Shown piece after piece: positions 1 through 57,647 of a DNA stretch of 57,647 nucleotides (the stretch's first letter is position 1; the number at the start of each line of letters is the position of its first letter). The stretch is from a virus. Lineage: Duplodnaviria > Caudoviricetes. The DNA lies in IMG/VR virus record IMGVR_UViG_3300017752_000012, positions 1 to 57,647 of that record; one strand, given 5' to 3'. Position numbers and translations under genes: made by a program. The notes beneath the pieces are model-generated. The model searched no databases. It saw nothing but the letters and a program-made list of their open reading frames with translations, and was not told where the DNA came from.

Positions 1-1
1 A

Positions 2-397
2 GGGGGCCAAGCATCTTTAACATTTGGTATCGCTGATACTAATGCGGTTAAAGTAGACCATGACGGTGTTGCAGACGATGACTATGCTAAGTTCACTGCT
101 AACGGTATAGAGGGTCGCAGTGCTTCAGAGGTTCTTACCGATATTGGAGCTCAGCCTGTTTTATCAGAAGGAGCATTTGCAAACGGAGATAAAACAAAGT
201 TAAATAATGTTGAGTTAAATGATCCGGAATTTGACAGTGTTATATTAGATAATCCAATTTCGACCACTAACTGGACAATTGAAGTTGATAACAGTGGTAG
301 TCTTGTTTTTAAATATGGCACTAACACGAGAATGAAATTAACTTTATCAGGTGAGTTAGTTGTAGATGACGACATTACGGCATTTGGAACTATATAA
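2..397 (+). CDS. Tail fibre protein, C-terminal fragment (5'-truncated by window)
   Basis: Open frame from nt 2 to TAA 395-397 (GGQASLTFGIADTNAVKVD...WTIEVDNSGSLVFKYGTNTRMKLTLSGELVVDDDITAFGTI). The G-x-L-x-V-x-x-D-I-T-A-F ending is typical of fibre tips that dock a separate adhesin. The stop overlaps the next ATG (TAATG). Confidence 0.7.
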   Translation, partial: GGQASLTFGIADTNAVKVDHDGVADDDYAKFTANGIEGRSASEVLTDIGAQPVLSEGAFANGDKTKLNNVELNDPEFDSVILDNPISTTNWTIEVDNSGSLVFKYGTNTRMKLTLSGELVVDDDITAFGTI

Positions 398-1020
398 TGG
401 CTACTCCCTTAACACAAAAATCAGGTAACGCATCTAGTAGTTTCGCTATATCTGCGAGTGATATAAACCATAGACTTGGTAATTCTGAAACTGCTGAAGT
501 AAGTATGAGCGATATTCCTACAAAATTACTGTTTTATCATGGCTTTACAACCGCACAGGAGATGGACTTTAAAGAGTTTTTAAACAAAACAAAAATAGTT
601 ACAGGAGTACTTTTTAACGTCAACATTGGATATCAAGCTGACTATTTCGGCTCCCAAATAGGAAGTATAACAGAGGATAGAATGGCAAGTGCTAACAATG
701 GAGGCTGGTATGCGGGCACTTCTGCTACACAATTAACAATAAGACAGATTATGTGGAATCAAAGCTCTAGTACGAGTAGAGTGGCTTTTCAGTTAGAAGA
801 ATCAGTAAGTGGTTCGGCGGTAGCATCAACAAATGGTTGGAGCAGTCTCTCAATACGTGCACTAATTGGATCACCCGCCTTTTCTACTAAAGAAGTTTTT
901 AAAAATAGTTACTCTAGTTTTAATGGTGCCACAGGTACTTACACTTGGACTAATGCTGTAGGATCAGTAAGCTCTCTAGGAAGCAGTTCAGGACTAGATA
1001 GATACATAGAGATAGGGTGA
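397..1020 (+). CDS. Putative tail-fibre tip adhesin / receptor-binding protein
   Basis: The N-terminal AISASDINHRLGNSETAEVSMSD...MDFKEFLNK resembles the fibre-attachment domain of phage adhesins. The C-terminus is Ser/Gly/aromatic-rich and beta-like. Translationally coupled to the fibre gene. Confidence 0.55.
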   Translation: MATPLTQKSGNASSSFAISASDINHRLGNSETAEVSMSDIPTKLLFYHGFTTAQEMDFKEFLNKTKIVTGVLFNVNIGYQADYFGSQIGSITEDRMASANNGGWYAGTSATQLTIRQIMWNQSSSTSRVAFQLEESVSGSAVASTNGWSSLSIRALIGSPAFSTKEVFKNSYSSFNGATGTYTWTNAVGSVSSLGSSSGLDRYIEIG

Positions 1021-1029
1021 GGATATAAA

Positions 1030-1392
1030 ATGAATTATACATATACTTGGAGAATAACAAATTTAGAAGCAATAAGAGAGCAAGATTCTCTTACAAATGT
1101 TGTTGCAACTGCTTGGTGGATACTAGAAGGTCGAGACGAAAATGGTAAATATGCAAGACACTGGGGAGTCCAACAGCTAAACACAGATAATATTAATCCT
1201 GACACTTTTACCACATATGAAAATCTTACAGAAGCTCAAGTAATTACTTGGGTTGAAAATACTCTTATTAATCAAGAGTCTGATTTTGGACTCTCTGGGG
1301 AATATGAAAATGTTGTAGAAATGATGAAATCAAAATTGAGAGCTATTATAGAAGAAGAAGATGTATATCGTAATACAGGAATACCTTGGTAA
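1030..1392 (+). CDS. Conserved phage protein, fibre-associated (possible fibre assembly chaperone)
   Basis: The YTWxITNL...VV...W...G...F..YENLTEAQVITWV pattern is common next to fibre genes. RBS GAGGA. Confidence 0.5.
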   Translation: MNYTYTWRITNLEAIREQDSLTNVVATAWWILEGRDENGKYARHWGVQQLNTDNINPDTFTTYENLTEAQVITWVENTLINQESDFGLSGEYENVVEMMKSKLRAIIEEEDVYRNTGIPW

Positions 1393-1411
1393 GTACTCCA
1401 AAAAATACTTC

Positions 1412-1440
1412 TTGACAACTTTGCTTAAACATGGTATAGT
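1412..1440 (+). promoter_or_regulatory. Sigma70-type promoter (extended -10) for the exported-protein operon
   Basis: TTGACA 1412-1417, 17-nt spacer, TG-n-TATAGT 1435-1440, A-tract upstream. Confidence 0.85.
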
Positions 1441-1478
1441 GAGCATATTAAAAATTAACCAAAACTTATAGGCTACAA

Positions 1479-2009
1479 ATGAAATTAAGGTACTTACTAC
1501 TTCTCTGCTTACCTTTAACGGTACTAGCTGCAGAAGATACAATAATTACAGAGTCGACTTCTACGAGTGACGTAAGCACTACTACTAAACTAGAGTCTCC
1601 TCCTCCTTCGGCAATCACGCCGACAATGAATATATCCAACTCTGACCTCTGTACAGTCGGAGTTGCGGGTGCAGTGCAAACCCAGATACTAGGTATCAGC
1701 ATGGGGACAACTGTACGAGACATGAACTGCGAAAAATTAAAGAATGCGAAGACTTTGTACGATATGGGTATGAAAGTCGCTGCTGTGTCTATTATGTGCC
1801 AAGACCAACGTGTATTTGATGCAATGATGAATGCAGGTACTCCATGTCCTTATGAAGGCCTTATCGGAGAAGCCGCAAAAGCAGCATGGGATGCAAACGT
1901 AGAAGAAACACCTGTAGAAATTGAAGCAGAGGAGATACTTGATGAAAAGACGAAACAAACTCTTTGGGGTCTTGGCAGCATCTTTGCTTTGCTCCTCATC
2001 TTACTCTGA
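1479..2009 (+). CDS. Exported Cys-containing protein with C-terminal membrane anchor
   Basis: Signal peptide MKLRYLLLLCLPLTVLA, Ser/Thr linker, four Cys in the mature core (DLC..MNC..MCQ..TPCP), hydrophobic C-terminus LWGLGSIFALLLILL. Confidence 0.75.
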   Translation: MKLRYLLLLCLPLTVLAAEDTIITESTSTSDVSTTTKLESPPPSAITPTMNISNSDLCTVGVAGAVQTQILGISMGTTVRDMNCEKLKNAKTLYDMGMKVAAVSIMCQDQRVFDAMMNAGTPCPYEGLIGEAAKAAWDANVEETPVEIEAEEILDEKTKQTLWGLGSIFALLLILL

Positions 2010-2790
2010 TAATATAGTTTATGGACAATCGAATGTAAATGCCCGTACTTGGGCAATGCAGAACGTATTACCACAACAAGCAGGACTTACAATTTCTCAC
2101 ATTGTATATGAATACAGTGTAGAGAAAGAAACACAAGATGCGATGTTGGTGCATGTTTCAAATGAAAATGCAATCAACGGAGGATACATCTTTCGATCTA
2201 CAGATGATTGGACAGGGCAACCTTCCAACACAGTGAAGAAGATTAAGCCAGCATCGCAACTTCCCATACAATTTTGGGGAAATGGATCGATAGAAACAGA
2301 AGGTTTCGGTACAGTTTTAAACCCTTCTGTAAAGTATAACTGGAGGTACGAACCTTGTTTCGATCCTCAGTCTGATCCAACATGTCCAGGGTACATGATA
2401 CCTTACGACTTGGAAGATATACTAGTAGAACCTGTAGATCCTCTTGAAGATCAATATATTCAAGAACAACTTGAAAGACAGGCATTGCTTGAAGAAGAAG
2501 AAGAGTTTGAGCGAAAAGAGCGTTTGAAGAAAAACAAGCGTGACATGGAAAAGCTCTTAGGCGGAATTAATACTAAACTTATGTCAGACCTTGCACTAGT
2601 TCAAGAAGCAGCATACTTTAGTATAAACTTATTTCCTACTTCATATTATAGTCCTTTAGAGGGCGGAACATATGAAGATGCCTTGCAACTGATTGATGCA
2701 GAGTTGCCGGACAACAAAGAGGGAAGACGAGTGAACTACACTCAACAAAAACTGCATGAAGAAATGATACAATCACAATATGATAATTGA
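1942..2790 (+). CDS. Exported protein: beta-rich domain, CxDPxxDPxCPGY motif and acidic coiled coil
   Basis: Start moved to ATG 1942 because of RBS GAGGAG at 1929-1934. Signal peptide MKRRNKLFGVLAASLLCSSSYS, then PCFDPQSDPTCPGY and an EEEEEFERKER helix. Confidence 0.7.
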   Translation: MKRRNKLFGVLAASLLCSSSYSDNIVYGQSNVNARTWAMQNVLPQQAGLTISHIVYEYSVEKETQDAMLVHVSNENAINGGYIFRSTDDWTGQPSNTVKKIKPASQLPIQFWGNGSIETEGFGTVLNPSVKYNWRYEPCFDPQSDPTCPGYMIPYDLEDILVEPVDPLEDQYIQEQLERQALLEEEEEFERKERLKKNKRDMEKLLGGINTKLMSDLALVQEAAYFSINLFPTSYYSPLEGGTYEDALQLIDAELPDNKEGRRVNYTQQKLHEEMIQSQYDN

Positions 2791-2797
2791 TTATCAA

Positions 2798-2813
2798 GAG
2801 TGCTTCGGCACTT
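2798..2813 (+). promoter_or_regulatory. cUUCGg tetraloop hairpin immediately 5' of the pilin-like gene
   Basis: GAGTGC-TTCG-GCACTT in the intergenic gap. There is no U-tract, so it is probably not a terminator. Confidence 0.6.
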
Positions 2814-2825
2814 AAGAGATATACT

Positions 2826-3317
2826 ATGAAGAAATCTTTGTTAGCAGCCGGACTTTTACTTTCTAGCGCAGCTTTTGCAAATGTTCCTATTACAGGTTCA
2901 GTAGCATCAAAATGCGTAATTAATGTAGATACTCCTGGCGTTTATGGTAACCCTTCTGCAAATCTACTAAGCACTGACCCTTCAGACGGTGGAGTTGTAC
3001 CTGTAGTTCGTTACGATATTATTAGCGCAGAGCTTTACAAAGCCAAAATTAGTTATCCTGACGAGTTTACAAGCAGTCCTTCTTTGAATGACGTTGTAAA
3101 CTGGACAGGCAGTGTAACAGTAAGTCAAACTTCAGACGAGTCAATGGCATCATTTGAGACAAACAAAGTAGAGTATAATAACACTACTGAGTATGATTTA
3201 GATGTGCAAGGCAGCGTTTGGTTTGATATTACTTCAACTGCAGACTATGGTTATGATAAATCCTTCCCTGGTGGAGACTATCAAGCAACCGTAACTGCGG
3301 AGTGTATTGCACTGTAA
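2826..3317 (+). CDS. Fimbrial/Csu-type pilin-like exported protein
   Basis: Start ATG 2826 gives the signal peptide MKKSLLAAGLLLSSAAFA. The mature N-terminus NVPITGSVASKCVI and the C-terminal strand GGDYQATVTAEC resemble chaperone-usher pilin subunits. Confidence 0.6.
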   Translation: MKKSLLAAGLLLSSAAFANVPITGSVASKCVINVDTPGVYGNPSANLLSTDPSDGGVVPVVRYDIISAELYKAKISYPDEFTSSPSLNDVVNWTGSVTVSQTSDESMASFETNKVEYNNTTEYDLDVQGSVWFDITSTADYGYDKSFPGGDYQATVTAECIAL

Positions 3318-3691
3318 TGCGATTCTGGGTTGTATTACTTGGTGTGTTAACTCATGGCTTCGTTTGGAGTCATGAGTTAACTCCCACTTACCCTACATTA
3401 GAGACTTCTTATATGTCAGGAGTTCTCAAAGCAGAAATGCATCTATTCAATAGTCGAAAGGATATCAACTATTATTCAGTCTCAGTCTACGATAAAGACT
3501 GGAAGCCTGTCAAATTTGCTACGGAAAGCAAAATCATACAAATGGACTATCTAGATCATAAAGATATAGAGGTCTATGTTCGCACAAAAGATCAAGAAAA
3601 AGCACATTATATTTGCACTAAATCGAAAATCCTGAAAGGTAAGAGTGCACCGACACTACTCGCATCAAGGATTTGTTCAAAAATAAAATAA
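3317..3691 (+). CDS. Exported single Ig-like protein, PapD-N/pilus chaperone-like
   Basis: ATG 3317 overlaps the pilin stop (TAATG). Signal MRFWVVLLGVLTHGFVWS, then LTPTY...MHLFNSR...YSVSVYD pattern reminiscent of PapD domain 1. Cys pair YICTKS...SRICS. Confidence 0.5.
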   Translation: MRFWVVLLGVLTHGFVWSHELTPTYPTLETSYMSGVLKAEMHLFNSRKDINYYSVSVYDKDWKPVKFATESKIIQMDYLDHKDIEVYVRTKDQEKAHYICTKSKILKGKSAPTLLASRICSKIK

Positions 3692-3700
3692 GAGGCAAGC

Positions 3701-4123
3701 GTGAAAAAGATAGTTTTATTGGCACTACTGGTAAGTAGTTCGACATGGGGACAAGGATCACTGAATCTGAACATCCCTCAGTCGAATCAAACCCATGCCC
3801 AAGATAAAATTAGATCAGGCAACGTTGATTGTCAGAATGCTATAGGTTCCTCTACGAATTTCGAGTTTGGAGTAGTTGGTATTATTGAACAAGGTGATAC
3901 CCCCTTTACTACTCAAATTCAAGAAGTACAAGATCAAGAATATCGAGACGTAGGAGTATACGCGCGCATAAATATTCCTATCGGCGGACCAAAAGAACGT
4001 ATCAACTGTAACACTCTGTATCAGTTGGAGCTAACAAAGAAACGTCTAGAAGTAGAGAAGCTACAGCGTGAGGTTATGCAATTACGTAAGCTTCAATTTA
4101 CAGACGATGTTGAGGAAAATTAA
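3701..4123 (+). CDS. Exported protein with Cys-flanked amphipathic beta-hairpin and C-terminal coiled coil
   Basis: GTG start, RBS AAGAGG. Signal MKKIVLLALLVSSSTWG, then DCQNAIG-NFEFGVVG...VGVYARINIPIG-RINC and the heptad helix LELTKKRLEVEKLQREVMQL. Confidence 0.7.
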   Translation: MKKIVLLALLVSSSTWGQGSLNLNIPQSNQTHAQDKIRSGNVDCQNAIGSSTNFEFGVVGIIEQGDTPFTTQIQEVQDQEYRDVGVYARINIPIGGPKERINCNTLYQLELTKKRLEVEKLQREVMQLRKLQFTDDVEEN

Positions 4124-4125
4124 AA

Positions 4126-4584
4126 ATGGCAGAATTTGAAATTGCAGGAATGACATTCAAAGGTGGGAAGATGGCGGTAATATTAACTGCTCTTTCTACG
4201 CTAGGTGGTGCTAGCTGGGCTGGCTTCGAGTTTTACAAAGATTATATGGACATGAAAGAAATTGTACAAAATATAGATGTAGACGCTATTGAGGCACGAA
4301 ATACTCAAATAGTGCAGAAACTAGACGATGCCATCGAATATACACGAGATATCAAATCTGGACTACGAGATGATATTCTGAGTATTGAAAAACAAGCAGA
4401 CCGTGTTGAAGACAAAGCCCGAAATATGGAAGAAAAAGTACGAGACATGATTGACAAAGCAAGTGAGCGATTTGAAACCAGACGAGATTCCTTAATTAAG
4501 GATAACAATAGAGAGCTGAAGGACTTAGAAAAACGACTTACAGATAAGATCCAAAAAGCACTTGATAATCCACTTGCAGACTAG
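4126..4584 (+). CDS. N-terminally membrane-anchored coiled-coil protein
   Basis: TM segment AVILTALSTLGGASWAGFEFY followed by about 110 aa of charged heptads. RBS GAGG. Confidence 0.7.
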   Translation: MAEFEIAGMTFKGGKMAVILTALSTLGGASWAGFEFYKDYMDMKEIVQNIDVDAIEARNTQIVQKLDDAIEYTRDIKSGLRDDILSIEKQADRVEDKARNMEEKVRDMIDKASERFETRRDSLIKDNNRELKDLEKRLTDKIQKALDNPLAD

Positions 4585-4602
4585 ACCTGAGAAAAATATC
4601 TC

Positions 4603-4631
4603 TTGACAATATAACCCTAAGTTAGTATAAT
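4603..4631 (+). promoter_or_regulatory. Sigma70 promoter for terS (probably leaderless transcript)
   Basis: TTGACA 4603-4608, 17-nt spacer, TATAAT 4626-4631. The ATG begins 7 nt after the -10 box. Confidence 0.9.
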
Positions 4632-4638
4632 ACGAGAC

Positions 4639-5103
4639 ATGGCAAAAGAACTCACTACAATCTCCCCAGAGGGACTGGAGATAGCAAATAGTTATTTACA
4701 GTTCGGCAATATTCGCGGTGTATGCGACTACCTCCAGGTACCTGAACAACAAGTAGTTGAAGTCCTTAATAAGCGTGAAGTAAAAAAGTATATCGATACT
4801 GTTTATCTAGATATGGGCTATCGCAATAAAAATAATATTGCTACTGTACTAGATGAAATGATTGCGTCAAAACTAGATGAAGCCCAGGAATCTGGAATGT
4901 ACTCTAGTAAAGATTTGGCAGACTTATTACAAATGGCTCATAAGATGCGTATGGATGAAATTAAAGCCCAAGCAGATTTAGAAAAAGCCCAGAGTAGCAA
5001 CATAAAGAACCAAACAAATGTGCAGATTAATGAAGCTGTCCCATTTGGTCAGGGAAATTATGGTAAGCTGATGGAGAAACTTCTCAAAGATGGAACAGAA
5101 TGA
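4639..5103 (+). CDS. terS: Terminase small subunit (T5-like)
   Basis: SPEGLEI..YLQ.G, EVKKYIDTVY.D.G.RN, AHKMRMDE.K and NQTNVQIN match my recollection of T5 TerS. Upstream of terL. Confidence 0.8.
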   Translation: MAKELTTISPEGLEIANSYLQFGNIRGVCDYLQVPEQQVVEVLNKREVKKYIDTVYLDMGYRNKNNIATVLDEMIASKLDEAQESGMYSSKDLADLLQMAHKMRMDEIKAQADLEKAQSSNIKNQTNVQINEAVPFGQGNYGKLMEKLLKDGTE

Positions 5104-5299
5104 AAAAATCAATGATCTTGAAAAGGGTCTCTATGCTCACGAAGTAATGTGTGAAGAACGGTGGAAGACTTGCTTTCAACGTTTAGAAGATGTCGAGACT
5201 TCTCTAAATAGAATAGAGACTCGTATGGTTCGTATAGGCGGAACAGTAATTATGTTCCTGGCGGGTGTGATAGTAACACTACTCACCCAATTGGGGTAA
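5090..5299 (+). CDS. Small coiled-coil plus C-terminal TM protein (XhlA/holin-like)
   Basis: HEVMCEERW..LEDVETSLNRIE followed by TM IGGTVIMFLAGVIVTLL. Confidence 0.55.
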   Translation: MEQNEKINDLEKGLYAHEVMCEERWKTCFQRLEDVETSLNRIETRMVRIGGTVIMFLAGVIVTLLTQLG

Positions 5300-5302
5300 G
5301 TT

Positions 5303-5371
5303 ATGCACTGTGCAGGTAAATCAAAAAAACGAAAAAAGAAAAAGGGCGGTAAAAAACGTAGGGGATACTAA
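5303..5371 (+). CDS. 22-aa ultra-basic peptide (not in the ORF track)
   Basis: MHCAGKSKKRKKKKGGKKRRGY*, with 12/22 residues K or R. Fills the gap exactly, and its stop overlaps the next ATG (TAATG). Confidence 0.55.
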   Translation: MHCAGKSKKRKKKKGGKKRRGY

Positions 5372-5523
5372 TGAAGTATAAGACTAAAAGAGCTGCAAGA
5401 AAAGCAGCAAAGCGTCTAGGGCTCAAAGGTATTCACTCACATGGTAGAGGGAAGAACAAGATCTACATGGCAGGTAGTACTCATAAAGCATATGAGAACG
5501 CCAAAAAGCGGAGAAAAAGATGA
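5371..5523 (+). CDS. 50-aa basic His-containing protein (not in the ORF track)
   Basis: MKYKTKRAARKAAKRLGLKGIHSHGRGKNKIYMAGSTHKAYENAKKRRKR*. Coupled at both ends (TAATG, ATGA). Confidence 0.65.
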   Translation: MKYKTKRAARKAAKRLGLKGIHSHGRGKNKIYMAGSTHKAYENAKKRRKR

Positions 5524-5741
5524 TTCAGATTTTTGAAAAACGTGGCAGATGGTGTTATCGAGATGATGCAGGAAGACTTCATAAGTTCGATACAGAAGCA
5601 GAAGCCAAGAGCTCTTTAGGGCTAGAGATCGTAGACGATGCCGAGAAAAAAATCGAAACGAAAAGTAACAAAGAAAAAGCCAATACCAACAAACAAAAAA
5701 CTGTACTCAACAGTAAAAGCAGCAACAAAAAGAAAATTTAA
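5520..5741 (+). CDS. Small hypothetical protein
   Basis: ATGA-coupled to the upstream ORF. IFEKRGRWCYRDDAGRLHKFDTEAEAK. The 3' end runs into the next gene. Confidence 0.5.
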   Translation: MIQIFEKRGRWCYRDDAGRLHKFDTEAEAKSSLGLEIVDDAEKKIETKSNKEKANTNKQKTVLNSKSSNKKKI

Positions 5742-5829
5742 AGTTTATCCCTCTGCTTATGCAAATGCCTACCTTGTAAAAGAGTATAAGAGAAGAGGTG
5801 GTAAGTACCGTATGGGAGTTAAGAAATGA
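5638..5829 (+). CDS. Basic protein (resembles N-half of DUF5872-type proteins)
   Basis: PTNKKLY..VK...KRKFKVYPSAYANAYLVKEYKRRGGKY motif, very K/R-rich. Confidence 0.65.
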   Translation: MPRKKSKRKVTKKKPIPTNKKLYSTVKAATKRKFKVYPSAYANAYLVKEYKRRGGKYRMGVKK

Positions 5830-6113
5830 AACCTCGTAAAAGCGGCCTTAGTAAATGGTTTAAAGAAAAGTGGGTAGATATATCCCGTCCAAAGAAAGGC
5901 GGGGGCTACAAATCTTGTGGTCGAAAGAAGGCAAAAGGAAAAGGATATCCTAAATGTGTACCGGCGGCAAAAGCTGCTCGTATGACAGCAGCCCAGAAAA
6001 GATCAGCTATTCGTAGAAAACGAAAAGCAGGAAATCCAGGGGGCAAGCCACGCAATGTTAGTACATTCGTGAAACGGAGAAAAAGCAGTGGCCGCAAAAA
6101 GAAAAAGAGGTAA
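5826..6113 (+). CDS. Basic protein (resembles C-half of DUF5872-type proteins)
   Basis: GLSKWFKEKWVDI...CGR...YPKCVP motif. ATGA-coupled. Confidence 0.65.
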   Translation: MKPRKSGLSKWFKEKWVDISRPKKGGGYKSCGRKKAKGKGYPKCVPAAKAARMTAAQKRSAIRRKRKAGNPGGKPRNVSTFVKRRKSSGRKKKKR

Positions 6114-6396
6114 GAAGAAAGATTCTCGTCTTGCACGAGCAAGAGTAAAAGGCTACAATAAACCTCGTCGCACGCCTGGACATTCGAAGAAGTCACACAT
6201 CGTTGTGGCAAAAGTAGGTAGTAAAGTTAAAACTATTCGTTTCGGTCAGCAGGGAGCTAAAACGGCAGGGAAGCCGAAGGCCGGAGAGTCAGAAAGAATG
6301 AAAAAGAAACGTGCGTCATTTAAAGCAAGACACGCAAAGAATATAGCTAAAGGCAAAATGTCTGCGGCATATTGGGCGAATAAAGTAAAATGGTAG
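6088..6396 (+). CDS. Basic conserved viral protein (K.IRFGQQG...R.SFKARH...SAAYWA family)
   Basis: GTG start. Motif recurrent in phages and large DNA viruses. Very K/R-rich. Confidence 0.65.
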   Translation: MAAKRKRGKKKDSRLARARVKGYNKPRRTPGHSKKSHIVVAKVGSKVKTIRFGQQGAKTAGKPKAGESERMKKKRASFKARHAKNIAKGKMSAAYWANKVKW

Positions 6397-6719
6397 AAGA
6401 AACTAAAACTGTAGAAGGCTTAGAAGGCGCTGACCTAAACGGTGATGGTCATATTTCCCAAGAAGAGCTAGAACTTCATTTAGAGTTCAAGCGTAAAGAA
6501 ATGGAAGACGCTGACGCAATGCGAGATGCTCAACGGAATATGGCATGGTTTGCTTTAGGCGGAATGCTACTATACCCCTTCGCAGTAGTGGTTGCAGAGC
6601 TAATAGGTCTGGACAACGCATCAAAAGTACTTGGAGATATGGCTCCGACCTATTTTGTCTCTGTAGCAGCAATTGTAGCCGCGTTTTACGGCAAAGAAGC
6701 ATTAACAGGTAAAAAATAA
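6390..6719 (+). CDS. EF-hand-containing two-TM membrane protein (holin-like)
   Basis: Canonical 12-residue loop DLNGDGHISQEE. TMs MAWFALGGMLLYPFAVVVA and YFVSVAAIVAAFYG. Basic C-terminus. Confidence 0.65.
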   Translation: MVEETKTVEGLEGADLNGDGHISQEELELHLEFKRKEMEDADAMRDAQRNMAWFALGGMLLYPFAVVVAELIGLDNASKVLGDMAPTYFVSVAAIVAAFYGKEALTGKK

Positions 6720-7303
6720 TGGAATTTATAATTGATTTAGCAGTAACCTTTTGGCAGTGGACAGTAGTAATTGCAGTAATTGCAGTAAGCTACTTAATTA
6801 ATAAACTAGATAAACCAGATCTAAAGCGCATTAATTTTGAGTATACTACAATGCCTAAAATGCAACCGCTACCGATTAAAACAGCAAGTAAAGGTTTCTG
6901 GGGCGCCATATTAATGTGGATCACTGGCACACGTCAGTGGGTAATCACAGAAGACTTCCACTACTGGATCGAAAACCAAGCGTATAAAATTCCTGCAGGC
7001 TTTCAGTTTGACGGCGCATCAGTCCCCAAGTTTCTTGCGACCTTCCTGTCGCCTGTGGGAGTTCTGTTGATGGGCGGCTTGGTACACGACTATGGTTATA
7101 AGTATGCTACTCTTATGAAAAAAGACGGCAGCAACATCGGCCCTCGTGACCAAAAATATATGGATGGTCTCTTCCGAGACATCTGTATCGAAGTGAACGG
7201 CTTCTATGCACTTAACTACTTAGCATATTGGGCACTACGCCTAGCAGGTTTTGTAGCCTGGAACGGACATAAAAAGAGAGGTACTCATGTCGTATCTAAG
7301 TAA
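6719..7303 (+). CDS. DUF1353-family protein with N-terminal TM
   Basis: IPAGFQFDGASVPKFL...LVHDYGY...D.LF signature. TM FWQWTVVIAVIAVSYLI. Confidence 0.7.
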   Translation: MEFIIDLAVTFWQWTVVIAVIAVSYLINKLDKPDLKRINFEYTTMPKMQPLPIKTASKGFWGAILMWITGTRQWVITEDFHYWIENQAYKIPAGFQFDGASVPKFLATFLSPVGVLLMGGLVHDYGYKYATLMKKDGSNIGPRDQKYMDGLFRDICIEVNGFYALNYLAYWALRLAGFVAWNGHKKRGTHVVSK

Positions 7304-7445
7304 ATTAATAAAACAACGTACATCCTGGGACGGGATTGTACTTATTGGCATTTGTGGATCAGTCATATTATTAGGTGGTTTAGCAAAACTACTAGCATGG
7401 GTTGGTCTTGGTTACGGAATTTGGACACTACTAAAAGACGAATAA
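7287..7445 (+). CDS. 52-aa two-TM membrane protein (holin-like; not in the ORF track)
   Basis: RBS GAGAGG. MSYLSKLIKQRTSWDGIVLIGICGSVILLGGLAKLLAWVGLGYGIWTLLKDE*. Confidence 0.65.
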   Translation: MSYLSKLIKQRTSWDGIVLIGICGSVILLGGLAKLLAWVGLGYGIWTLLKDE

Positions 7446-7446
7446 T

Positions 7447-8751
7447 ATGGCAGTTGAAATAAGTCGGAGGGACATACCTTCTGATGAACTAGCAGAATAC
7501 AGATCTGAGACAAGGTTTCTAAAATTACCAGTCGATCCTTATTTGGATTTACTGAATATCACACCGTTGCCTTCGCAGATAGCAATTATCAATGCGATTA
7601 ACAACCCTAAATATCGTTTTGTCTCAGCAGCCGTTTCTCGACGACAAGGCAAAACGTACATCGCCAATATCATTGGACAGCTCGTGTCTTTGGTACCTGG
7701 CTCCAACATTTTAATCATGTCTCCCAACTACTCCTTGTCTCAGATCTCTTTTGATCTACAAAGAAATTTGATTAAACACTTTGATCTAGAAGTTACAAAA
7801 GACAATGCAAAAGACAAAGTTATTGAAATATCAAACGGCTCCACAGTAAGAATGGGGTCTGTAAATCAGGTGGATTCTTGTGTGGGCCGGTCTTATGACC
7901 TAATTATATTTGACGAAGCGGCACTAGCCGATGGAAAGGATGCTTTCAATGTTGCACTGCGCCCTACCCTTGATAAAGATAATTCTAAAGCCATTTTTAT
8001 ATCTACTCCCCGTGGCCGTAACAACTGGTTTTCTGAGTTTTTCTATAGAGGATTCTCCGATGAGTTCCCTGAGTGGTGTAGTATACGTGCAACTTACAAA
8101 GATAACCCACGAATGAGTGAAACAGATATCGCAGAAGCGCGTAAGTCGATGTCAGAAGCGGAGTTTAGACAAGAATATGAAGCAGACTTCAACACATACG
8201 AAGGACAGATCTGGAAGTTCAACTTTGAAACACAAGTCAAAGACTACTCACAGTTCGATACTAGTGGAATGGATGTATTCGCGGGGCTGGATGTCGGTTA
8301 CAAAGACCCAACAGCCATGTGTGTTATTGCGTACGATTGGGATAAAGAACAATACCATTTGGTGGACGAATACTTCAATGCTGAAAGAACTACTGAACAG
8401 CATGCTGCCGAGATACAGAAGCTCATTGATCGCTGGGATATTGATTACATTTATATTGACAGCGCAGCTCAACAAACAAGGTATGATTTCGCGCAGAACT
8501 ACGACATTTCCACCCTCAACGCAAAGAAGTCCGTACTTGACGGAATTGGACATGTGTCAGGGGTTGTTGACAACGACATCCTCTTTGTTGATCAAGAAGC
8601 AAAAGAGTCTTTGAGTTGTTTAGATGCGTATCAGTGGGATCCAAACCCTAATCTTATGAAGGAAAAACCGAAGCACAACATGGCATCGCACATGGCAGAT
8701 GCGTTGCGCTATGCATTATACTCATTTCAAACCTCAAATATATCCTTTTGA
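7447..8751 (+). CDS. terL: Terminase large subunit
   Basis: Walker A SRRQGKT, Walker B IIFDEA, coupling motif ISTP, nuclease GLDVG...D and HMADALRYA. Confidence 0.95.
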   Translation: MAVEISRRDIPSDELAEYRSETRFLKLPVDPYLDLLNITPLPSQIAIINAINNPKYRFVSAAVSRRQGKTYIANIIGQLVSLVPGSNILIMSPNYSLSQISFDLQRNLIKHFDLEVTKDNAKDKVIEISNGSTVRMGSVNQVDSCVGRSYDLIIFDEAALADGKDAFNVALRPTLDKDNSKAIFISTPRGRNNWFSEFFYRGFSDEFPEWCSIRATYKDNPRMSETDIAEARKSMSEAEFRQEYEADFNTYEGQIWKFNFETQVKDYSQFDTSGMDVFAGLDVGYKDPTAMCVIAYDWDKEQYHLVDEYFNAERTTEQHAAEIQKLIDRWDIDYIYIDSAAQQTRYDFAQNYDISTLNAKKSVLDGIGHVSGVVDNDILFVDQEAKESLSCLDAYQWDPNPNLMKEKPKHNMASHMADALRYALYSFQTSNISF

Positions 8752-8774
8752 TGATACCAACTCAAAAATAATGT

Positions 8775-8803
8775 TTGACAAGTTAGCTTAAAGTCGATAT
8801 AAT
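8775..8803 (+). promoter_or_regulatory. Sigma70 promoter for the head operon
   Basis: TTGACA 8775-8780, 17-nt spacer, TATAAT 8798-8803. Confidence 0.9.
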
Positions 8804-8835
8804 TCTTTAGATAAAAAATAAGGAATCAAAGGAAA

Positions 8836-9201
8836 ATGCCTAAGTTAAAACGTGATTATGTAAAGTATGTACGAGATAAGGCAAAGTCCAAGTACGAGAA
8901 GGGTTCCTCTTGCGAGATTTGCGGTGCAACAGAGCAGTTAGACTTTCACCACTTTTACAGTCTCACACCATTGTTAAACAAATGGATAAAAGATAACAAT
9001 CACAATCCCGAGTATATTCAAGCACTTCGGGATGATTTTATAGAAGAGCATCATGCTGAGCTCTATGATCACACGGCTACTTTGTGTCATACTCATCATT
9101 TGAAACTTCATTCAATTTACGGTAAAGATCCAGCACTGACTACAGCTACAAAGCAGATGCGTTGGGTAAAGATTCAAAGAGAAAAACATGGCTTGGTATA
9201 A
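8836..9201 (+). CDS. HNH-like nicking endonuclease (T5-type, between terL and portal)
   Basis: CEICG...LDFHH...TLCHTHHLKLH. Same position as the T5 nicking-endonuclease gene. Confidence 0.75.
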   Translation: MPKLKRDYVKYVRDKAKSKYEKGSSCEICGATEQLDFHHFYSLTPLLNKWIKDNNHNPEYIQALRDDFIEEHHAELYDHTATLCHTHHLKLHSIYGKDPALTTATKQMRWVKIQREKHGLV

Positions 9202-10375
9202 TCCTTTTAGTAAAAAACCTGTTGATGTCGAAGAGAAGTTGAATCCTGCTCAGTACCTGGATGGAGGAAAAGTAGAGTCTAGCAGAGAACATACTATTAG
9301 CTACGAAAGAGCTTACGAAGATCTAGAAATTGTAAATCGTGGCGTGAATATGATCGTAGATGATGTTGCTGAGATTCCTACTCTTGTACTACCCAATGCT
9401 CAACAAGGTGTTGTAAAAGGTATAAAGAGAGCAAAAGTTGAGCTTCTTTTAAATAAAGAACCCAACCCTTTTCAGGACATAAATACTTTTCGTCGTAATT
9501 TAATTACGGATTTTGTATTAGATGGAAATATTTTTATCTACTTTGACGGTGCTCATATGTATCATTTACCGGCAGATAAAGTACAAATTCACGCTGATAA
9601 AGATACTTATGTAGAAAAATATACTCTTAACGAAACTACATTTACTCCTTCTGAGATTATACATATTAAAGATAACTCCTTTCATTCTATTTATAGAGGT
9701 GTGCCAAGGCTTAGACCCGCTATGCGTACAATGAACTTGATGGCTTCTATGAGAGCTTTTCAAGATAATTTCTTTAAGAATGGTGCAGTTCCGGGTTTAG
9801 TACTTAAGTCTCCGAACACATTGTCAGAGAAAATTAAAGAACGTATGATGGTATCTTGGCAGAATCGTTATAAGCCAGATACTGGAGGTAAACGTCCTCT
9901 CATACTAGATGGAGGACTAGAAGTCGATAGCCTCACAAAAGTAAACTTTAAAGAATTAGATTTTCAAAGTGCGATTACAGAAAATGAAAAGATCATTTTA
10001 AAAGCACTTGGAATCCCTCCAATTTTATTGGATTCAGGTAATAATGCAAATATTCGTCCCAATTTACGACTTTACTATTTGGAGACTATATTACCTATAG
10101 TTAGAAAAATTAATTTTGCAACTACTCGATACTTTGGTTTCGAGTGTAAAGAGGATATTACAAATATTCCTGCTTTGCAACCAGAGCTACGTGATAGTGC
10201 AGCATTCTACACATCACTAGTAAATGGTGGCATCATTTCTCCAAACGAAGCTCGTGAAGCGTTAGGCTACGAAGCTAGAGAAGAGGCAGAAGATATACGA
10301 GTACCTGCAAACATAGCAGGATCTGCAGCCAATCCGTCAGAAGGCGGTCGACCAGAGGAAACAGAAGAAGAATGA
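9188..10375 (+). CDS. Portal protein (HK97/T5 pb7-like)
   Basis: EPNPFQ, DGNIFI, EIIHIK, FFKNGAVPG, ILKALGIPP, GIISPNEAREALG. Confidence 0.95.
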   Translation: MAWYNPFSKKPVDVEEKLNPAQYLDGGKVESSREHTISYERAYEDLEIVNRGVNMIVDDVAEIPTLVLPNAQQGVVKGIKRAKVELLLNKEPNPFQDINTFRRNLITDFVLDGNIFIYFDGAHMYHLPADKVQIHADKDTYVEKYTLNETTFTPSEIIHIKDNSFHSIYRGVPRLRPAMRTMNLMASMRAFQDNFFKNGAVPGLVLKSPNTLSEKIKERMMVSWQNRYKPDTGGKRPLILDGGLEVDSLTKVNFKELDFQSAITENEKIILKALGIPPILLDSGNNANIRPNLRLYYLETILPIVRKINFATTRYFGFECKEDITNIPALQPELRDSAAFYTSLVNGGIISPNEAREALGYEAREEAEDIRVPANIAGSAANPSEGGRPEETEEE

Positions 10376-10686
10376 CACCTGGAAAAAATAGACAACAAGC
10401 AAAGTATCAAGCAATACTACGGATTTCAAAATACTTTGTAAAGAATAAGACATGGGTTACGGAAGAAGATTATAATAAACTTGGAAGATTAAGTACTCCT
10501 TGTTTACCTAAAAATTTGTATAGAATATTTGGAACATATAAAGATATGTTACAGTATTTGGAAGTAGGTCCAATGGCAGATGAAATTAAAATGCTAAAAC
10601 CTAAACCGGTAGTAAAAAAGCCTAAAGCATCCGCTAAGCCTAAAACGGTAAAGCCTGCTAAAGCAAAGGAGAGTAAAGATGAATAA
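10372..10686 (+). CDS. Hypothetical basic protein, possibly DNA-binding
   Basis: T..DY...P....YRIFGTY..ML helical motif plus a Lys/Pro/Ala-rich tail. Coupled to the portal gene. Confidence 0.55.
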   Translation: MTPGKNRQQAKYQAILRISKYFVKNKTWVTEEDYNKLGRLSTPCLPKNLYRIFGTYKDMLQYLEVGPMADEIKMLKPKPVVKKPKASAKPKTVKPAKAKESKDE

Positions 10687-12769
10687 GTTATTTAATCTTA
10701 CATCCACATTTAAGTCTCATGAAGCAGACGATGGATCTGTAATGATACGAGGAATGGCTAGTACAGCTGACTTTGATCGCGCGGGTGATTCCATTTCAGC
10801 AGAAGCCTGGACTAAAGGTGGATTATCAAATTTTGAAAAAAATCCAATTATCTTGTTTAATCACGATTATGACAAGCCAATTGGTAGAGCTACGGGGTTG
10901 AAAGCTGGTCCTAATGGCTTGGAACTGGAATGTAAAATTAGTAAGGCAGCGCCTGCTAATGTTGCACAATTAGTTAAAGACGGTGTTCTTGGAGCCTTTT
11001 CTGTTGGTTTTCGAGTCAAGGACGCTGATTACTTAAAGGAAACCGACGGACTAATGATTAAGGACGCTGAGTTGTTTGAGGTATCGGTAGTATCTGTACC
11101 ATGCAATCAGTCAGCTACTTTTTCGCTCGCGAAGTCTTTTGACTCAGATAAAGAGTACGAAGAATTCAAAAAAACTTTCACAAATCGTGTAGATCTAGCC
11201 GGTCAGTCTCTGGCTAAAGACGAAGTTAATACTTCTAGCGTAGCTAGTGACACACCGAAAAGCGCGGAGAAATCCGCAGATCAGGAGATCAAGATGGATA
11301 ATCAAAACATCGACTTGGAAGCTTTTGCAAAGAAAGTAGCAGAAGATACTGCCGCTAAGATTGCTATGAAGCAAGCCGAGCAAAAAGCAGCTGACGAAGC
11401 CACCGCTAAAGCAGCTCAAGAAGCAGAAGAAGCGAAAGCTTTAGAAGCACAATCAATTAAAACAGTTATCAACTCTGGTGTAGAATCAGGTGTTGAAAAA
11501 CTTATGGGCGACGTTGAAGCTAAACTAGCTGAAAAAGACGCAAACCTACAAGAAATCATGGGTACTTTCCAGAAAGAACTTGACGAGAAGAAAGCAGAAA
11601 TCGAAGCTATGCAAAATAGCAAGAAGTCTTTCTCTGATCGTGGTTCTGATCTAAGTGCGTTCGGTAAGGACTTCCTTGGTGCTCACATTCTTGGTAAAGT
11701 AACTGGCAAAGGTTATGACACTGACTATGCTAAGTCTATTATGGCTAAAGCAGGTGTTGCTTATACAGCTAACTCTTCAGACACAGGTAAGCTAGATACT
11801 CTTTCTCAAACAGCGTTTGAAGAAGAAATGGTTCTAGAGCAAAAAGTTGCGGGTCTATTCCGTGAGCTTGCTGTAAACTCTGGCGCAACTGTAATTCCTA
11901 CAGTTACTGATACTAATACTGCTACTTTCTCATCAGGCGGTCTTGAAACTGGTTATTTGACCAACCGTACTGTTGGTACTGCTAACAGCTATGATATGGG
12001 CAGCGTTACTGCATATGCTAATCGTCTAATCTCAGGAACTTATATTCCTGCGGATACCGATGAGCAAACTTTTGTAACTATTCTGCCAATGATTCAATCA
12101 GCTCTAGCCCGTGCTCACGCTCGTGCAGTTGATCAGGCAATCTTGTTTGGTACAGGCACGGGTACTGCAGCCTCTCAACTAGTTGGTCTAGTTGGTTCAG
12201 CAGGTATTGATGGCTCTAGTTCTGATGGCGCTGCTGATCATGACGGTCTTGCAGGCGATGCTGCTGCAAGTGCTACAGCTAAAAATTCTGTTACTGCACT
12301 TACTGCTATGGCTGCTCGTGCTGAAATGGGTAAGTATGGTATTAATCCTGCAGACGTTGCTTATATTATGGGTACTGATGCTTACTACAGCATGATCGAC
12401 GCTACTGCTGATGGCGCAGACTTTACAAGTATTGATGAAGTGGGCGTAGGTGCTACTAAGTTAAGTGGTCAATTAGGTTCTGTTTATGGCTCACCAGTAA
12501 TCGTTTCAGATTTGCTTGATACAGACCCTAACAATGCTTTCAACCATGATGGTGATGATGGCACAACAGCAGCTCTTAACCTAACAGGTACTGCGTGTAT
12601 TGCAGTTAATCGTAATGCGTTTGTTATTCCACGTCTTGGTGGTGTTAACATTGAAAGCGACTTTGAAGTTGCAAATCAACGCACTGCTGTAGTTGCTAGC
12701 CAATCTCTTGGCTTCACTCAATTGGAAGGCGGCGCTAAAGCAGCTATCCGAATTAAGAGCACTACTTAA
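10679..12769 (+). CDS. Prohead protease - scaffold - major capsid protein fusion (HK97 fold)
   Basis: aa 1-150 is an HK97-type protease (ILFNHD, FSVGF, LFEVSVVSVPCN). aa 206-320 is a coiled-coil delta/scaffold domain, then the capsid (ARAVDQAILFG, G..YGSPVIVSD). No stop codon separates them. Confidence 0.9.
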   Translation: MNKLFNLTSTFKSHEADDGSVMIRGMASTADFDRAGDSISAEAWTKGGLSNFEKNPIILFNHDYDKPIGRATGLKAGPNGLELECKISKAAPANVAQLVKDGVLGAFSVGFRVKDADYLKETDGLMIKDAELFEVSVVSVPCNQSATFSLAKSFDSDKEYEEFKKTFTNRVDLAGQSLAKDEVNTSSVASDTPKSAEKSADQEIKMDNQNIDLEAFAKKVAEDTAAKIAMKQAEQKAADEATAKAAQEAEEAKALEAQSIKTVINSGVESGVEKLMGDVEAKLAEKDANLQEIMGTFQKELDEKKAEIEAMQNSKKSFSDRGSDLSAFGKDFLGAHILGKVTGKGYDTDYAKSIMAKAGVAYTANSSDTGKLDTLSQTAFEEEMVLEQKVAGLFRELAVNSGATVIPTVTDTNTATFSSGGLETGYLTNRTVGTANSYDMGSVTAYANRLISGTYIPADTDEQTFVTILPMIQSALARAHARAVDQAILFGTGTGTAASQLVGLVGSAGIDGSSSDGAADHDGLAGDAAASATAKNSVTALTAMAARAEMGKYGINPADVAYIMGTDAYYSMIDATADGADFTSIDEVGVGATKLSGQLGSVYGSPVIVSDLLDTDPNNAFNHDGDDGTTAALNLTGTACIAVNRNAFVIPRLGGVNIESDFEVANQRTAVVASQSLGFTQLEGGAKAAIRIKSTT

Positions 12770-12788
12770 TAGTAATATTTTTACTTTT

Positions 12789-12822
12789 AAACTTCGGGGA
12801 GGTTCGCCTCCCCCAAGTTTTT
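12789..12822 (+). terminator. Rho-independent terminator after the capsid gene
   Basis: AAACTT-C-GGGGAGG-TTCG-CCTCCCC-C-AAGTTTTT. Confidence 0.85.
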
Positions 12823-12841
12823 ACTAATGGACTTATAGAAT

Positions 12842-13432
12842 ATGGCAAATTTAATAACCTTGACAGAATATAAAGTAGCTGAAGGCCTTCAATCTACGAA
12901 AGAAGATGCCAAGTTAGAGCTAACTATTACTTCTGTAAGTCAATTAGTAAAAACTTATTGTGGAAATGGTATTATAGACTTTTTTAGTGTAAATAAAACT
13001 GAAACCCTTAGTATTAATTGGGCTTCGAATATTGTACAGCTTACAGAAAGCCCCGTAACAACAGTTAATAGTGTTCAAGAAAGAGACAGCTTAAGCTCTG
13101 CATATACTACTCTTGTAAACAATCAAGATTATTATGTAGACAATGCCACAGACAGTATTTATAGAGTAAGTTCTAGTGGTTCTGCAAGGAACTGGGCAAA
13201 TGGTCCAGGATCTGTAAAAGTAGTTTATAATGCAGGCTATGAGAAGTGTCCAGAAGATTTAAAACTAGCAGTTATTGATTTGATTACTTATTATCATAAA
13301 GATCATCATAGAACTGCTCGTCAAACTATAGCAGGAGCTAGTAGAGAAAATAAAACTTCTTCAGGCTCTAGGAATAATCCTGCATTTCCTGACCATATTA
13401 AAAGGGTGTTGGATTTATATAAAAACTTCTAA
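12842..13432 (+). CDS. Head-tail adaptor / head completion protein (T5 p144-like)
   Basis: ITSVSQLVKTYCG, V.Y.AGY...PEDLKLAV.DL..YY, FPDHIKRVLDLY. Follows the capsid gene. Confidence 0.8.
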   Translation: MANLITLTEYKVAEGLQSTKEDAKLELTITSVSQLVKTYCGNGIIDFFSVNKTETLSINWASNIVQLTESPVTTVNSVQERDSLSSAYTTLVNNQDYYVDNATDSIYRVSSSGSARNWANGPGSVKVVYNAGYEKCPEDLKLAVIDLITYYHKDHHRTARQTIAGASRENKTSSGSRNNPAFPDHIKRVLDLYKNF

Positions 13433-14772
13433 TGAGTAGACAGGGACAACAAAAGTTTCTTAACAATTTGCAAAAGAAACTTTTGCGAGAGTCAAAAGCA
13501 TACAGACAAAAAGTCGCAGATAAACAAACACATCATTTTAGTGTAAGCAAAAAATCTTTAGAAGAAGGTATAAGACAAACTATTAGTAGTAAATTTAAGT
13601 CTAAGTCAGATACTCGTGTACGAGAGATACTAAGTATTGTAGATAAGGATATTACCGTTGCCATTGATGCAATTAAAAAAGAACTACATAGATTGGAGGA
13701 TGGAGCAACTGTAGCAAAAGTATATATTACTTTTGAAAATGCGAATGGAGTTGGTGCAGTCTTTTATGCTACTAAGACGGACAGCGGCAGATTAAGAAAC
13801 ATATATAGACAAGCAGCTGTAGCGTCTAGAAAGCATCTAAACCCTTTGGCTGAAAAGGTAAATGCAGCCTCAATCAAAATAACAGGTAGAGGCACAGGTA
13901 CAAAGTCAGCAGATTATTTCCATGTTGAACACGGTAAAAATGAGGGTGTAGCAGAATCTTTAGTAAGGGACGCAATAGAAGAATCTATATTAGATATTCC
14001 CGATATTAGTTTTCAACAGGCAAGGCAGTGGCTAGAAGCTATGATCCCTGAAATTACAATTATCAGAGATACCAAGACCAGTAGAATGAATGTTCATATT
14101 GGTCCAAAACTAGGAAACTTGGCGGAAGGTAGAGTTTCAAGACAAGAGAAAAAAGAATTTTCTCAAATGGTAGACGATTTAGTAGATATAGTAAACTCAG
14201 ATGCTAGTTTTCTTGTCGATGCTCCGGGGTCTGATAGTTTTACAGACATACAAAAGAAAAAGATTTTAAAAGCTGCAACTGATCCTTTTAAAAAGGTTAA
14301 AAATACAAGAGTTAAAGCGAAAACCAAAATCAAACATGGCGCTAAAACACCTGTAAAAAGTAAAAGAAAAAAGGCAAAGATTTCAGATATTACGCCAAAG
14401 CCAAAACCTGTAAGAGGAACACCAAGACGAGCAAAACAAAGCTCTATGGACTTTAACCCTTTACAGATGATAGCTATGTTGAATAAGGACTTGCCAGAAA
14501 CAGTTAGAAAAAATATGCAACTTCCAGGGCTTGTAAACAGAACGGGACGTTTTGCAGAAAGTGTAAAAGTAACAGATATAACACAAACTGCAAAAGGTTT
14601 TCCAAGTGTGGGATACACTTACCAAAAAAATCCTTATGAAGTATTTGAAATGGGATCAGGAGATGCTAGATGGGCAACACCGGAAAGAGATCCTAAAACA
14701 TTAATTGATAGGTCTATTCGAGAAATAGCAACAAAGTTCGCAATAGGTAGATTTTACACCAGGAGACTATAA
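13432..14772 (+). CDS. Neck / tail completion protein (T5 p143-like, N-terminally extended)
   Basis: C-terminal NRTGRFAESV...YTYQKNPY.VFE...RDP..LI..SIREIA. Synteny. Confidence 0.65.
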   Translation: MSRQGQQKFLNNLQKKLLRESKAYRQKVADKQTHHFSVSKKSLEEGIRQTISSKFKSKSDTRVREILSIVDKDITVAIDAIKKELHRLEDGATVAKVYITFENANGVGAVFYATKTDSGRLRNIYRQAAVASRKHLNPLAEKVNAASIKITGRGTGTKSADYFHVEHGKNEGVAESLVRDAIEESILDIPDISFQQARQWLEAMIPEITIIRDTKTSRMNVHIGPKLGNLAEGRVSRQEKKEFSQMVDDLVDIVNSDASFLVDAPGSDSFTDIQKKKILKAATDPFKKVKNTRVKAKTKIKHGAKTPVKSKRKKAKISDITPKPKPVRGTPRRAKQSSMDFNPLQMIAMLNKDLPETVRKNMQLPGLVNRTGRFAESVKVTDITQTAKGFPSVGYTYQKNPYEVFEMGSGDARWATPERDPKTLIDRSIREIATKFAIGRFYTRRL

Positions 14773-15224
14773 TGGCTGCAAGAGACTATACAACTAGAAG
14801 ACTAGGTATTTTGAATGCTCTTGTCGAAAAGCTAAAAACTATAGATGGTGTAGGAAAGTTTAGAAGTGATTTAGGGGATAATGTTTCTCCTCGCTTAAAA
14901 TTTTGGGATGAAGTGGAGGAATTTCCTGCAGTTCACCTAAATTCAGGATCTGAAACTAGAGAATATCAGGGTGGAGGATATAAAGATAGGTTTCTTGCAA
15001 TAACTCTTCGATGTTATGTACAAGACGAAGATTCTATACTAGCTTTAGATGATTTGCTAGAGGATGTAGAAACAGTGTTGGAAGAAAATTCACGTTTAGA
15101 GTATAAAGATCGAGATGGCTCGACTCAATATACGCAACAAATCACTATTATCAGTATTGATACTGATGAGGGTGTACTTGAACCTTTGGGAGTCGGTGAA
15201 ATGACTATTGAGGTTCGATACTAG
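14772..15224 (+). CDS. Tail terminator (T5 p142-like)
   Basis: FWDEVEEFP, LDDLLEDVETVL, I.TDEGVL.P.GVGE...VRY. Precedes the tube gene. Confidence 0.8.
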   Translation: MAARDYTTRRLGILNALVEKLKTIDGVGKFRSDLGDNVSPRLKFWDEVEEFPAVHLNSGSETREYQGGGYKDRFLAITLRCYVQDEDSILALDDLLEDVETVLEENSRLEYKDRDGSTQYTQQITIISIDTDEGVLEPLGVGEMTIEVRY

Positions 15225-15287
15225 AAAATACAGGCACGAACAAAAGTTCACGTCCTTGTCTTTTCAAGATAACATAGGAGAAATACT

Positions 15288-16421
15288 ATGGCAGATACAA
15301 TGTTTTTTAGTAGAGATACGAAAGTCTATGTAGCCCCTTTGGCGGCTGACGGGACAACAGAGCAAGCTCTTTTTGAGATTCCTGTTCTTGATGGGTTTTC
15401 GTTTTCTCAAGCAACAAATAGTTCAGAGGTAACTTTGAACGAAATGTCGGCGGGTTCAAATGCAAGTCGACGTGGTCGCAAGATGTTTAACGACTCTCTT
15501 GCTCCAGCAGAGTGGAGTTTCTCTACTTATGCACGTCCTTTCGTATCGGCTGGCAGTGGTGGTACAGGCGACGCTGATGATGGAGCAAACACTCACGCAG
15601 TAGAAGAAGTATTGTGGGCAATGATGGTAGGAGATGCATCATACGCTTCTCACACATTTAATAATATTACTAATGGTAATGCAGGAGCTGGTGCTTCAAT
15701 TAGTTTTGCTAACTCAAACGTAACTACTCTTGGTATTGCAAACATTTATTTTGTACTTGGTAAAACTGCTGGAGACAACGGCGGCGAAGTAACGTACAAA
15801 CTTTCTAAATGCTGTGTAAATGAAGTAGGCGTAGATTTTGATATTGATGGAATTACTACTCTTAATTGGTCAGGTATGGGTGCTGAGCTTATCGAAGCAG
15901 CGAATCTTACAACTACAGCAGCTGTAGTTGAAGGTACTCTAGCTACACAAACCAGTAACTTTATTCGTAATCGTTTAACGGAGCTTGTAGCTTCAAATGC
16001 GTCGGGTCAAGCACAAACGTTAACTCTTACAGGCGGTAATGTTACAATCTCTAATAACATGACATTCCTTACCCCTGAAACTCTAGGTGTTGTAAACACT
16101 CCACTAGCTCATGTAACAGGCACTCGTTCAGTTTCAGGTAGTTTTACTTGCTATTTATCCAGTACTGCTAATAGTAGCATGGATTTATTTGAAGCGTTAG
16201 TGGAAGATAAGAGTACAGTTACACACAATTTTGATCTTGAGTTTAAGATTGGTGGTGCAGCTGCTCCGAATTTGATTTTTGATATGCCTTCTTGCCACTT
16301 AGAAGTTCCAAGTCATTCTATTGAAGATGTAATTTCATTAGAGGTTAATTTCCACGCACTTGGTACCGATATCGACTCTACTGACGAAGTAGCTGTTAAA
16401 TACTTAGGTAAGACTCTATAA
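15288..16421 (+). CDS. Major tail tube protein (T5 pb6-like, without C-terminal Ig domain)
   Basis: RDTKVYV, FEIPVLDGFSFSQ, FNDSLAPAEWSFSTY, FDIDGI..L.WSG, LTPETL..VN.P..H.TG. RBS AGGAG. Confidence 0.9.
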   Translation: MADTMFFSRDTKVYVAPLAADGTTEQALFEIPVLDGFSFSQATNSSEVTLNEMSAGSNASRRGRKMFNDSLAPAEWSFSTYARPFVSAGSGGTGDADDGANTHAVEEVLWAMMVGDASYASHTFNNITNGNAGAGASISFANSNVTTLGIANIYFVLGKTAGDNGGEVTYKLSKCCVNEVGVDFDIDGITTLNWSGMGAELIEAANLTTTAAVVEGTLATQTSNFIRNRLTELVASNASGQAQTLTLTGGNVTISNNMTFLTPETLGVVNTPLAHVTGTRSVSGSFTCYLSSTANSSMDLFEALVEDKSTVTHNFDLEFKIGGAAAPNLIFDMPSCHLEVPSHSIEDVISLEVNFHALGTDIDSTDEVAVKYLGKTL

Positions 16422-16446
16422 GAGTATAGCTAGTAAAAAATATTTC

Positions 16447-16475
16447 TTGACATTTATGGTCTGTTAGACTATAAT
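16447..16475 (+). promoter_or_regulatory. Sigma70 promoter upstream of the tail-tip genes
   Basis: TTGACA 16447-16452, 17-nt spacer, TATAAT 16470-16475. Confidence 0.85.
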
Positions 16476-16493
16476 ATGGAAATAGAAAAAGTT

Positions 16494-16527
16494 AAGAAGG
16501 GGTCTTTTTTGGACCCCTTTTTATTAT
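16494..16527 (+). terminator. Intrinsic terminator between the promoter and the p140-like gene
   Basis: AAGAAGGGGTCT-TTTTT-GGACCCCTTTTT-ATTAT. Confidence 0.7.
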
Positions 16528-16537
16528 CCGGAGATTT

Positions 16538-19174
16538 ATGGCTAACTACAATTTTTTACAGGAAGCAAAAGTTTGGTTTGAAAAAACTTCGAGTGAGGAG
16601 GGTATAGTAGCGTATACTGATCGCTTTACACAGGCGCCTTATCAATACGGTAATTTCGGTAGATATAAGGAAACTGTAGCAGGCATAGGATCTGAACCTT
16701 TATTTATACATCAAACAGCGAGGTTATTTCCTACTTCTGGGTCTAATAGTACAGGACATGATGCAACTTTAGGCGATAGAAAAGTTTTATTAGCCTTTGA
16801 CTGTAGTTCATACGCTACGGGTGAAGCAACTTCGGCAACTGTGGTAATGATAAATGTTGTTAACGGCGTAAAGTACCTTAGAGTTAAGATAGGTGATCAA
16901 ATTACTTTGAATAATACTTCGGACTGGGAAGAACTAAACAGAGCAAATACAGACGGAATTCATGTAGATATTCCTTTTTCGCAGCTAACTCCTTTTAATA
17001 CTCCTGTTAGAGAAAACGGGGTTGATGGGCTGGCAGAGTTAACGCATATACGGTACGAGATAGATCCTCCAAATAAAACATTTAGAATGTGGGTAAACAC
17101 AACACTTGTCGCAGAGGAGGTGTCGGCTAATTCTTTTAGATGGATAGGAGACGGCGACGTCAACACGATAACCAATAAATATAACAGTAGAAGAGCGGGA
17201 TTCGGAACAGCAACACAATTTACTAATAGTATTTTTACAATTCCACATATGCCCACCTCTCTGTACTCAGACATGACCAATAGAGATGAAGCAGTTGCAA
17301 GTATTCCTTATAATATTGGCGGTCTTGCATTTACTTGGTTTCCGTTTTCGTCGGTATCGCAAGTAGGAGGTAGTACGGATGTATACCATAATCAAACTGT
17401 TGTAAATTTTAACGCAGTATATCCACTACCTGTTAAAAAAGATTTAACTTTTAGTCAAACTTTTACAGATAATAATTATTCAGTAAAAACAATACAAAAT
17501 ACTGGAAATATGTTTAAAGCGTCTAGTATTAATAAAGCAAATCCTGCAGATGTATCTTTTAGTATACCTGTATTTGAAAGCCTTAACGGAATATCTGAGT
17601 TTTATGATATTATAAGAAAATTAAATACTGAAAATAGGCTAAGTTATTTTACTTTATATATACAGTTGCCCAATGATTTCTATACAATAGAAAAATGTGT
17701 CGTAGTAGGGACAACATTTAAAATGGAAAAAACTAATCCATTAGAAATAGAAGTAAAAGTACAAGGATCAAAGATAAGCAGAGGAACTAATACGACTTTT
17801 ATACAGCCCTTTATAGCTACATCGTTTCCAGAAACTTATCAATTAACAACCGATCATTTAGTAACAACTATTGATAGTACCCCAATAGATTGTTTAATAA
17901 GTCTATCGGCAGAATTACAAAATGAAGTCCAATGGGTAGAGAATAATACAGTAGATAAAGCAATAACGACAGGTAGTTTTAATAATGCTAATCATTCTTT
18001 TTGGAGTATAGTTGATACTACTCCTACTTATAGTCCTACTATACCTATAGATTATATTATAAATAATGCGCCTGTTACTGTTGGTTCCAATATTTCGTAT
18101 ACTTACATAGGAGAGGCTTCGATAAATGCGGCAAGAGATAGAATAACTTTAAAAGTATTTGAAGATCCTACATCAACTCTGCGAAGTAACCAAAATAATT
18201 TCTCTGCGGAAGACAATAGGGAAAACTTTAGATTAGACTGGGATTCTTCTTTGCTCAACCTTCATAGTCATAGTATTTTATTTGACAGGCCTTCGGCAGC
18301 AGATTTGACTAGTTTTTACATGGATGAAACGCTTGAAGTAAATGCTGCCTATTTTAAATATAGCGCAGAGGATGAGACTTGGGTTTCTGGGAGTCAGCCT
18401 AGAATTTGGCATGACCTTACTTTTAGCGGAATACAGTATACAAATACTTCTGTACCGGTTCAAAAGTATCAGTTTGAGTTTGATGTACTTAGTGCTAATA
18501 CAAACGATGTTAGTTTTGAATTAACAAATCAAGATGGAACTTCTCTTTCGGCGGTTAACAATACTCGTGCAGGAAAAGAAAATCCACTAAAGTTTCAGTT
18601 AAATTCGATACCGGCGGAAGACCCCCACGTGAGCATTGACCCTGCCACTGGTGAAGTTAGATTAAATTATCCTAGTAGTAGTTTTTCAAGTAGTGAGTGG
18701 GTAAACGGAGGTACGGCAAATTATACTTACACAGTCCAAAGTATTAACGATAATAGAGATATTGTAGCTTCCAAAGACTTTTCGTTAGACACTGATGCAA
18801 CACAGTATTCTAATCAACAACCTGTACACGGAAGTATTATAGATACGGTAAATATTAATGATTTTACCCCTGATAGCGATAAAAATACAACTTATCCACA
18901 AGAAGCAGTAATTATATCAAGAACTTTTTCGGGATCTGTAGAGCAATATGTTACAGATAGTACAGACCATAAATATGTACAAACACATAAAACTGGAGTG
19001 CCTATAGTCATAGAAGCAGGTAAAAATAGTACTTCTGGTTTTCAATTCAATCTTGGCAACTGCACCTTTACTAATAGAAACAATGTTGCAGACGCCTTTA
19101 CGCAGAACTTTGATTGGCTAATGAATGATAATCCCGCTGATTTAAGTGCTATTTTAAAAATTAACAATACGTAG
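16538..19174 (+). CDS. Baseplate tube protein (T5 p140-like) with two large insertions
   Basis: p140-like segments: MANYNFLQEAKVW, FSQTF..KTI..SSINKANPADVSFSI, LISLSAELQNEVQW, and the C-terminal SGSVEQY..FT.R..V.D.FTQ.FDW. These are separated by two roughly 280-300 aa unrelated regions. Confidence 0.7.
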   Translation: MANYNFLQEAKVWFEKTSSEEGIVAYTDRFTQAPYQYGNFGRYKETVAGIGSEPLFIHQTARLFPTSGSNSTGHDATLGDRKVLLAFDCSSYATGEATSATVVMINVVNGVKYLRVKIGDQITLNNTSDWEELNRANTDGIHVDIPFSQLTPFNTPVRENGVDGLAELTHIRYEIDPPNKTFRMWVNTTLVAEEVSANSFRWIGDGDVNTITNKYNSRRAGFGTATQFTNSIFTIPHMPTSLYSDMTNRDEAVASIPYNIGGLAFTWFPFSSVSQVGGSTDVYHNQTVVNFNAVYPLPVKKDLTFSQTFTDNNYSVKTIQNTGNMFKASSINKANPADVSFSIPVFESLNGISEFYDIIRKLNTENRLSYFTLYIQLPNDFYTIEKCVVVGTTFKMEKTNPLEIEVKVQGSKISRGTNTTFIQPFIATSFPETYQLTTDHLVTTIDSTPIDCLISLSAELQNEVQWVENNTVDKAITTGSFNNANHSFWSIVDTTPTYSPTIPIDYIINNAPVTVGSNISYTYIGEASINAARDRITLKVFEDPTSTLRSNQNNFSAEDNRENFRLDWDSSLLNLHSHSILFDRPSAADLTSFYMDETLEVNAAYFKYSAEDETWVSGSQPRIWHDLTFSGIQYTNTSVPVQKYQFEFDVLSANTNDVSFELTNQDGTSLSAVNNTRAGKENPLKFQLNSIPAEDPHVSIDPATGEVRLNYPSSSFSSSEWVNGGTANYTYTVQSINDNRDIVASKDFSLDTDATQYSNQQPVHGSIIDTVNINDFTPDSDKNTTYPQEAVIISRTFSGSVEQYVTDSTDHKYVQTHKTGVPIVIEAGKNSTSGFQFNLGNCTFTNRNNVADAFTQNFDWLMNDNPADLSAILKINNT

Positions 19175-19182
19175 GAGTTACA

Positions 19183-19635
19183 ATGGAATTAAAAAAATTA
19201 ATGATCGACACCAAAGCAGTTTGGGTTGATTTTGCAGGCTTGCCAGGTTTTAAGGTAGAAGTTGCAAACCTTTCAAAGAAAGAATTAACAAATCTTAGAA
19301 AAAAATGTACAACACAAAAATTTGATAGAAAAACGCGACAAGCGGTAGAAAGTTTGGATGAAGATAAATTTATTACTGAATTTACAAAAGCAGTAGTAAA
19401 AAACTGGAAAGGGTTAACACTAGGTCATTTGGAAACTTTATTATTAATAGATATGGACGGAAAAGATCCAGAAGATACTCTTGAATATAGTGAAGATAAT
19501 GCTGAAACTTTGGTTAGTCAATCAACGGAATTTGATACCTGGCTCAATGAGGTAGTCTTTGATTTAGATAACTTTCGTACAGAGCGAAAGGGAAGAAGTA
19601 GTAAACCGGCTAGAAAAGTATCTAAAGAACAGTGA
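19183..19635 (+). CDS. Tail assembly chaperone (gpG-like)
   Basis: VKNWKGL...EYSEDNAETL....EFDTWL....DLDNFR. Located before the tape measure gene. RBS AGGAG. Confidence 0.8.
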   Translation: MELKKLMIDTKAVWVDFAGLPGFKVEVANLSKKELTNLRKKCTTQKFDRKTRQAVESLDEDKFITEFTKAVVKNWKGLTLGHLETLLLIDMDGKDPEDTLEYSEDNAETLVSQSTEFDTWLNEVVFDLDNFRTERKGRSSKPARKVSKEQ

Positions 19636-19972
19636 TACTAATATGACGCGAGAGCGTTATTTCACAATGTGTGAGCAATTAGGTAAAGAACCTGTAGAAA
19701 GTGAAATACCCCCAGATTGGGAAGACTTTCCTCATATTGTTATACAAGCCTTTAATACTTTCAATATGTTAGGCGATAGAATTGTAAACGAAATAGGGTA
19801 TGTTGGAAAAGATTATACAAACCTACCGATATATATGGATATATATGGTATAGAAGATAAAGAACTGTTTTTAGATATATTATTCTTTCTAGAGACAAGA
19901 GCTATTTCTAAATCTCATGAAGCTATGAAACGAGAAAGAGAAAAGCTAAAGAGAAAAACTAGTGGCAGATAA
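19574..19972 (+). CDS. Tail assembly chaperone second part (gpGT-like), probably reached by +1 frameshift; ORF-track start 19643
   Basis: The frame is open from 19568. There is no good RBS before ATG 19643, and TTT-CGT lies at 19573-19578 in the upstream gene. Confidence 0.7.
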   Translation, partial: FVQSEREEVVNRLEKYLKNSDTNMTRERYFTMCEQLGKEPVESEIPPDWEDFPHIVIQAFNTFNMLGDRIVNEIGYVGKDYTNLPIYMDIYGIEDKELFLDILFFLETRAISKSHEAMKREREKLKRKTSGR

Positions 19973-22900
19973 AAGTACAGTTCAGGTAACGTTTAAGGTA
20001 AACGCAGACGGTAGTCTACAACAAGTAGGTAAAGCGGCAGACAAAACCGCTAAATCTATGGACAAAGCTACAAGTAGTACGACTAACTATAATAGGGCGG
20101 CGCGTGGTGTTGCTAATCTTCAACAAAACCAAACAAAAGCATTCGCAGCAACGGCTAGAGGAACCTCTGGCCTTGTTGCGGCTTATGCAACTCTTATGGC
20201 TCACGTATTCGCTCTTACAGCTGCGTTTGGAGCCTTACAACGTGCTTCCGCATTAGTCCAGTTAGAGCAAGGTCTTGTTGCTGTAGGTAATGCAGCAGGT
20301 CAAAATCTTCCTTATGTTGCTAGAGAGATTCAAGCAATTACAGGTCATGCTGTAACCCTTCAAGAGGCTATGGAAGGCACAGCTCTTGCTATGTCTGCCG
20401 GTTTCGGTATTAACCAACTAAAAGAACTTACTAAAGTTGCTCGTGGAGCTTCTATCGCACTTGGTAGAAACATGGGTGACGCACTTACTCGTCTTGTAAA
20501 AGGTACTGCAAAACTAGAGCCAGAAATTCTTGATGAATTAGGTATTATGGTTCGCCTAGACAAAGCCTCTCAAGACTATGCAGCTAGTATGGGCAAGACA
20601 ATAACACAATTAACTCGCTTTGAAAAACAACAAGCGTTTCTAAATGCTACCATTGATCAAGGCGCGAAAAAATTCTCTGTGGTTCTTGATAGTATTGATC
20701 CAGATCCTTATTCACAACTAAGTTCTGCATTCCAGGATCTTGTTAAGGATATGACCACCCTACTTAACAAAGGTCTAATACCTGTAATCAAATTTTTATC
20801 TTCTAGTAAGTTTGCAATGACAGGTGCAATTATACTATTCGCTTCATCTATTACAAAAATGCTACTACCCGCTCTCGGAGAGATGTCAGCGGCCAACCGT
20901 ACGGCAGCTGCTGTTGCGACTCAGTCTGCAACTAATGCGGCTGGAAAAATGGAGAAGAAATATTTAGGTGCAGTTCGAAAAGTAAAAGGTGCATTTAAAA
21001 CTGTACCTGCAAGTGTTAAAGCCGTAGAAGCGCAATTTGTTTCGGGAGGTCTTTCTGTACAACAATATAAAGTTCATTTAAACAATCTTAAAAAATCAGA
21101 AAAATTACGATCAGTTGCCTTAAAACGTTACAGCGGTGAACAACATATACAAAAGAAAAAAGAATTAAATGATATTCGACAGCTAATCGCCGAAACTCAA
21201 AAACTTCTTTTAGTAGAATCTCAAAGAGGTGGTGCAGGGGCTGGAGTTAAATCTGCTCGACAAGTTGGTCGTATGGCTAAAAGACAGTCTATTTACCAAG
21301 ATAAAATTGGAGAATCTTCACTATTTGGAGGACTAGCAGTTGCGGGGCGTGGAGCAAAGGCACAATTTAAAGAAATAGGAAAAGGCGAAAAAGGTTTAAA
21401 AAAGCTAAAGGTAGCTTTTTCAGCCGCTTCAAAAAGTGCTGGACTATTTGGATCTGCTCTTTTAAGATTTGTACCTATTATTGGCTGGGCATTTACTGCC
21501 TTTTCATTGCTTAGTCCATTACTTGGAGGTATGTTCAAGAAGGGAGCCGTTGCAAAAGCAGCAGATGAAGTCGCTGATTCTTTCGATAGTTTTTATAGAA
21601 TATCTGCACAACTAAATACAGAACTTGAAAAGACAGAAAGTATTATGGATCGTGAGAATAAAATGCTTGCGGTTAGGGTTGGTTTACTACAGCAAGTTTC
21701 TGCAGGCATATCAAAAATATTCGAAGCAGATGAGACAGCAAGAGAGGAAGAGCTTGAAAAAGCTTTAAAAAGAACAAATGCAGCACGAGCCCGTGCAGAG
21801 AGCGTCACTGGCGGCCATGCGGGCAGGAATGTAAAGAAAGCGGCAATAGAAGCAGAAAAAGAATATCAAGCAGCTTTAAAAGCTAGTACAAAAGTAGGGA
21901 GCGATGCGGCAAAAGCAACTATAGATCAAGCAATCGCTATGATTAAAGCCAGTGGAAATGCTAAGGTATTTACAAAAGAATTAAAAGAACTACAAGACTT
22001 GAGAGATAGCCAAAAAGGCGATGTAGATAAAAAAGGCTTTTTGGATCAGGTAGATGCAATTACAGAGCCTGCTCGAAAGCTAAAAGCTGAGCAAGAAGCA
22101 GCAACAGAAGCTACTATTAAACTAGAGCAATCTGTGAAAAGTTTTTCTGAAAAATCAAAAGGCCAGTTCGGAGAGTTATATGTAAATGCTAATACTCTAC
22201 TTAACTCGTTGGTAAACATTGAAAAAGCAGTGACAGCAGGTACAGCTACAAAGGACTTTGTCCCCATAACTCCTGATCAAATTAAACAAGTAGAAAGACT
22301 AGGAAAAGCATTAAAAATAGCAGTTGATCCAAAAGATTATGTAGGTAGCTTGAAAAAAATAGGCGAGGCTATTGCTAAAAATAATGTTTTAGCTTCTACA
22401 AGTGAGAAAACGGCACAACGACTAACTCATCAAGCTAAGAGGCTAAATGGTTTTGCTAAAAATACGTCAGGAGTAATGGGACTGCAGCTAGTTATTGAGC
22501 AAGAGATTTTAAATACAAAAATAGAAGGGTTAAATGCAACCTTACAGAATATGCTTGCCGAAGAAGGTATAGATTCAGCTTCTGATAGAGTCTTAAAAAC
22601 AAAAGCGGACATAAAGAAACTTGAGGATCAGATTTTATCAAACAAACAAATAGAAGAAAAAATTGCAGTGGCTCAAATCAACCATACTTTAAATATGTTA
22701 AAAATGCAAGAAAAGCTATTACGTTTATCTAAAGAAAGAAGAAGTACTGAAAGAGATATAGAAATGACGCAGTACAGAATTGCCGCAGCTAAAGCAGGGA
22801 TAGAGGTTAGTGAATTTGCAAAAATAGGAATACTTCAAAAAAGATTGGCAGACGCCGAAGCGGCTCAATCTCAAACAGCAGCAAACAAGATTGCATCAGC

Positions 22901-24443
22901 CGAAGCCGAATCGAAATTAAAACTAGCAAAATTAAAAGAAGAAAGAAAAACGGCTTTAGATGCTTTAGATAAGACTCCAGCTCCAGCAGTTACACAAACT
23001 ATGACTGTACGCCGTGACATAGTTGATCCGAAGCATGGAACAATAGATGAAGTCATAGCCGAGTCTGATAATAGTGAACAAATATCTTTTTATAAAAAAC
23101 AAAGAACTTCAGCTGAGCGAATAAATCAGGAATTTAATCAAAAAGAAAAAGCAGAAAAAGCCTCTTTAGCAGAAGAAAAAATAAAAATAGAAACAGACTA
23201 TGCTTTAAGAGTTTTAAGTATAAAAGCCGAGATGTTTGAGGCAGAAAGAAGATTAGAGAGACAGATGCTTGAAGAGAGAAAAGTAGGCATGAATGCGTTA
23301 GCCCAGTCTCAAATGGATACTGCTCAAAAGAACAAAGAAAACGAAGCTAAAAAGACAATGGATTTAGATGCCATTAAGAAGATGACGTTCGAAAGTGAAG
23401 AAGCAAGAACTAAAATGGAGGATTCGGTAAAAGGACAGTACTACAGAAATATGGCTGCAAATGCTAAAACAGCCTTTGCCGACATTGGTGCAGAGATGTC
23501 TAAATTTGGGGGCGCTGATGGTGTTTACGCGGGCGCTGTAATGACCGGTATCGGACAAGTAACCGAAGGGTTAACTATGTCTTTCCAAGCATTTACAGAC
23601 TCTAGTTTAAGTGGTACTGAAAAACTAAATGCAGGATTAAGTGGTTTAAGTTCTATTACTAGTGCCTATTCTGCTATTACTCAGGCAGCTACTGATAAAG
23701 CAGTTGGCAACCTAGATAAGAAGATTCAAGCCGAGAAAAAATCAGATGGTAAATCAAAAGAAAGTCTTGCTAAGATTAAAGGTTTAGAGGCTGAAAAACT
23801 ACAAGAACAGAAAAAAGGTTTTGAAAAGCAGAAAAAAGCGCAAAGAGCTCAGGCAATTATTTCGGCAGCACAAGGTGCAATATCTGCATACACCTCTTTG
23901 GCGGTAATTCCTATAGTTGGTCCCGCATTAGGTGCTGTTGCTGCTGCTGCTGCTTTAAAAATGGGTAAAGACCAGGTAGACACTATTAACGCTACCTCAT
24001 TCGAAGGCGGAGGAGACCTGGGAAGTATAAGCAGTATTACAGTAGGGCAGAGGTCTAATAATGTAGATCTTGCACAGAATAGTAATCAAGCAGGAGAGCT
24101 TGAGTATCTAAGAGGCGGAAAAGGTGTTGGGGGTCCAACTAATTTCCAATCAGCCTTCTCAGGTTATAAACATAGAGCGGCTGGCGGCCCTACCGGATAC
24201 GTTGTAGGAGAGCAAGGTCCCGAGCTATTCATCCCTCAAACTTCTGGAGAGATAATGTCTGCTGGAGAAACAAAAAATACTACAGCTCCTACAAATGTAA
24301 CATTTAGTATAAACGCTATAGATGCTTCTGGAGTAGAAGAAATGCTAACAGAACAAAGAGGAAATATAATAAATATGATACGAGATGCCGCAAATGCTCG
24401 AGGAGAAACTTTCTTAGAAAGTGTTACGGAGAATTACTTATAA
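19962..24443 (+). CDS. Tape measure protein (T5 pb2-like)
   Basis: 1493 aa, Ala/Lys-rich and helical. ARGASIALGR...EPEILDELGI, hydrophobic segments, C-terminal AAGG..YVVGEQGPELFIP motif. Confidence 0.9.
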   Translation: MADKSTVQVTFKVNADGSLQQVGKAADKTAKSMDKATSSTTNYNRAARGVANLQQNQTKAFAATARGTSGLVAAYATLMAHVFALTAAFGALQRASALVQLEQGLVAVGNAAGQNLPYVAREIQAITGHAVTLQEAMEGTALAMSAGFGINQLKELTKVARGASIALGRNMGDALTRLVKGTAKLEPEILDELGIMVRLDKASQDYAASMGKTITQLTRFEKQQAFLNATIDQGAKKFSVVLDSIDPDPYSQLSSAFQDLVKDMTTLLNKGLIPVIKFLSSSKFAMTGAIILFASSITKMLLPALGEMSAANRTAAAVATQSATNAAGKMEKKYLGAVRKVKGAFKTVPASVKAVEAQFVSGGLSVQQYKVHLNNLKKSEKLRSVALKRYSGEQHIQKKKELNDIRQLIAETQKLLLVESQRGGAGAGVKSARQVGRMAKRQSIYQDKIGESSLFGGLAVAGRGAKAQFKEIGKGEKGLKKLKVAFSAASKSAGLFGSALLRFVPIIGWAFTAFSLLSPLLGGMFKKGAVAKAADEVADSFDSFYRISAQLNTELEKTESIMDRENKMLAVRVGLLQQVSAGISKIFEADETAREEELEKALKRTNAARARAESVTGGHAGRNVKKAAIEAEKEYQAALKASTKVGSDAAKATIDQAIAMIKASGNAKVFTKELKELQDLRDSQKGDVDKKGFLDQVDAITEPARKLKAEQEAATEATIKLEQSVKSFSEKSKGQFGELYVNANTLLNSLVNIEKAVTAGTATKDFVPITPDQIKQVERLGKALKIAVDPKDYVGSLKKIGEAIAKNNVLASTSEKTAQRLTHQAKRLNGFAKNTSGVMGLQLVIEQEILNTKIEGLNATLQNMLAEEGIDSASDRVLKTKADIKKLEDQILSNKQIEEKIAVAQINHTLNMLKMQEKLLRLSKERRSTERDIEMTQYRIAAAKAGIEVSEFAKIGILQKRLADAEAAQSQTAANKIASAEAESKLKLAKLKEERKTALDALDKTPAPAVTQTMTVRRDIVDPKHGTIDEVIAESDNSEQISFYKKQRTSAERINQEFNQKEKAEKASLAEEKIKIETDYALRVLSIKAEMFEAERRLERQMLEERKVGMNALAQSQMDTAQKNKENEAKKTMDLDAIKKMTFESEEARTKMEDSVKGQYYRNMAANAKTAFADIGAEMSKFGGADGVYAGAVMTGIGQVTEGLTMSFQAFTDSSLSGTEKLNAGLSGLSSITSAYSAITQAATDKAVGNLDKKIQAEKKSDGKSKESLAKIKGLEAEKLQEQKKGFEKQKKAQRAQAIISAAQGAISAYTSLAVIPIVGPALGAVAAAAALKMGKDQVDTINATSFEGGGDLGSISSITVGQRSNNVDLAQNSNQAGELEYLRGGKGVGGPTNFQSAFSGYKHRAAGGPTGYVVGEQGPELFIPQTSGEIMSAGETKNTTAPTNVTFSINAIDASGVEEMLTEQRGNIINMIRDAANARGETFLESVTENYL

Positions 24444-25408
24444 TGGCTACTGCTCCTTTTACAAATATATTACCAGATCCTTCTAACCATATTAATATTA
24501 CTGGACAGGCAGGAACTGGAACCGGTTTTAATTCTGGTCCGGGTTTTGCAAGCTTTAAACTTAATTCTCAGTTTAAAACTTCGTATAATACTACTAATTC
24601 TGGTAGAACTATTACATCTTCTTCAGGAGGGCACAAATGGTCTCTAGCAATAGAATACAATCCTTTAACTAGAGACGAGTTTGAACCTGTTTATAATTTT
24701 TTAGGCTCTAAACAAGGCAGGCTAGAACATTTTTTTGTACAAATGCCAGAAACCAATCTAAGATCTGTTCCTTTTAGAAACTTTATAGGAGCATCTAATG
24801 ATACTTTTTATGTGTATACAAGCCCTGTAACTGCGCAACTTTTAGAGCTACATAGAGAATATAAAATAAAAGACAGCTCATCTCAGTGGCAGACTGTAGG
24901 AGCAGCTACCGGATCAACTTCAGTGGGAGATACTTTTATAGCTACAGGTCAATCAGCAGTCGGGACACATCTTGCAGCTCCCACATATGAAAAAGCGGGG
25001 CAGGATAATCTTACTATTGCCAACGAGCTTACTGGTTATAGTCTTACTACACACCAAACTCCAAGACCTGGAGACTTATTCACTATTAGTGATCCTTCTG
25101 ATTCTAGCCATACAAAACTTTATAAAATTAATAAAGTAGAGACTAGTACAGATAATGCTAATGCTATTCAAAATCAGTATGATAAATCTGAACCGGCATC
25201 AACAACGGTCACTGGTACAGATACCGTATCGCCCTGTATAAGGATTCATTTCACCCCCGAACTTCAAAAAAATGTATACGCTGGAGCTGTAATAAAGTTC
25301 TCTAACCCTATGATAAGGGTTAGAATGACGCAAGACGTACAAGAGTACTCTTTAAACACAGAAAATCTATACTCTTTTTCTTTACAACTTGAGGAGGCTC
25401 AAAAATAA
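24443..25408 (+). CDS. Distal tail protein (Dit, T5 pb9-like) with insertions
   Basis: LPDP, PGFAS, HKW.L.I.YNPLTRDEF, PRPGDLF....HTKLYKI, LYSFSLQLEEA. Follows the tape measure gene. Confidence 0.8.
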   Translation: MATAPFTNILPDPSNHINITGQAGTGTGFNSGPGFASFKLNSQFKTSYNTTNSGRTITSSSGGHKWSLAIEYNPLTRDEFEPVYNFLGSKQGRLEHFFVQMPETNLRSVPFRNFIGASNDTFYVYTSPVTAQLLELHREYKIKDSSSQWQTVGAATGSTSVGDTFIATGQSAVGTHLAAPTYEKAGQDNLTIANELTGYSLTTHQTPRPGDLFTISDPSDSSHTKLYKINKVETSTDNANAIQNQYDKSEPASTTVTGTDTVSPCIRIHFTPELQKNVYAGAVIKFSNPMIRVRMTQDVQEYSLNTENLYSFSLQLEEAQK

Positions 25409-28400
25409 TGTCAGAAAGAAATATATCATCAGATCTTAAAACTTTTTTAAAAGAAAATAAACCCTATACTATTGCTCATCTTATAAAATTTGAAAGACCA
25501 AACAATCTTTCAACGTTTTCCACTGAGAAACTTAGAAACGCCTCAGATTATGTCTATATGACCGATGCGGGAAGAGATATTACTTTTGACGATGGAAGCC
25601 TTTCCCATATTAATAATTTTACTTTTAAACAATTTGATAGTTATCCAGGTTCTTTGGCTTCAAATCCTTATACCTATACAGCCAACGGACCTCAAACCTA
25701 TGTAGCAAAGAGAATACAGTCTGTAGGAGCTGTAAATGAAGGTATAGAAGCAAAGGCTTCAAGCATGTCTATAAAACTTGATGCTAATGCTTTAAGCCCT
25801 CAAATTTATATCCCTAGTTTTTTCTACAATTCGTCAGGTTATTTTGAAACTGATATTGATTTATCTGATAGAGGCTTTACAATAGGCGATAAGATAAGCG
25901 TTTCACAAAGAGGACAAGATAATGGTACATTTATAATAACCAGATTTACTGCAGGAGGACATTCTGATCATCCTAATCGTGTATATGTAGAGGTTGTTGA
26001 TGTAGATAATACTCTGTCAAGTGGTACTACTCGATCCAATACCTTTATAACTTTAGTTTCGGAAGAACTAAATACTATTTTTAGAGGCAGTAAAGATGTA
26101 GTTACGTCTAATTATGTGAATAGAGAAGTAACCATTTATAGATTGTATATAGATCCGCAAACGAATGAAATTGTAGGCGGTATCCCCGGTTTTTATGATA
26201 ATGTATATGATAGTAAAGGTAGCTGTCTTCTTTTTAAAGGTATAATTACAAATGCTTCTTTTAATGAAGCTCCGGGGTCAAGTTCTTCAATTTCATGGAC
26301 TATTTCTAGTCATTGGGGTTTCTTTAATCAAGTAACTGGAAGGGTAACATCAGATTCGGAACACAGAGCCTTAACAGATACAGGAGTTTCGGATAGAGAT
26401 GTTATCCTAAGACAGGCTTATGCAGAAGATTTGGGTTTTGAACATTCTGAAAGATCAATTAATCTTATTGCAACCTATAATAAAGAAATTACTAAACATC
26501 GTATCAAAAAAGAAAAAAATGCTATAGGTATTACCACTGACTACTCTATGGAGGAGTATACCGACTATGTACCTACTGATATCGACTTAAGTCTGAATCT
26601 ATCGGCTAAGTCCTTACCTGTTATTTATGGAGTCAGAAAAGTAGATTCTATACCTGTATTTTTTGATAATCAAAAAAGTAAAACAGACCATCTTTATGCG
26701 GCTTTTGCGATTTGTGAAGGACCTATAGGTGGTTTGTATGATATAATACTAGACGGTAAAAGCACTATTTGTTCAGACGCTGCTGATTTTTCCGCAAGAT
26801 CAGAACAAAACGAAAATAATACTGTGGATGTATTGTGCCAAGGTAGAGCAGATAAAGGGGATGTTTTAGTAGGTACAAATACTGATCAAGGTGCAGCAAA
26901 ATATGTAGCCAATGTATATGATTACGATGGTCTTTCTAGTACTGATCTTGTCGGTTTGATAGGTTTTGAAAACACACCCTACTACGAGCAAATAACAGCC
27001 AGTTCCACCATCGGCTCTACAGGTTCCACAGGTATTCTACATGAAAAAGGATTTGCTTTTACCGATCCAATTAATTCTACATTTATTTTTCATTCGGGAA
27101 AACCTTTTCAAAGAGCTGACTATCTACTTATGTCTACTGCTGCTAAACAACTTTTTAAAATTCAAAATGACTTTTACAGTAAATTACCACATAAATACTA
27201 TACAAGTAACCACAGACTTTTAGATACAGCTTACTGCTCTGCAGAGTTTATTGTTGGGAATGGAGAGATAAAACTGCCCAAACTTAATTTTGTAGTAAAA
27301 GGAAAAGCAATAAACTGCCATAACTATGATGGTAGCTTTAGAATGACGGACAATGCTTCTAATTTTAGTCCTGCCAATACTTTAAAATTTTATGTAGGTG
27401 AAATGGTAAGTCATGGAAGCTCAACTGCAAGAATTGTTGATAAGTTCTTTGTACAAAACGAAGAAGGCCAATTAGAAACTAGAATTATAACGGATCCTCC
27501 TCTAAACCCCGCTATAGGAGGTAGCAATGGCCTAAATGACACAAAATTTCAAATTACTACGAGCAGTGGAGGAAGTTTAGAGTATTATAATACTTCAGGA
27601 AAATCTGTAGTATGGGGGACACTAAATAAAAATGCAGCATTCTCGAATGATGTAACTAGTTGGGTCCCTCTGTCTGGTAGTGGCTCTTCTTTTGAAATAC
27701 TGATTAATCCAGGTGATACAAACTGGAATAACACTCAATGGACTGCATCGGATATACTAACAATATTACAAAGAACAAACTCTAAGGGTGAATATATAGC
27801 TCGACTAGGTCTCGGACAACTACTTTATGGTTTACAGGACAGCAGCACCGCTTTGTTGCATCAATATAGTGATATAAATACTTATCATAATTTATACTAT
27901 ACAAATGTGGCGCAGGGAAGTAATTCTTCTTACCCAACAGGTATTAGTGTAACAGGTTTTGAAGGTGCTTCTCTTAATTCTGCAAATATAGATGCTTCTG
28001 TACTAAACACTACTTTCATTAAAAATGGTATTAGATTAAGTTTAACAAATGCTAATAGTACTGGCTTTAACCATACTAATATTAATGGCTCTATTTTTGT
28101 AGGGCAAAAAATAAAGCTATACGCATATTCTAACGCTGCTATGGATATAGTTGAGGCACCTTACGTACAGGAACGAACAATTATAGATGCAGTTAGGTTG
28201 AACGCCCAGACAAATGACTACTTTTTCTTTGTTGACCAAGCTTGGGATGTAGGTTATCTTCCTACACAGAATCCAACAGGTGATCCAGGTGCATTACAAT
28301 TTAAAATAGAGATATGTACTCCAGAAGACTTAAGGGTTAGTATAAACCCTAGTATGCAACTTTTAGACTACTTGCAATCAAGCAAATACGGTAAAGGTCT

Positions 28401-31400
28401 AGAAGAGTCTGAATTAGATATAAATAGCTTTAAAGAGTCTGCTTTAAAATGCGATACTCGCTCTGATGTAACAGTAATAATAGATCCAACTACTTTTTCT
28501 TATACTGTTGTTCCAACTGTAGGCACACGCTGGGAGCTTGATACAGGAACCCAGTATTGGAGAGGTACTATTAGTAAAAGCATAGGTACTGTAATTACTA
28601 AAGGTTCAAATACTTATAATGCTTTTGCAGTTACTTTTACGGATTGTGTAGGAAAACTAGCAGTAAAGCATACAGGTATTCAAGTGCCTAAAGCGGGGCA
28701 GATAATATGGGATAACTCCGCAGGAGTAACTACTATAAAAATAGGTGCAGATAGTCTTGTAGAAACAGATGCAGAATTTAATGCGTTATCTGCACCTACA
28801 ACAGCAAACTATACTTTGACAGGATTAGACCCTAATGGTACAGACCCTACTACTATGAGATTAGATATAGGGACAATGGGTGTAGCTTCTGATGGTAATC
28901 CTATTGTTAAGGATATTGTAAAAAAACAAGGCTATGCTTCCCAGAGTTCGCCAGGTTCCAACAATTCTTTTATCAGCAATACAGTTGTTGAAAAATCGGG
29001 CTATAGTTTATATGATTCAGATAATGTTAAATATTTTAAATATTGTGGGTGGGATGATAATAGTCAACGAAATGTTACTAGACACCAGTTAAACCAACTT
29101 GTGGACACCTCTGGTACTGTACTTTCTAATGTTAATAATATGCTTAGACAGTTTAATGGAATATTAAGCTATAGAAATGGAAAATATACTCTAGACGTAA
29201 AATCAAAAGCTGATACTACTATTGCATCAGGCTTAAAAGTATATAGTGAAGATATAGTTGGTAGTATAAAAATAACTGATAAAGGCTCGAAAAGAACTTT
29301 TAACAGTGTTGATGCAAGTATTATCGATCCTTCTCAAAACTTTGAAGCAAGAAGTGTTAATTTCTTTAACTCTGACTACTTAAAAGAAGATGCAGGCGTA
29401 CCTAAAAAAGGCAGCTTTAGTACCCCTGATATAACTAACTACTATAATGCTAGAGTTAATATTAAGCAATTTTTGGATGAATCTAGATTTGGATTAGAGA
29501 TCTCGTTTGATATGAGACCTTCTGGGTTTTTAATTACTGCTGGGGAAATTATTGAATTAACTAATGAAAAATTTGGGTGGTACTCTAAGCTTTGGAGAGT
29601 GCTTTCTATAACTATGAAACCTAATGGGTTGGTTTCTGTAAAAGCAAAAGAGCATAATGATAGCTCGTATTTTGTGTCTACAGAACAAGTTACTCCAGGA
29701 GCTTTGATTGAGCAATCTGTCGGCTCTGTAGTGGCAAATGTAGGCTCCCCTGCTTTTCCCTATAATCTATCAGCATCACAATTAGCAACAGGTGGTATAG
29801 AATTAAACTGGTTAAATACTCCCGATTTTAATCCAGCAACACATGACATCGAAGTTTATAGGGTACAAGGTATTGCTGCACAAAATGTTCGTAAAACCAC
29901 TCTTACTGTTGACACTGCAGGAGCTACTAGAACCACGACCATACCTATTACTGCAGGGAGTCCTACAAATGAAAGCATAGGCATGACTGTAAGCGGTGTA
30001 GGTAAAACTATTACTGTCCCTTTGGCCGATTTACAAGCCGAAGATAAAGTTAAAATTTCAGTTTTGGGAACTAATACTGACTGGAATGTTATTGAAGGAT
30101 ATAGCACAGGTACTAACGAATATAGAATAGGCGATACTATAACTGTGCATTCTACAGGGGTTTCGGCATTGACAGGAACTGGACAAGTACAACTCTTAGA
30201 TAGAGAAGTAAAAATTGTAGGTATAAGTGCTCCTGGTGCCACAAGAACCATAACTGTAGATTCAAAAGTTAGTGTACAGGCAGGATCAGAAATAACATGC
30301 CATGCCCCTTTAATTGCTACAGTTAATTCTGGTACTACGTATATAGACCCTATTGTAGGAAATAATCAGGGTCAGATAACAAGATACTATTGGATTAGGT
30401 ACAAAGTAATTAAACCTGTTCAAAATGTGGCAGGAGCAGTAAACAAGCTAGTCTTCTCTGATTTCTTCCCCGCTTCGATGTCTGGTATATCTGGTGTAGG
30501 ACAGCTTGTTGATATTGATCAAAGACGTTCAATGTCATTATCTTTTTCTAACCCAAGAGAGTTCACTTACAATGAGCAAGGAACTAATATTGCTACTGTT
30601 AATCAGGTTCAATATCCGACTACTTGTGTAGTTACAGTTACCCCTGAAAATGTTCAGGGGAGTGTCAGTGTCTCTTTTCAAATAATAGATAGTTCGGGTA
30701 ATAATGTAGGAAGTCCTACTATTGATTCAGCCTCTCCTTATTCATTCACATATACTGCTCCTACAGGGGCTACTGCGGCGGACGGGTTTGATAAATTACC
30801 TCAAAGTTTAAAGATTATTGTAAGTGATGTAGTTCCAAACGGGACAACTTATACTGCAGAACAAACTATAGATTTTACAGCAAATAGATTGGTTGTCGGA
30901 GGTATTCCGGGAGTTGATGCAATAGATATAGACATGACTAACCCTTTACATACTTTTCCTATTGCTTTAGATGGAACAGTGGATGTTAGCGGTAGCGGTA
31001 CTAATATTCAAGTACTTGAGGGAGGTACTGCTCTTACTCTTGTAAACGGGCCCACTGTTGGAAACGGACAATACACCTTAGCTGTTAGCTCCTCAGTAGT
31101 GGGTGTAGGTACTATAACCGGAACAAATAGTACAACAGCCCTATATAGTGGAAGCACGACACTTTCTGGAACGGTTCAGGACGGAAAGGTAGTATTTACT
31201 GCTTCAGGCAATAGACTAGACGGAACTCCTTTTTCAAGAGTTTTCAACCAAACAGTAAATAGGATAGATACAAATCAGACTGTAGAGGTTAGCGTAGATG
31301 ATCAAGTTATAGACTATGATTCAAACGGAGCAAATGCTAACCCCTCGACTGTTACTGTTAGTGTAAAAACATATGGTATTGCTGCAGCTTATATAGACGT

Positions 31401-34400
31401 AATAGTTCTAGACTCTAACGCTACCGGTGTTAATACTTATAATATTTTAACAAATAAACTAGTCACTACCAGCAGTTCTGGATTTACCACCAATGGAACT
31501 GGTGATGGTGGAACTATCGATATAAATTTAGCAAATATCAATAATACTAATAGTGTCGTTAATTTGTCTGATATGCCTTTAAAAATTGAAGTTCGAGCGT
31601 ATGCTGGCAGTAATGCAAACGGTACTGAACCTGTTGTTTCAGCTGATAGAACAACAGTATTTGGTATTAGAAATGGTGTAAGTAGTTCTTTAGTATTTGC
31701 ATATAAAAGAAGTGCTGCCACTCCAAACGATAATCCTGGACAAGTTACTGTAAATTTAGGCACTGGTCAAATAACAACAGGTAGCCTAGCTAACTCCTGG
31801 GAAAAAGAGCCTCCCACAGGAGAAGGAAACCCTATTTACTATTGTGCAGCAACGGCAGCAGGTGTGGGAGCTACCGATACTGTTGCAGCAAATGAGTGGT
31901 CTACTCCAGTATTATTAGCTGCTTCCTCTAAAACAAATGTTGTAACTTCAAACTCTCTAGTATTTGCTAGAGCTAAAGACAACAGTCTTAGCCCTTCAGC
32001 AGTTACCATAACTGCCCAGACTCAAAATACTACCCAAGACGGGTCTTGGTCTACTAGTGCAGGGACTCTTACAAATATAGTAAATACACATACAGGCCCG
32101 TCTTGTACTGTCGCAAAAGCTAATTTTGTAGATGGAATGGTGGTAACTTATACTTTACATTCGGATGACGGAAGTATAGCAGATAGTGTTACTTTAAAAG
32201 AGATAGAAGATGGTAGTGGAGCTCTCGTAGTTTCATTACCTAATAATAATCACAACCTTCCTTCTAACTCGGGAGTTGTTACTAACTATACAGGCTCAGG
32301 CACAAATCTCAGAGTTTATCAAGGATCAACAGAGCTAACATTTACATCAGGCACTCCGACAAATGGCCAATATAATGTATCTGTAGGGAATACTGCAAAT
32401 ATCACAGAAGGCACCGCACAGGCTGATCCGGGAGGTGGCATATTTGCTAATATAACCGATCACTCCGCAGCTTCAAATAACCAGGATAGTTTTATTATAA
32501 CTTATACGGTTACAGGTAAAGACTTTTTAGGTAATTCTTTTACTACTACTGCGGATCAAAGTTTAACAAAAACTGCTGGAGGTTCTCAAACAGCAACAGC
32601 TTTTATATATCAAAGAAGTAGTACTAATAGTGCACCATCGTTACCTACAGGAACTACTACATTTAATTTTTCTACAGGCGGCATGACTTTTAATGGTAAT
32701 AATAATGGGTGGGATGATGATATACCAAGCACATCAGGAAGGTATTTATGGATTGCAAGAGCAACTGCAAATGCTCCTGGTACTCAAGTATCTGTAAATA
32801 TACCTGCAAATGCCTGGGGAAATGTAGAGTTACTAGCTCATGATCCCGAAGATTTTATTAATATTGCTCTAGATAACTCCTTTGCAGAAATTAGTCTGGA
32901 TTCAGATAATAATAGAGTTTTTGATGATACTGGTACCATATTATCTGTTGTGGAAGGTTCTAACTCTTTAACTGCCGTATCAGGTACTCCGACAAATGGC
33001 CAGTATAACGTAACAGGTACTACTTTTAGCGGGGGAGCCACCGAAGCGAGTGGTGCTACAATTTCTGGAGGCAATTATGTTGCCGCTGTATTAAATGGTA
33101 TAACTGATGATGTTGGTACTAGAGTCTTTTCTATTTCTGGTAAAAGAAATAATGGTGATGCATTTACAGCAAGTGCTACCCAAAAATTTAGAGTCACAGG
33201 TCTTGTAGGACGTTTTACATTTACTCCTGGATCTTTAGGATTTTTCATAAAATTCCCTGCGGAGGGGGATAGAGCAGAGGCAACTTCCCAAACTCTTACT
33301 ACTAGGCTCAGTAACTTTAACTTAGGTGATAATGCTACTTATCAGATACGAAGATCTATTATTGGTGGGCCTTTGAATGGTGTTCTTGGCAACCATACAG
33401 TAACTTCGGGAACATCTTCTAATGGTCAGAGTTATATTTTTCCTACTGCGTACGACGTATACCCTTTAGTTATACAATCGAAGTTAGTTAGAACAGACGG
33501 CGTTACAAGTGCTGAAACCACAATTGGTGTGGACCAAATAGTATTTCATGCAACCAGAGACGGAGAAAAAGGATTATCTCCTCCGGTTATTGCTTTATCT
33601 AATGAGACACATACCATCAGAAGGGACGAAAACTTTGATGCAGATCTTACAAACTCAGGAACAGATATTCAAGTACAGGAGGGCGGCTTCGCATTAGATT
33701 ATGTAGCTTCTAATCCTACAGCGGGTCAGTTCACTGTAACAGCTGTAGGTACTGGAGGAATTGTTCCGGGTTCAATTCAAGCAGCAGCTAATAATGGGAT
33801 GCTAGGACTTGCTAGCGGTAATTTGTTGCCGAATAGGATGCCCGAAGCTTTTGACCTACAAGACTTTGATAATGATGGATCTATTGATTCTTGGAAGTAT
33901 AGCTCAGCCATAAGTAATAATAGTAATAGTGTTATTGCCAATTCTGTTACTGCTCCTTTCTTTGTGCAGGGTGGTTCTGGAGGTGATACATTGCAAGCTC
34001 CTTCAGGAACTTCTTATGGGCAATATGCAATATTTGCGGAAAATTATCATAGTTTTACACTTTCCGCCACAACCCAGCATATTTTCTCAGTATATGCCAA
34101 ACAAGGGAGTGCTAGACATGTATATCTAAAGATAACCGGTGGACAATTCCAAAGCGCTAAAACATTTAAGGCTGTATTTGATCTAAATGGTACTAATGGT
34201 GCCATTCTATCACAAACTGAAGATGGATCAAATGTTACCAACCAAGCAACTATTACAGGTCTTGATGTTCATAATAATAACGCCGCTCTTCCTAATGGCT
34301 GGAAAAGAGTGAGTATGGCATTTACTATGCCTTCCTCGGCTGTTAACGATACAGGTGCCGGGGCTATAAAAGTAATGGTAGGTCTTACTGATGCTAATGG

Positions 34401-36051
34401 TACAGAAGTATTTGCCGCCAACGGTGTTGCTACAAATAATATAAATGCTTATTTCTGGGGAGCTAGAGTAGAAAATAAAACAAGTAGTGCAGCTCCAGAC
34501 AACTATGCTTCTCCAGTTAACTCTATTGCCAGAGTTTCTGATCATACAGAGGATAATAATGGATTTACCTCTAATACGCCTTTAGTAACATATGATGTTC
34601 AGGCTGTAGGTGTGGGAGGCGGTTATCTAGGTAATAATATTAAAGAACAAACTTTTTCTATTGTTAATCCTGCAACAACAATATCTATTGCTCCAAGTAG
34701 ATCGGCTGTTGATTTTGCATTCGATGGAACATTTACCCCAGCCACTATTACAATAGTCCCTACAGTCAAAGGAGTTAATACTACTGATGTACACTATAGA
34801 TGGCAAGAAAACGGAGGTTCTGTATCATATACTGCGGCGGGATCGCCTAATAAGACTATTACGGGATACTCTGCCTCCACTGATTTCCCTAAAACTATTA
34901 CTTGTGCGGTTTACTCAGGCACCACAAATGGAGCAGGTACTTTTCTAGCATCAGATACAACTGTTATTATTGCAGCTACGGAAGGTAAAACTGCAACTAT
35001 TTCAGCTAGTATGGCTAATCATATTTTAGATGCGAACGATTTAGGAGTTGTTTCTAACAATGATTTTTTAAATACTTTTAAAGTAGTCGTGGATGGAACA
35101 GAACTAACCTATAATGTAAATGGAGGTTCGGGTAAGTTTAGTCTTGGTACGATTACAACGGTTAATACTAATTATGGTTCGTTGGTACCCAATGCGGCAG
35201 GACAACTATCCCTAAATGCAAACTCAACCCTTCTTAGTAATGTTAATCACTTGCAACAATTTTGGACTGTACCTATCTTAGACGGGTCAGGAGCTACTTT
35301 AGGTATATATGTTATTAGCATAACAAAAAGATTAGGTACTAGAGCTGCTCAAATGCTAGAAGTTAATCAGAGCGCAAGTCTTACAGCCGTAGAGTGTGCA
35401 GAGTGGAGAACAAGCAGCAGTCTTACTCAGGGAGTAGCATCAGAAATTGCTTTATTAGCTGTAAGTGCAGCCTCAGACAATAAAGTACGTCCAGGAGACC
35501 AGATTAAGGTTAACTCTACCTCAGCAGGTAGTGGAATAAGAATCTATCAAAATTCAACTATAATAGATAGTAATACGGTAGGTAGTACGATTGCCGCCAA
35601 CTCTTTTAGTAGTCCGGTCGTTGAAGAAATAGATGGTAGCCTTCTTGTAGATGGTACTGTGTCTGCAGATGTTCTTACAACAGATACTATCTTTTCAAAT
35701 AGTATAAACTTGAATGAAAAACTTCAGATAGGCCACCCGAATGGCTTAGGCTCCACTAACGCAATATGTCAAATAAATACGGTAGGAAAAACCAACTTTG
35801 CGCAGAATGCAAATGGATTTTTCTTAGGTAAAAAGTCGGGTGGAACAGGGTTTGCTTTTGATGTGGGAGATAATACTAATTATCTACGATTTGATGCTGA
35901 TAATGGTACTTTTGAAATTTCTCAAACTACAGGTGATTTTGTACTGAGGTCTGGACCAACAAGTGGAGCGTCTTTAGAGATTAATAATGATAAAATAGTT
36001 ATTAGAGACTCCAGTGGTACAATAAGAGTTCAGTTAGGTAACTTATCATAA
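25408..36051 (+). CDS. Giant baseplate hub - central fibre protein (pb3/pb4-like fusion), 3547 aa
   Basis: N-terminal hub motifs (HLIKFE, LPVIYG, AICEGPI, NPSMQLLDYL..KYGKG), an FN3-like segment, repeated Ig-like modules, a CBM-like domain and a C-terminal IRVQLGNL. Confidence 0.85.
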   Translation: MSERNISSDLKTFLKENKPYTIAHLIKFERPNNLSTFSTEKLRNASDYVYMTDAGRDITFDDGSLSHINNFTFKQFDSYPGSLASNPYTYTANGPQTYVAKRIQSVGAVNEGIEAKASSMSIKLDANALSPQIYIPSFFYNSSGYFETDIDLSDRGFTIGDKISVSQRGQDNGTFIITRFTAGGHSDHPNRVYVEVVDVDNTLSSGTTRSNTFITLVSEELNTIFRGSKDVVTSNYVNREVTIYRLYIDPQTNEIVGGIPGFYDNVYDSKGSCLLFKGIITNASFNEAPGSSSSISWTISSHWGFFNQVTGRVTSDSEHRALTDTGVSDRDVILRQAYAEDLGFEHSERSINLIATYNKEITKHRIKKEKNAIGITTDYSMEEYTDYVPTDIDLSLNLSAKSLPVIYGVRKVDSIPVFFDNQKSKTDHLYAAFAICEGPIGGLYDIILDGKSTICSDAADFSARSEQNENNTVDVLCQGRADKGDVLVGTNTDQGAAKYVANVYDYDGLSSTDLVGLIGFENTPYYEQITASSTIGSTGSTGILHEKGFAFTDPINSTFIFHSGKPFQRADYLLMSTAAKQLFKIQNDFYSKLPHKYYTSNHRLLDTAYCSAEFIVGNGEIKLPKLNFVVKGKAINCHNYDGSFRMTDNASNFSPANTLKFYVGEMVSHGSSTARIVDKFFVQNEEGQLETRIITDPPLNPAIGGSNGLNDTKFQITTSSGGSLEYYNTSGKSVVWGTLNKNAAFSNDVTSWVPLSGSGSSFEILINPGDTNWNNTQWTASDILTILQRTNSKGEYIARLGLGQLLYGLQDSSTALLHQYSDINTYHNLYYTNVAQGSNSSYPTGISVTGFEGASLNSANIDASVLNTTFIKNGIRLSLTNANSTGFNHTNINGSIFVGQKIKLYAYSNAAMDIVEAPYVQERTIIDAVRLNAQTNDYFFFVDQAWDVGYLPTQNPTGDPGALQFKIEICTPEDLRVSINPSMQLLDYLQSSKYGKGLEESELDINSFKESALKCDTRSDVTVIIDPTTFSYTVVPTVGTRWELDTGTQYWRGTISKSIGTVITKGSNTYNAFAVTFTDCVGKLAVKHTGIQVPKAGQIIWDNSAGVTTIKIGADSLVETDAEFNALSAPTTANYTLTGLDPNGTDPTTMRLDIGTMGVASDGNPIVKDIVKKQGYASQSSPGSNNSFISNTVVEKSGYSLYDSDNVKYFKYCGWDDNSQRNVTRHQLNQLVDTSGTVLSNVNNMLRQFNGILSYRNGKYTLDVKSKADTTIASGLKVYSEDIVGSIKITDKGSKRTFNSVDASIIDPSQNFEARSVNFFNSDYLKEDAGVPKKGSFSTPDITNYYNARVNIKQFLDESRFGLEISFDMRPSGFLITAGEIIELTNEKFGWYSKLWRVLSITMKPNGLVSVKAKEHNDSSYFVSTEQVTPGALIEQSVGSVVANVGSPAFPYNLSASQLATGGIELNWLNTPDFNPATHDIEVYRVQGIAAQNVRKTTLTVDTAGATRTTTIPITAGSPTNESIGMTVSGVGKTITVPLADLQAEDKVKISVLGTNTDWNVIEGYSTGTNEYRIGDTITVHSTGVSALTGTGQVQLLDREVKIVGISAPGATRTITVDSKVSVQAGSEITCHAPLIATVNSGTTYIDPIVGNNQGQITRYYWIRYKVIKPVQNVAGAVNKLVFSDFFPASMSGISGVGQLVDIDQRRSMSLSFSNPREFTYNEQGTNIATVNQVQYPTTCVVTVTPENVQGSVSVSFQIIDSSGNNVGSPTIDSASPYSFTYTAPTGATAADGFDKLPQSLKIIVSDVVPNGTTYTAEQTIDFTANRLVVGGIPGVDAIDIDMTNPLHTFPIALDGTVDVSGSGTNIQVLEGGTALTLVNGPTVGNGQYTLAVSSSVVGVGTITGTNSTTALYSGSTTLSGTVQDGKVVFTASGNRLDGTPFSRVFNQTVNRIDTNQTVEVSVDDQVIDYDSNGANANPSTVTVSVKTYGIAAAYIDVIVLDSNATGVNTYNILTNKLVTTSSSGFTTNGTGDGGTIDINLANINNTNSVVNLSDMPLKIEVRAYAGSNANGTEPVVSADRTTVFGIRNGVSSSLVFAYKRSAATPNDNPGQVTVNLGTGQITTGSLANSWEKEPPTGEGNPIYYCAATAAGVGATDTVAANEWSTPVLLAASSKTNVVTSNSLVFARAKDNSLSPSAVTITAQTQNTTQDGSWSTSAGTLTNIVNTHTGPSCTVAKANFVDGMVVTYTLHSDDGSIADSVTLKEIEDGSGALVVSLPNNNHNLPSNSGVVTNYTGSGTNLRVYQGSTELTFTSGTPTNGQYNVSVGNTANITEGTAQADPGGGIFANITDHSAASNNQDSFIITYTVTGKDFLGNSFTTTADQSLTKTAGGSQTATAFIYQRSSTNSAPSLPTGTTTFNFSTGGMTFNGNNNGWDDDIPSTSGRYLWIARATANAPGTQVSVNIPANAWGNVELLAHDPEDFINIALDNSFAEISLDSDNNRVFDDTGTILSVVEGSNSLTAVSGTPTNGQYNVTGTTFSGGATEASGATISGGNYVAAVLNGITDDVGTRVFSISGKRNNGDAFTASATQKFRVTGLVGRFTFTPGSLGFFIKFPAEGDRAEATSQTLTTRLSNFNLGDNATYQIRRSIIGGPLNGVLGNHTVTSGTSSNGQSYIFPTAYDVYPLVIQSKLVRTDGVTSAETTIGVDQIVFHATRDGEKGLSPPVIALSNETHTIRRDENFDADLTNSGTDIQVQEGGFALDYVASNPTAGQFTVTAVGTGGIVPGSIQAAANNGMLGLASGNLLPNRMPEAFDLQDFDNDGSIDSWKYSSAISNNSNSVIANSVTAPFFVQGGSGGDTLQAPSGTSYGQYAIFAENYHSFTLSATTQHIFSVYAKQGSARHVYLKITGGQFQSAKTFKAVFDLNGTNGAILSQTEDGSNVTNQATITGLDVHNNNAALPNGWKRVSMAFTMPSSAVNDTGAGAIKVMVGLTDANGTEVFAANGVATNNINAYFWGARVENKTSSAAPDNYASPVNSIARVSDHTEDNNGFTSNTPLVTYDVQAVGVGGGYLGNNIKEQTFSIVNPATTISIAPSRSAVDFAFDGTFTPATITIVPTVKGVNTTDVHYRWQENGGSVSYTAAGSPNKTITGYSASTDFPKTITCAVYSGTTNGAGTFLASDTTVIIAATEGKTATISASMANHILDANDLGVVSNNDFLNTFKVVVDGTELTYNVNGGSGKFSLGTITTVNTNYGSLVPNAAGQLSLNANSTLLSNVNHLQQFWTVPILDGSGATLGIYVISITKRLGTRAAQMLEVNQSASLTAVECAEWRTSSSLTQGVASEIALLAVSAASDNKVRPGDQIKVNSTSAGSGIRIYQNSTIIDSNTVGSTIAANSFSSPVVEEIDGSLLVDGTVSADVLTTDTIFSNSINLNEKLQIGHPNGLGSTNAICQINTVGKTNFAQNANGFFLGKKSGGTGFAFDVGDNTNYLRFDADNGTFEISQTTGDFVLRSGPTSGASLEINNDKIVIRDSSGTIRVQLGNLS
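32346..33012 (+). repeat. 34-nt imperfect direct repeat (32346-32379 and 32979-33012) encoding SGTPTNGQYNV
   Basis: ATCAGGCACTCCGACAAATGGCCAATATAATGTA vs ATCAGGTACTCCGACAAATGGCCAGTATAACGTA, with 3 synonymous mismatches. Confidence 0.8.
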
Positions 36052-36081
36052 AAAAGGGGGCTTATGCCCCCTCCTCTTTTT
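36050..36081. terminator. Terminator at the convergence of late and replication modules (strongest on the - strand)
   Basis: AAAAAA-GGGGGC-TTAT-GCCCCC-TCCTCTTTTT. Overlaps the stop of the converging ORF. Confidence 0.75.
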
Positions 36082-36268
36082 CTTCTTCTCCAAGTTCTAC
36101 TTCTAGAAGCTCGTTAAAGGCTTTATTAGATAACTCTAGCCTATCTATTTTGCATCTTTCTTTGTATAACTCATCTTGAATATAGTTAATTTGAGTTATA
36201 AAATATTTTGCTCTTTCAGAAACTGTTTCTGTATCATATGCCTTATCTTTGAATGTAAACTCTGTCAT
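36062..36268 (-). CDS. Small acidic coiled-coil protein (DUF6447-like)
   Basis: FTF.DK.YD.ETVSERAK...Q...I...L pattern. ATGA-coupled to nrdB. Confidence 0.55.
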   Translation of the reverse strand: MTEFTFKDKAYDTETVSERAKYFITQINYIQDELYKERCKIDRLELSNKAFNELLEVELGEEEKEEGA

Positions 36269-37227
36269 TTAAATATGTCCTGCCAATTGCCTGTTGTGCT
36301 AGCTTTTGCATATTCTGTAGCACGATTTTCAAAAAAGTTAGTATGCTCAACTCCGTTGAGAATGTAGTCTAACCATGTTAAGGGGTTTTTATCACTACCA
36401 AAGATTTTCTTTAGCCCTAGACCAAGTAGTCTTCGATCAGCAATATAGCGAATGTACTCTTTTACTTCTTTTGGATCTAGTCCTGGTACATCCGCATCTT
36501 CAAAACAAAGATCAATAAATGCGTCCTCTAGCTCAACAGATCGCTCTGCCGCACAATAGATTTCATATTTAAGATCATCGTTCCATAACTCTGGATTTTC
36601 CTTGATAAATGTACGGAAAAGTTGAGACATTCCTTCTACGTGCAAGGTTTCATCTCGTATAGACCACGTAACAATCTGCCCCATACCTTTCATCAAGTTG
36701 TGTCGAGAGAAGTTCAACAAGATAGCAAAACTACTGAATAATTGTACTCCCTCTGTAAATCCAGAATAAATAGCCATTGTCTTAGCTATATCCATTTTAG
36801 TATCCATGCCAAAGTTGCTTAGATACTCATGTTTATCAAGCATTTCTTTATGTTCAAAAAACTTTTGGTACTCTGTATCGTCATACCCAAGTGTTTCTAG
36901 TAGCAAAGAATATGCTTCTTGATGCACTGCTTCCATTGCCGCAAAAGCAGATAGCATCATTCTTACTTCAGGCTGTTTAAATGTCGGCAAGTAGTGTTTT
37001 GCATAACCACAGCAAACATCAACATCAGCCTGGGTAAAGAAACGGAAGATTTGCGATAATAATTTTTTGTTTGGTTCGCTTAGATTCTCCCGAAAATCTT
37101 TCAAGTCATCAGCAAGATTGACTTCGTCCGGAAGCCAATGCATATGCTGCTGAGTTTTATAGTGTTCAAAAGCCCACGGATAGTTAAAGGGTTTATAATA
37201 CTCTCTTTCCTCTAGTAAATTACTCAT
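36265..37227 (-). CDS. nrdB: Ribonucleotide reductase class Ia beta subunit
   Basis: W.P.EV.L..D, FFTQAD, EAVHQEAY (radical Tyr), EGVQLFSSF, RDETLH, NFFE. Start set at ATG 37227 (ATGA with trx). Confidence 0.95.
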   Translation of the reverse strand: MSNLLEEREYYKPFNYPWAFEHYKTQQHMHWLPDEVNLADDLKDFRENLSEPNKKLLSQIFRFFTQADVDVCCGYAKHYLPTFKQPEVRMMLSAFAAMEAVHQEAYSLLLETLGYDDTEYQKFFEHKEMLDKHEYLSNFGMDTKMDIAKTMAIYSGFTEGVQLFSSFAILLNFSRHNLMKGMGQIVTWSIRDETLHVEGMSQLFRTFIKENPELWNDDLKYEIYCAAERSVELEDAFIDLCFEDADVPGLDPKEVKEYIRYIADRRLLGLGLKKIFGSDKNPLTWLDYILNGVEHTNFFENRATEYAKASTTGNWQDIFK

Positions 37228-37466
37228 GATAACCACTCCATTATGTCAGCCTTACTTTTTCCGCCTACAAGGCGACCCTGCTCAACACCTTCACTAGTAA
37301 GTAATACTAGTGTAGGTACTCCGCGTATTCCAAATTCACCTGCTAAATCAGGTTGCTTGTCTATATCTATATTTTCTACTGGATATGGTAGTACCATCTC
37401 GTCAAGAGTTTTTTGTAACATCTTGCAAGGCGCACACCACTCAGCACTAAACTTTAATATTTTCAT
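37224..37466 (-). CDS. trxA: Thioredoxin
   Basis: WCAPCK active site and GIRGVPT cis-Pro motif. Start MKILKF with RBS GAGGGG. Confidence 0.9.
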   Translation of the reverse strand: MKILKFSAEWCAPCKMLQKTLDEMVLPYPVENIDIDKQPDLAGEFGIRGVPTLVLLTSEGVEQGRLVGGKSKADIMEWLS

Positions 37467-37467
37467 T

Positions 37468-39237
37468 TTACCCCTCACACGCTAAACACGCGCCTTCGTC
37501 AATACTGTCGAATATATACTTACGCAGAGCTTCATCAGAAACTGTTTCTGCACGTTTGATTGCCTCACTTCTCAAATAATACAGAGTTTTTACTCCCTGT
37601 TTCCAAGCCATCATGTGTATAGCATGAAGCTCTTGTTTTGATACGTTTGCAGGAAAGAATACGTTGAGAGACTGGCTCTGGCATATTTCTTTCTGTCTAT
37701 CTGCGGCGAATTCAATTACCCACTTTTGGTCTATCTCTACTGCGGTTTTGAATACGTCTTTTGTGTAGTCATCTAAAAATTCGAGATGTTGAACAGACCC
37801 GCTATTAGTGATAATACTTTTCCAAACGTCGTCCGTATCCATCCCAATGTCCCGCAAACAGTCTTCCAGATACTCGTTTTTAAGTAAACTAGAACCGCTT
37901 TTAGTTTTTTGAGTAAATGCATTAGCCCTGTAAGGCTCGATGCTAGGGCTAGTATTACCGCAAATAATAGAGCTACTAGCATTAGGAGCAACAGCCAAAA
38001 GATGGGCATTACGTACTCCGAAACCTTGTCCATCAGGACATTCGCCCCTTTCTGCTGCGAGTTGTTTTGTCGCACGAACTGCCTCCGATTTAATTCTGTT
38101 AAACATTCTGTTGTTTGCGCCTTTTGCAAGTACGCTCTCAAAAGGAATGTGTTGTCTTTGAAGGTAAGCGTGGAAACCCATTGCACCCAAGCCAATACTT
38201 CTTTCTCTTTGTGCGCTGAGTTTTGCTCTGTGCAACTCGTCAGGCGCGTTTTCAATAAAGAATGTAAGAACATTGTCTAACATTCTTACTAGATCAGGGA
38301 TAAACATATCATCATTTCTCCACTCATCAAACTCTTCCAGATTTACACTTGATAGACAGCACACCGCTGTGCGAGCCTCTGTAGTCGGAAGTGTAATTTC
38401 AGAGCAAAGATTTGAGTGATGTACTTTCAACCCTAATGCTCTCTGAAAATCTGGCATCGCCTCGTCTACTGTATCCCCAAACATAATGTAAGGCTCTCCA
38501 GTCTCTACACGATTCTGGATAAGTTTTACCCAAAGTGTTTTGGCTGATACTGTTTTTGTTACTTTACCACTATGCGGGTCAATTAAGTCCCAAGAGTCAT
38601 CAAACCCTTCTTCTCTTGTCGCACCCTCAATCAACTCCATAAATGCGTCAGAAACAACGACGCCATGATGAAGATTTGTAGACTTTCTGTTAATATCGCC
38701 GCCTGTAGGCTTACGAATGTCCAAAAACTCTTCAATCTCTGGGTGAGACATTTCCAAATATGCTGCATAACTACCTCGTCTTGTTACTCCTTGCGAGAAC
38801 GCCAACATTTCAGCGTCCACTACCTTTAGAAAGGGTATTACCCCAGTGCTCTCACTCCCTGCACTAGTCCTAGAACCCACGGAACGGACATCGTTCCAAC
38901 ACCCACCGACACCACCGCCAACAGAAGATAAGAAGGCATTTTCTGTGTAATGGTCAGTGATTCCTCCGCGTGAGTCCTCCACATAATTAAGAAAACAACT
39001 AATAGGCATACCACGTTTAGTACCACCATTAGAAAGTATGGGAGTAGAGAACATAAACCATAATTTACTGGCATAATCGTATAACCTCTGTGCATGTTCT
39101 TCGTCATCTGCAAAAGCTCTAGCAGCTCGTGCAAATGCGTCTTGAGGGGATGTTTCACCCTCTACTAAATATCTATCTTCTAGAGTTTTAATACTGAACT
39201 CTGAGAGATAATTGTCTCTTTTATAATTAAGCTGCAC
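37468..39237 (-). CDS. nrdA: Ribonucleotide reductase class Ia alpha subunit (no ATP cone)
   Basis: STPILSN, ISCF, SNLCSEI, CCLSS, APNASSS, KTLYYLR, C-terminal CLACEG. Confidence 0.95.
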   Translation of the reverse strand: MQLNYKRDNYLSEFSIKTLEDRYLVEGETSPQDAFARAARAFADDEEHAQRLYDYASKLWFMFSTPILSNGGTKRGMPISCFLNYVEDSRGGITDHYTENAFLSSVGGGVGGCWNDVRSVGSRTSAGSESTGVIPFLKVVDAEMLAFSQGVTRRGSYAAYLEMSHPEIEEFLDIRKPTGGDINRKSTNLHHGVVVSDAFMELIEGATREEGFDDSWDLIDPHSGKVTKTVSAKTLWVKLIQNRVETGEPYIMFGDTVDEAMPDFQRALGLKVHHSNLCSEITLPTTEARTAVCCLSSVNLEEFDEWRNDDMFIPDLVRMLDNVLTFFIENAPDELHRAKLSAQRERSIGLGAMGFHAYLQRQHIPFESVLAKGANNRMFNRIKSEAVRATKQLAAERGECPDGQGFGVRNAHLLAVAPNASSSIICGNTSPSIEPYRANAFTQKTKSGSSLLKNEYLEDCLRDIGMDTDDVWKSIITNSGSVQHLEFLDDYTKDVFKTAVEIDQKWVIEFAADRQKEICQSQSLNVFFPANVSKQELHAIHMMAWKQGVKTLYYLRSEAIKRAETVSDEALRKYIFDSIDEGACLACEG

Positions 39238-40066
39238 TACTCATTCTCCCTTCAATCTCGGACACATTGTCCTCTCCTATTGCATCATCGCAATATGTTA
39301 CTAAATCCATCAACTCATAGTTTTGCAATAATGTTTCGCCATTCTGATTTAACTCTTGTATGTACTTGTATTTCCCATCAAGAGGTATATTATCATAGAT
39401 AGTCATCGCATCACCATACTCACTAATAAGTTGCTCAGCTCGTTTCGGCCCAATACCACTGATTCCAGGTACGTTATCCCCTTTATCGCCAGTCAGGCAC
39501 TTGAAAGAAATATATTCTTCTGGAGAGACGTTATAATGCTCGTTCCAGTTATCTATAGTTACTTCTTTCCTTGTTACATATGAGAAGCGATTTACACTTT
39601 CTTGTATTAGTAAATCCCAGTCTCGGTCACTTGATATCAGCCAAATTTCTTCTAGTCCATAATCTACTTTACGTTTTACAAGGTGGGCAGCAAGATCATC
39701 TGCCTCTACACCTTTGAAACGAAGAACTTGATAATCTTCAGCCAATAACTCTAGTGTTTCTTCATACTCTTCAAAGAAGTCAATAAATGCTTGCTTCTCT
39801 GCTTCAGTTTGTGTTGCATATTTATCTTTTCGATTCTGTTTGTACTCAGGTAAAATCTCTTTTCTATAACTAGAAGATCCCCAGTCTGCCGTAATAATTA
39901 TATTACCACAGTTGTAAGAGTTTGCTAATGATTTTACTACTGCTACATAATCGTGTCGAAAATCTGTTCTGCCTTGATGTTTCCAACGGAATGCTAGGTT
40001 GAGTGCATCTACTATGAGTGCTGTACCTTCATTTCCGCCCATTCTTTCTTCAAAATCAAAAGCCAC
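39227..40066 (-). CDS. D15: 5'-3' exonuclease / flap endonuclease (T5 D15-like)
   Basis: IVDALNL, YR...PEYK.NR, GVEADD, ISSDRDW, GDKGDNVPG..GIGPKRA. Confidence 0.92.
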   Translation of the reverse strand: MAFDFEERMGGNEGTALIVDALNLAFRWKHQGRTDFRHDYVAVVKSLANSYNCGNIIITADWGSSSYRKEILPEYKQNRKDKYATQTEAEKQAFIDFFEEYEETLELLAEDYQVLRFKGVEADDLAAHLVKRKVDYGLEEIWLISSDRDWDLLIQESVNRFSYVTRKEVTIDNWNEHYNVSPEEYISFKCLTGDKGDNVPGISGIGPKRAEQLISEYGDAMTIYDNIPLDGKYKYIQELNQNGETLLQNYELMDLVTYCDDAIGEDNVSEIEGRMSSAA

Positions 40067-40499
40067 CTATCCACTCCACTTCTTCTCGTAAAAAATCTTC
40101 GGCTAGTAGTATATAACAGTCTAGAAACGCTATCCACATATAATCTTCTGTGGTTTCTGGCATTTCTTGTGTAGCTACAAATACCTTAGATCTATCATAT
40201 TTAAAAAATAACAAAGGCTTCTGGTCTCCGCCTTCTGCTTGTATTACAATCTTTTTCCACCAACGTATAAGATTATTCGTCTTTTTAGCTGTAAATATCT
40301 TATCATTGAGTGGTGAATCTTTATAGTTTTTTACTTCTATGCAAAAATGGTTTCTCTGATTGGGGACATACAAGTCCCCTTTCAGATACTCCAATGCACC
40401 AGAAGCAGGTACTCTTTCAAACTTTAACCCTGTGGCTTCTCGAAGCATATCTCTTACAAGATACTCGCCACGTGCTCCTTTTGCTCTTGAATCTACCAC
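40056..40499 (-). CDS. D14: PD-(D/E)xK nuclease / Holliday junction resolvase-like (T5 D14-like)
   Basis: SRAKG.RGE, RVP.SGA, KGDLY, IEVK. Confidence 0.8.
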   Translation of the reverse strand: MVDSRAKGARGEYLVRDMLREATGLKFERVPASGALEYLKGDLYVPNQRNHFCIEVKNYKDSPLNDKIFTAKKTNNLIRWWKKIVIQAEGGDQKPLLFFKYDRSKVFVATQEMPETTEDYMWIAFLDCYILLAEDFLREEVEWIGGF

Positions 40500-41029
40500 T
40501 ATACGTATCCTTTTATTTTATATATACCTACTACATCATATGTTCTACTGTCTATTATATTCTCAAATGACTCCGCAACTTCTTTGTGCGACCAATCGGG
40601 TTTTATATGTACTTCATAAGGGTTATCATTTATAGGCCCTTGTTCATATTGCACAATAGGTATACTTATAATAATAATGCTACAACACTTCTGTAGTTTT
40701 GAAACTAGGTCTTGAGCCTGCTGTTTTGTCATATGCTCTAGTACATCTCCGCAAAATGCTACATCGTATCTATTAGACCCTAGATCTATATATCTTGCGT
40801 CTTTTACCAATACAGTATCGTATCGTCTATGTAAATCATATGCTTTTACATAAGGCTCCCATATCTCAACCCCTGTCCACTCACAATTTTGTAAGTTTTC
40901 CAAGTCTCTCATATACCGCGAGTATGTACCCTTACCTACTCCAACATCCAAAATCTTATTGTGAGAGGGAAATAATTTCGATATCCACTCTACAATCTTT
41001 CTTTTACCCTGCCCACTACTTCCGGGCAT
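40499..41029 (-). CDS. Class I SAM-dependent methyltransferase
   Basis: ILDVGVGKG (motif I), GVEI, DAR, YDVAFCGDVLEH. Confidence 0.85.
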   Translation of the reverse strand: MPGSSGQGKRKIVEWISKLFPSHNKILDVGVGKGTYSRYMRDLENLQNCEWTGVEIWEPYVKAYDLHRRYDTVLVKDARYIDLGSNRYDVAFCGDVLEHMTKQQAQDLVSKLQKCCSIIIISIPIVQYEQGPINDNPYEVHIKPDWSHKEVAESFENIIDSRTYDVVGIYKIKGYV

Positions 41030-42819
41030 TATTCTAACCTACTTATATTTTCTGACTTTACTACTTCTATCTTTTCCAGCAAGGGATGAGACCATCCATG
41101 CGACACCAAATAGGTATTCAAGTCTTCACGAAGTAGAACTTCTACTAGTCTTTCTTTTCCTGCGTCATCTAGTACGCTGATTACTTCATCTAAGAACAAT
41201 ATATTGATTTTGGACTTCGATATACTACTCATTAGCTTACGAATTGCTAGTAGAGTTGCAGTGTTCACGCGGGCTAATTCACCCGATGAAAGAGCAAGAA
41301 TGTCAATAACATTGCCTGCATCAGTAATTTGCACGTTTAATTTGTCGTTCGATACGATAAACTCTAGTGTAAATCTACCATCAGAGAGTTCAGCCAAATA
41401 AACATCAGCCATTTCTTCGAGCTCTCCGACAAGGTTTTCTATCTTGTAAGCTAGTAATCCGTTTGTACTAAAAGACTTCTTCAGTATATCAAGATTTGAC
41501 TCTAGCTTACGATTTTTCTCTAATTTTTCCGAATATTCTTCAAGTTGTGCAAGAAACTCATCAGTCTGTTCTTGTATAACTTGTATTCGGGTATTTCGAC
41601 GAGTTATTCGCTCGTTTTCTGCTCCGATTCTTGAAAGCTCTTCTTTTGACTCTCGTAAGCGCCTCTGCACGTCTGACAGCCTACTTTCAAGCTCTTGCTG
41701 ATCCAGCAAATCCGTCTGTAGGCTTCGATCGATGCTTCGGTACAAATCTTCCCAATCTTTCTTGCTCTGCTGATTCCGTTCATAGTCAGCATTTTCAGAT
41801 TTGATGTCGATAATTTGTCGTTGAAGATCTTTAACTCTTCCTGTAGCTTTTTCATATTTAGCCTCTTCCGCTTCTTTCATAGCTTTTTCAGCAGAGCTGT
41901 CAAGCGGCCCACCGCAGGTTGGACAAGTGTCCCGAATATCCCCTAATTGCTTGATAATTCGTTGAGCACCCGTAGCGGCTGCTTTCTCAGATCCTAGTTC
42001 TGACTGTAAATCATCGTAAGATCTATACTGTGCTGTCGAGTTGTTCACATCATTGATATTGATGGACTCGAGTTGCTGTTTATAAAAATTATTAGTTTGA
42101 ATTTTTTTATTTTTTTCCGAAATATTTTCAATTTCTATCGTAAGTGAACGCAAAGTCTTTTCATCTTTAGATGTATCAATTTCTAAATCTAACAAAGGTA
42201 GTATGGATGTATCACTCAATTTATTATCTTCTAACCATTTTTCAACGGTTGCAAGTTTCCCTGCTATTGTATTTGAAGTAGAAGTTACCTCTTTTGAAGC
42301 ACTTTTAAATAGTTCAAATAATTCAACATACTTTTCTAGGTGTAGCAAGTCAATAAGAAACTTCTTACGGTTCGCATCTGTAGCAGTCAAAAACTGTAAG
42401 CTCGCATTTGTATTCTGATATACTAGCTGAGAGAAAGTTTTAAAATCTACACCTATAACTTCTTGTAGAGTCTTGTAGGTATTTGTAGCCGTATGACTAG
42501 AAATATCTTCATTATTACACTCTAGTTTTACTTTGATACTGTTTTTACGATTAATTGTTATCTCGTACCTATCTGTATCTTTTGTGAAGGACAAATAGAT
42601 ATTATAACCATTATTAACATAACGGTTGGGAATGTCTGCTTTTTTGATCCCTTTTGAGTTTTTGTTGAACAACGCCTCTTCTATAATTAAGGGTATAGAC
42701 GACTTGCCCATACCATTTGTTCCCAGAATTTGGGTTACTGTGTTGTCATCTAAATGTAACTCGTTACCAGAGCCATAACTAAAGCAGTTATCCCATCTCA
42801 ACGTTTGTAGTGTAATCAT
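41029..42819 (-). CDS. D13: Rad50/SbcC-like recombination ATPase (T5 D13-like)
   Basis: GTNGMGKS, zinc hook CPTCG, coiled coils, LSSGE, LFLDE, VSH. Confidence 0.92.
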   Translation of the reverse strand: MITLQTLRWDNCFSYGSGNELHLDDNTVTQILGTNGMGKSSIPLIIEEALFNKNSKGIKKADIPNRYVNNGYNIYLSFTKDTDRYEITINRKNSIKVKLECNNEDISSHTATNTYKTLQEVIGVDFKTFSQLVYQNTNASLQFLTATDANRKKFLIDLLHLEKYVELFELFKSASKEVTSTSNTIAGKLATVEKWLEDNKLSDTSILPLLDLEIDTSKDEKTLRSLTIEIENISEKNKKIQTNNFYKQQLESININDVNNSTAQYRSYDDLQSELGSEKAAATGAQRIIKQLGDIRDTCPTCGGPLDSSAEKAMKEAEEAKYEKATGRVKDLQRQIIDIKSENADYERNQQSKKDWEDLYRSIDRSLQTDLLDQQELESRLSDVQRRLRESKEELSRIGAENERITRRNTRIQVIQEQTDEFLAQLEEYSEKLEKNRKLESNLDILKKSFSTNGLLAYKIENLVGELEEMADVYLAELSDGRFTLEFIVSNDKLNVQITDAGNVIDILALSSGELARVNTATLLAIRKLMSSISKSKINILFLDEVISVLDDAGKERLVEVLLREDLNTYLVSHGWSHPLLEKIEVVKSENISRLE

Positions 42820-43747
42820 TGTATGTGCCTATTATGTCTGGTATTTTTTCAGGATTGATTTCAAGTATATAAGCCAGATACTCTGATAACTCTTCCTGTA
42901 TAGACATTTCTTTGTCCATAATGAGTGTAGCTTCTGACTTTCTTTTTACTACTTTTTTATCCAACAGCTCTGAGTTCTTTACTGTTGCAAGGTCTTGTAT
43001 ATCCCCTTCTATCTCATAGATAGTATGGTCGTAGTCTGTAGGTATCATATCATCTTCTGTTGCTACTGTTTTACGCAATAGCTGAGGAAGGCGAAACTCT
43101 TCCCACATCCAATCCCAGTTATTTTCATTAATCAATAGATACCCGGTTTTTACCTTTGTTCTATGAAATGAAGTAGTCATGGGACTACCTGGATATACAA
43201 TATTTCTTTGTGTATTGCTATGACTGTGTAAGTCTCCTGCAAATACTACAGGGAAATCTTCTAGTAAGTCTAAGTCGATTTCTGGTTTAACGTGAGGTGG
43301 TATCTCTCCTCTGACATGAGTGAACAAGGGCATACTCTTATCAAAATGATCTATAGCACCTTTTCTGTGTAAGTCAGCGTAAGGCAATATGCCATAACCT
43401 AAATCTTGGTCTATGTATGATATATCTACTACATTTATTAGAGGGTTGATGTCCCGCGAGACTTGCTTTAGTTGGCTAAAGAAAGTCTTGTTCTTTTTAG
43501 TAGCTTCGTGATTTCCATCATAGATAATTGTTGGAATCTTTACTCCACGAATAAACTTGAAGTAAAGTTCCAACTCTTCCATATTCGGGAGACGATCAAA
43601 GAGATCGCCCCCGATTATGTGCATATTACACTCTTTCTCTAACTCATAGATCTGGTCAAAGAACATTTGATAACGGTTTGTAGCCCACTTGACTGGGACA
43701 TTTTTCTGACCCAGTTTTATGTGCCAGTCTGCCGTAAAGAGAATCAT
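42788..43747 (-). CDS. D12: Mre11/SbcD-like nuclease (T5 D12-like)
   Basis: ADWH, GGDLFD, GNHE, GDLH, YPGSP. Confidence 0.92.
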   Translation of the reverse strand: MILFTADWHIKLGQKNVPVKWATNRYQMFFDQIYELEKECNMHIIGGDLFDRLPNMEELELYFKFIRGVKIPTIIYDGNHEATKKNKTFFSQLKQVSRDINPLINVVDISYIDQDLGYGILPYADLHRKGAIDHFDKSMPLFTHVRGEIPPHVKPEIDLDLLEDFPVVFAGDLHSHSNTQRNIVYPGSPMTTSFHRTKVKTGYLLINENNWDWMWEEFRLPQLLRKTVATEDDMIPTDYDHTIYEIEGDIQDLATVKNSELLDKKVVKRKSEATLIMDKEMSIQEELSEYLAYILEINPEKIPDIIGTYNDYTTNVEMG

Positions 43748-44370
43748 CCTACATTAAACTCTTCTTCAAGTAACTCGTCATCTGCTTCGTTAGCTGCACC
43801 ACGAACACGATCAAGAAGCTCTTTCTGCGCGTCAGGCGTAGGACGAGGCATTACATCATCCATAGACTTTAGTTCACCTACTAGTGCTAACTCGTCGTCA
43901 GTAAGAGCGCGAGGCTTGCACTTCAGTGCTTGTAATTGATACTCAACATTGTAAGGAAGTGGGCCAGTTTTGACGCGCTTGAAACAGATGTCCCAACCAG
44001 TCTCAGGGTTAGTTGGATCACCCAAATCTTCAGCAGCAGTAATGATTTGCTCCCATAGTTTTTTCTTTAGGTTTACAACTTTAACTTGACCATTATCGAT
44101 GCACTGAGTAGCGTAGCTCCAGCCACACTTCAGATCAGGATAATACTCTCGTACCCAGTCTTTCTCTACGTTGTTGAATCTTTCAGAGTTTCTATCGAAA
44201 GATAGACACTCCATTGGAATGTTTTTATCATTCTCACCTTTAATCCAGTAAACATAGCGAGCAAGAATGTCGCCAACGATACGCATTTTGTTATCGCCGT
44301 CTTGATACTGAAAGGTGTCGATTGATGATTTTTGGGCAGAGCCCTTTTGTTGGTTAAATGCAATAGCCAT
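43744..44370 (-). CDS. D11: ssDNA-binding protein-like (T5 D11-like)
   Basis: RYVYW, ECL.FDR, DPT.PETGWD..F.R.KTGP...NVEY, acidic C-terminal tail. Synteny. Confidence 0.75.
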   Translation of the reverse strand: MAIAFNQQKGSAQKSSIDTFQYQDGDNKMRIVGDILARYVYWIKGENDKNIPMECLSFDRNSERFNNVEKDWVREYYPDLKCGWSYATQCIDNGQVKVVNLKKKLWEQIITAAEDLGDPTNPETGWDICFKRVKTGPLPYNVEYQLQALKCKPRALTDDELALVGELKSMDDVMPRPTPDAQKELLDRVRGAANEADDELLEEEFNVG

Positions 44371-44771
44371 TAGTGTATAGTCTCCAAAGTGACTTCTTCG
44401 TATATAAAAGTGATAGTATCATCTTCTATAACGAGTAGCCTGTTATCGTTAATATCTTCTAAAGGCACTGGACAATGCAGTGCGTCTAGTGTAGTTTTTT
44501 GATTTGCATAGTATTCCGACAAACTCCTAAGAGAAGCAAGTGCGTAATACATACATATTTCTTTTTGTTCATACTTATAAGAATTGTACAGCAAAAACTC
44601 TGGGTGTACCAGAAAAGAGTTACCAGAAAAGTTTTTACTAGAAAATTTATAGATAGGGTCGTACTTGTTTTTAGGGATTTTACCCTTGATAAGCATTTCC
44701 ATAATCAGATTACAATTATAGATGCTACCAGCCGCCGTATCGAAAACCTTCTTCCAATCAAATAAGAGCAT
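44370..44771 (-). CDS. Conserved T5-like hypothetical protein between D10 and D11
   Basis: MLLFDW.K..., G.SFL, Y.ALASLR, NRLL...I.F.YE. Synteny. Confidence 0.6.
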   Translation of the reverse strand: MLLFDWKKVFDTAAGSIYNCNLIMEMLIKGKIPKNKYDPIYKFSSKNFSGNSFLVHPEFLLYNSYKYEQKEICMYYALASLRSLSEYYANQKTTLDALHCPVPLEDINDNRLLVIEDDTITFIYEEVTLETIH

Positions 44772-44773
44772 AT

Positions 44774-44802
44774 ATTATACCGAAGTTTAAGTAAGTTGTC
44801 AA
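44774..44802 (-). promoter_or_regulatory. Sigma70 promoter
   Basis: On the - strand: TTGACA 44802-44797, 17-nt spacer, TATAAT 44779-44774. Confidence 0.88.
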
Positions 44803-44813
44803 GAAATATTTTT

Positions 44814-46097
44814 TTAAAGGTATTTCATGTTCCAGCCTTGTTTCATATAAAATCCTACCCTATTGGAAGCCTGCTTGCGAGCAGTATTGCCTTTGAGGTG
44901 AATATCAATGATGACTGGATCAATTTTACCTTCTTTTTTACGAATAACCCTACCCACAAGCTGTGTTAGCAAAGGCTCGTTATTCACTGGTGTGCCTAGA
45001 ATGAGGCAACTAAGGTTATCTACTGATATACCTTCTGAGAAAATTGCTTGCGTTCCATACAAAACCTGTGCATCCCCGTACAGAATCTCATCTACAAGTT
45101 TTTCTCGATCTTCATGCCCCACTTCACCAGTTACACAAATTGCTTTGTCTCCAGTGAGTTCGGCACATCTTTTCAAAAAGCTAACACGATCACTTACTAC
45201 TAGCACTTTATGCCCTCTTGCGGCGTAGGCCGCGGCAAGCATACTGATTGTATGTTGATACTCTTCATCAGTTGCTAGTTTAGTTACTCTGTTAGCCCAG
45301 GGTATTCTTGCTCCATCCATGAAACGAATCTCTGATGGAACAATATGTACTGTAGGGGTCATATAGTTTTCTTTGGGTGGCTTAAAAAGAGTATTACCAA
45401 AGTAATCTCTGAACACAACGTGCTTTCCATCCTTCCTTTCTATAGTCCCCGATAGACCTATCTTATATCTACAGTAATTTGTATCTAAGATTTTGCTAAA
45501 GGTCGGACTACTAACGTGATGCATTTCATCAAGTATGATAGTGCCGAACTCTTTACGAATCTTGTCTACGTTTCGGTACAAAGTCTGAGTATTCCCAATG
45601 ACGATAGGGGCGTCAAGTTCAAATCTTCCACTACCTATGATGCCAGGTTCAAAACCATAGACTTTCTTTACCTCTTTTGCCCACTGATTACGCAGAGGGA
45701 CTGTATGAGTAACAACAAGAGTTTTCTGACCTAACTTTCCTGCGATTGCAAGACCTGTAAAAGTCTTACCCCAGCTGACCCATGCGTTGATTATACTATT
45801 GTCTTTGATCTCATCGTAAACCGCTTTTTGACTTGGTCGAAGATCAAACTTAAACTCAGGAAATTCTACTGGCTTCTCAATACGCTTATCGACTATTTCG
45901 TAGTGATCTGGTATCAAATCCGTACGTCCGATAGGTAATGACACTAACCCATTACGAATAATGCCCATGTTTTTGATGACTTGGGGCGGATCATGTGGGT
46001 TGTGCGAAGGAATCGTATATGTAAGCTCTTTATCGATGTGCTCTTGCAATCGATCATCGCATTCCATATAGATTCTGTGGCTTATGACTGCCTTCAT
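44814..46097 (-). CDS. D10: SF2 helicase (T5 D10-like)
   Basis: LRPSQ, GKT, DEMHH, GLSGT..RKDG, SEGIS, QLVGRV.R. Confidence 0.9.
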   Translation of the reverse strand: MKAVISHRIYMECDDRLQEHIDKELTYTIPSHNPHDPPQVIKNMGIIRNGLVSLPIGRTDLIPDHYEIVDKRIEKPVEFPEFKFDLRPSQKAVYDEIKDNSIINAWVSWGKTFTGLAIAGKLGQKTLVVTHTVPLRNQWAKEVKKVYGFEPGIIGSGRFELDAPIVIGNTQTLYRNVDKIRKEFGTIILDEMHHVSSPTFSKILDTNYCRYKIGLSGTIERKDGKHVVFRDYFGNTLFKPPKENYMTPTVHIVPSEIRFMDGARIPWANRVTKLATDEEYQHTISMLAAAYAARGHKVLVVSDRVSFLKRCAELTGDKAICVTGEVGHEDREKLVDEILYGDAQVLYGTQAIFSEGISVDNLSCLILGTPVNNEPLLTQLVGRVIRKKEGKIDPVIIDIHLKGNTARKQASNRVGFYMKQGWNMKYL

Positions 46098-46753
46098 AGT
46101 TCAAGTTCGTTCTTAGCAATAATATAAGTTTTGACAAACTCGGATCGCACAATGTCTTCGACCTCATATTCAATAAAATCGAAAAGACCCATACGCTTCA
46201 ATACCTGAAAGAAATCTCTTATTCCGTTGCCTTTCAAGTCTGCTTGTCGGAAGTCTCCACAGAAAATAACTCTAGTGTTCTCACCCATACGAGTGATAAT
46301 AGAGTCAAGCTCATGAAAAGACATATTTTGACACTCATCAATTAAGATTACAGCGTCTCGTAGAGTGATACCTCGAATGAATGAAGTAGTCATAAACTCT
46401 ACTAGATTTTTCTGTTTAAGAATTTCGTAAGCATCACCACGACCAAATAAATCGTTGGCAATATCTTTGTAAGGCTCTTCATAAACAGAGGCTTTTTCTT
46501 TCTCAGTTCCTGGCAGAAATCCAATGTCTCGCGTAGGAACTGCACTTCGTATAATTACTAGCTTTTGATACTCTCCCTTTGTCATATCATCAAACGCTAG
46601 GTATGAGGATATAAAAGTCTTGCCTGTACCTGCGAGTCCGTGCAGCACGAGGTTTTTAGTTGATTCAAATGCTTTGAGTTGGTTGCGTGTTAAAGGTTCG
46701 ATCTCTCTCAGGTCAAAATTTACACCTGCAAGAGTCTTTCTGCGTTTAGCCAT
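46094..46753 (-). CDS. phoH: PhoH-family ATPase
   Basis: GLAGTGKT, IGFLPG...EK, FIRGITL, IDECQN, CGDFRQ.D, DIVRS. Start set at ATG 46753. Confidence 0.92.
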   Translation of the reverse strand: MAKRRKTLAGVNFDLREIEPLTRNQLKAFESTKNLVLHGLAGTGKTFISSYLAFDDMTKGEYQKLVIIRSAVPTRDIGFLPGTEKEKASVYEEPYKDIANDLFGRGDAYEILKQKNLVEFMTTSFIRGITLRDAVILIDECQNMSFHELDSIITRMGENTRVIFCGDFRQADLKGNGIRDFFQVLKRMGLFDFIEYEVEDIVRSEFVKTYIIAKNELEL

Positions 46754-46754
46754 A

Positions 46755-47249
46755 TTATACTTTTCGCCTTGTGTCTTTGAGTTGCTCATCTGCATACTCA
46801 TAAAGCATCCACGGAAGCCCATGTAGATGCAAGATTCCTGCCCAAGATTTACCCTCTTCGGGAGGTCGTGGTACAGTGAAAGGTGCATTGTGCCCTTTCA
46901 CCCATATAAGTGTAGCGATTTGTTTACGCTCCACCCTTTTAATTTTCATATATTTAAGAGGTACTAGCTTCGTCTTTTCATAGATGAAAGGTTTGCCGGT
47001 AAAGTCAACAAAATAAGGCGTAGACTGCTTCATCAAACCATTGGGTGCTGCTACTGACTTTTTGAGTTCATACTTGTTTTTGAGAGGGCTTTGCATACGC
47101 CTAGCCCCTATATTTACACCCATCTGGTTTCTATCGTCTACAACCTGTCCATCACAGAAGAATATGCCGTCTACTACTTCCCAGTTTCCTGAGTCCATCA
47201 AGAAAGCTGGGAAAGTAATTTTTGTAAAGTCTCTAAACGTAAGTAACAT
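46755..47249 (-). CDS. Conserved T5-like protein downstream of DNA polymerase
   Basis: FP...., V.DDRN..G...G.RR..P, F.D..G..F.YEK, C-terminal RRKV. Synteny with the T5 gene after pol. Confidence 0.65.
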   Translation of the reverse strand: MLLTFRDFTKITFPAFLMDSGNWEVVDGIFFCDGQVVDDRNQMGVNIGARRMQSPLKNKYELKKSVAAPNGLMKQSTPYFVDFTGKPFIYEKTKLVPLKYMKIKRVERKQIATLIWVKGHNAPFTVPRPPEEGKSWAGILHLHGLPWMLYEYADEQLKDTRRKV

Positions 47250-47251
47250 AA

Positions 47252-47428
47252 TTACTCTGCTAAACCTAGCTTCTCTTCTGTATCTAGTATCTGCTGAGAC
47301 GCTTTTACCCAGTTCTCAACTGTTGGGTTGTAATCTGTTCTATCTTGAAAGTTATCTACAACCCACTGAGCCATGTTCTTGCCCTTTCCGTGAGGTGATA
47401 GTAACCATATTAAACTTGTGTCTGTCAT
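47252..47428 (-). CDS. 58-aa hypothetical protein (not in the ORF track)
   Basis: MTDTSLIWLLSPHGKGKNMAQWVVDNFQDRTDYNPTVENWVKASQQILDTEEKLGLAE*. ATGA overlap with the pol stop, RBS GGAGA, fills the gap exactly. Confidence 0.6.
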   Translation of the reverse strand: MTDTSLIWLLSPHGKGKNMAQWVVDNFQDRTDYNPTVENWVKASQQILDTEEKLGLAE

Positions 47429-49701
47429 ATTATATCTCCGTACATCTTCTCGAACTTACCACCTGAATAATCTTCGTGAACAATCTCAAAGTCACAACCT
47501 ACAGGAGCGCCTGGTATAGCTATACCTCTGTTCATCTGTATAAACTCTGCTAGTTTCTCCATATACTCTTCTACTTCACCTTCCGGTACTTCTGCTAGAA
47601 TGGAATCATGTACAAGTGCAAAGATACGAGCCTTTTTATTGTTGGCTTTGATCCATGTGTTCATATCAATAGCACCTAAGAGGTTAATATCAGAAGCAGC
47701 AGACTGCACCAGAAAATTAAGACCAGACCGAATGCTATGACTCTGGATGCCTTTGTCTGTCGATGCGACATTTGGTAATCTCCTTTTTCTTCCGAAGAAG
47801 CTGTAAATAAAGCCGTTCTGCTTTATGAATGTTTGGTTGTCAGTAATCCACTGTTTTAGTTTGTGGAAAGCATTAAAGTACTCATCAATTACGTCTTGAG
47901 CCTCTGCTTTGCCAAAAGGTTTACCACTATCTTTGGTAACTTGCTCACTGATCTTAGCCGCGCCTGCCCCATACATAATACCGAAAGTAACAGCCTTTGC
48001 CGCCTGTCGTTGTGTGCCAAACTTCTCAGCTACTTCTTCAACGGGGCAGGGCAACCTAAATACTTTCTTCGCAATAGAACTATGAAAGTTACCACCAGAC
48101 TTGAATACATCCATCAAGGCATTATCTTTTGCAAGTACAGCGGCAACATATACCTCTGCTGTTGTCAAATCCATTGCAACAATTTTATTGCCTGGTGCTG
48201 CTTTGATACAACCTTTTACAATGGGATTATCTCTAGGCAGTTGTTGCATGTTAAGTTTGCCACTAGAGCTAAGCCTGCCACTAGTAGTACCATGCAGGTT
48301 GAAACCTGTACGGAGTCTGCTATCGCGATCCAACTGCGGTAAGATCTTGTCCAGATAAGTATTTTTAATCTTGGACTTTTGTCGAATATTGAGTATAAGT
48401 CCGGGGATGTGGGATTGAGCACCGAGTGCTTCAAGAACCTCTGCGTCTGTAGAATGTGCTCCAGTGCCAGTCTTTTTGCCAGTAGGATTGAGACCAACAA
48501 AGTCGAACAACAAACTACGAAGCTGCACAGTAGAGTTAGGATTAAAATCTTTTCCATTAATTTTCTCGAATTTACTAATGGCAGGGTCTTTGTATAGTTC
48601 TGCTACTGCATCATCAATTTCTTGTTGCATCAGGGATTGAGACTTTACTAGTCTTAACTTATCAAAAGGTACGCCATTGTCTTGGATGTCCGTTAAGAAA
48701 CGGCAACCAGGGATTAATATATTGTCATATACTTTTGCTAAACGCTTGTTCTGTTTAATCTTGATAAACTTCTCGTAAAGCAAGTATGTAACAGCGGCGT
48801 CCATACCAGCATATAGTTTCATAATGTCAAAGGGAATATCTCCCCAGCTAAAATCATTTTTGAGTATACCATGTTGCTTACGATAGTTATCTATCCAATC
48901 ATACATTGGCTTCTCATAGTCCCCGTACTTTGTATACTTGATAGCTAACTGCTTCAAGCCATGTGTACCAGGATTTTCATCAATTAGGTAGTGTAGTAGC
49001 ATTGTGTCCTCAAAGTGAGGAAACTTAAAATTGAAATGGTACTCGAAGAAAGCCAAGTCAAACTTTGCGTTATGGAATACTACTGCTTTTTTGTTAAAGA
49101 GTTCTTGCAATAGACGCTCAGACTCTTCATCTAAACACTCTGTGTCTATGTATGCGCCACGATCTTGCTCATAAGATAGCGATAAACCCAACATATGCCC
49201 ATCACGTGGGTATAGTCCTGTAGTCTCCGAATCGAGTGCAATATAAGGGCTAGGAGCGTCGATAGCTGCTTGAAAGAAAGCGTTGGCTTCTGTTGTATCT
49301 TGAATACCCCAAGCGTTGTACTCGGTAATAACCGTATCTTCTATTTCGCCTTTGATATATCCAATGATACTTGCTTTGGAATCTTCCCATGTTCTTTTCG
49401 CCTCTGGTTTAAATGCGAGCATGGCAGGGTTAATGACAGGTAAGAACTTCTCTTCTACTTTCTTACCAGAATATTCTGTAACTGAGTTGATGGGGGTGAA
49501 GTATTTAAGAGCATCACTTCCCACTAGAATTACCCAGTCATAGTCGTCTGTATTGATCTCGATATCACAATCTCGTTTCAATACTTTTTTGAGAGTAGGG
49601 TCGGAGCAAAGCTGATACTGATCAAACTCAAATGCGTCATCGAACTCTCTTTTAAAATTTGTTTTACTTGGTTTAGTTTCTACTAATGCAACTTTAGGCA
49701 T
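47425..49701 (-). CDS. pol: DNA polymerase, family A (T5-like) with 3'-5' exonuclease
   Basis: ExoI DSETT, HNAKFD, YAGMD. Polymerase motifs TTSGRLSS, DLTTAEV, RQAAKAVTFGIMYG, VHDS. Confidence 0.97.
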   Translation of the reverse strand: MPKVALVETKPSKTNFKREFDDAFEFDQYQLCSDPTLKKVLKRDCDIEINTDDYDWVILVGSDALKYFTPINSVTEYSGKKVEEKFLPVINPAMLAFKPEAKRTWEDSKASIIGYIKGEIEDTVITEYNAWGIQDTTEANAFFQAAIDAPSPYIALDSETTGLYPRDGHMLGLSLSYEQDRGAYIDTECLDEESERLLQELFNKKAVVFHNAKFDLAFFEYHFNFKFPHFEDTMLLHYLIDENPGTHGLKQLAIKYTKYGDYEKPMYDWIDNYRKQHGILKNDFSWGDIPFDIMKLYAGMDAAVTYLLYEKFIKIKQNKRLAKVYDNILIPGCRFLTDIQDNGVPFDKLRLVKSQSLMQQEIDDAVAELYKDPAISKFEKINGKDFNPNSTVQLRSLLFDFVGLNPTGKKTGTGAHSTDAEVLEALGAQSHIPGLILNIRQKSKIKNTYLDKILPQLDRDSRLRTGFNLHGTTSGRLSSSGKLNMQQLPRDNPIVKGCIKAAPGNKIVAMDLTTAEVYVAAVLAKDNALMDVFKSGGNFHSSIAKKVFRLPCPVEEVAEKFGTQRQAAKAVTFGIMYGAGAAKISEQVTKDSGKPFGKAEAQDVIDEYFNAFHKLKQWITDNQTFIKQNGFIYSFFGRKRRLPNVASTDKGIQSHSIRSGLNFLVQSAASDINLLGAIDMNTWIKANNKKARIFALVHDSILAEVPEGEVEEYMEKLAEFIQMNRGIAIPGAPVGCDFEIVHEDYSGGKFEKMYGDII

Positions 49702-50521
49702 ATAATTTACTCTTTAGTTTCTGTACTGTTTGTAAGGGTAAGGCTCCTGGATCACGATCCTTGAGGCTCACATTTCTACTAGCCAAGCCTACTCGCTCAG
49801 CCATCTCTTGAACTTCTTTGGAGGCGTTCTGTCCTGCCTCATCTCCATCAAAGAATACAATTACTTCATCTACACCTTGTATAGAAAGCATACGTAATTT
49901 ATCCTCATTAATGTTCTTTGTGCCGAAGCAACAAATTGCATTATCTAATCCTTTATCATGCAAGTTTACCATATCATATATACCTTCTACTAGTACAACA
50001 GAACCTTGTATCGGCTCTACTACAGGGAATAGAGGCATCTTCGCACCCGCAGGCGAGATCATATACTTAGGCGTTCCGCCTGTAGTATGACGACCATTGA
50101 ATGCTACTATACGACCAGATATATCTCTTACAGGGAACACAATCCTGCCGATATGATCGGGATCATGGTGCTGAAACGCTTCAAACTTCTTGTATGTTTC
50201 AGGCTTAATATCTCTCCAATTGCCCGCATAAGGAACAATATTCCGAGGAAAAGACAAACCAACCGACTCAGACCTCTTAGCTTTAATAGTCTTTTTTAAT
50301 AGTTCTCGTCTTAGTTGTAGTTGGTTTGCCTTTTCGCCGAAATGAGTAAAAATGTTGCCCTTGAAACCGCACGAGAAACACTGAAATATGCCTGTGATTT
50401 TATCAATGCGCATACTAGGATTTCTATCGTCATGATCTGGTGACAAGCAGCGTACCAAAAAGTCTCCGCCTTTTGGTATAAAATAAATTCCTTTCGCTAC
50501 GAGTAGTTCTTCTACTGTCAA
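49694..50521 (-). CDS. DNA primase (Zn finger plus TOPRIM)
   Basis: CLSPDH.D.NPS...CFSCG, PKY, LVEGIYD, FDGDEAG. Confidence 0.92.
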   Translation of the reverse strand: MTVEELLVAKGIYFIPKGGDFLVRCLSPDHDDRNPSMRIDKITGIFQCFSCGFKGNIFTHFGEKANQLQLRRELLKKTIKAKRSESVGLSFPRNIVPYAGNWRDIKPETYKKFEAFQHHDPDHIGRIVFPVRDISGRIVAFNGRHTTGGTPKYMISPAGAKMPLFPVVEPIQGSVVLVEGIYDMVNLHDKGLDNAICCFGTKNINEDKLRMLSIQGVDEVIVFFDGDEAGQNASKEVQEMAERVGLASRNVSLKDRDPGALPLQTVQKLKSKLYA

Positions 50522-50799
50522 CGTCCTATATCCTTTACATTTTCACTACTGATTACTTGGTATGCACCTTTGTTATATGCAGGTGCTACTGTGAAGGAAG
50601 CATTGTCCGCATAACTGCGGTCAGGGGCTTCGCAAGTACCTACACCATCGTCCGCAGATCTATAGTGAACTGTGTCTCTGCGATAGGTATTGGCAACCTC
50701 TAAGGGTTCAAACTTAGGAGTATAGGTCTTAGACTTAGGTAAAGGCTTGCGCTTTCTACCTGAAGCTGTATGTCGTAAACTGCCGAATGTAAGTGCCAT
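50518..50799 (-). CDS. Small conserved phage protein (APAYNKGAYQVI family)
   Basis: Start moved to ATG 50799 (RBS AAGGAG, downstream of its promoter). C-terminal APAYNKGAYQVIS...DIGR. Confidence 0.65.
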   Translation of the reverse strand: MALTFGSLRHTASGRKRKPLPKSKTYTPKFEPLEVANTYRRDTVHYRSADDGVGTCEAPDRSYADNASFTVAPAYNKGAYQVISSENVKDIGR

Positions 50800-50829
50800 A
50801 TTGCTTCTCCTTCTTGTAAATGTCCGTAT

Positions 50830-50858
50830 ATTATACGCCATTGAAGGTAAGAAGTCAA
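50830..50858 (-). promoter_or_regulatory. Sigma70 promoter for the primase-polymerase operon
   Basis: TTGACT 50858-50853, 17-nt spacer, TATAAT 50835-50830. Confidence 0.85.
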
Positions 50859-50867
50859 GAACTATTT

Positions 50868-52220
50868 TTAAATATCATCAATTTCTTCACCAGTTTTATG
50901 GGAAGAATCTTCACGTTCTTTAGGAGTGAGTGCAGACTCGGGGCCGATCTTTAGGCTGTCCCAATCTACTTCTGAGGTAAATGACTTCATAGAGGCTGAA
51001 CGCATCTTCACACAATTCAATGTGATACAGGCATCTTCATGATCCCACGTTTCCAACGTGTAAGCGGCATCTGCCGCATCAAGAATACCTTTAGCGAATC
51101 TAGCTTCTCCACTAGCGTCTGTTTGGTAGGGTGAGAATACGGTACAATCGTACTCCTGTGCCATAGACTTCAATGCTTTACTAACTTCAATCTGCTCTGT
51201 CCAGTCATACTGTCCACCAGTACGAGAGGGTAGACTCGACCGCTTTACCTGATTAATATAGTCAACGATAATGACACCAACATTCAGAGGTTTGACTTTT
51301 TTGTCAAGCTCGGCACGAATTTTGGATAGTGTTAAAGCTGGCTCATATACTACATCTAACTGCTGAGTCGGGAGGAGCTCGTGGTTAGCTTTCAGTACAT
51401 TATGCAACTTCTCAAAGTCACGATGTTCTCTATATTCCTTCAAGCGGTCTTGTCCATCAACATAACGAGCTGTCCACCAATTAGCCACCTGTTCCCACTC
51501 AGTAACATTTAAGTTCTGAGTACGCAGACGCGCAAAAGGAATTTTAGTGGCAATTGAGCAACATCTCTGAAGGATAGATCGACTATCCATCTCAATAGTG
51601 AAATAGATAGCCGACTTACCTGAAGCGTAAACATTGTTGGCAATGTTTGCACAAATAACAGATTTACCTGCACCACGTCGTCCACCGACCATAACCAAAT
51701 CTCTAGGAGAGAACTGGATTTCATGATCGTACTCATCATTGAGTCCGAACTTCATGTAACGGGCTAAATCTTCTTCTGGCTCAAACAGTTCAATACGTTG
51801 CATACTTTCCTGTGGGGCTTCAAGATCAACCTTATCTTCAATGTCTAAGACAATCTGATGAAGGTGGTCTACTGACTCTTGAGCATCCTCGAATGCTACA
51901 GAGTGTTCAACATAATCTTCTAGTGAGTCCAGAATTTCTTTCTGAGTATATTCGTTCTTTAGATACTGAAGAAGCATCTCAGGGTCGGCATCGACCTCGA
52001 CAGCTTCAATCGCAAAAAGTTTTTCACGAGTAGCAGAATCACGAATCTCATACTTGAGATCTTCAACTGTGGGCATTTTATGAAAGGTCTCGCAGTGCTT
52101 ATCAATAATCTTATAAAGACTATGATACTCACTTGGCAGATAATGCCTGTGCGTTACACTCCAGGTCTGAAAGTCCTGTAGCTCAAGCACTTGCTTTATT
52201 AGCGCAGATGCGATATTCAA
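50868..52220 (-). CDS. D6: Replicative DnaB-like helicase (T5 D6-like)
   Basis: GGRRGAGKS, YFTIEM, IIVDYIN, PYQ, RFAKGILDAAD, KMR. Confidence 0.9.
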   Translation of the reverse strand: MNIASALIKQVLELQDFQTWSVTHRHYLPSEYHSLYKIIDKHCETFHKMPTVEDLKYEIRDSATREKLFAIEAVEVDADPEMLLQYLKNEYTQKEILDSLEDYVEHSVAFEDAQESVDHLHQIVLDIEDKVDLEAPQESMQRIELFEPEEDLARYMKFGLNDEYDHEIQFSPRDLVMVGGRRGAGKSVICANIANNVYASGKSAIYFTIEMDSRSILQRCCSIATKIPFARLRTQNLNVTEWEQVANWWTARYVDGQDRLKEYREHRDFEKLHNVLKANHELLPTQQLDVVYEPALTLSKIRAELDKKVKPLNVGVIIVDYINQVKRSSLPSRTGGQYDWTEQIEVSKALKSMAQEYDCTVFSPYQTDASGEARFAKGILDAADAAYTLETWDHEDACITLNCVKMRSASMKSFTSEVDWDSLKIGPESALTPKEREDSSHKTGEEIDDI

Positions 52221-52248
52221 TTATAAACCCTCCCAAGTTTAAAGATGT

Positions 52249-52272
52249 GGGTAGACCCCGTAGAGCCTACCC
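52249..52272 (-). terminator. 10-bp hairpin with cUACGg tetraloop between D5 and D6 (weak terminator or stabiliser)
   Basis: On the - strand: GGGTAGGCTC-TACG-GGGTCTACCC with two G-U pairs, followed only by ACATCTTT. Confidence 0.6.
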
Positions 52273-52290
52273 GAAAGATACTAAGCTAGA

Positions 52291-53013
52291 TTAAGCAGAT
52301 GCTTTTTCTTTCTTAGCTGCGCCATCATAGTCAGAGGCAGTTAAGCCACGACGAGTTAGCATAGTCTTAACGCCACGAGCAGTTTTGCCAATCGCTTCAG
52401 CGATAGCTTCAACAGTCATGTCGCCGACTGAAAGGTCAGCCAAAGGATCTTCTTTTGAAGCGCCTTTAGTTACTTCTTGCTTAGGAATGGCGTTGATGTC
52501 GCCAGAACGAAGTAGGCTAAGAGCTTTACCACGTACTGAGTTCACAGAGCGACCTAGAGCTTCAGCGATAGCTTCTACGAAAGCACCGTCGTTTACCAAC
52601 TGTACAAAAGTAGCTTCTTCGTCTGGGCTGTAAGTACGAACTGCTTCAACTTTAGGAGCAGGTTTAACGTGATCCGTTAGTTCCATAGACAAGATTTTAC
52701 CTTGAATAGACTTAGGAGAGAATGCGCCATCTTCGAAAAGACCTGCGATATCTGCATAAGTATATTGACCGCTGTTATCAGCAACAAAAGAGGCTAGAGT
52801 AGCTTCTTGAGCGTCTGTAAACGCACGGCTTGCTGATGCTGAAGCTAGTTCAACATCAAAACCCATTTTACGTAGTTTGCTAGAAACTGAACGGGTTGAG
52901 GTTTCAAGTTGTTCTGCTGCTTCTGCAACAGTTGCTTGGCTCACAGGTGATTCATCACCTACGAAATTTGTAAGAGAGCTAGTACGCTCGTCTGTCCACT
53001 TAGGAAGTGCCAT
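52291..53013 (-). CDS. D5: DNA-binding transcription regulator (T5 D5-like, repeated HTH)
   Basis: RSVSSKLRKMG, YTYADIA, QGKILSME, VRGKALSLLR, RGVKTML.RRGL...DYDG. Confidence 0.88.
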   Translation of the reverse strand: MALPKWTDERTSSLTNFVGDESPVSQATVAEAAEQLETSTRSVSSKLRKMGFDVELASASASRAFTDAQEATLASFVADNSGQYTYADIAGLFEDGAFSPKSIQGKILSMELTDHVKPAPKVEAVRTYSPDEEATFVQLVNDGAFVEAIAEALGRSVNSVRGKALSLLRSGDINAIPKQEVTKGASKEDPLADLSVGDMTVEAIAEAIGKTARGVKTMLTRRGLTASDYDGAAKKEKASA

Positions 53014-53016
53014 ATT

Positions 53017-53766
53017 TTATTCTCCAATAAAATCTAATAAATTAGTTATGATTTCTACGCCAGAGTCTCTGGCTTTCTTAGTTTTAGCGGACTCAACTCC
53101 GCTTTCGTTAACCAGTATTGTAACATCCTTTGTCAAACTTGTTTTGGTTACATATCCAAGTTCTTGTAGTTTAGCATTTGCCTCTGCTTTAGTTTTGAAA
53201 CTACTCAGTTTACCACTAATACATACAGTGCCTTTCGCTACCTCGACAACTCTAGGGCTGTCGAACTGAAAGTCAAAAGGTAAAAGACTAACATAATAGA
53301 ACTCGTCCTCGATCCATGAGGTAAGATTACTACTCGCTTTATCGCCAAGACCAGCCTTACGGCACAAATCATAGTCTATTTCTTCAATGTCTTTGCAGAC
53401 TCTCGATAGCTTTTCCGCGGCACTTTTGCCGATAAGCGGGATGCTGAATGCAGGTAATAACACATTCAGGGGTGCAGAGCGAGATCTCTGTAGTTCATCT
53501 AATAACTTGACTGCCAATCTATCAGAAGATAGAGCCTCGGATACATCATCAAGCGATAAGTCATAGAGTTCCTCGAGGGAGGTTATTCCTAACTTCTTAA
53601 TGGTTGCAGGGCCGAGACCTTTGATCTTCAGAGTCTTAGCAAAGTGTTCAATGAGCTTCAGAGATTTCTCTCCGCATTTGGGGTTTCTACAATACAGAAG
53701 ATGATTGACTTCTTCGAGAACCGAGCTGCAACTGGGGCAAACTGTGGGTGCTTCGATGAATGTCAT
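53017..53766 (-). CDS. ligB: NAD-dependent DNA ligase subunit B (Zn finger, HhH, BRCT)
   Basis: CPSC...C.N..C, IKGLGP, IPLIG, VCISGKL...SAKTKKA...GV. Confidence 0.9.
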   Translation of the reverse strand: MTFIEAPTVCPSCSSVLEEVNHLLYCRNPKCGEKSLKLIEHFAKTLKIKGLGPATIKKLGITSLEELYDLSLDDVSEALSSDRLAVKLLDELQRSRSAPLNVLLPAFSIPLIGKSAAEKLSRVCKDIEEIDYDLCRKAGLGDKASSNLTSWIEDEFYYVSLLPFDFQFDSPRVVEVAKGTVCISGKLSSFKTKAEANAKLQELGYVTKTSLTKDVTILVNESGVESAKTKKARDSGVEIITNLLDFIGE

Positions 53767-53792
53767 GGTCTCTCCTCTGAAATTGAAATAGT

Positions 53793-53821
53793 ATTATACG
53801 GAAATTTAAGGTTTCTGTCAA
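53793..53821 (-). promoter_or_regulatory. Sigma70 promoter between the ligase subunit genes
   Basis: TTGACA 53821-53816, 17-nt spacer, TATAAT 53798-53793. Confidence 0.9.
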
Positions 53822-53839
53822 GAATTATTTTTCTACAGG

Positions 53840-54772
53840 TCACGAAGGATTAATCCGTCTGACAATGCGAGGTATAATCTCACCAGAACGTATAACTTCT
53901 ACTCGACATCCGATCTCCAGATCTAGGTCGCGTATGTACTCAATATTGTGCAATGTGGCTCTAGACACTGTCGCTCCGCCTATCTCAACGGGATCAAGAA
54001 CCCCGACTGGACTGACTACACCACTTTTGCCTAGCTGCCACACCACATCTAAGAGAGTTGTTTCTACACCCTGCTTCTGCTCTTTAAGAGCAAACGCACC
54101 TCGTGGGTGGTTAGAGGTATGACCCAATTCTTCAAACTTGAAGTTGTCTCGTAGACGATACACTATACCATCGGTAGGATAGCCAGTGCAATCAAAAGAA
54201 AGTGCTGTATTGAAACCCATACGTTCCAACCCTTCAAGAGTTGCGTCAAAGTTTCGATTTACAACTCTCTCTTGACCATACGCTACGAACCACAACTCTT
54301 TGGAACGCTCAAAGAACTCGTCGTGGTCTTTCAAGTTGAGAGACCCCGCAGCGTAGTTACGAGCATTAGGAATAGAGTCTGGAGCAACTACTTCACCAGT
54401 GATCTGTACCATAGCTTTTATAGATATGATATTAGGTACTAGCAAACGCATCTTATCAGTGATGTCCCTGCCTTGTATGCCATCGCCCCTCGTAAGAGCC
54501 AACTGGAGTAAACCCTCAACATACAACAGCGAAACAGCCGCCCCGTCAAGTTTAGGAGTTTCGATACACTCATCTACCGCCAAAGGAGCTTCTGCAAGAT
54601 CAAAACATTTCTTGAGAGAATACATACGATAGACATGAGGTATAGCATCAGTTACTTGGTAACCGACTCGATTGTATTGATGCTTATCTGCCAAGAGATC
54701 AAACTCCTCATCTGAGATGATGGGCGACCCCTCATAGTATGCTTCACACGCTCTGTCTAAAAACTCTTTCAC
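53840..54772 (-). CDS. ligA: NAD-dependent DNA ligase subunit A (adenylation and OB domains)
   Basis: YYEG.PIISD.EFD, KLDG, TRGDG..G.DIT, RNYAAGSL, DGIV, ATLHN, RSGEIIP. Confidence 0.93.
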   Translation of the reverse strand: MKEFLDRACEAYYEGSPIISDEEFDLLADKHQYNRVGYQVTDAIPHVYRMYSLKKCFDLAEAPLAVDECIETPKLDGAAVSLLYVEGLLQLALTRGDGIQGRDITDKMRLLVPNIISIKAMVQITGEVVAPDSIPNARNYAAGSLNLKDHDEFFERSKELWFVAYGQERVVNRNFDATLEGLERMGFNTALSFDCTGYPTDGIVYRLRDNFKFEELGHTSNHPRGAFALKEQKQGVETTLLDVVWQLGKSGVVSPVGVLDPVEIGGATVSRATLHNIEYIRDLDLEIGCRVEVIRSGEIIPRIVRRINPS

Positions 54773-54799
54773 TTATGGTTCTCCTAAAATTGAAATACT

Positions 54800-54828
54800 A
54801 TTATACGGAATTTTAGGAAACCTGTCAA
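54800..54828 (-). promoter_or_regulatory. Sigma70 promoter for ligA
   Basis: TTGACA 54828-54823, 17-nt spacer, TATAAT 54805-54800. Confidence 0.9.
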
Positions 54829-54831
54829 GAA

Positions 54832-55131
54832 CTATTTATAAAGATCCTTAATTAAGTCTCCAAAAACTTCTTCTACCAACTGCTTCGACTCAGCTAGCGA
54901 TAATATCTCTACTAGCCCTGCAAATAATTCTCTTGAGTTGGTAAGATCAAGTGGCATTGCTACACCTTCGGGAGTAGGTTTCCACTCCTCATTGAAGTCT
55001 AAATAATACTTACGCAAGTGTATGTACTCAACATCTCGAAAAGTATTGATGGTGAGTCGTACTTGCTGCTCCTTTACTTGGTCATAGTGTATAACACGAG
55101 AGTAGGCTTCAGGCGCTTGGTGTAGTTCCAT
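54832..55131 (-). CDS. PC4/YdbC-like ssDNA-binding protein
   Basis: VRLTINTFRDVEYIHLRKYY....EWKPT.EGV.M, the PC4 signature. T5 encodes a PC4 homologue at this position. Confidence 0.8.
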   Translation of the reverse strand: MELHQAPEAYSRVIHYDQVKEQQVRLTINTFRDVEYIHLRKYYLDFNEEWKPTPEGVAMPLDLTNSRELFAGLVEILSLAESKQLVEEVFGDLIKDLYK

Positions 55132-55403
55132 TACTTTCTACCCTCGTTCTTTAGGATTGACGATAGAGGTACTACGCTCGACACATTGGAAGGGCGTAAC
55201 AAGCGATAAGAATCGGTATCCCAACAGAAAAACAATAAGGTATCTTTTGTTTCTTTTGCTCTATTCTTTTTCTTTTGTATGTAAGGCGTGGAAAAATCTA
55301 GAGTACAAACATTGTACTTTAGCTTTCTCGATTGCTCACTACGATATGTAATGATTGCGTCCCCGTATTCTGTGACGAGGTCTGCTAGTTCTTGCTTTTT
55401 CAC
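55131..55403 (-). CDS. Conserved T5-like hypothetical protein
   Basis: Start moved to GTG 55403 (RBS AAGGAG). KYNVCTLDF..PYI, FCWDTDSYR. Confidence 0.65.
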   Translation of the reverse strand: MKKQELADLVTEYGDAIITYRSEQSRKLKYNVCTLDFSTPYIQKKKNRAKETKDTLLFFCWDTDSYRLLRPSNVSSVVPLSSILKNEGRK

Positions 55404-55475
55404 TTTAGCTCCTTTGTAGTAATTCAGCAATAATTATTGTGTTATTACATACTGTTAGGTGCTTTTGCTAGATAC

Positions 55476-55507
55476 AAGAAAGCCCCGCTAGTCTAAACTA
55501 GCAGGGC
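55476..55507 (-). terminator. Rho-independent terminator after D3
   Basis: On the - strand: GCCCTGCTAGT-TTAG-ACTAGCGGGGC-TTTCTT. Confidence 0.8.
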
Positions 55508-55513
55508 AGGTAC

Positions 55514-55957
55514 TTAGCCTTCGTTGATCGCTGTGATAACTTTGGTAAAATACTGTGATGCTTTACCAGTCAGCTTGCCAATGATTTCCTCATCGACTTC
55601 TTGACCTGCATCACCAAGTGCGGCGATAAGTGCTTCTGCAGCTGCTGCTTTAGATACTCTTGTGCCTCCACCTGTAGAACCGCCACTAGATTTAGTAGCA
55701 GGTGTTTTCTTAACATAAACGCCAGCTTTGGTTAAGATCATGCGAACACCATTTGGTGATTCGTCTAATTCTTCTGCAATATCTTTTACAATCTCCATAC
55801 TGGTCTCTGGAGTTGGTTCTGCTTCTTCATACATTGATACTGCTTGTGCTTTCTTATCGTCGTCCCACGCCATTTTGCGCTTCCTCTTGTTAGGTTGTTT
55901 AGATCCTGGGCAAGTACCCAGAGCTTTAAGTTGTGAAAGGTAGAATCGTTCCGACAT
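55514..55957 (-). CDS. D3: T5 D3-like protein (second in-frame start at 55873)
   Basis: SMEIVKDIAEE...PNGVRMILTKAGVYVKK...R.SKA...II.KLTGKA. Confidence 0.82.
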   Translation of the reverse strand: MSERFYLSQLKALGTCPGSKQPNKRKRKMAWDDDKKAQAVSMYEEAEPTPETSMEIVKDIAEELDESPNGVRMILTKAGVYVKKTPATKSSGGSTGGGTRVSKAAAAEALIAALGDAGQEVDEEIIGKLTGKASQYFTKVITAINEG

Positions 55958-55984
55958 TGGTTATTCCCCTAAATTTGAAATGAT

Positions 55985-56014
55985 ATTATACGGCAATTTA
56001 AGGACTTCTGTCAA
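55985..56014 (-). promoter_or_regulatory. Sigma70 promoter for D3
   Basis: TTGACA 56014-56009, 18-nt spacer, TATAAT 55990-55985. Confidence 0.85.
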
Positions 56015-56024
56015 GAAGTATTTT

Positions 56025-56744
56025 TTATAACCTGTCAATTCTTACCCCGTACTGTTTCAAATGTTCTAGCTTACATAATTCATATGCAGGAACATATGCA
56101 GAGAAACCCCCTGCTGTTACATTTGAAAAGAAAGTATCGTCGCTGTCAACCTTCTGTTTAATATATACTGCATATACGGGACAGCCATACTTACTATCAT
56201 AGTTGGTATTTCCTAGACCTTTCTTGCTTGCAATGTATTCGGGGGTGAGTCGTGCGTGTACTTCTACCGCGGCATGATATGTCGCCGACCACGCAACCTC
56301 CCCTTCCGCATAGTCATCTGACAAGAGAGCATCCGGATAATAGTGCGACCCAAGTTTTTCTTCTTTATTCGCAGGACGCTGGGGTACACCGACCGTCTCG
56401 AGTAATGTACGAACAAAGGAAGGACTTCTGAAAAGGGACTTAGAAATCTCTGAAATCGTCCCGCCTTGCAGGTAGCTTTCGCAAGCCTCCGCAATTTCAG
56501 CTTGAGACGCGGGTCGACCCCGTAGCTTTTTCTTGCGTTGTGCAGTGTATGCTTTCTTTTCATGGTACTCCTCAATAATCTTATTTAGCCTAGTAGTATT
56601 ATAGGCTATGTTCAGAATATCACACGCTTCCTTTTTTGTTATAGGTTTCTGAGAAGAACTGGGGTTTAGAAGCCCTATTACCTTCTCTATGTTTTGAGTC
56701 GATAAGTTCTCGTAATCCTTCTTTTTTACTACTTTCCGCGCCAT
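56025..56744 (-). CDS. D2: T5 D2-like HTH protein
   Basis: TKKEACDIL.I, KKK.RG, YL.G..ISEI....RS, YEL..L.HL...GV. Confidence 0.8.
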   Translation of the reverse strand: MARKVVKKKDYENLSTQNIEKVIGLLNPSSSQKPITKKEACDILNIAYNTTRLNKIIEEYHEKKAYTAQRKKKLRGRPASQAEIAEACESYLQGGTISEISKSLFRSPSFVRTLLETVGVPQRPANKEEKLGSHYYPDALLSDDYAEGEVAWSATYHAAVEVHARLTPEYIASKKGLGNTNYDSKYGCPVYAVYIKQKVDSDDTFFSNVTAGGFSAYVPAYELCKLEHLKQYGVRIDRL

Positions 56745-57006
56745 ACTCTAACTCCAATAATAATTCGCAATAATGTATAATTTTCTTTATGTCCTCTGCA
56801 CCGTTCTTAGCTCGATGTCGAGTCGCATACTTTATTATGTTTCCTTCGATGTATCCTAAACCATTTGCGTGTATATACTCTAATGGTTGTATAGGCAGAT
56901 CGTAGTGCGATCCACCTTCTTGCCGCTCTAACGGTCTTTGTTCTTCGTGATCTTCTGCTACCCACACTGGTAATTCTCCTGAACTTGCAATGTTCTTCAT
57001 TTTCAT
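56620..57006 (-). CDS. DUF3310 / T7 gp1.7-like protein
   Basis: QEGGSHY...IQP.EYI..NGL...EGNIIKY..R...KNG.EDI.K..HY. Confidence 0.8.
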   Translation of the reverse strand: MKMKNIASSGELPVWVAEDHEEQRPLERQEGGSHYDLPIQPLEYIHANGLGYIEGNIIKYATRHRAKNGAEDIKKIIHYCELLLELEYGAESSKKEGLRELIDSKHREGNRASKPQFFSETYNKKGSV

Positions 57007-57605
57007 TATTTGGCTGTGATCCGTTTCTCGTAGTCTGCATAGTCATCACTCCACCAGGGTGGTCTTTCTCGATGCTTCCACTCTGCAAACGTACCCTTGT
57101 CGAGGTGATAGTAATCACGATACGACTGGATTGGATTGTCATAGTCTTTTAACTCGTCTGGCATAGCTAGACCGAAAGTAGTAAACCCCTTGCGAGGCAT
57201 ATTCTCAGGCTCAGGTAGTTTGTTTACTACTTGTGCAATTGACTTGTGGTCTTTACCATAGCGATAACGATACTCTTCATTCAAAGCATTACCATAGCAG
57301 TGAGTCCACTCAAAATTATCTAGTGATGAACGTACCCAGATTGTGCAAGGGTGATTGTACATCATTGGCAGATAAGGTGTGAGTGGTCGCTCTTCTGGTG
57401 GAAGATGCTTGATTTCTTTCTTCAAAGCGTTTAGATGATCTCTCTCGTCTTTCTCAAGAGCGCGGGGTATAAAGCCTAGATGCTTGTCAACCCATATGGC
57501 TGTACATAGCAACTGTGCTACCTCAAGAGGCATCTTCACGATATGCTTGTCTACATGATACTCGGCACACTTGTCGAGATCTTTGTCAAGGTAAAATAAA
57601 TTCAA
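57006..57605 (-). CDS. Pyrimidine-dimer DNA glycosylase / endonuclease V-like family protein
   Basis: MNLFYLD, H.DKHIVKM.LE.AQLLCT, NHPC..W.R.S, EY..RY...H, AMP, YR.YY, P.WW. Confidence 0.75.
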   Translation of the reverse strand: MNLFYLDKDLDKCAEYHVDKHIVKMPLEVAQLLCTAIWVDKHLGFIPRALEKDERDHLNALKKEIKHLPPEERPLTPYLPMMYNHPCTIWVRSSLDNFEWTHCYGNALNEEYRYRYGKDHKSIAQVVNKLPEPENMPRKGFTTFGLAMPDELKDYDNPIQSYRDYYHLDKGTFAEWKHRERPPWWSDDYADYEKRITAK

Positions 57606-57632
57606 TGCTTTTCTCCGTAAATTTAGACAACT

Positions 57633-57647
57633 ATTATACTAAACTTC
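57633..57647 (-). promoter_or_regulatory. Partial sigma70 promoter (-10 only; -35 outside the window)
   Basis: TATAAT at 57638-57633, upstream of RBS GGAG and the TTG start, in the same context as the other promoters. Confidence 0.5.

Follow-up and report, generated by a model that had tools for sequence, protein, structure and literature searches.

Spanins disrupt the outer membrane once the wall is cut. In the two-component spanin of phage lambda, a type II inner membrane protein with a periplasmic coiled coil (Rz, the i-spanin) is paired with a small outer-membrane lipoprotein with a lipobox Cys (Rz1, the o-spanin), whose gene is nested in or adjoins that of the i-spanin, and the pair belongs to a lysis cassette with holin and endolysin. 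T1 gp11 is a unimolecular spanin, with a lipoprotein signal at its N-terminus and a transmembrane domain at its C-terminus. Phage T5 encodes the small exclusion lipoprotein Llp, which belongs to the Cor type and inactivates the phage receptor. Chaperone-usher pili are built with an outer-membrane usher of ~800 aa, a two-domain chaperone, which in the PapD type has ~200 aa, and pilins whose Ig fold is incomplete and which carry an N-terminal donor strand. According to a preprint (bioRxiv 10.1101/515445), a recognisable spanin is missing in ~15% of the phages of Gram-negative hosts. The opening of the outer membrane by abundant marine phages is largely unannotated.

Here, we analyse a six-gene cassette of a marine T5-like phage. 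The window, i.e. the whole stretch of DNA under study, is the contig IMGVR_UViG_3300017752_000012 with a length of 57,647 nt. The cassette may represent a new phage route to breaching the bacterial envelope.

Results

The cassette consists of six co-oriented, tightly packed ORFs at positions 1479-4584, designated g1 to g6 (Table 1), with intergenic gaps of -68, +35, -1, +9 and +2 nt in this order. It is flanked by two near-consensus sigma-70 promoters. The original prediction of a real unit that has its own promoter and is closed by the next one is confirmed: both promoters are among eight sites in the window with at most one mismatch from TTGACA-N17-TATAAT, where 0.76 sites are expected and none of 100 shuffles reaches eight. 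A looser promoter scan of the window gives 18 sites for 22.6 expected, which is not above chance. No terminator-like site was found between 4584 and 4603. The gene downstream of the cassette is terS (phrog_3802, 6.8e-39).

Table 1. Features of the cassette and its surroundings in the window
Feature	Position	Strand	Length	Characteristics
Cassette promoter, sigma-70-type	1412..1440	+		TTGACA-17-TATAGT, extended -10 TG; 11/12 positions
g1, triad core member	1479..2009	+	176 aa	Signal peptide, Ser/Thr-rich stretch, four-Cys domain, C-terminal hydrophobic anchor
g2, triad core member	1942..2790	+	282 aa	Signal peptide, jelly-roll, C..CPGY motif, long helix, C-terminal helix ending QY
g3	2826..3317	+	163 aa	Signal peptide, beta-sandwich, invariant Cys30-Cys160 pair; fold weakly pilin-like
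g4	3317..3691	+	124 aa	Signal peptide, Cys100/Cys120, invariant His as predicted first mature residue (A|HE.TPTYP)
g5	3701..4123	+	140 aa	Signal peptide, Gly/Val-rich beta-like segment, Cys44/Cys103, C-terminal heptad-repeat helix
g6, triad core member	4126..4584	+	152 aa	N-terminal membrane helix (~residues 16-34), juxtamembrane FEFYKDYMDMKE motif, coiled coil
Next promoter, 5' of terS; closes unit	4603..4631	+		12/12 positions
EF-hand-like protein, two hydrophobic segments	6390..6719	+		EF-hand_5 1.6e-4, below Pfam cut-off

Signal peptides were called heuristically from hydropathy, as the Kyte-Doolittle maximum over 15 residues at the N-terminus (KD15), in 25-34 homologues per protein. For g1 to g5, mean maxima of 1.55-1.92 across homologues correspond to conserved, signal-peptide-like N-termini, and the hydrophobic segment of g6 is found in 29 of 29 homologues (minimum KD15 1.21). 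All six products are thus predicted to be aimed at the envelope, in line with the original proposal. It had also assigned Cys pairs to the first five proteins, and in the homologue alignments the invariant Cys of each are indeed even in number, as would suit disulphides in the periplasm, while g6 has none. A conserved lipobox is absent from g1 to g5 in these alignments; the g1 and g2 signal peptides do contain Cys, but these residues are unconserved and do not form lipoboxes. A search of positions 1-9000 for a plus-strand ORF encoding a lipoprotein found none. No family match was obtained for g1 to g6 in Pfam, NCBIfam, PADLOC or the PDB sequences, the PADLOC scan of the cassette returning coiled-coil noise only.

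The six genes also occur together in other genomes, which speaks for the unit as originally proposed. Of 77 related viral loci, 54 contain all six with their order unchanged, and for the remaining 23 we read the missing genes as lying past the contig ends. The set is complete in 7 of 34 MAG loci and in 29 of 30 terS-seeded relatives with an upstream flank of 3.4 kb or more. Of 64 close relatives, 5 lack the module at this position, and loci L187, L202 and L204 have another variant, of three genes and located after terS, in its stead. It therefore looks like an accessory cassette. Cassettes are 95-99% identical among loci whose upstream fibre genes are unrelated, and the two genes upstream of the cassette in the window are present in none of the 77 loci, so that the cassette does not co-vary with neighbouring fibre genes. 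Compared to terS with 88% identity, g2, g4 and g5 evolve much faster (53-60%), and this divergence fits an arms-race or exclusion function equally well. By synteny, the position between tail-fibre genes and terS is the llp|oad-terS slot of T5, where llp adjoins oad-terS-terL as the original prediction had stated.

Sequence comparison across phages shows g1, g2 and g6 to form the core of a phage module that is very common but uncharacterised. This triad is present in unrelated phages, among them T4-like, podoviral, pelagiphage and roseophage genomes, where g2 is one protein of 540-850 aa and g3 to g5 are absent; further carriers are MW202481, HTVC115P and Mosig. Only g1 and g6 are kept in 13 of the 34 MAG loci, framing one g2-like protein of 540-850 aa, and the variant triad of CRP-810 has a helical signal-peptide protein in place of g2. 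Between phages that infect SAR11, roseobacters or freshwater hosts, the core proteins are conserved at 35-60% identity. The module is placed among replication genes in T4-like contigs and 3' of tail-fibre genes in the window phage, HTVC115P, CRP-810, L093 and L097. Lipoproteins occur in the variant loci L113, L196, L198, L202 and L204, and in three variant loci a canonical lipoprotein with half of the g1 domain lies directly upstream of a g1-like gene. The g2-like gene of MW202481 is named TonB; its product matches no Pfam family at E 1e-4, and hence no TonB C-terminal domain.

The four-Cys domain of g1 is highly conserved, with invariant C58, C84, C107 and C123. It is helical-looking and is accompanied by a Ser/Thr/Asn-rich spacer that is very variable in length; long, variable spacers are present in g2 as well. 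The C-terminal tail of g1 is hydrophobic across homologues (mean KD 2.39). g1 matches phrog_20531 (4e-15) and, by tblastn, 13 phage records, among them six of Pelagibacter and two of Roseobacter phages as well as Ralstonia phage RSP15. The g1 domain of the window phage shares 52-58% identity with Pelagibacter phages over the matched stretch (~50-57% of the protein), which argues for a common Gram-negative envelope target and not for a host-specific receptor. The start of g2 overlaps the end of g1, an arrangement found in 54 of 55 loci. The alignment of g2 contains invariant C139 and C148, and its AF2 model has pLDDT >85 for residues 26-136 and helices at 167-205 and 259-280. Foldseek returns jelly-roll matches for g2, the best one for its head being an Ena endospore-appendage subunit. 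The protein is a short form of the 540-850 aa family, to whose long forms it aligns by hhalign in the last 70 columns (probability 94%, E 1.5e-7). In g6, the FEFYKDYMDMKE motif and a C-terminal ALDNPLAD are conserved and the coiled coil is variable; its matches are generic coiled-coil or apolipoprotein-like only. Public metagenomes contain at least 7836 members of the g6 family, which is also found in cultured pelagiphages and roseophages, none with an assigned function.

The same comparisons mark g3, g4 and g5 as add-ons limited to the six-gene version; most carriers of the module do without them. The g3 family counts 111 representatives only. Its AF2 model (pLDDT 92) is a closed beta-sandwich with its disulphide between the first strand and the last. 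The best PDB folds in Foldseek are CfaB, the PapG pilin domain, FimG, CsuA/B, Caf1 and PapA with probabilities of 0.92-1.00, but these matches are weak, with E values of 2.7e-3 or worse, none at E 0.001, and TM scores of 0.37-0.43. A conserved N-terminal V-P-I-x-G-x-V before Cys30 and a C-terminal FP.G.Y.A.V..C strand are motifs that we take to resemble the donor-strand and F-strand motifs of pilins. g4 has weak matches to PHROGs of unknown function only, and neither g4 nor g5 has a match in the PDB. The alignment of g5 shows invariant E110, E117 and E124 as well as L121 and L128 at a spacing of 7 residues.

A holin or endolysin is encoded within ~2 kb of the triad or module in 11 of 28 related loci. 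These comprise 8 of 21 scanned loci (L080, L086, L093, L096, L097, L104, L114 and L115) and, by depositor annotation, 3 of 7 further phage records: HTVC023P with a peptidase M15, HTVC033P with a lysozyme and MW202675 with a chitinase A. Podovirus MW202481, in which no Rz/Rz1 is annotated, has the order g1, g2, g6, SprT-like gene, three-TM holin-like gene and lysozyme. The lysis cluster of L093 includes a small lipoprotein of its own, and this protein could be the real spanin partner there. No lysis gene is nearby in 17 of the 28 related loci. Scans of 45 window proteins against PHROGs and of 17 against Pfam detected no holin or endolysin, and the lysis link is thus borrowed from other lineages. 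The EF-hand-like protein encoded downstream (Table 1) probably belongs to the extended module and is detached from it here, because its homologues lie directly beside g6 in L080, L086 and L096.

Discussion

In unrelated phages, the core recurs next to holin and endolysin genes, an arrangement that speaks for lysis or egress rather than superinfection exclusion. We tentatively assign to the cassette the putative function of a periplasm-spanning complex, either spanin-like or lysis-accessory. In this complex, g1 and g6 would be held in the inner membrane and would in turn hold g2, here together with g3 to g5, across the periplasm towards wall and outer membrane. The complex would act in envelope breakdown at lysis, most likely doing the outer-membrane job of a spanin or aiding holin and endolysin, and in this lineage it would work without the usual outer-membrane lipoprotein. 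No similarity of the cassette proteins to Rz or other known families was found. A further-reaching proposal, which we consider possible but doubtful, is that the triad is a new, very widespread trans-envelope machine that takes the place of canonical spanins in many marine as well as freshwater phages, among them pelagiphages. The T5-like version would then span the periplasm with separate subunits, and one of these, the pilin-like g3, may form polymers with no usher.

Should the triad be an envelope-disruption device, it would close a gap in the lysis pathway of viruses that rank among the most abundant in the ocean and offer a lipoprotein-free model of membrane bridging. As an exclusion or surface system, the cassette would instead exceed all known ones in complexity. 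Either reading is testable in the cultured carriers HTVC023P, HTVC115P and CRP-810.

Superinfection exclusion or receptor masking would mean that an envelope complex blocks adsorption or DNA entry, or the sticking of progeny to debris, as T5 Llp does. We regard this as unlikely. The cassette resembles a moron in having its own promoter, it occupies the T5 llp slot, it is missing or exchanged for a variant in some close relatives, and the fast divergence of g2, g4 and g5 would be expected as well. However, six genes are many more than the known exclusion systems use, all of which to our knowledge make do with far fewer, and PADLOC finds nothing beyond coiled-coil noise. The identity of the core across phages of such different hosts is unlike that of receptor-specific maskers, nearly identical cassettes stand beside unrelated fibre genes, and the adjacency to holin and endolysin genes favours lysis.

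The same adjacency would be seen if the module were a regulator of lysis timing, acting in the periplasm as a sensor or antiholin-type device to adjust holin triggering without itself breaking the outer membrane. The linkage of g6 to the EF-hand-like protein with its two hydrophobic segments is consistent with such a role, and a modulator is expected not to be universal among close relatives. The variable spacers of g1 and g2 and the outer-membrane lipoproteins of some variants nevertheless better suit a periplasmic bridge, and no similarity to known antiholins is found. We therefore consider a timing device quite improbable.

The original prediction had named an usher-less pilus or surface-remodelling system as a candidate. 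In a filament on the infected cell, g3 would polymerise by donor-strand exchange, with g4 as its chaperone and g5 as an outer-membrane pore. This reading is weakly supported by the beta-sandwich of g3 with pilins as best PDB fold matches, by its putative pilin-like motifs and by the appendage subunit matched by the g2 head. At the level of sequence, no link to pilins was found: profile searches of PDB sequences found no pilin, and Fimbrial, SCPU, PapD and Usher families of Pfam give no match at E up to 1. The sandwich is already closed in the model, and most module carriers lack g3 to g5. The absence of an usher was correctly noted, as no cassette protein exceeds 282 aa. A chaperone-usher-type reading fails also for g4, which has 124 aa including the signal peptide and a predicted mature size of ~106 aa, too small beside PapD-type chaperones, and no match to PapD_N or PapD_C. 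Nothing in our analysis shows a filament or receptor masking, and we hold a pilus to be very improbable. That the six are virion or assembly proteins, namely accessories of the tail fibre whose genes close the structural region, is hardly credible in spite of the location 3' of tail-fibre genes and the likeness of the g2 head to tail-needle knobs and capsid jelly rolls: tailed-phage virions are assembled in the cytoplasm, whereas five of the proteins have conserved signal-peptide-like N-termini and two have membrane anchors, and the module also lies among replication genes.

Comparison with known systems

The chaperone-usher pilins CfaB, FimG, PapG pilin domain, CsuA/B and Caf1 are the best PDB fold matches of the modelled beta-sandwich of g3, which is predicted to be secreted and to have one disulphide. 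It differs in its first-last-strand disulphide and in the lack of a Pfam or PDB sequence match, the fold matches being weak (E >=2.7e-3, TM ~0.4), and the cassette has neither usher nor two-domain chaperone. The jelly roll of g2 (residues 26-136), followed by a long helix, is shared with fibre and knob domains such as Ena subunits, the Sf6 tail-needle knob and CBM4/22. With query-normalised TM scores of 0.18-0.27, this is a generic fold match that implies no function. T5 Llp has the same position beside receptor-binding or fibre genes and terS and its own promoter, but it is a single lipoprotein of ~60 aa, in contrast to six genes here, none of them for a lipoprotein, whose core is conserved well outside the T5-like phages.

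The preferred reading as a spanin-like or lysis-accessory complex draws on two further likenesses. With the unimolecular spanin T1 gp11, g1 shares an N-terminal export signal, a C-terminal membrane anchor and a periplasmic domain in between. The signal of g1 is not of the lipoprotein type and lacks a conserved lipobox, there is no sequence similarity, and the four-Cys helical-looking domain with its variable spacer sets g1 apart. The two-component spanin Rz/Rz1 has two components compared to three to six in the module and no sequence similarity to it. Its lipobox o-spanin is absent from the six-gene version, and its lysis-cassette location is not seen in the window contig. Lambda Rz has Cys, whereas g6 has none. 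Small lipoproteins are a likeness to some module variants only. Overlapping genes, as in g1/g2, are common to both, and lysis genes neighbour the module in 11 of 28 related loci. With ~150 aa, g6 has the predicted layout of an i-spanin, in which a TM helix at the N-terminus is followed by a periplasmic coiled coil and a conserved tip at the C-terminus.

Results

The window, a 57.6 kb contig, comes from a distant T5-like phage, the TerL of which is at most 50% identical to those of T5-like Vibrio, Pectobacterium and Providencia phages. Its gene order runs from fibre genes through the six-gene cassette (g1 to g6), terS, TerL, portal, protease-capsid fusion and tail genes to the tape measure (1493 aa) and an ORF of 3547 aa, after which the replication genes follow on the opposite strand. 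The six cassette ORFs of the original prediction are borne out, and the operon is real. Its intergenic gaps are -68, +35, -1, +9 and +2 nt. Near-consensus sigma-70 sites (TTGACA-N17-TATAAT, at most one mismatch) occur eight times in the window against 0.76 expected, and 0 of 100 shuffles reach eight. The eight, among them those at 1412 and 4603 on either side of the cassette, head operons on both strands; the cassette thus forms a transcription unit of its own, of the kind usual in this phage. Judged from these sites, replication genes and structural genes both appear to be served by consensus promoters of the host type. Neither a terminator-like site at the cassette end nor a compositional island at the cassette was found, the GC content being equal to that of the adjoining DNA.

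Outside the cassette, the 3547 aa product is encoded by a single ORF after the distal tail protein; it has no PHROG match at E 1e-5 and is presumably a giant baseplate or central fibre protein. Matches to phrog_80 (head maturation protease) and to phrog_617 (major head protein) fall in one 696 aa ORF, pointing to a fusion of protease and capsid. The NAD-dependent DNA ligase lies in two adjacent ORFs (phrog_3498 and phrog_3359) and is thus split. Between terS and TerL, small, extremely basic Lys/Arg-rich proteins (DUF3721, DUF5872, phrog_23735, phrog_7595) are kept in relatives. A 69 aa protein, hydrophobic in a segment at its C-terminus, is similar to the family of GTA head formation proteins (NF048001, E 8.7e-7, under the cut-off), and a homologue stands before g1 in the lambdoid freshwater podovirus MW202481.

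The original prediction had staked itself on co-occurrence of the genes in other genomes, and this is what we observe. Seeding with g3 and g2 returned 77 viral loci, 54 of which have the six genes complete and in unchanged order; the genes missing from the other 23 would fall past the contig end. A search seeded with terS, which is independent of the cassette, gave 80 loci, and all six genes are present in 29 of the 30 with at least 3.4 kb of upstream flank. The cassette is absent from the terS-upstream position in 5 of 64 terS-seeded loci with at least 600 nt of upstream flank (L150, L152, L154, L155, L161). Cassette identity falls to 30-60% among loci, so that these are not one clone. Compared with terS, the cassette genes have diverged much faster within the lineage, with identities over 16 loci of 54% for g2, 53% for g4, 60% for g5, 65% for g3, 76% for g1 and 78% for g6, against 88% for terS. 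A class 3 lipase and a staphylococcal-nuclease-like gene lie between g5 and g6 in L048-L051 and L068, and also inside or adjoining the module in L088, L089, L093 and L086. Both lack signal peptides and were therefore not treated as members of the envelope module.

Protein features were drawn from alignments of 25-34 homologues per gene, and export and anchor calls rest on hydropathy, the -3/-1 pattern judged by eye, and conservation. On these grounds the cassette products are predicted to be aimed at the envelope. In g1, a signal peptide and a Ser/Thr-rich stretch precede a domain of very high conservation in which four Cys are invariant, and the protein closes with an acidic linker and a hydrophobic tail; its Ser/Thr/Asn-rich spacer ranges from ~25 to ~250 residues across homologues, and no informative fused Pfam domain was found in the longer ones. 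In g2, a signal peptide and Cys139/Cys148 in a 'C..CPGY' motif accompany an AF2 model with a confident jelly-roll domain at 26-136 and a helix at 167-205; the last helix is conserved and ends in QY. By fold, the g2 model matches jelly rolls of a generic type, among them Ena subunits, capsid proteins, tail-needle knobs and CBMs. Signal peptides are also found in g3, a beta-sandwich (AF2 model, pLDDT 92) with invariant Cys30 and Cys160; in g4, with an invariant His at predicted mature position 1 and with Cys100 and Cys120; and in g5, with a conserved Gly/Val-rich segment containing Cys44 and Cys103, and with a C-terminal helix whose invariant positions are spaced by 7. The g6 protein has no signal peptide; its hydrophobic helix at ~16-34 leads into a juxtamembrane motif that is conserved and then a coiled coil that varies, and the protein ends in a conserved ALDNPLAD.

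None of the six reaches the curated cut-offs of Pfam or NCBIfam, and their PHROG matches are to families of unknown function only. PADLOC and NCBIfam gave no match for g1-g5, and PDB sequence-profile searches with g1-g5 and a widened g3 alignment were blank or at chance level; in PADLOC and the PDB, g6 scored as coiled-coil noise only. For g1 and g6, the ESM Atlas yielded nothing but viral clusters without names, and no structure model, and neither megablast with the cassette nor tblastn with g3 matched isolate phages.

The original reading as a pilus stands in so far as, for g3, the top-ranking PDB folds are those of chaperone-usher pilins, whereas no usher and no PapD-like chaperone are found. 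Foldseek probabilities for these pilins reach 1.00, but E values are at least 2.7e-3 and TM scores 0.37-0.43, with no match at E 0.001 or better in the PDB or among viral models (BFVD). No Pfam or PDB sequence link of g3 to pilins was found. A three-copy complex prediction of mature g3 (residues 19-163), run without controls, scored 0.26 and 0.25 against a mark of 0.42, which argues neither way on polymerisation. The family is small (111 representatives among 1.84 billion), and even the remotest of its full-length members retain the signal peptide, together with G-[TS]-x-x-x-C at the start and FP.G.Y.A....C at the end, motifs which we take to resemble those of pilins. The genomic context of the distant g3-like proteins P0344 and P0336 was not found in viral contigs.

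Beyond the six-gene version, the cassette core is an ancient, widespread triad of g1, g2 and g6. A g1-profile scan of species genomes gave 34 loci, all on MAG or single-cell contigs bearing phage genes: seven with six genes, 13 with g1 and g6 only, seven with g1 alone and seven cut by contig ends. In those 13, g1 and g6 lie ~2-3 kb apart and flank one secreted protein of 540-850 aa, which has in common with g2 an N-terminal 'QQAGL..Y.Y.V'-type domain (by eye), the C-terminal helix, Cys-..-CPGY units (here in tandem) and long spacers of low complexity. By hhalign, g2 matches this long form with a probability of 94% (E 1.5e-7, 70 columns). Probabilities for g3, g4 and g5 are below 2% each, and we reject them as fission products of long g2. 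Triad carriers include T4-like contigs encoding gp32 and gp59, an SU10-like podovirus, MW202481, the pelagimyophage Mosig and, among pelagiphages, HTVC115P, HTVC023P, HTVC033P, HTVC202P and Baldr. The g6 family has at least 7836 members, and the g1/g2 overlap is kept in 54 of 55 loci. In Ralstonia phage RSP15 a g1-like gene is present and g6 was not detected.

The roseophages CRP-810 and CRP-207 and MW202675 have a variant module, with g2 swapped for another protein or not evident. Directly upstream of the g1-like gene, each encodes a small protein that combines a canonical lipobox with half of the g1 Cys domain. In the close T5-like relatives L187, L202 and L204, a different variant of three genes lies between terS and the basic proteins and replaces the pre-terS six-gene cassette; its products are a g1-like protein (239 aa), a secreted helical protein (285 aa) and a g6-like protein (152 aa). 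In L202 and L204, a 78 aa lipoprotein (ILAGC) follows ~1 kb downstream. Together with the half-g1 proteins, it indicates that the family has both inner-membrane helix-anchored and lipid-anchored forms, and the lipobox suggests that the latter would sit at the outer membrane. The context of the CRP-810 lipoprotein was sought in viral contigs and not found.

Lysis genes are frequent neighbours of the triad. Of 21 loci with scanned flanks, eight have a holin or endolysin family no more than ~2 kb from the module. Depositor annotation adds three of seven other records, with a peptidase M15 in HTVC023P, a lysozyme in HTVC033P and chitinase A in MW202675. In total 11 of 28 related loci are linked, from lineages not all independent; chance linkage is estimated at roughly 3-15%, assuming genomes of 40-150 kb with a single lysis cluster each. 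MW202481 has no annotated Rz/Rz1 pair, nor does one follow its lysozyme gene. CRP-810 gp51 ('lysozyme') and CRP-207 gp73 ('putative lysozyme') are g6-family members without a lysozyme domain, with an N-terminal TM, a coiled coil and an ..NPL end, and were therefore excluded from the endolysin count. The 'OmpA family' label of CRP-810 gp53 is unsupported by Pfam at E 1e-4. A second recurrent position is directly before or between terminase genes (window, HTVC202P, Baldr, CRP-207, L187); the T7 holin and spanin genes, around gene 18, occupy a comparable position.

Downstream in the window lies the gene of a protein with two hydrophobic segments and an EF-hand-like motif, DxNGDGxIxxEE. Each of the T5-like relatives examined (L155, L187, L202) has kept this protein, and its homologues directly adjoin g6 in L080, L086 and L096. 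The protein may belong to the same system, in a holin-like or regulatory role.

Positions of features in the window and in related loci (L-numbers)
Feature	Locus	Position	Strand
Sigma-70 promoters at operon heads	window	1412, 4603, 8775, 16447	+
Sigma-70 promoters at operon heads	window	44802, 50858, 53821, 54828	-
69 aa protein	window	5090-5299	
Basic proteins	window	5371-6396	
EF-hand-like protein	window	6390-6719	
696 aa ORF	window	10679-12769	
3547 aa ORF	window	25408-36051	
DNA ligase	window	53017-54772	-
Three-gene variant	L187	3618-5585	
Three-gene variant	L202	716-2695	
Three-gene variant	L204	2632-4602	
Lipobox protein (LLSAC)	L113 (CRP-810)	5615-5872	
Lipobox protein (LLAGC)	L196 (CRP-207)	~1728-1937	
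Lipobox protein (LVAAC)	L198	886-1101	
gp51	L113 (CRP-810)	7219-7641	
gp73	L196 (CRP-207)	3292-3873	
Three-TM holin and GH19 enzyme	L080	0.3 kb past g6	
GH19	L086	0.24 kb from module	
Phage_lysozyme	L093	1.6 kb from module	
Endolysin PHROG (7.8e-77)	L096	0.34 kb from module	
Holin	L097	2.0 kb from module	
GH108	L104	0.4 kb from module	
Holin	L114 (Mosig)	0.23 kb upstream	
Holin-like gene and lysozyme	L115 (MW202481)		

Discussion

We rate the cassette as encoding a phage trans-envelope or lysis-associated complex. In the mechanism we propose, g1 and g6 would be inner-membrane proteins, the periplasm would be crossed by g2, joined in this lineage by g3-g5, and the complex would act in envelope breakdown, spanin-like or as a lysis accessory. 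That the module forms such a periplasm-spanning breakdown complex is quite possible, if short of probable. Against it, the window contig shows no lysis gene, 17 of 28 related loci are without lysis linkage, and the cassette is dispensable or swappable among close relatives. The six-gene version, moreover, includes no lipoprotein, and there is no homology to spanins.

Superinfection exclusion is a serious rival as the function of the cassette, and we consider it unlikely. It is weakened by how widely g1 and g6 are conserved, and also by the finding that near-identical cassettes (95-99%) adjoin unrelated fibre genes. A surface filament built by the cassette, to which the pilin-like fold of g3 would point, is very improbable, and, with g3-g5 missing from most carriers, the module as a whole cannot have filament building as its general role.

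Literature searches, including bioRxiv 10.1101/2019.12.14.876532, gave no description of these genes in the texts covered. That the cassette represents a new class is unlikely, but the chance is a real one. In comparison with T5, the position of the cassette is syntenic with llp|oad-terS, which also counts against envelope breakdown.
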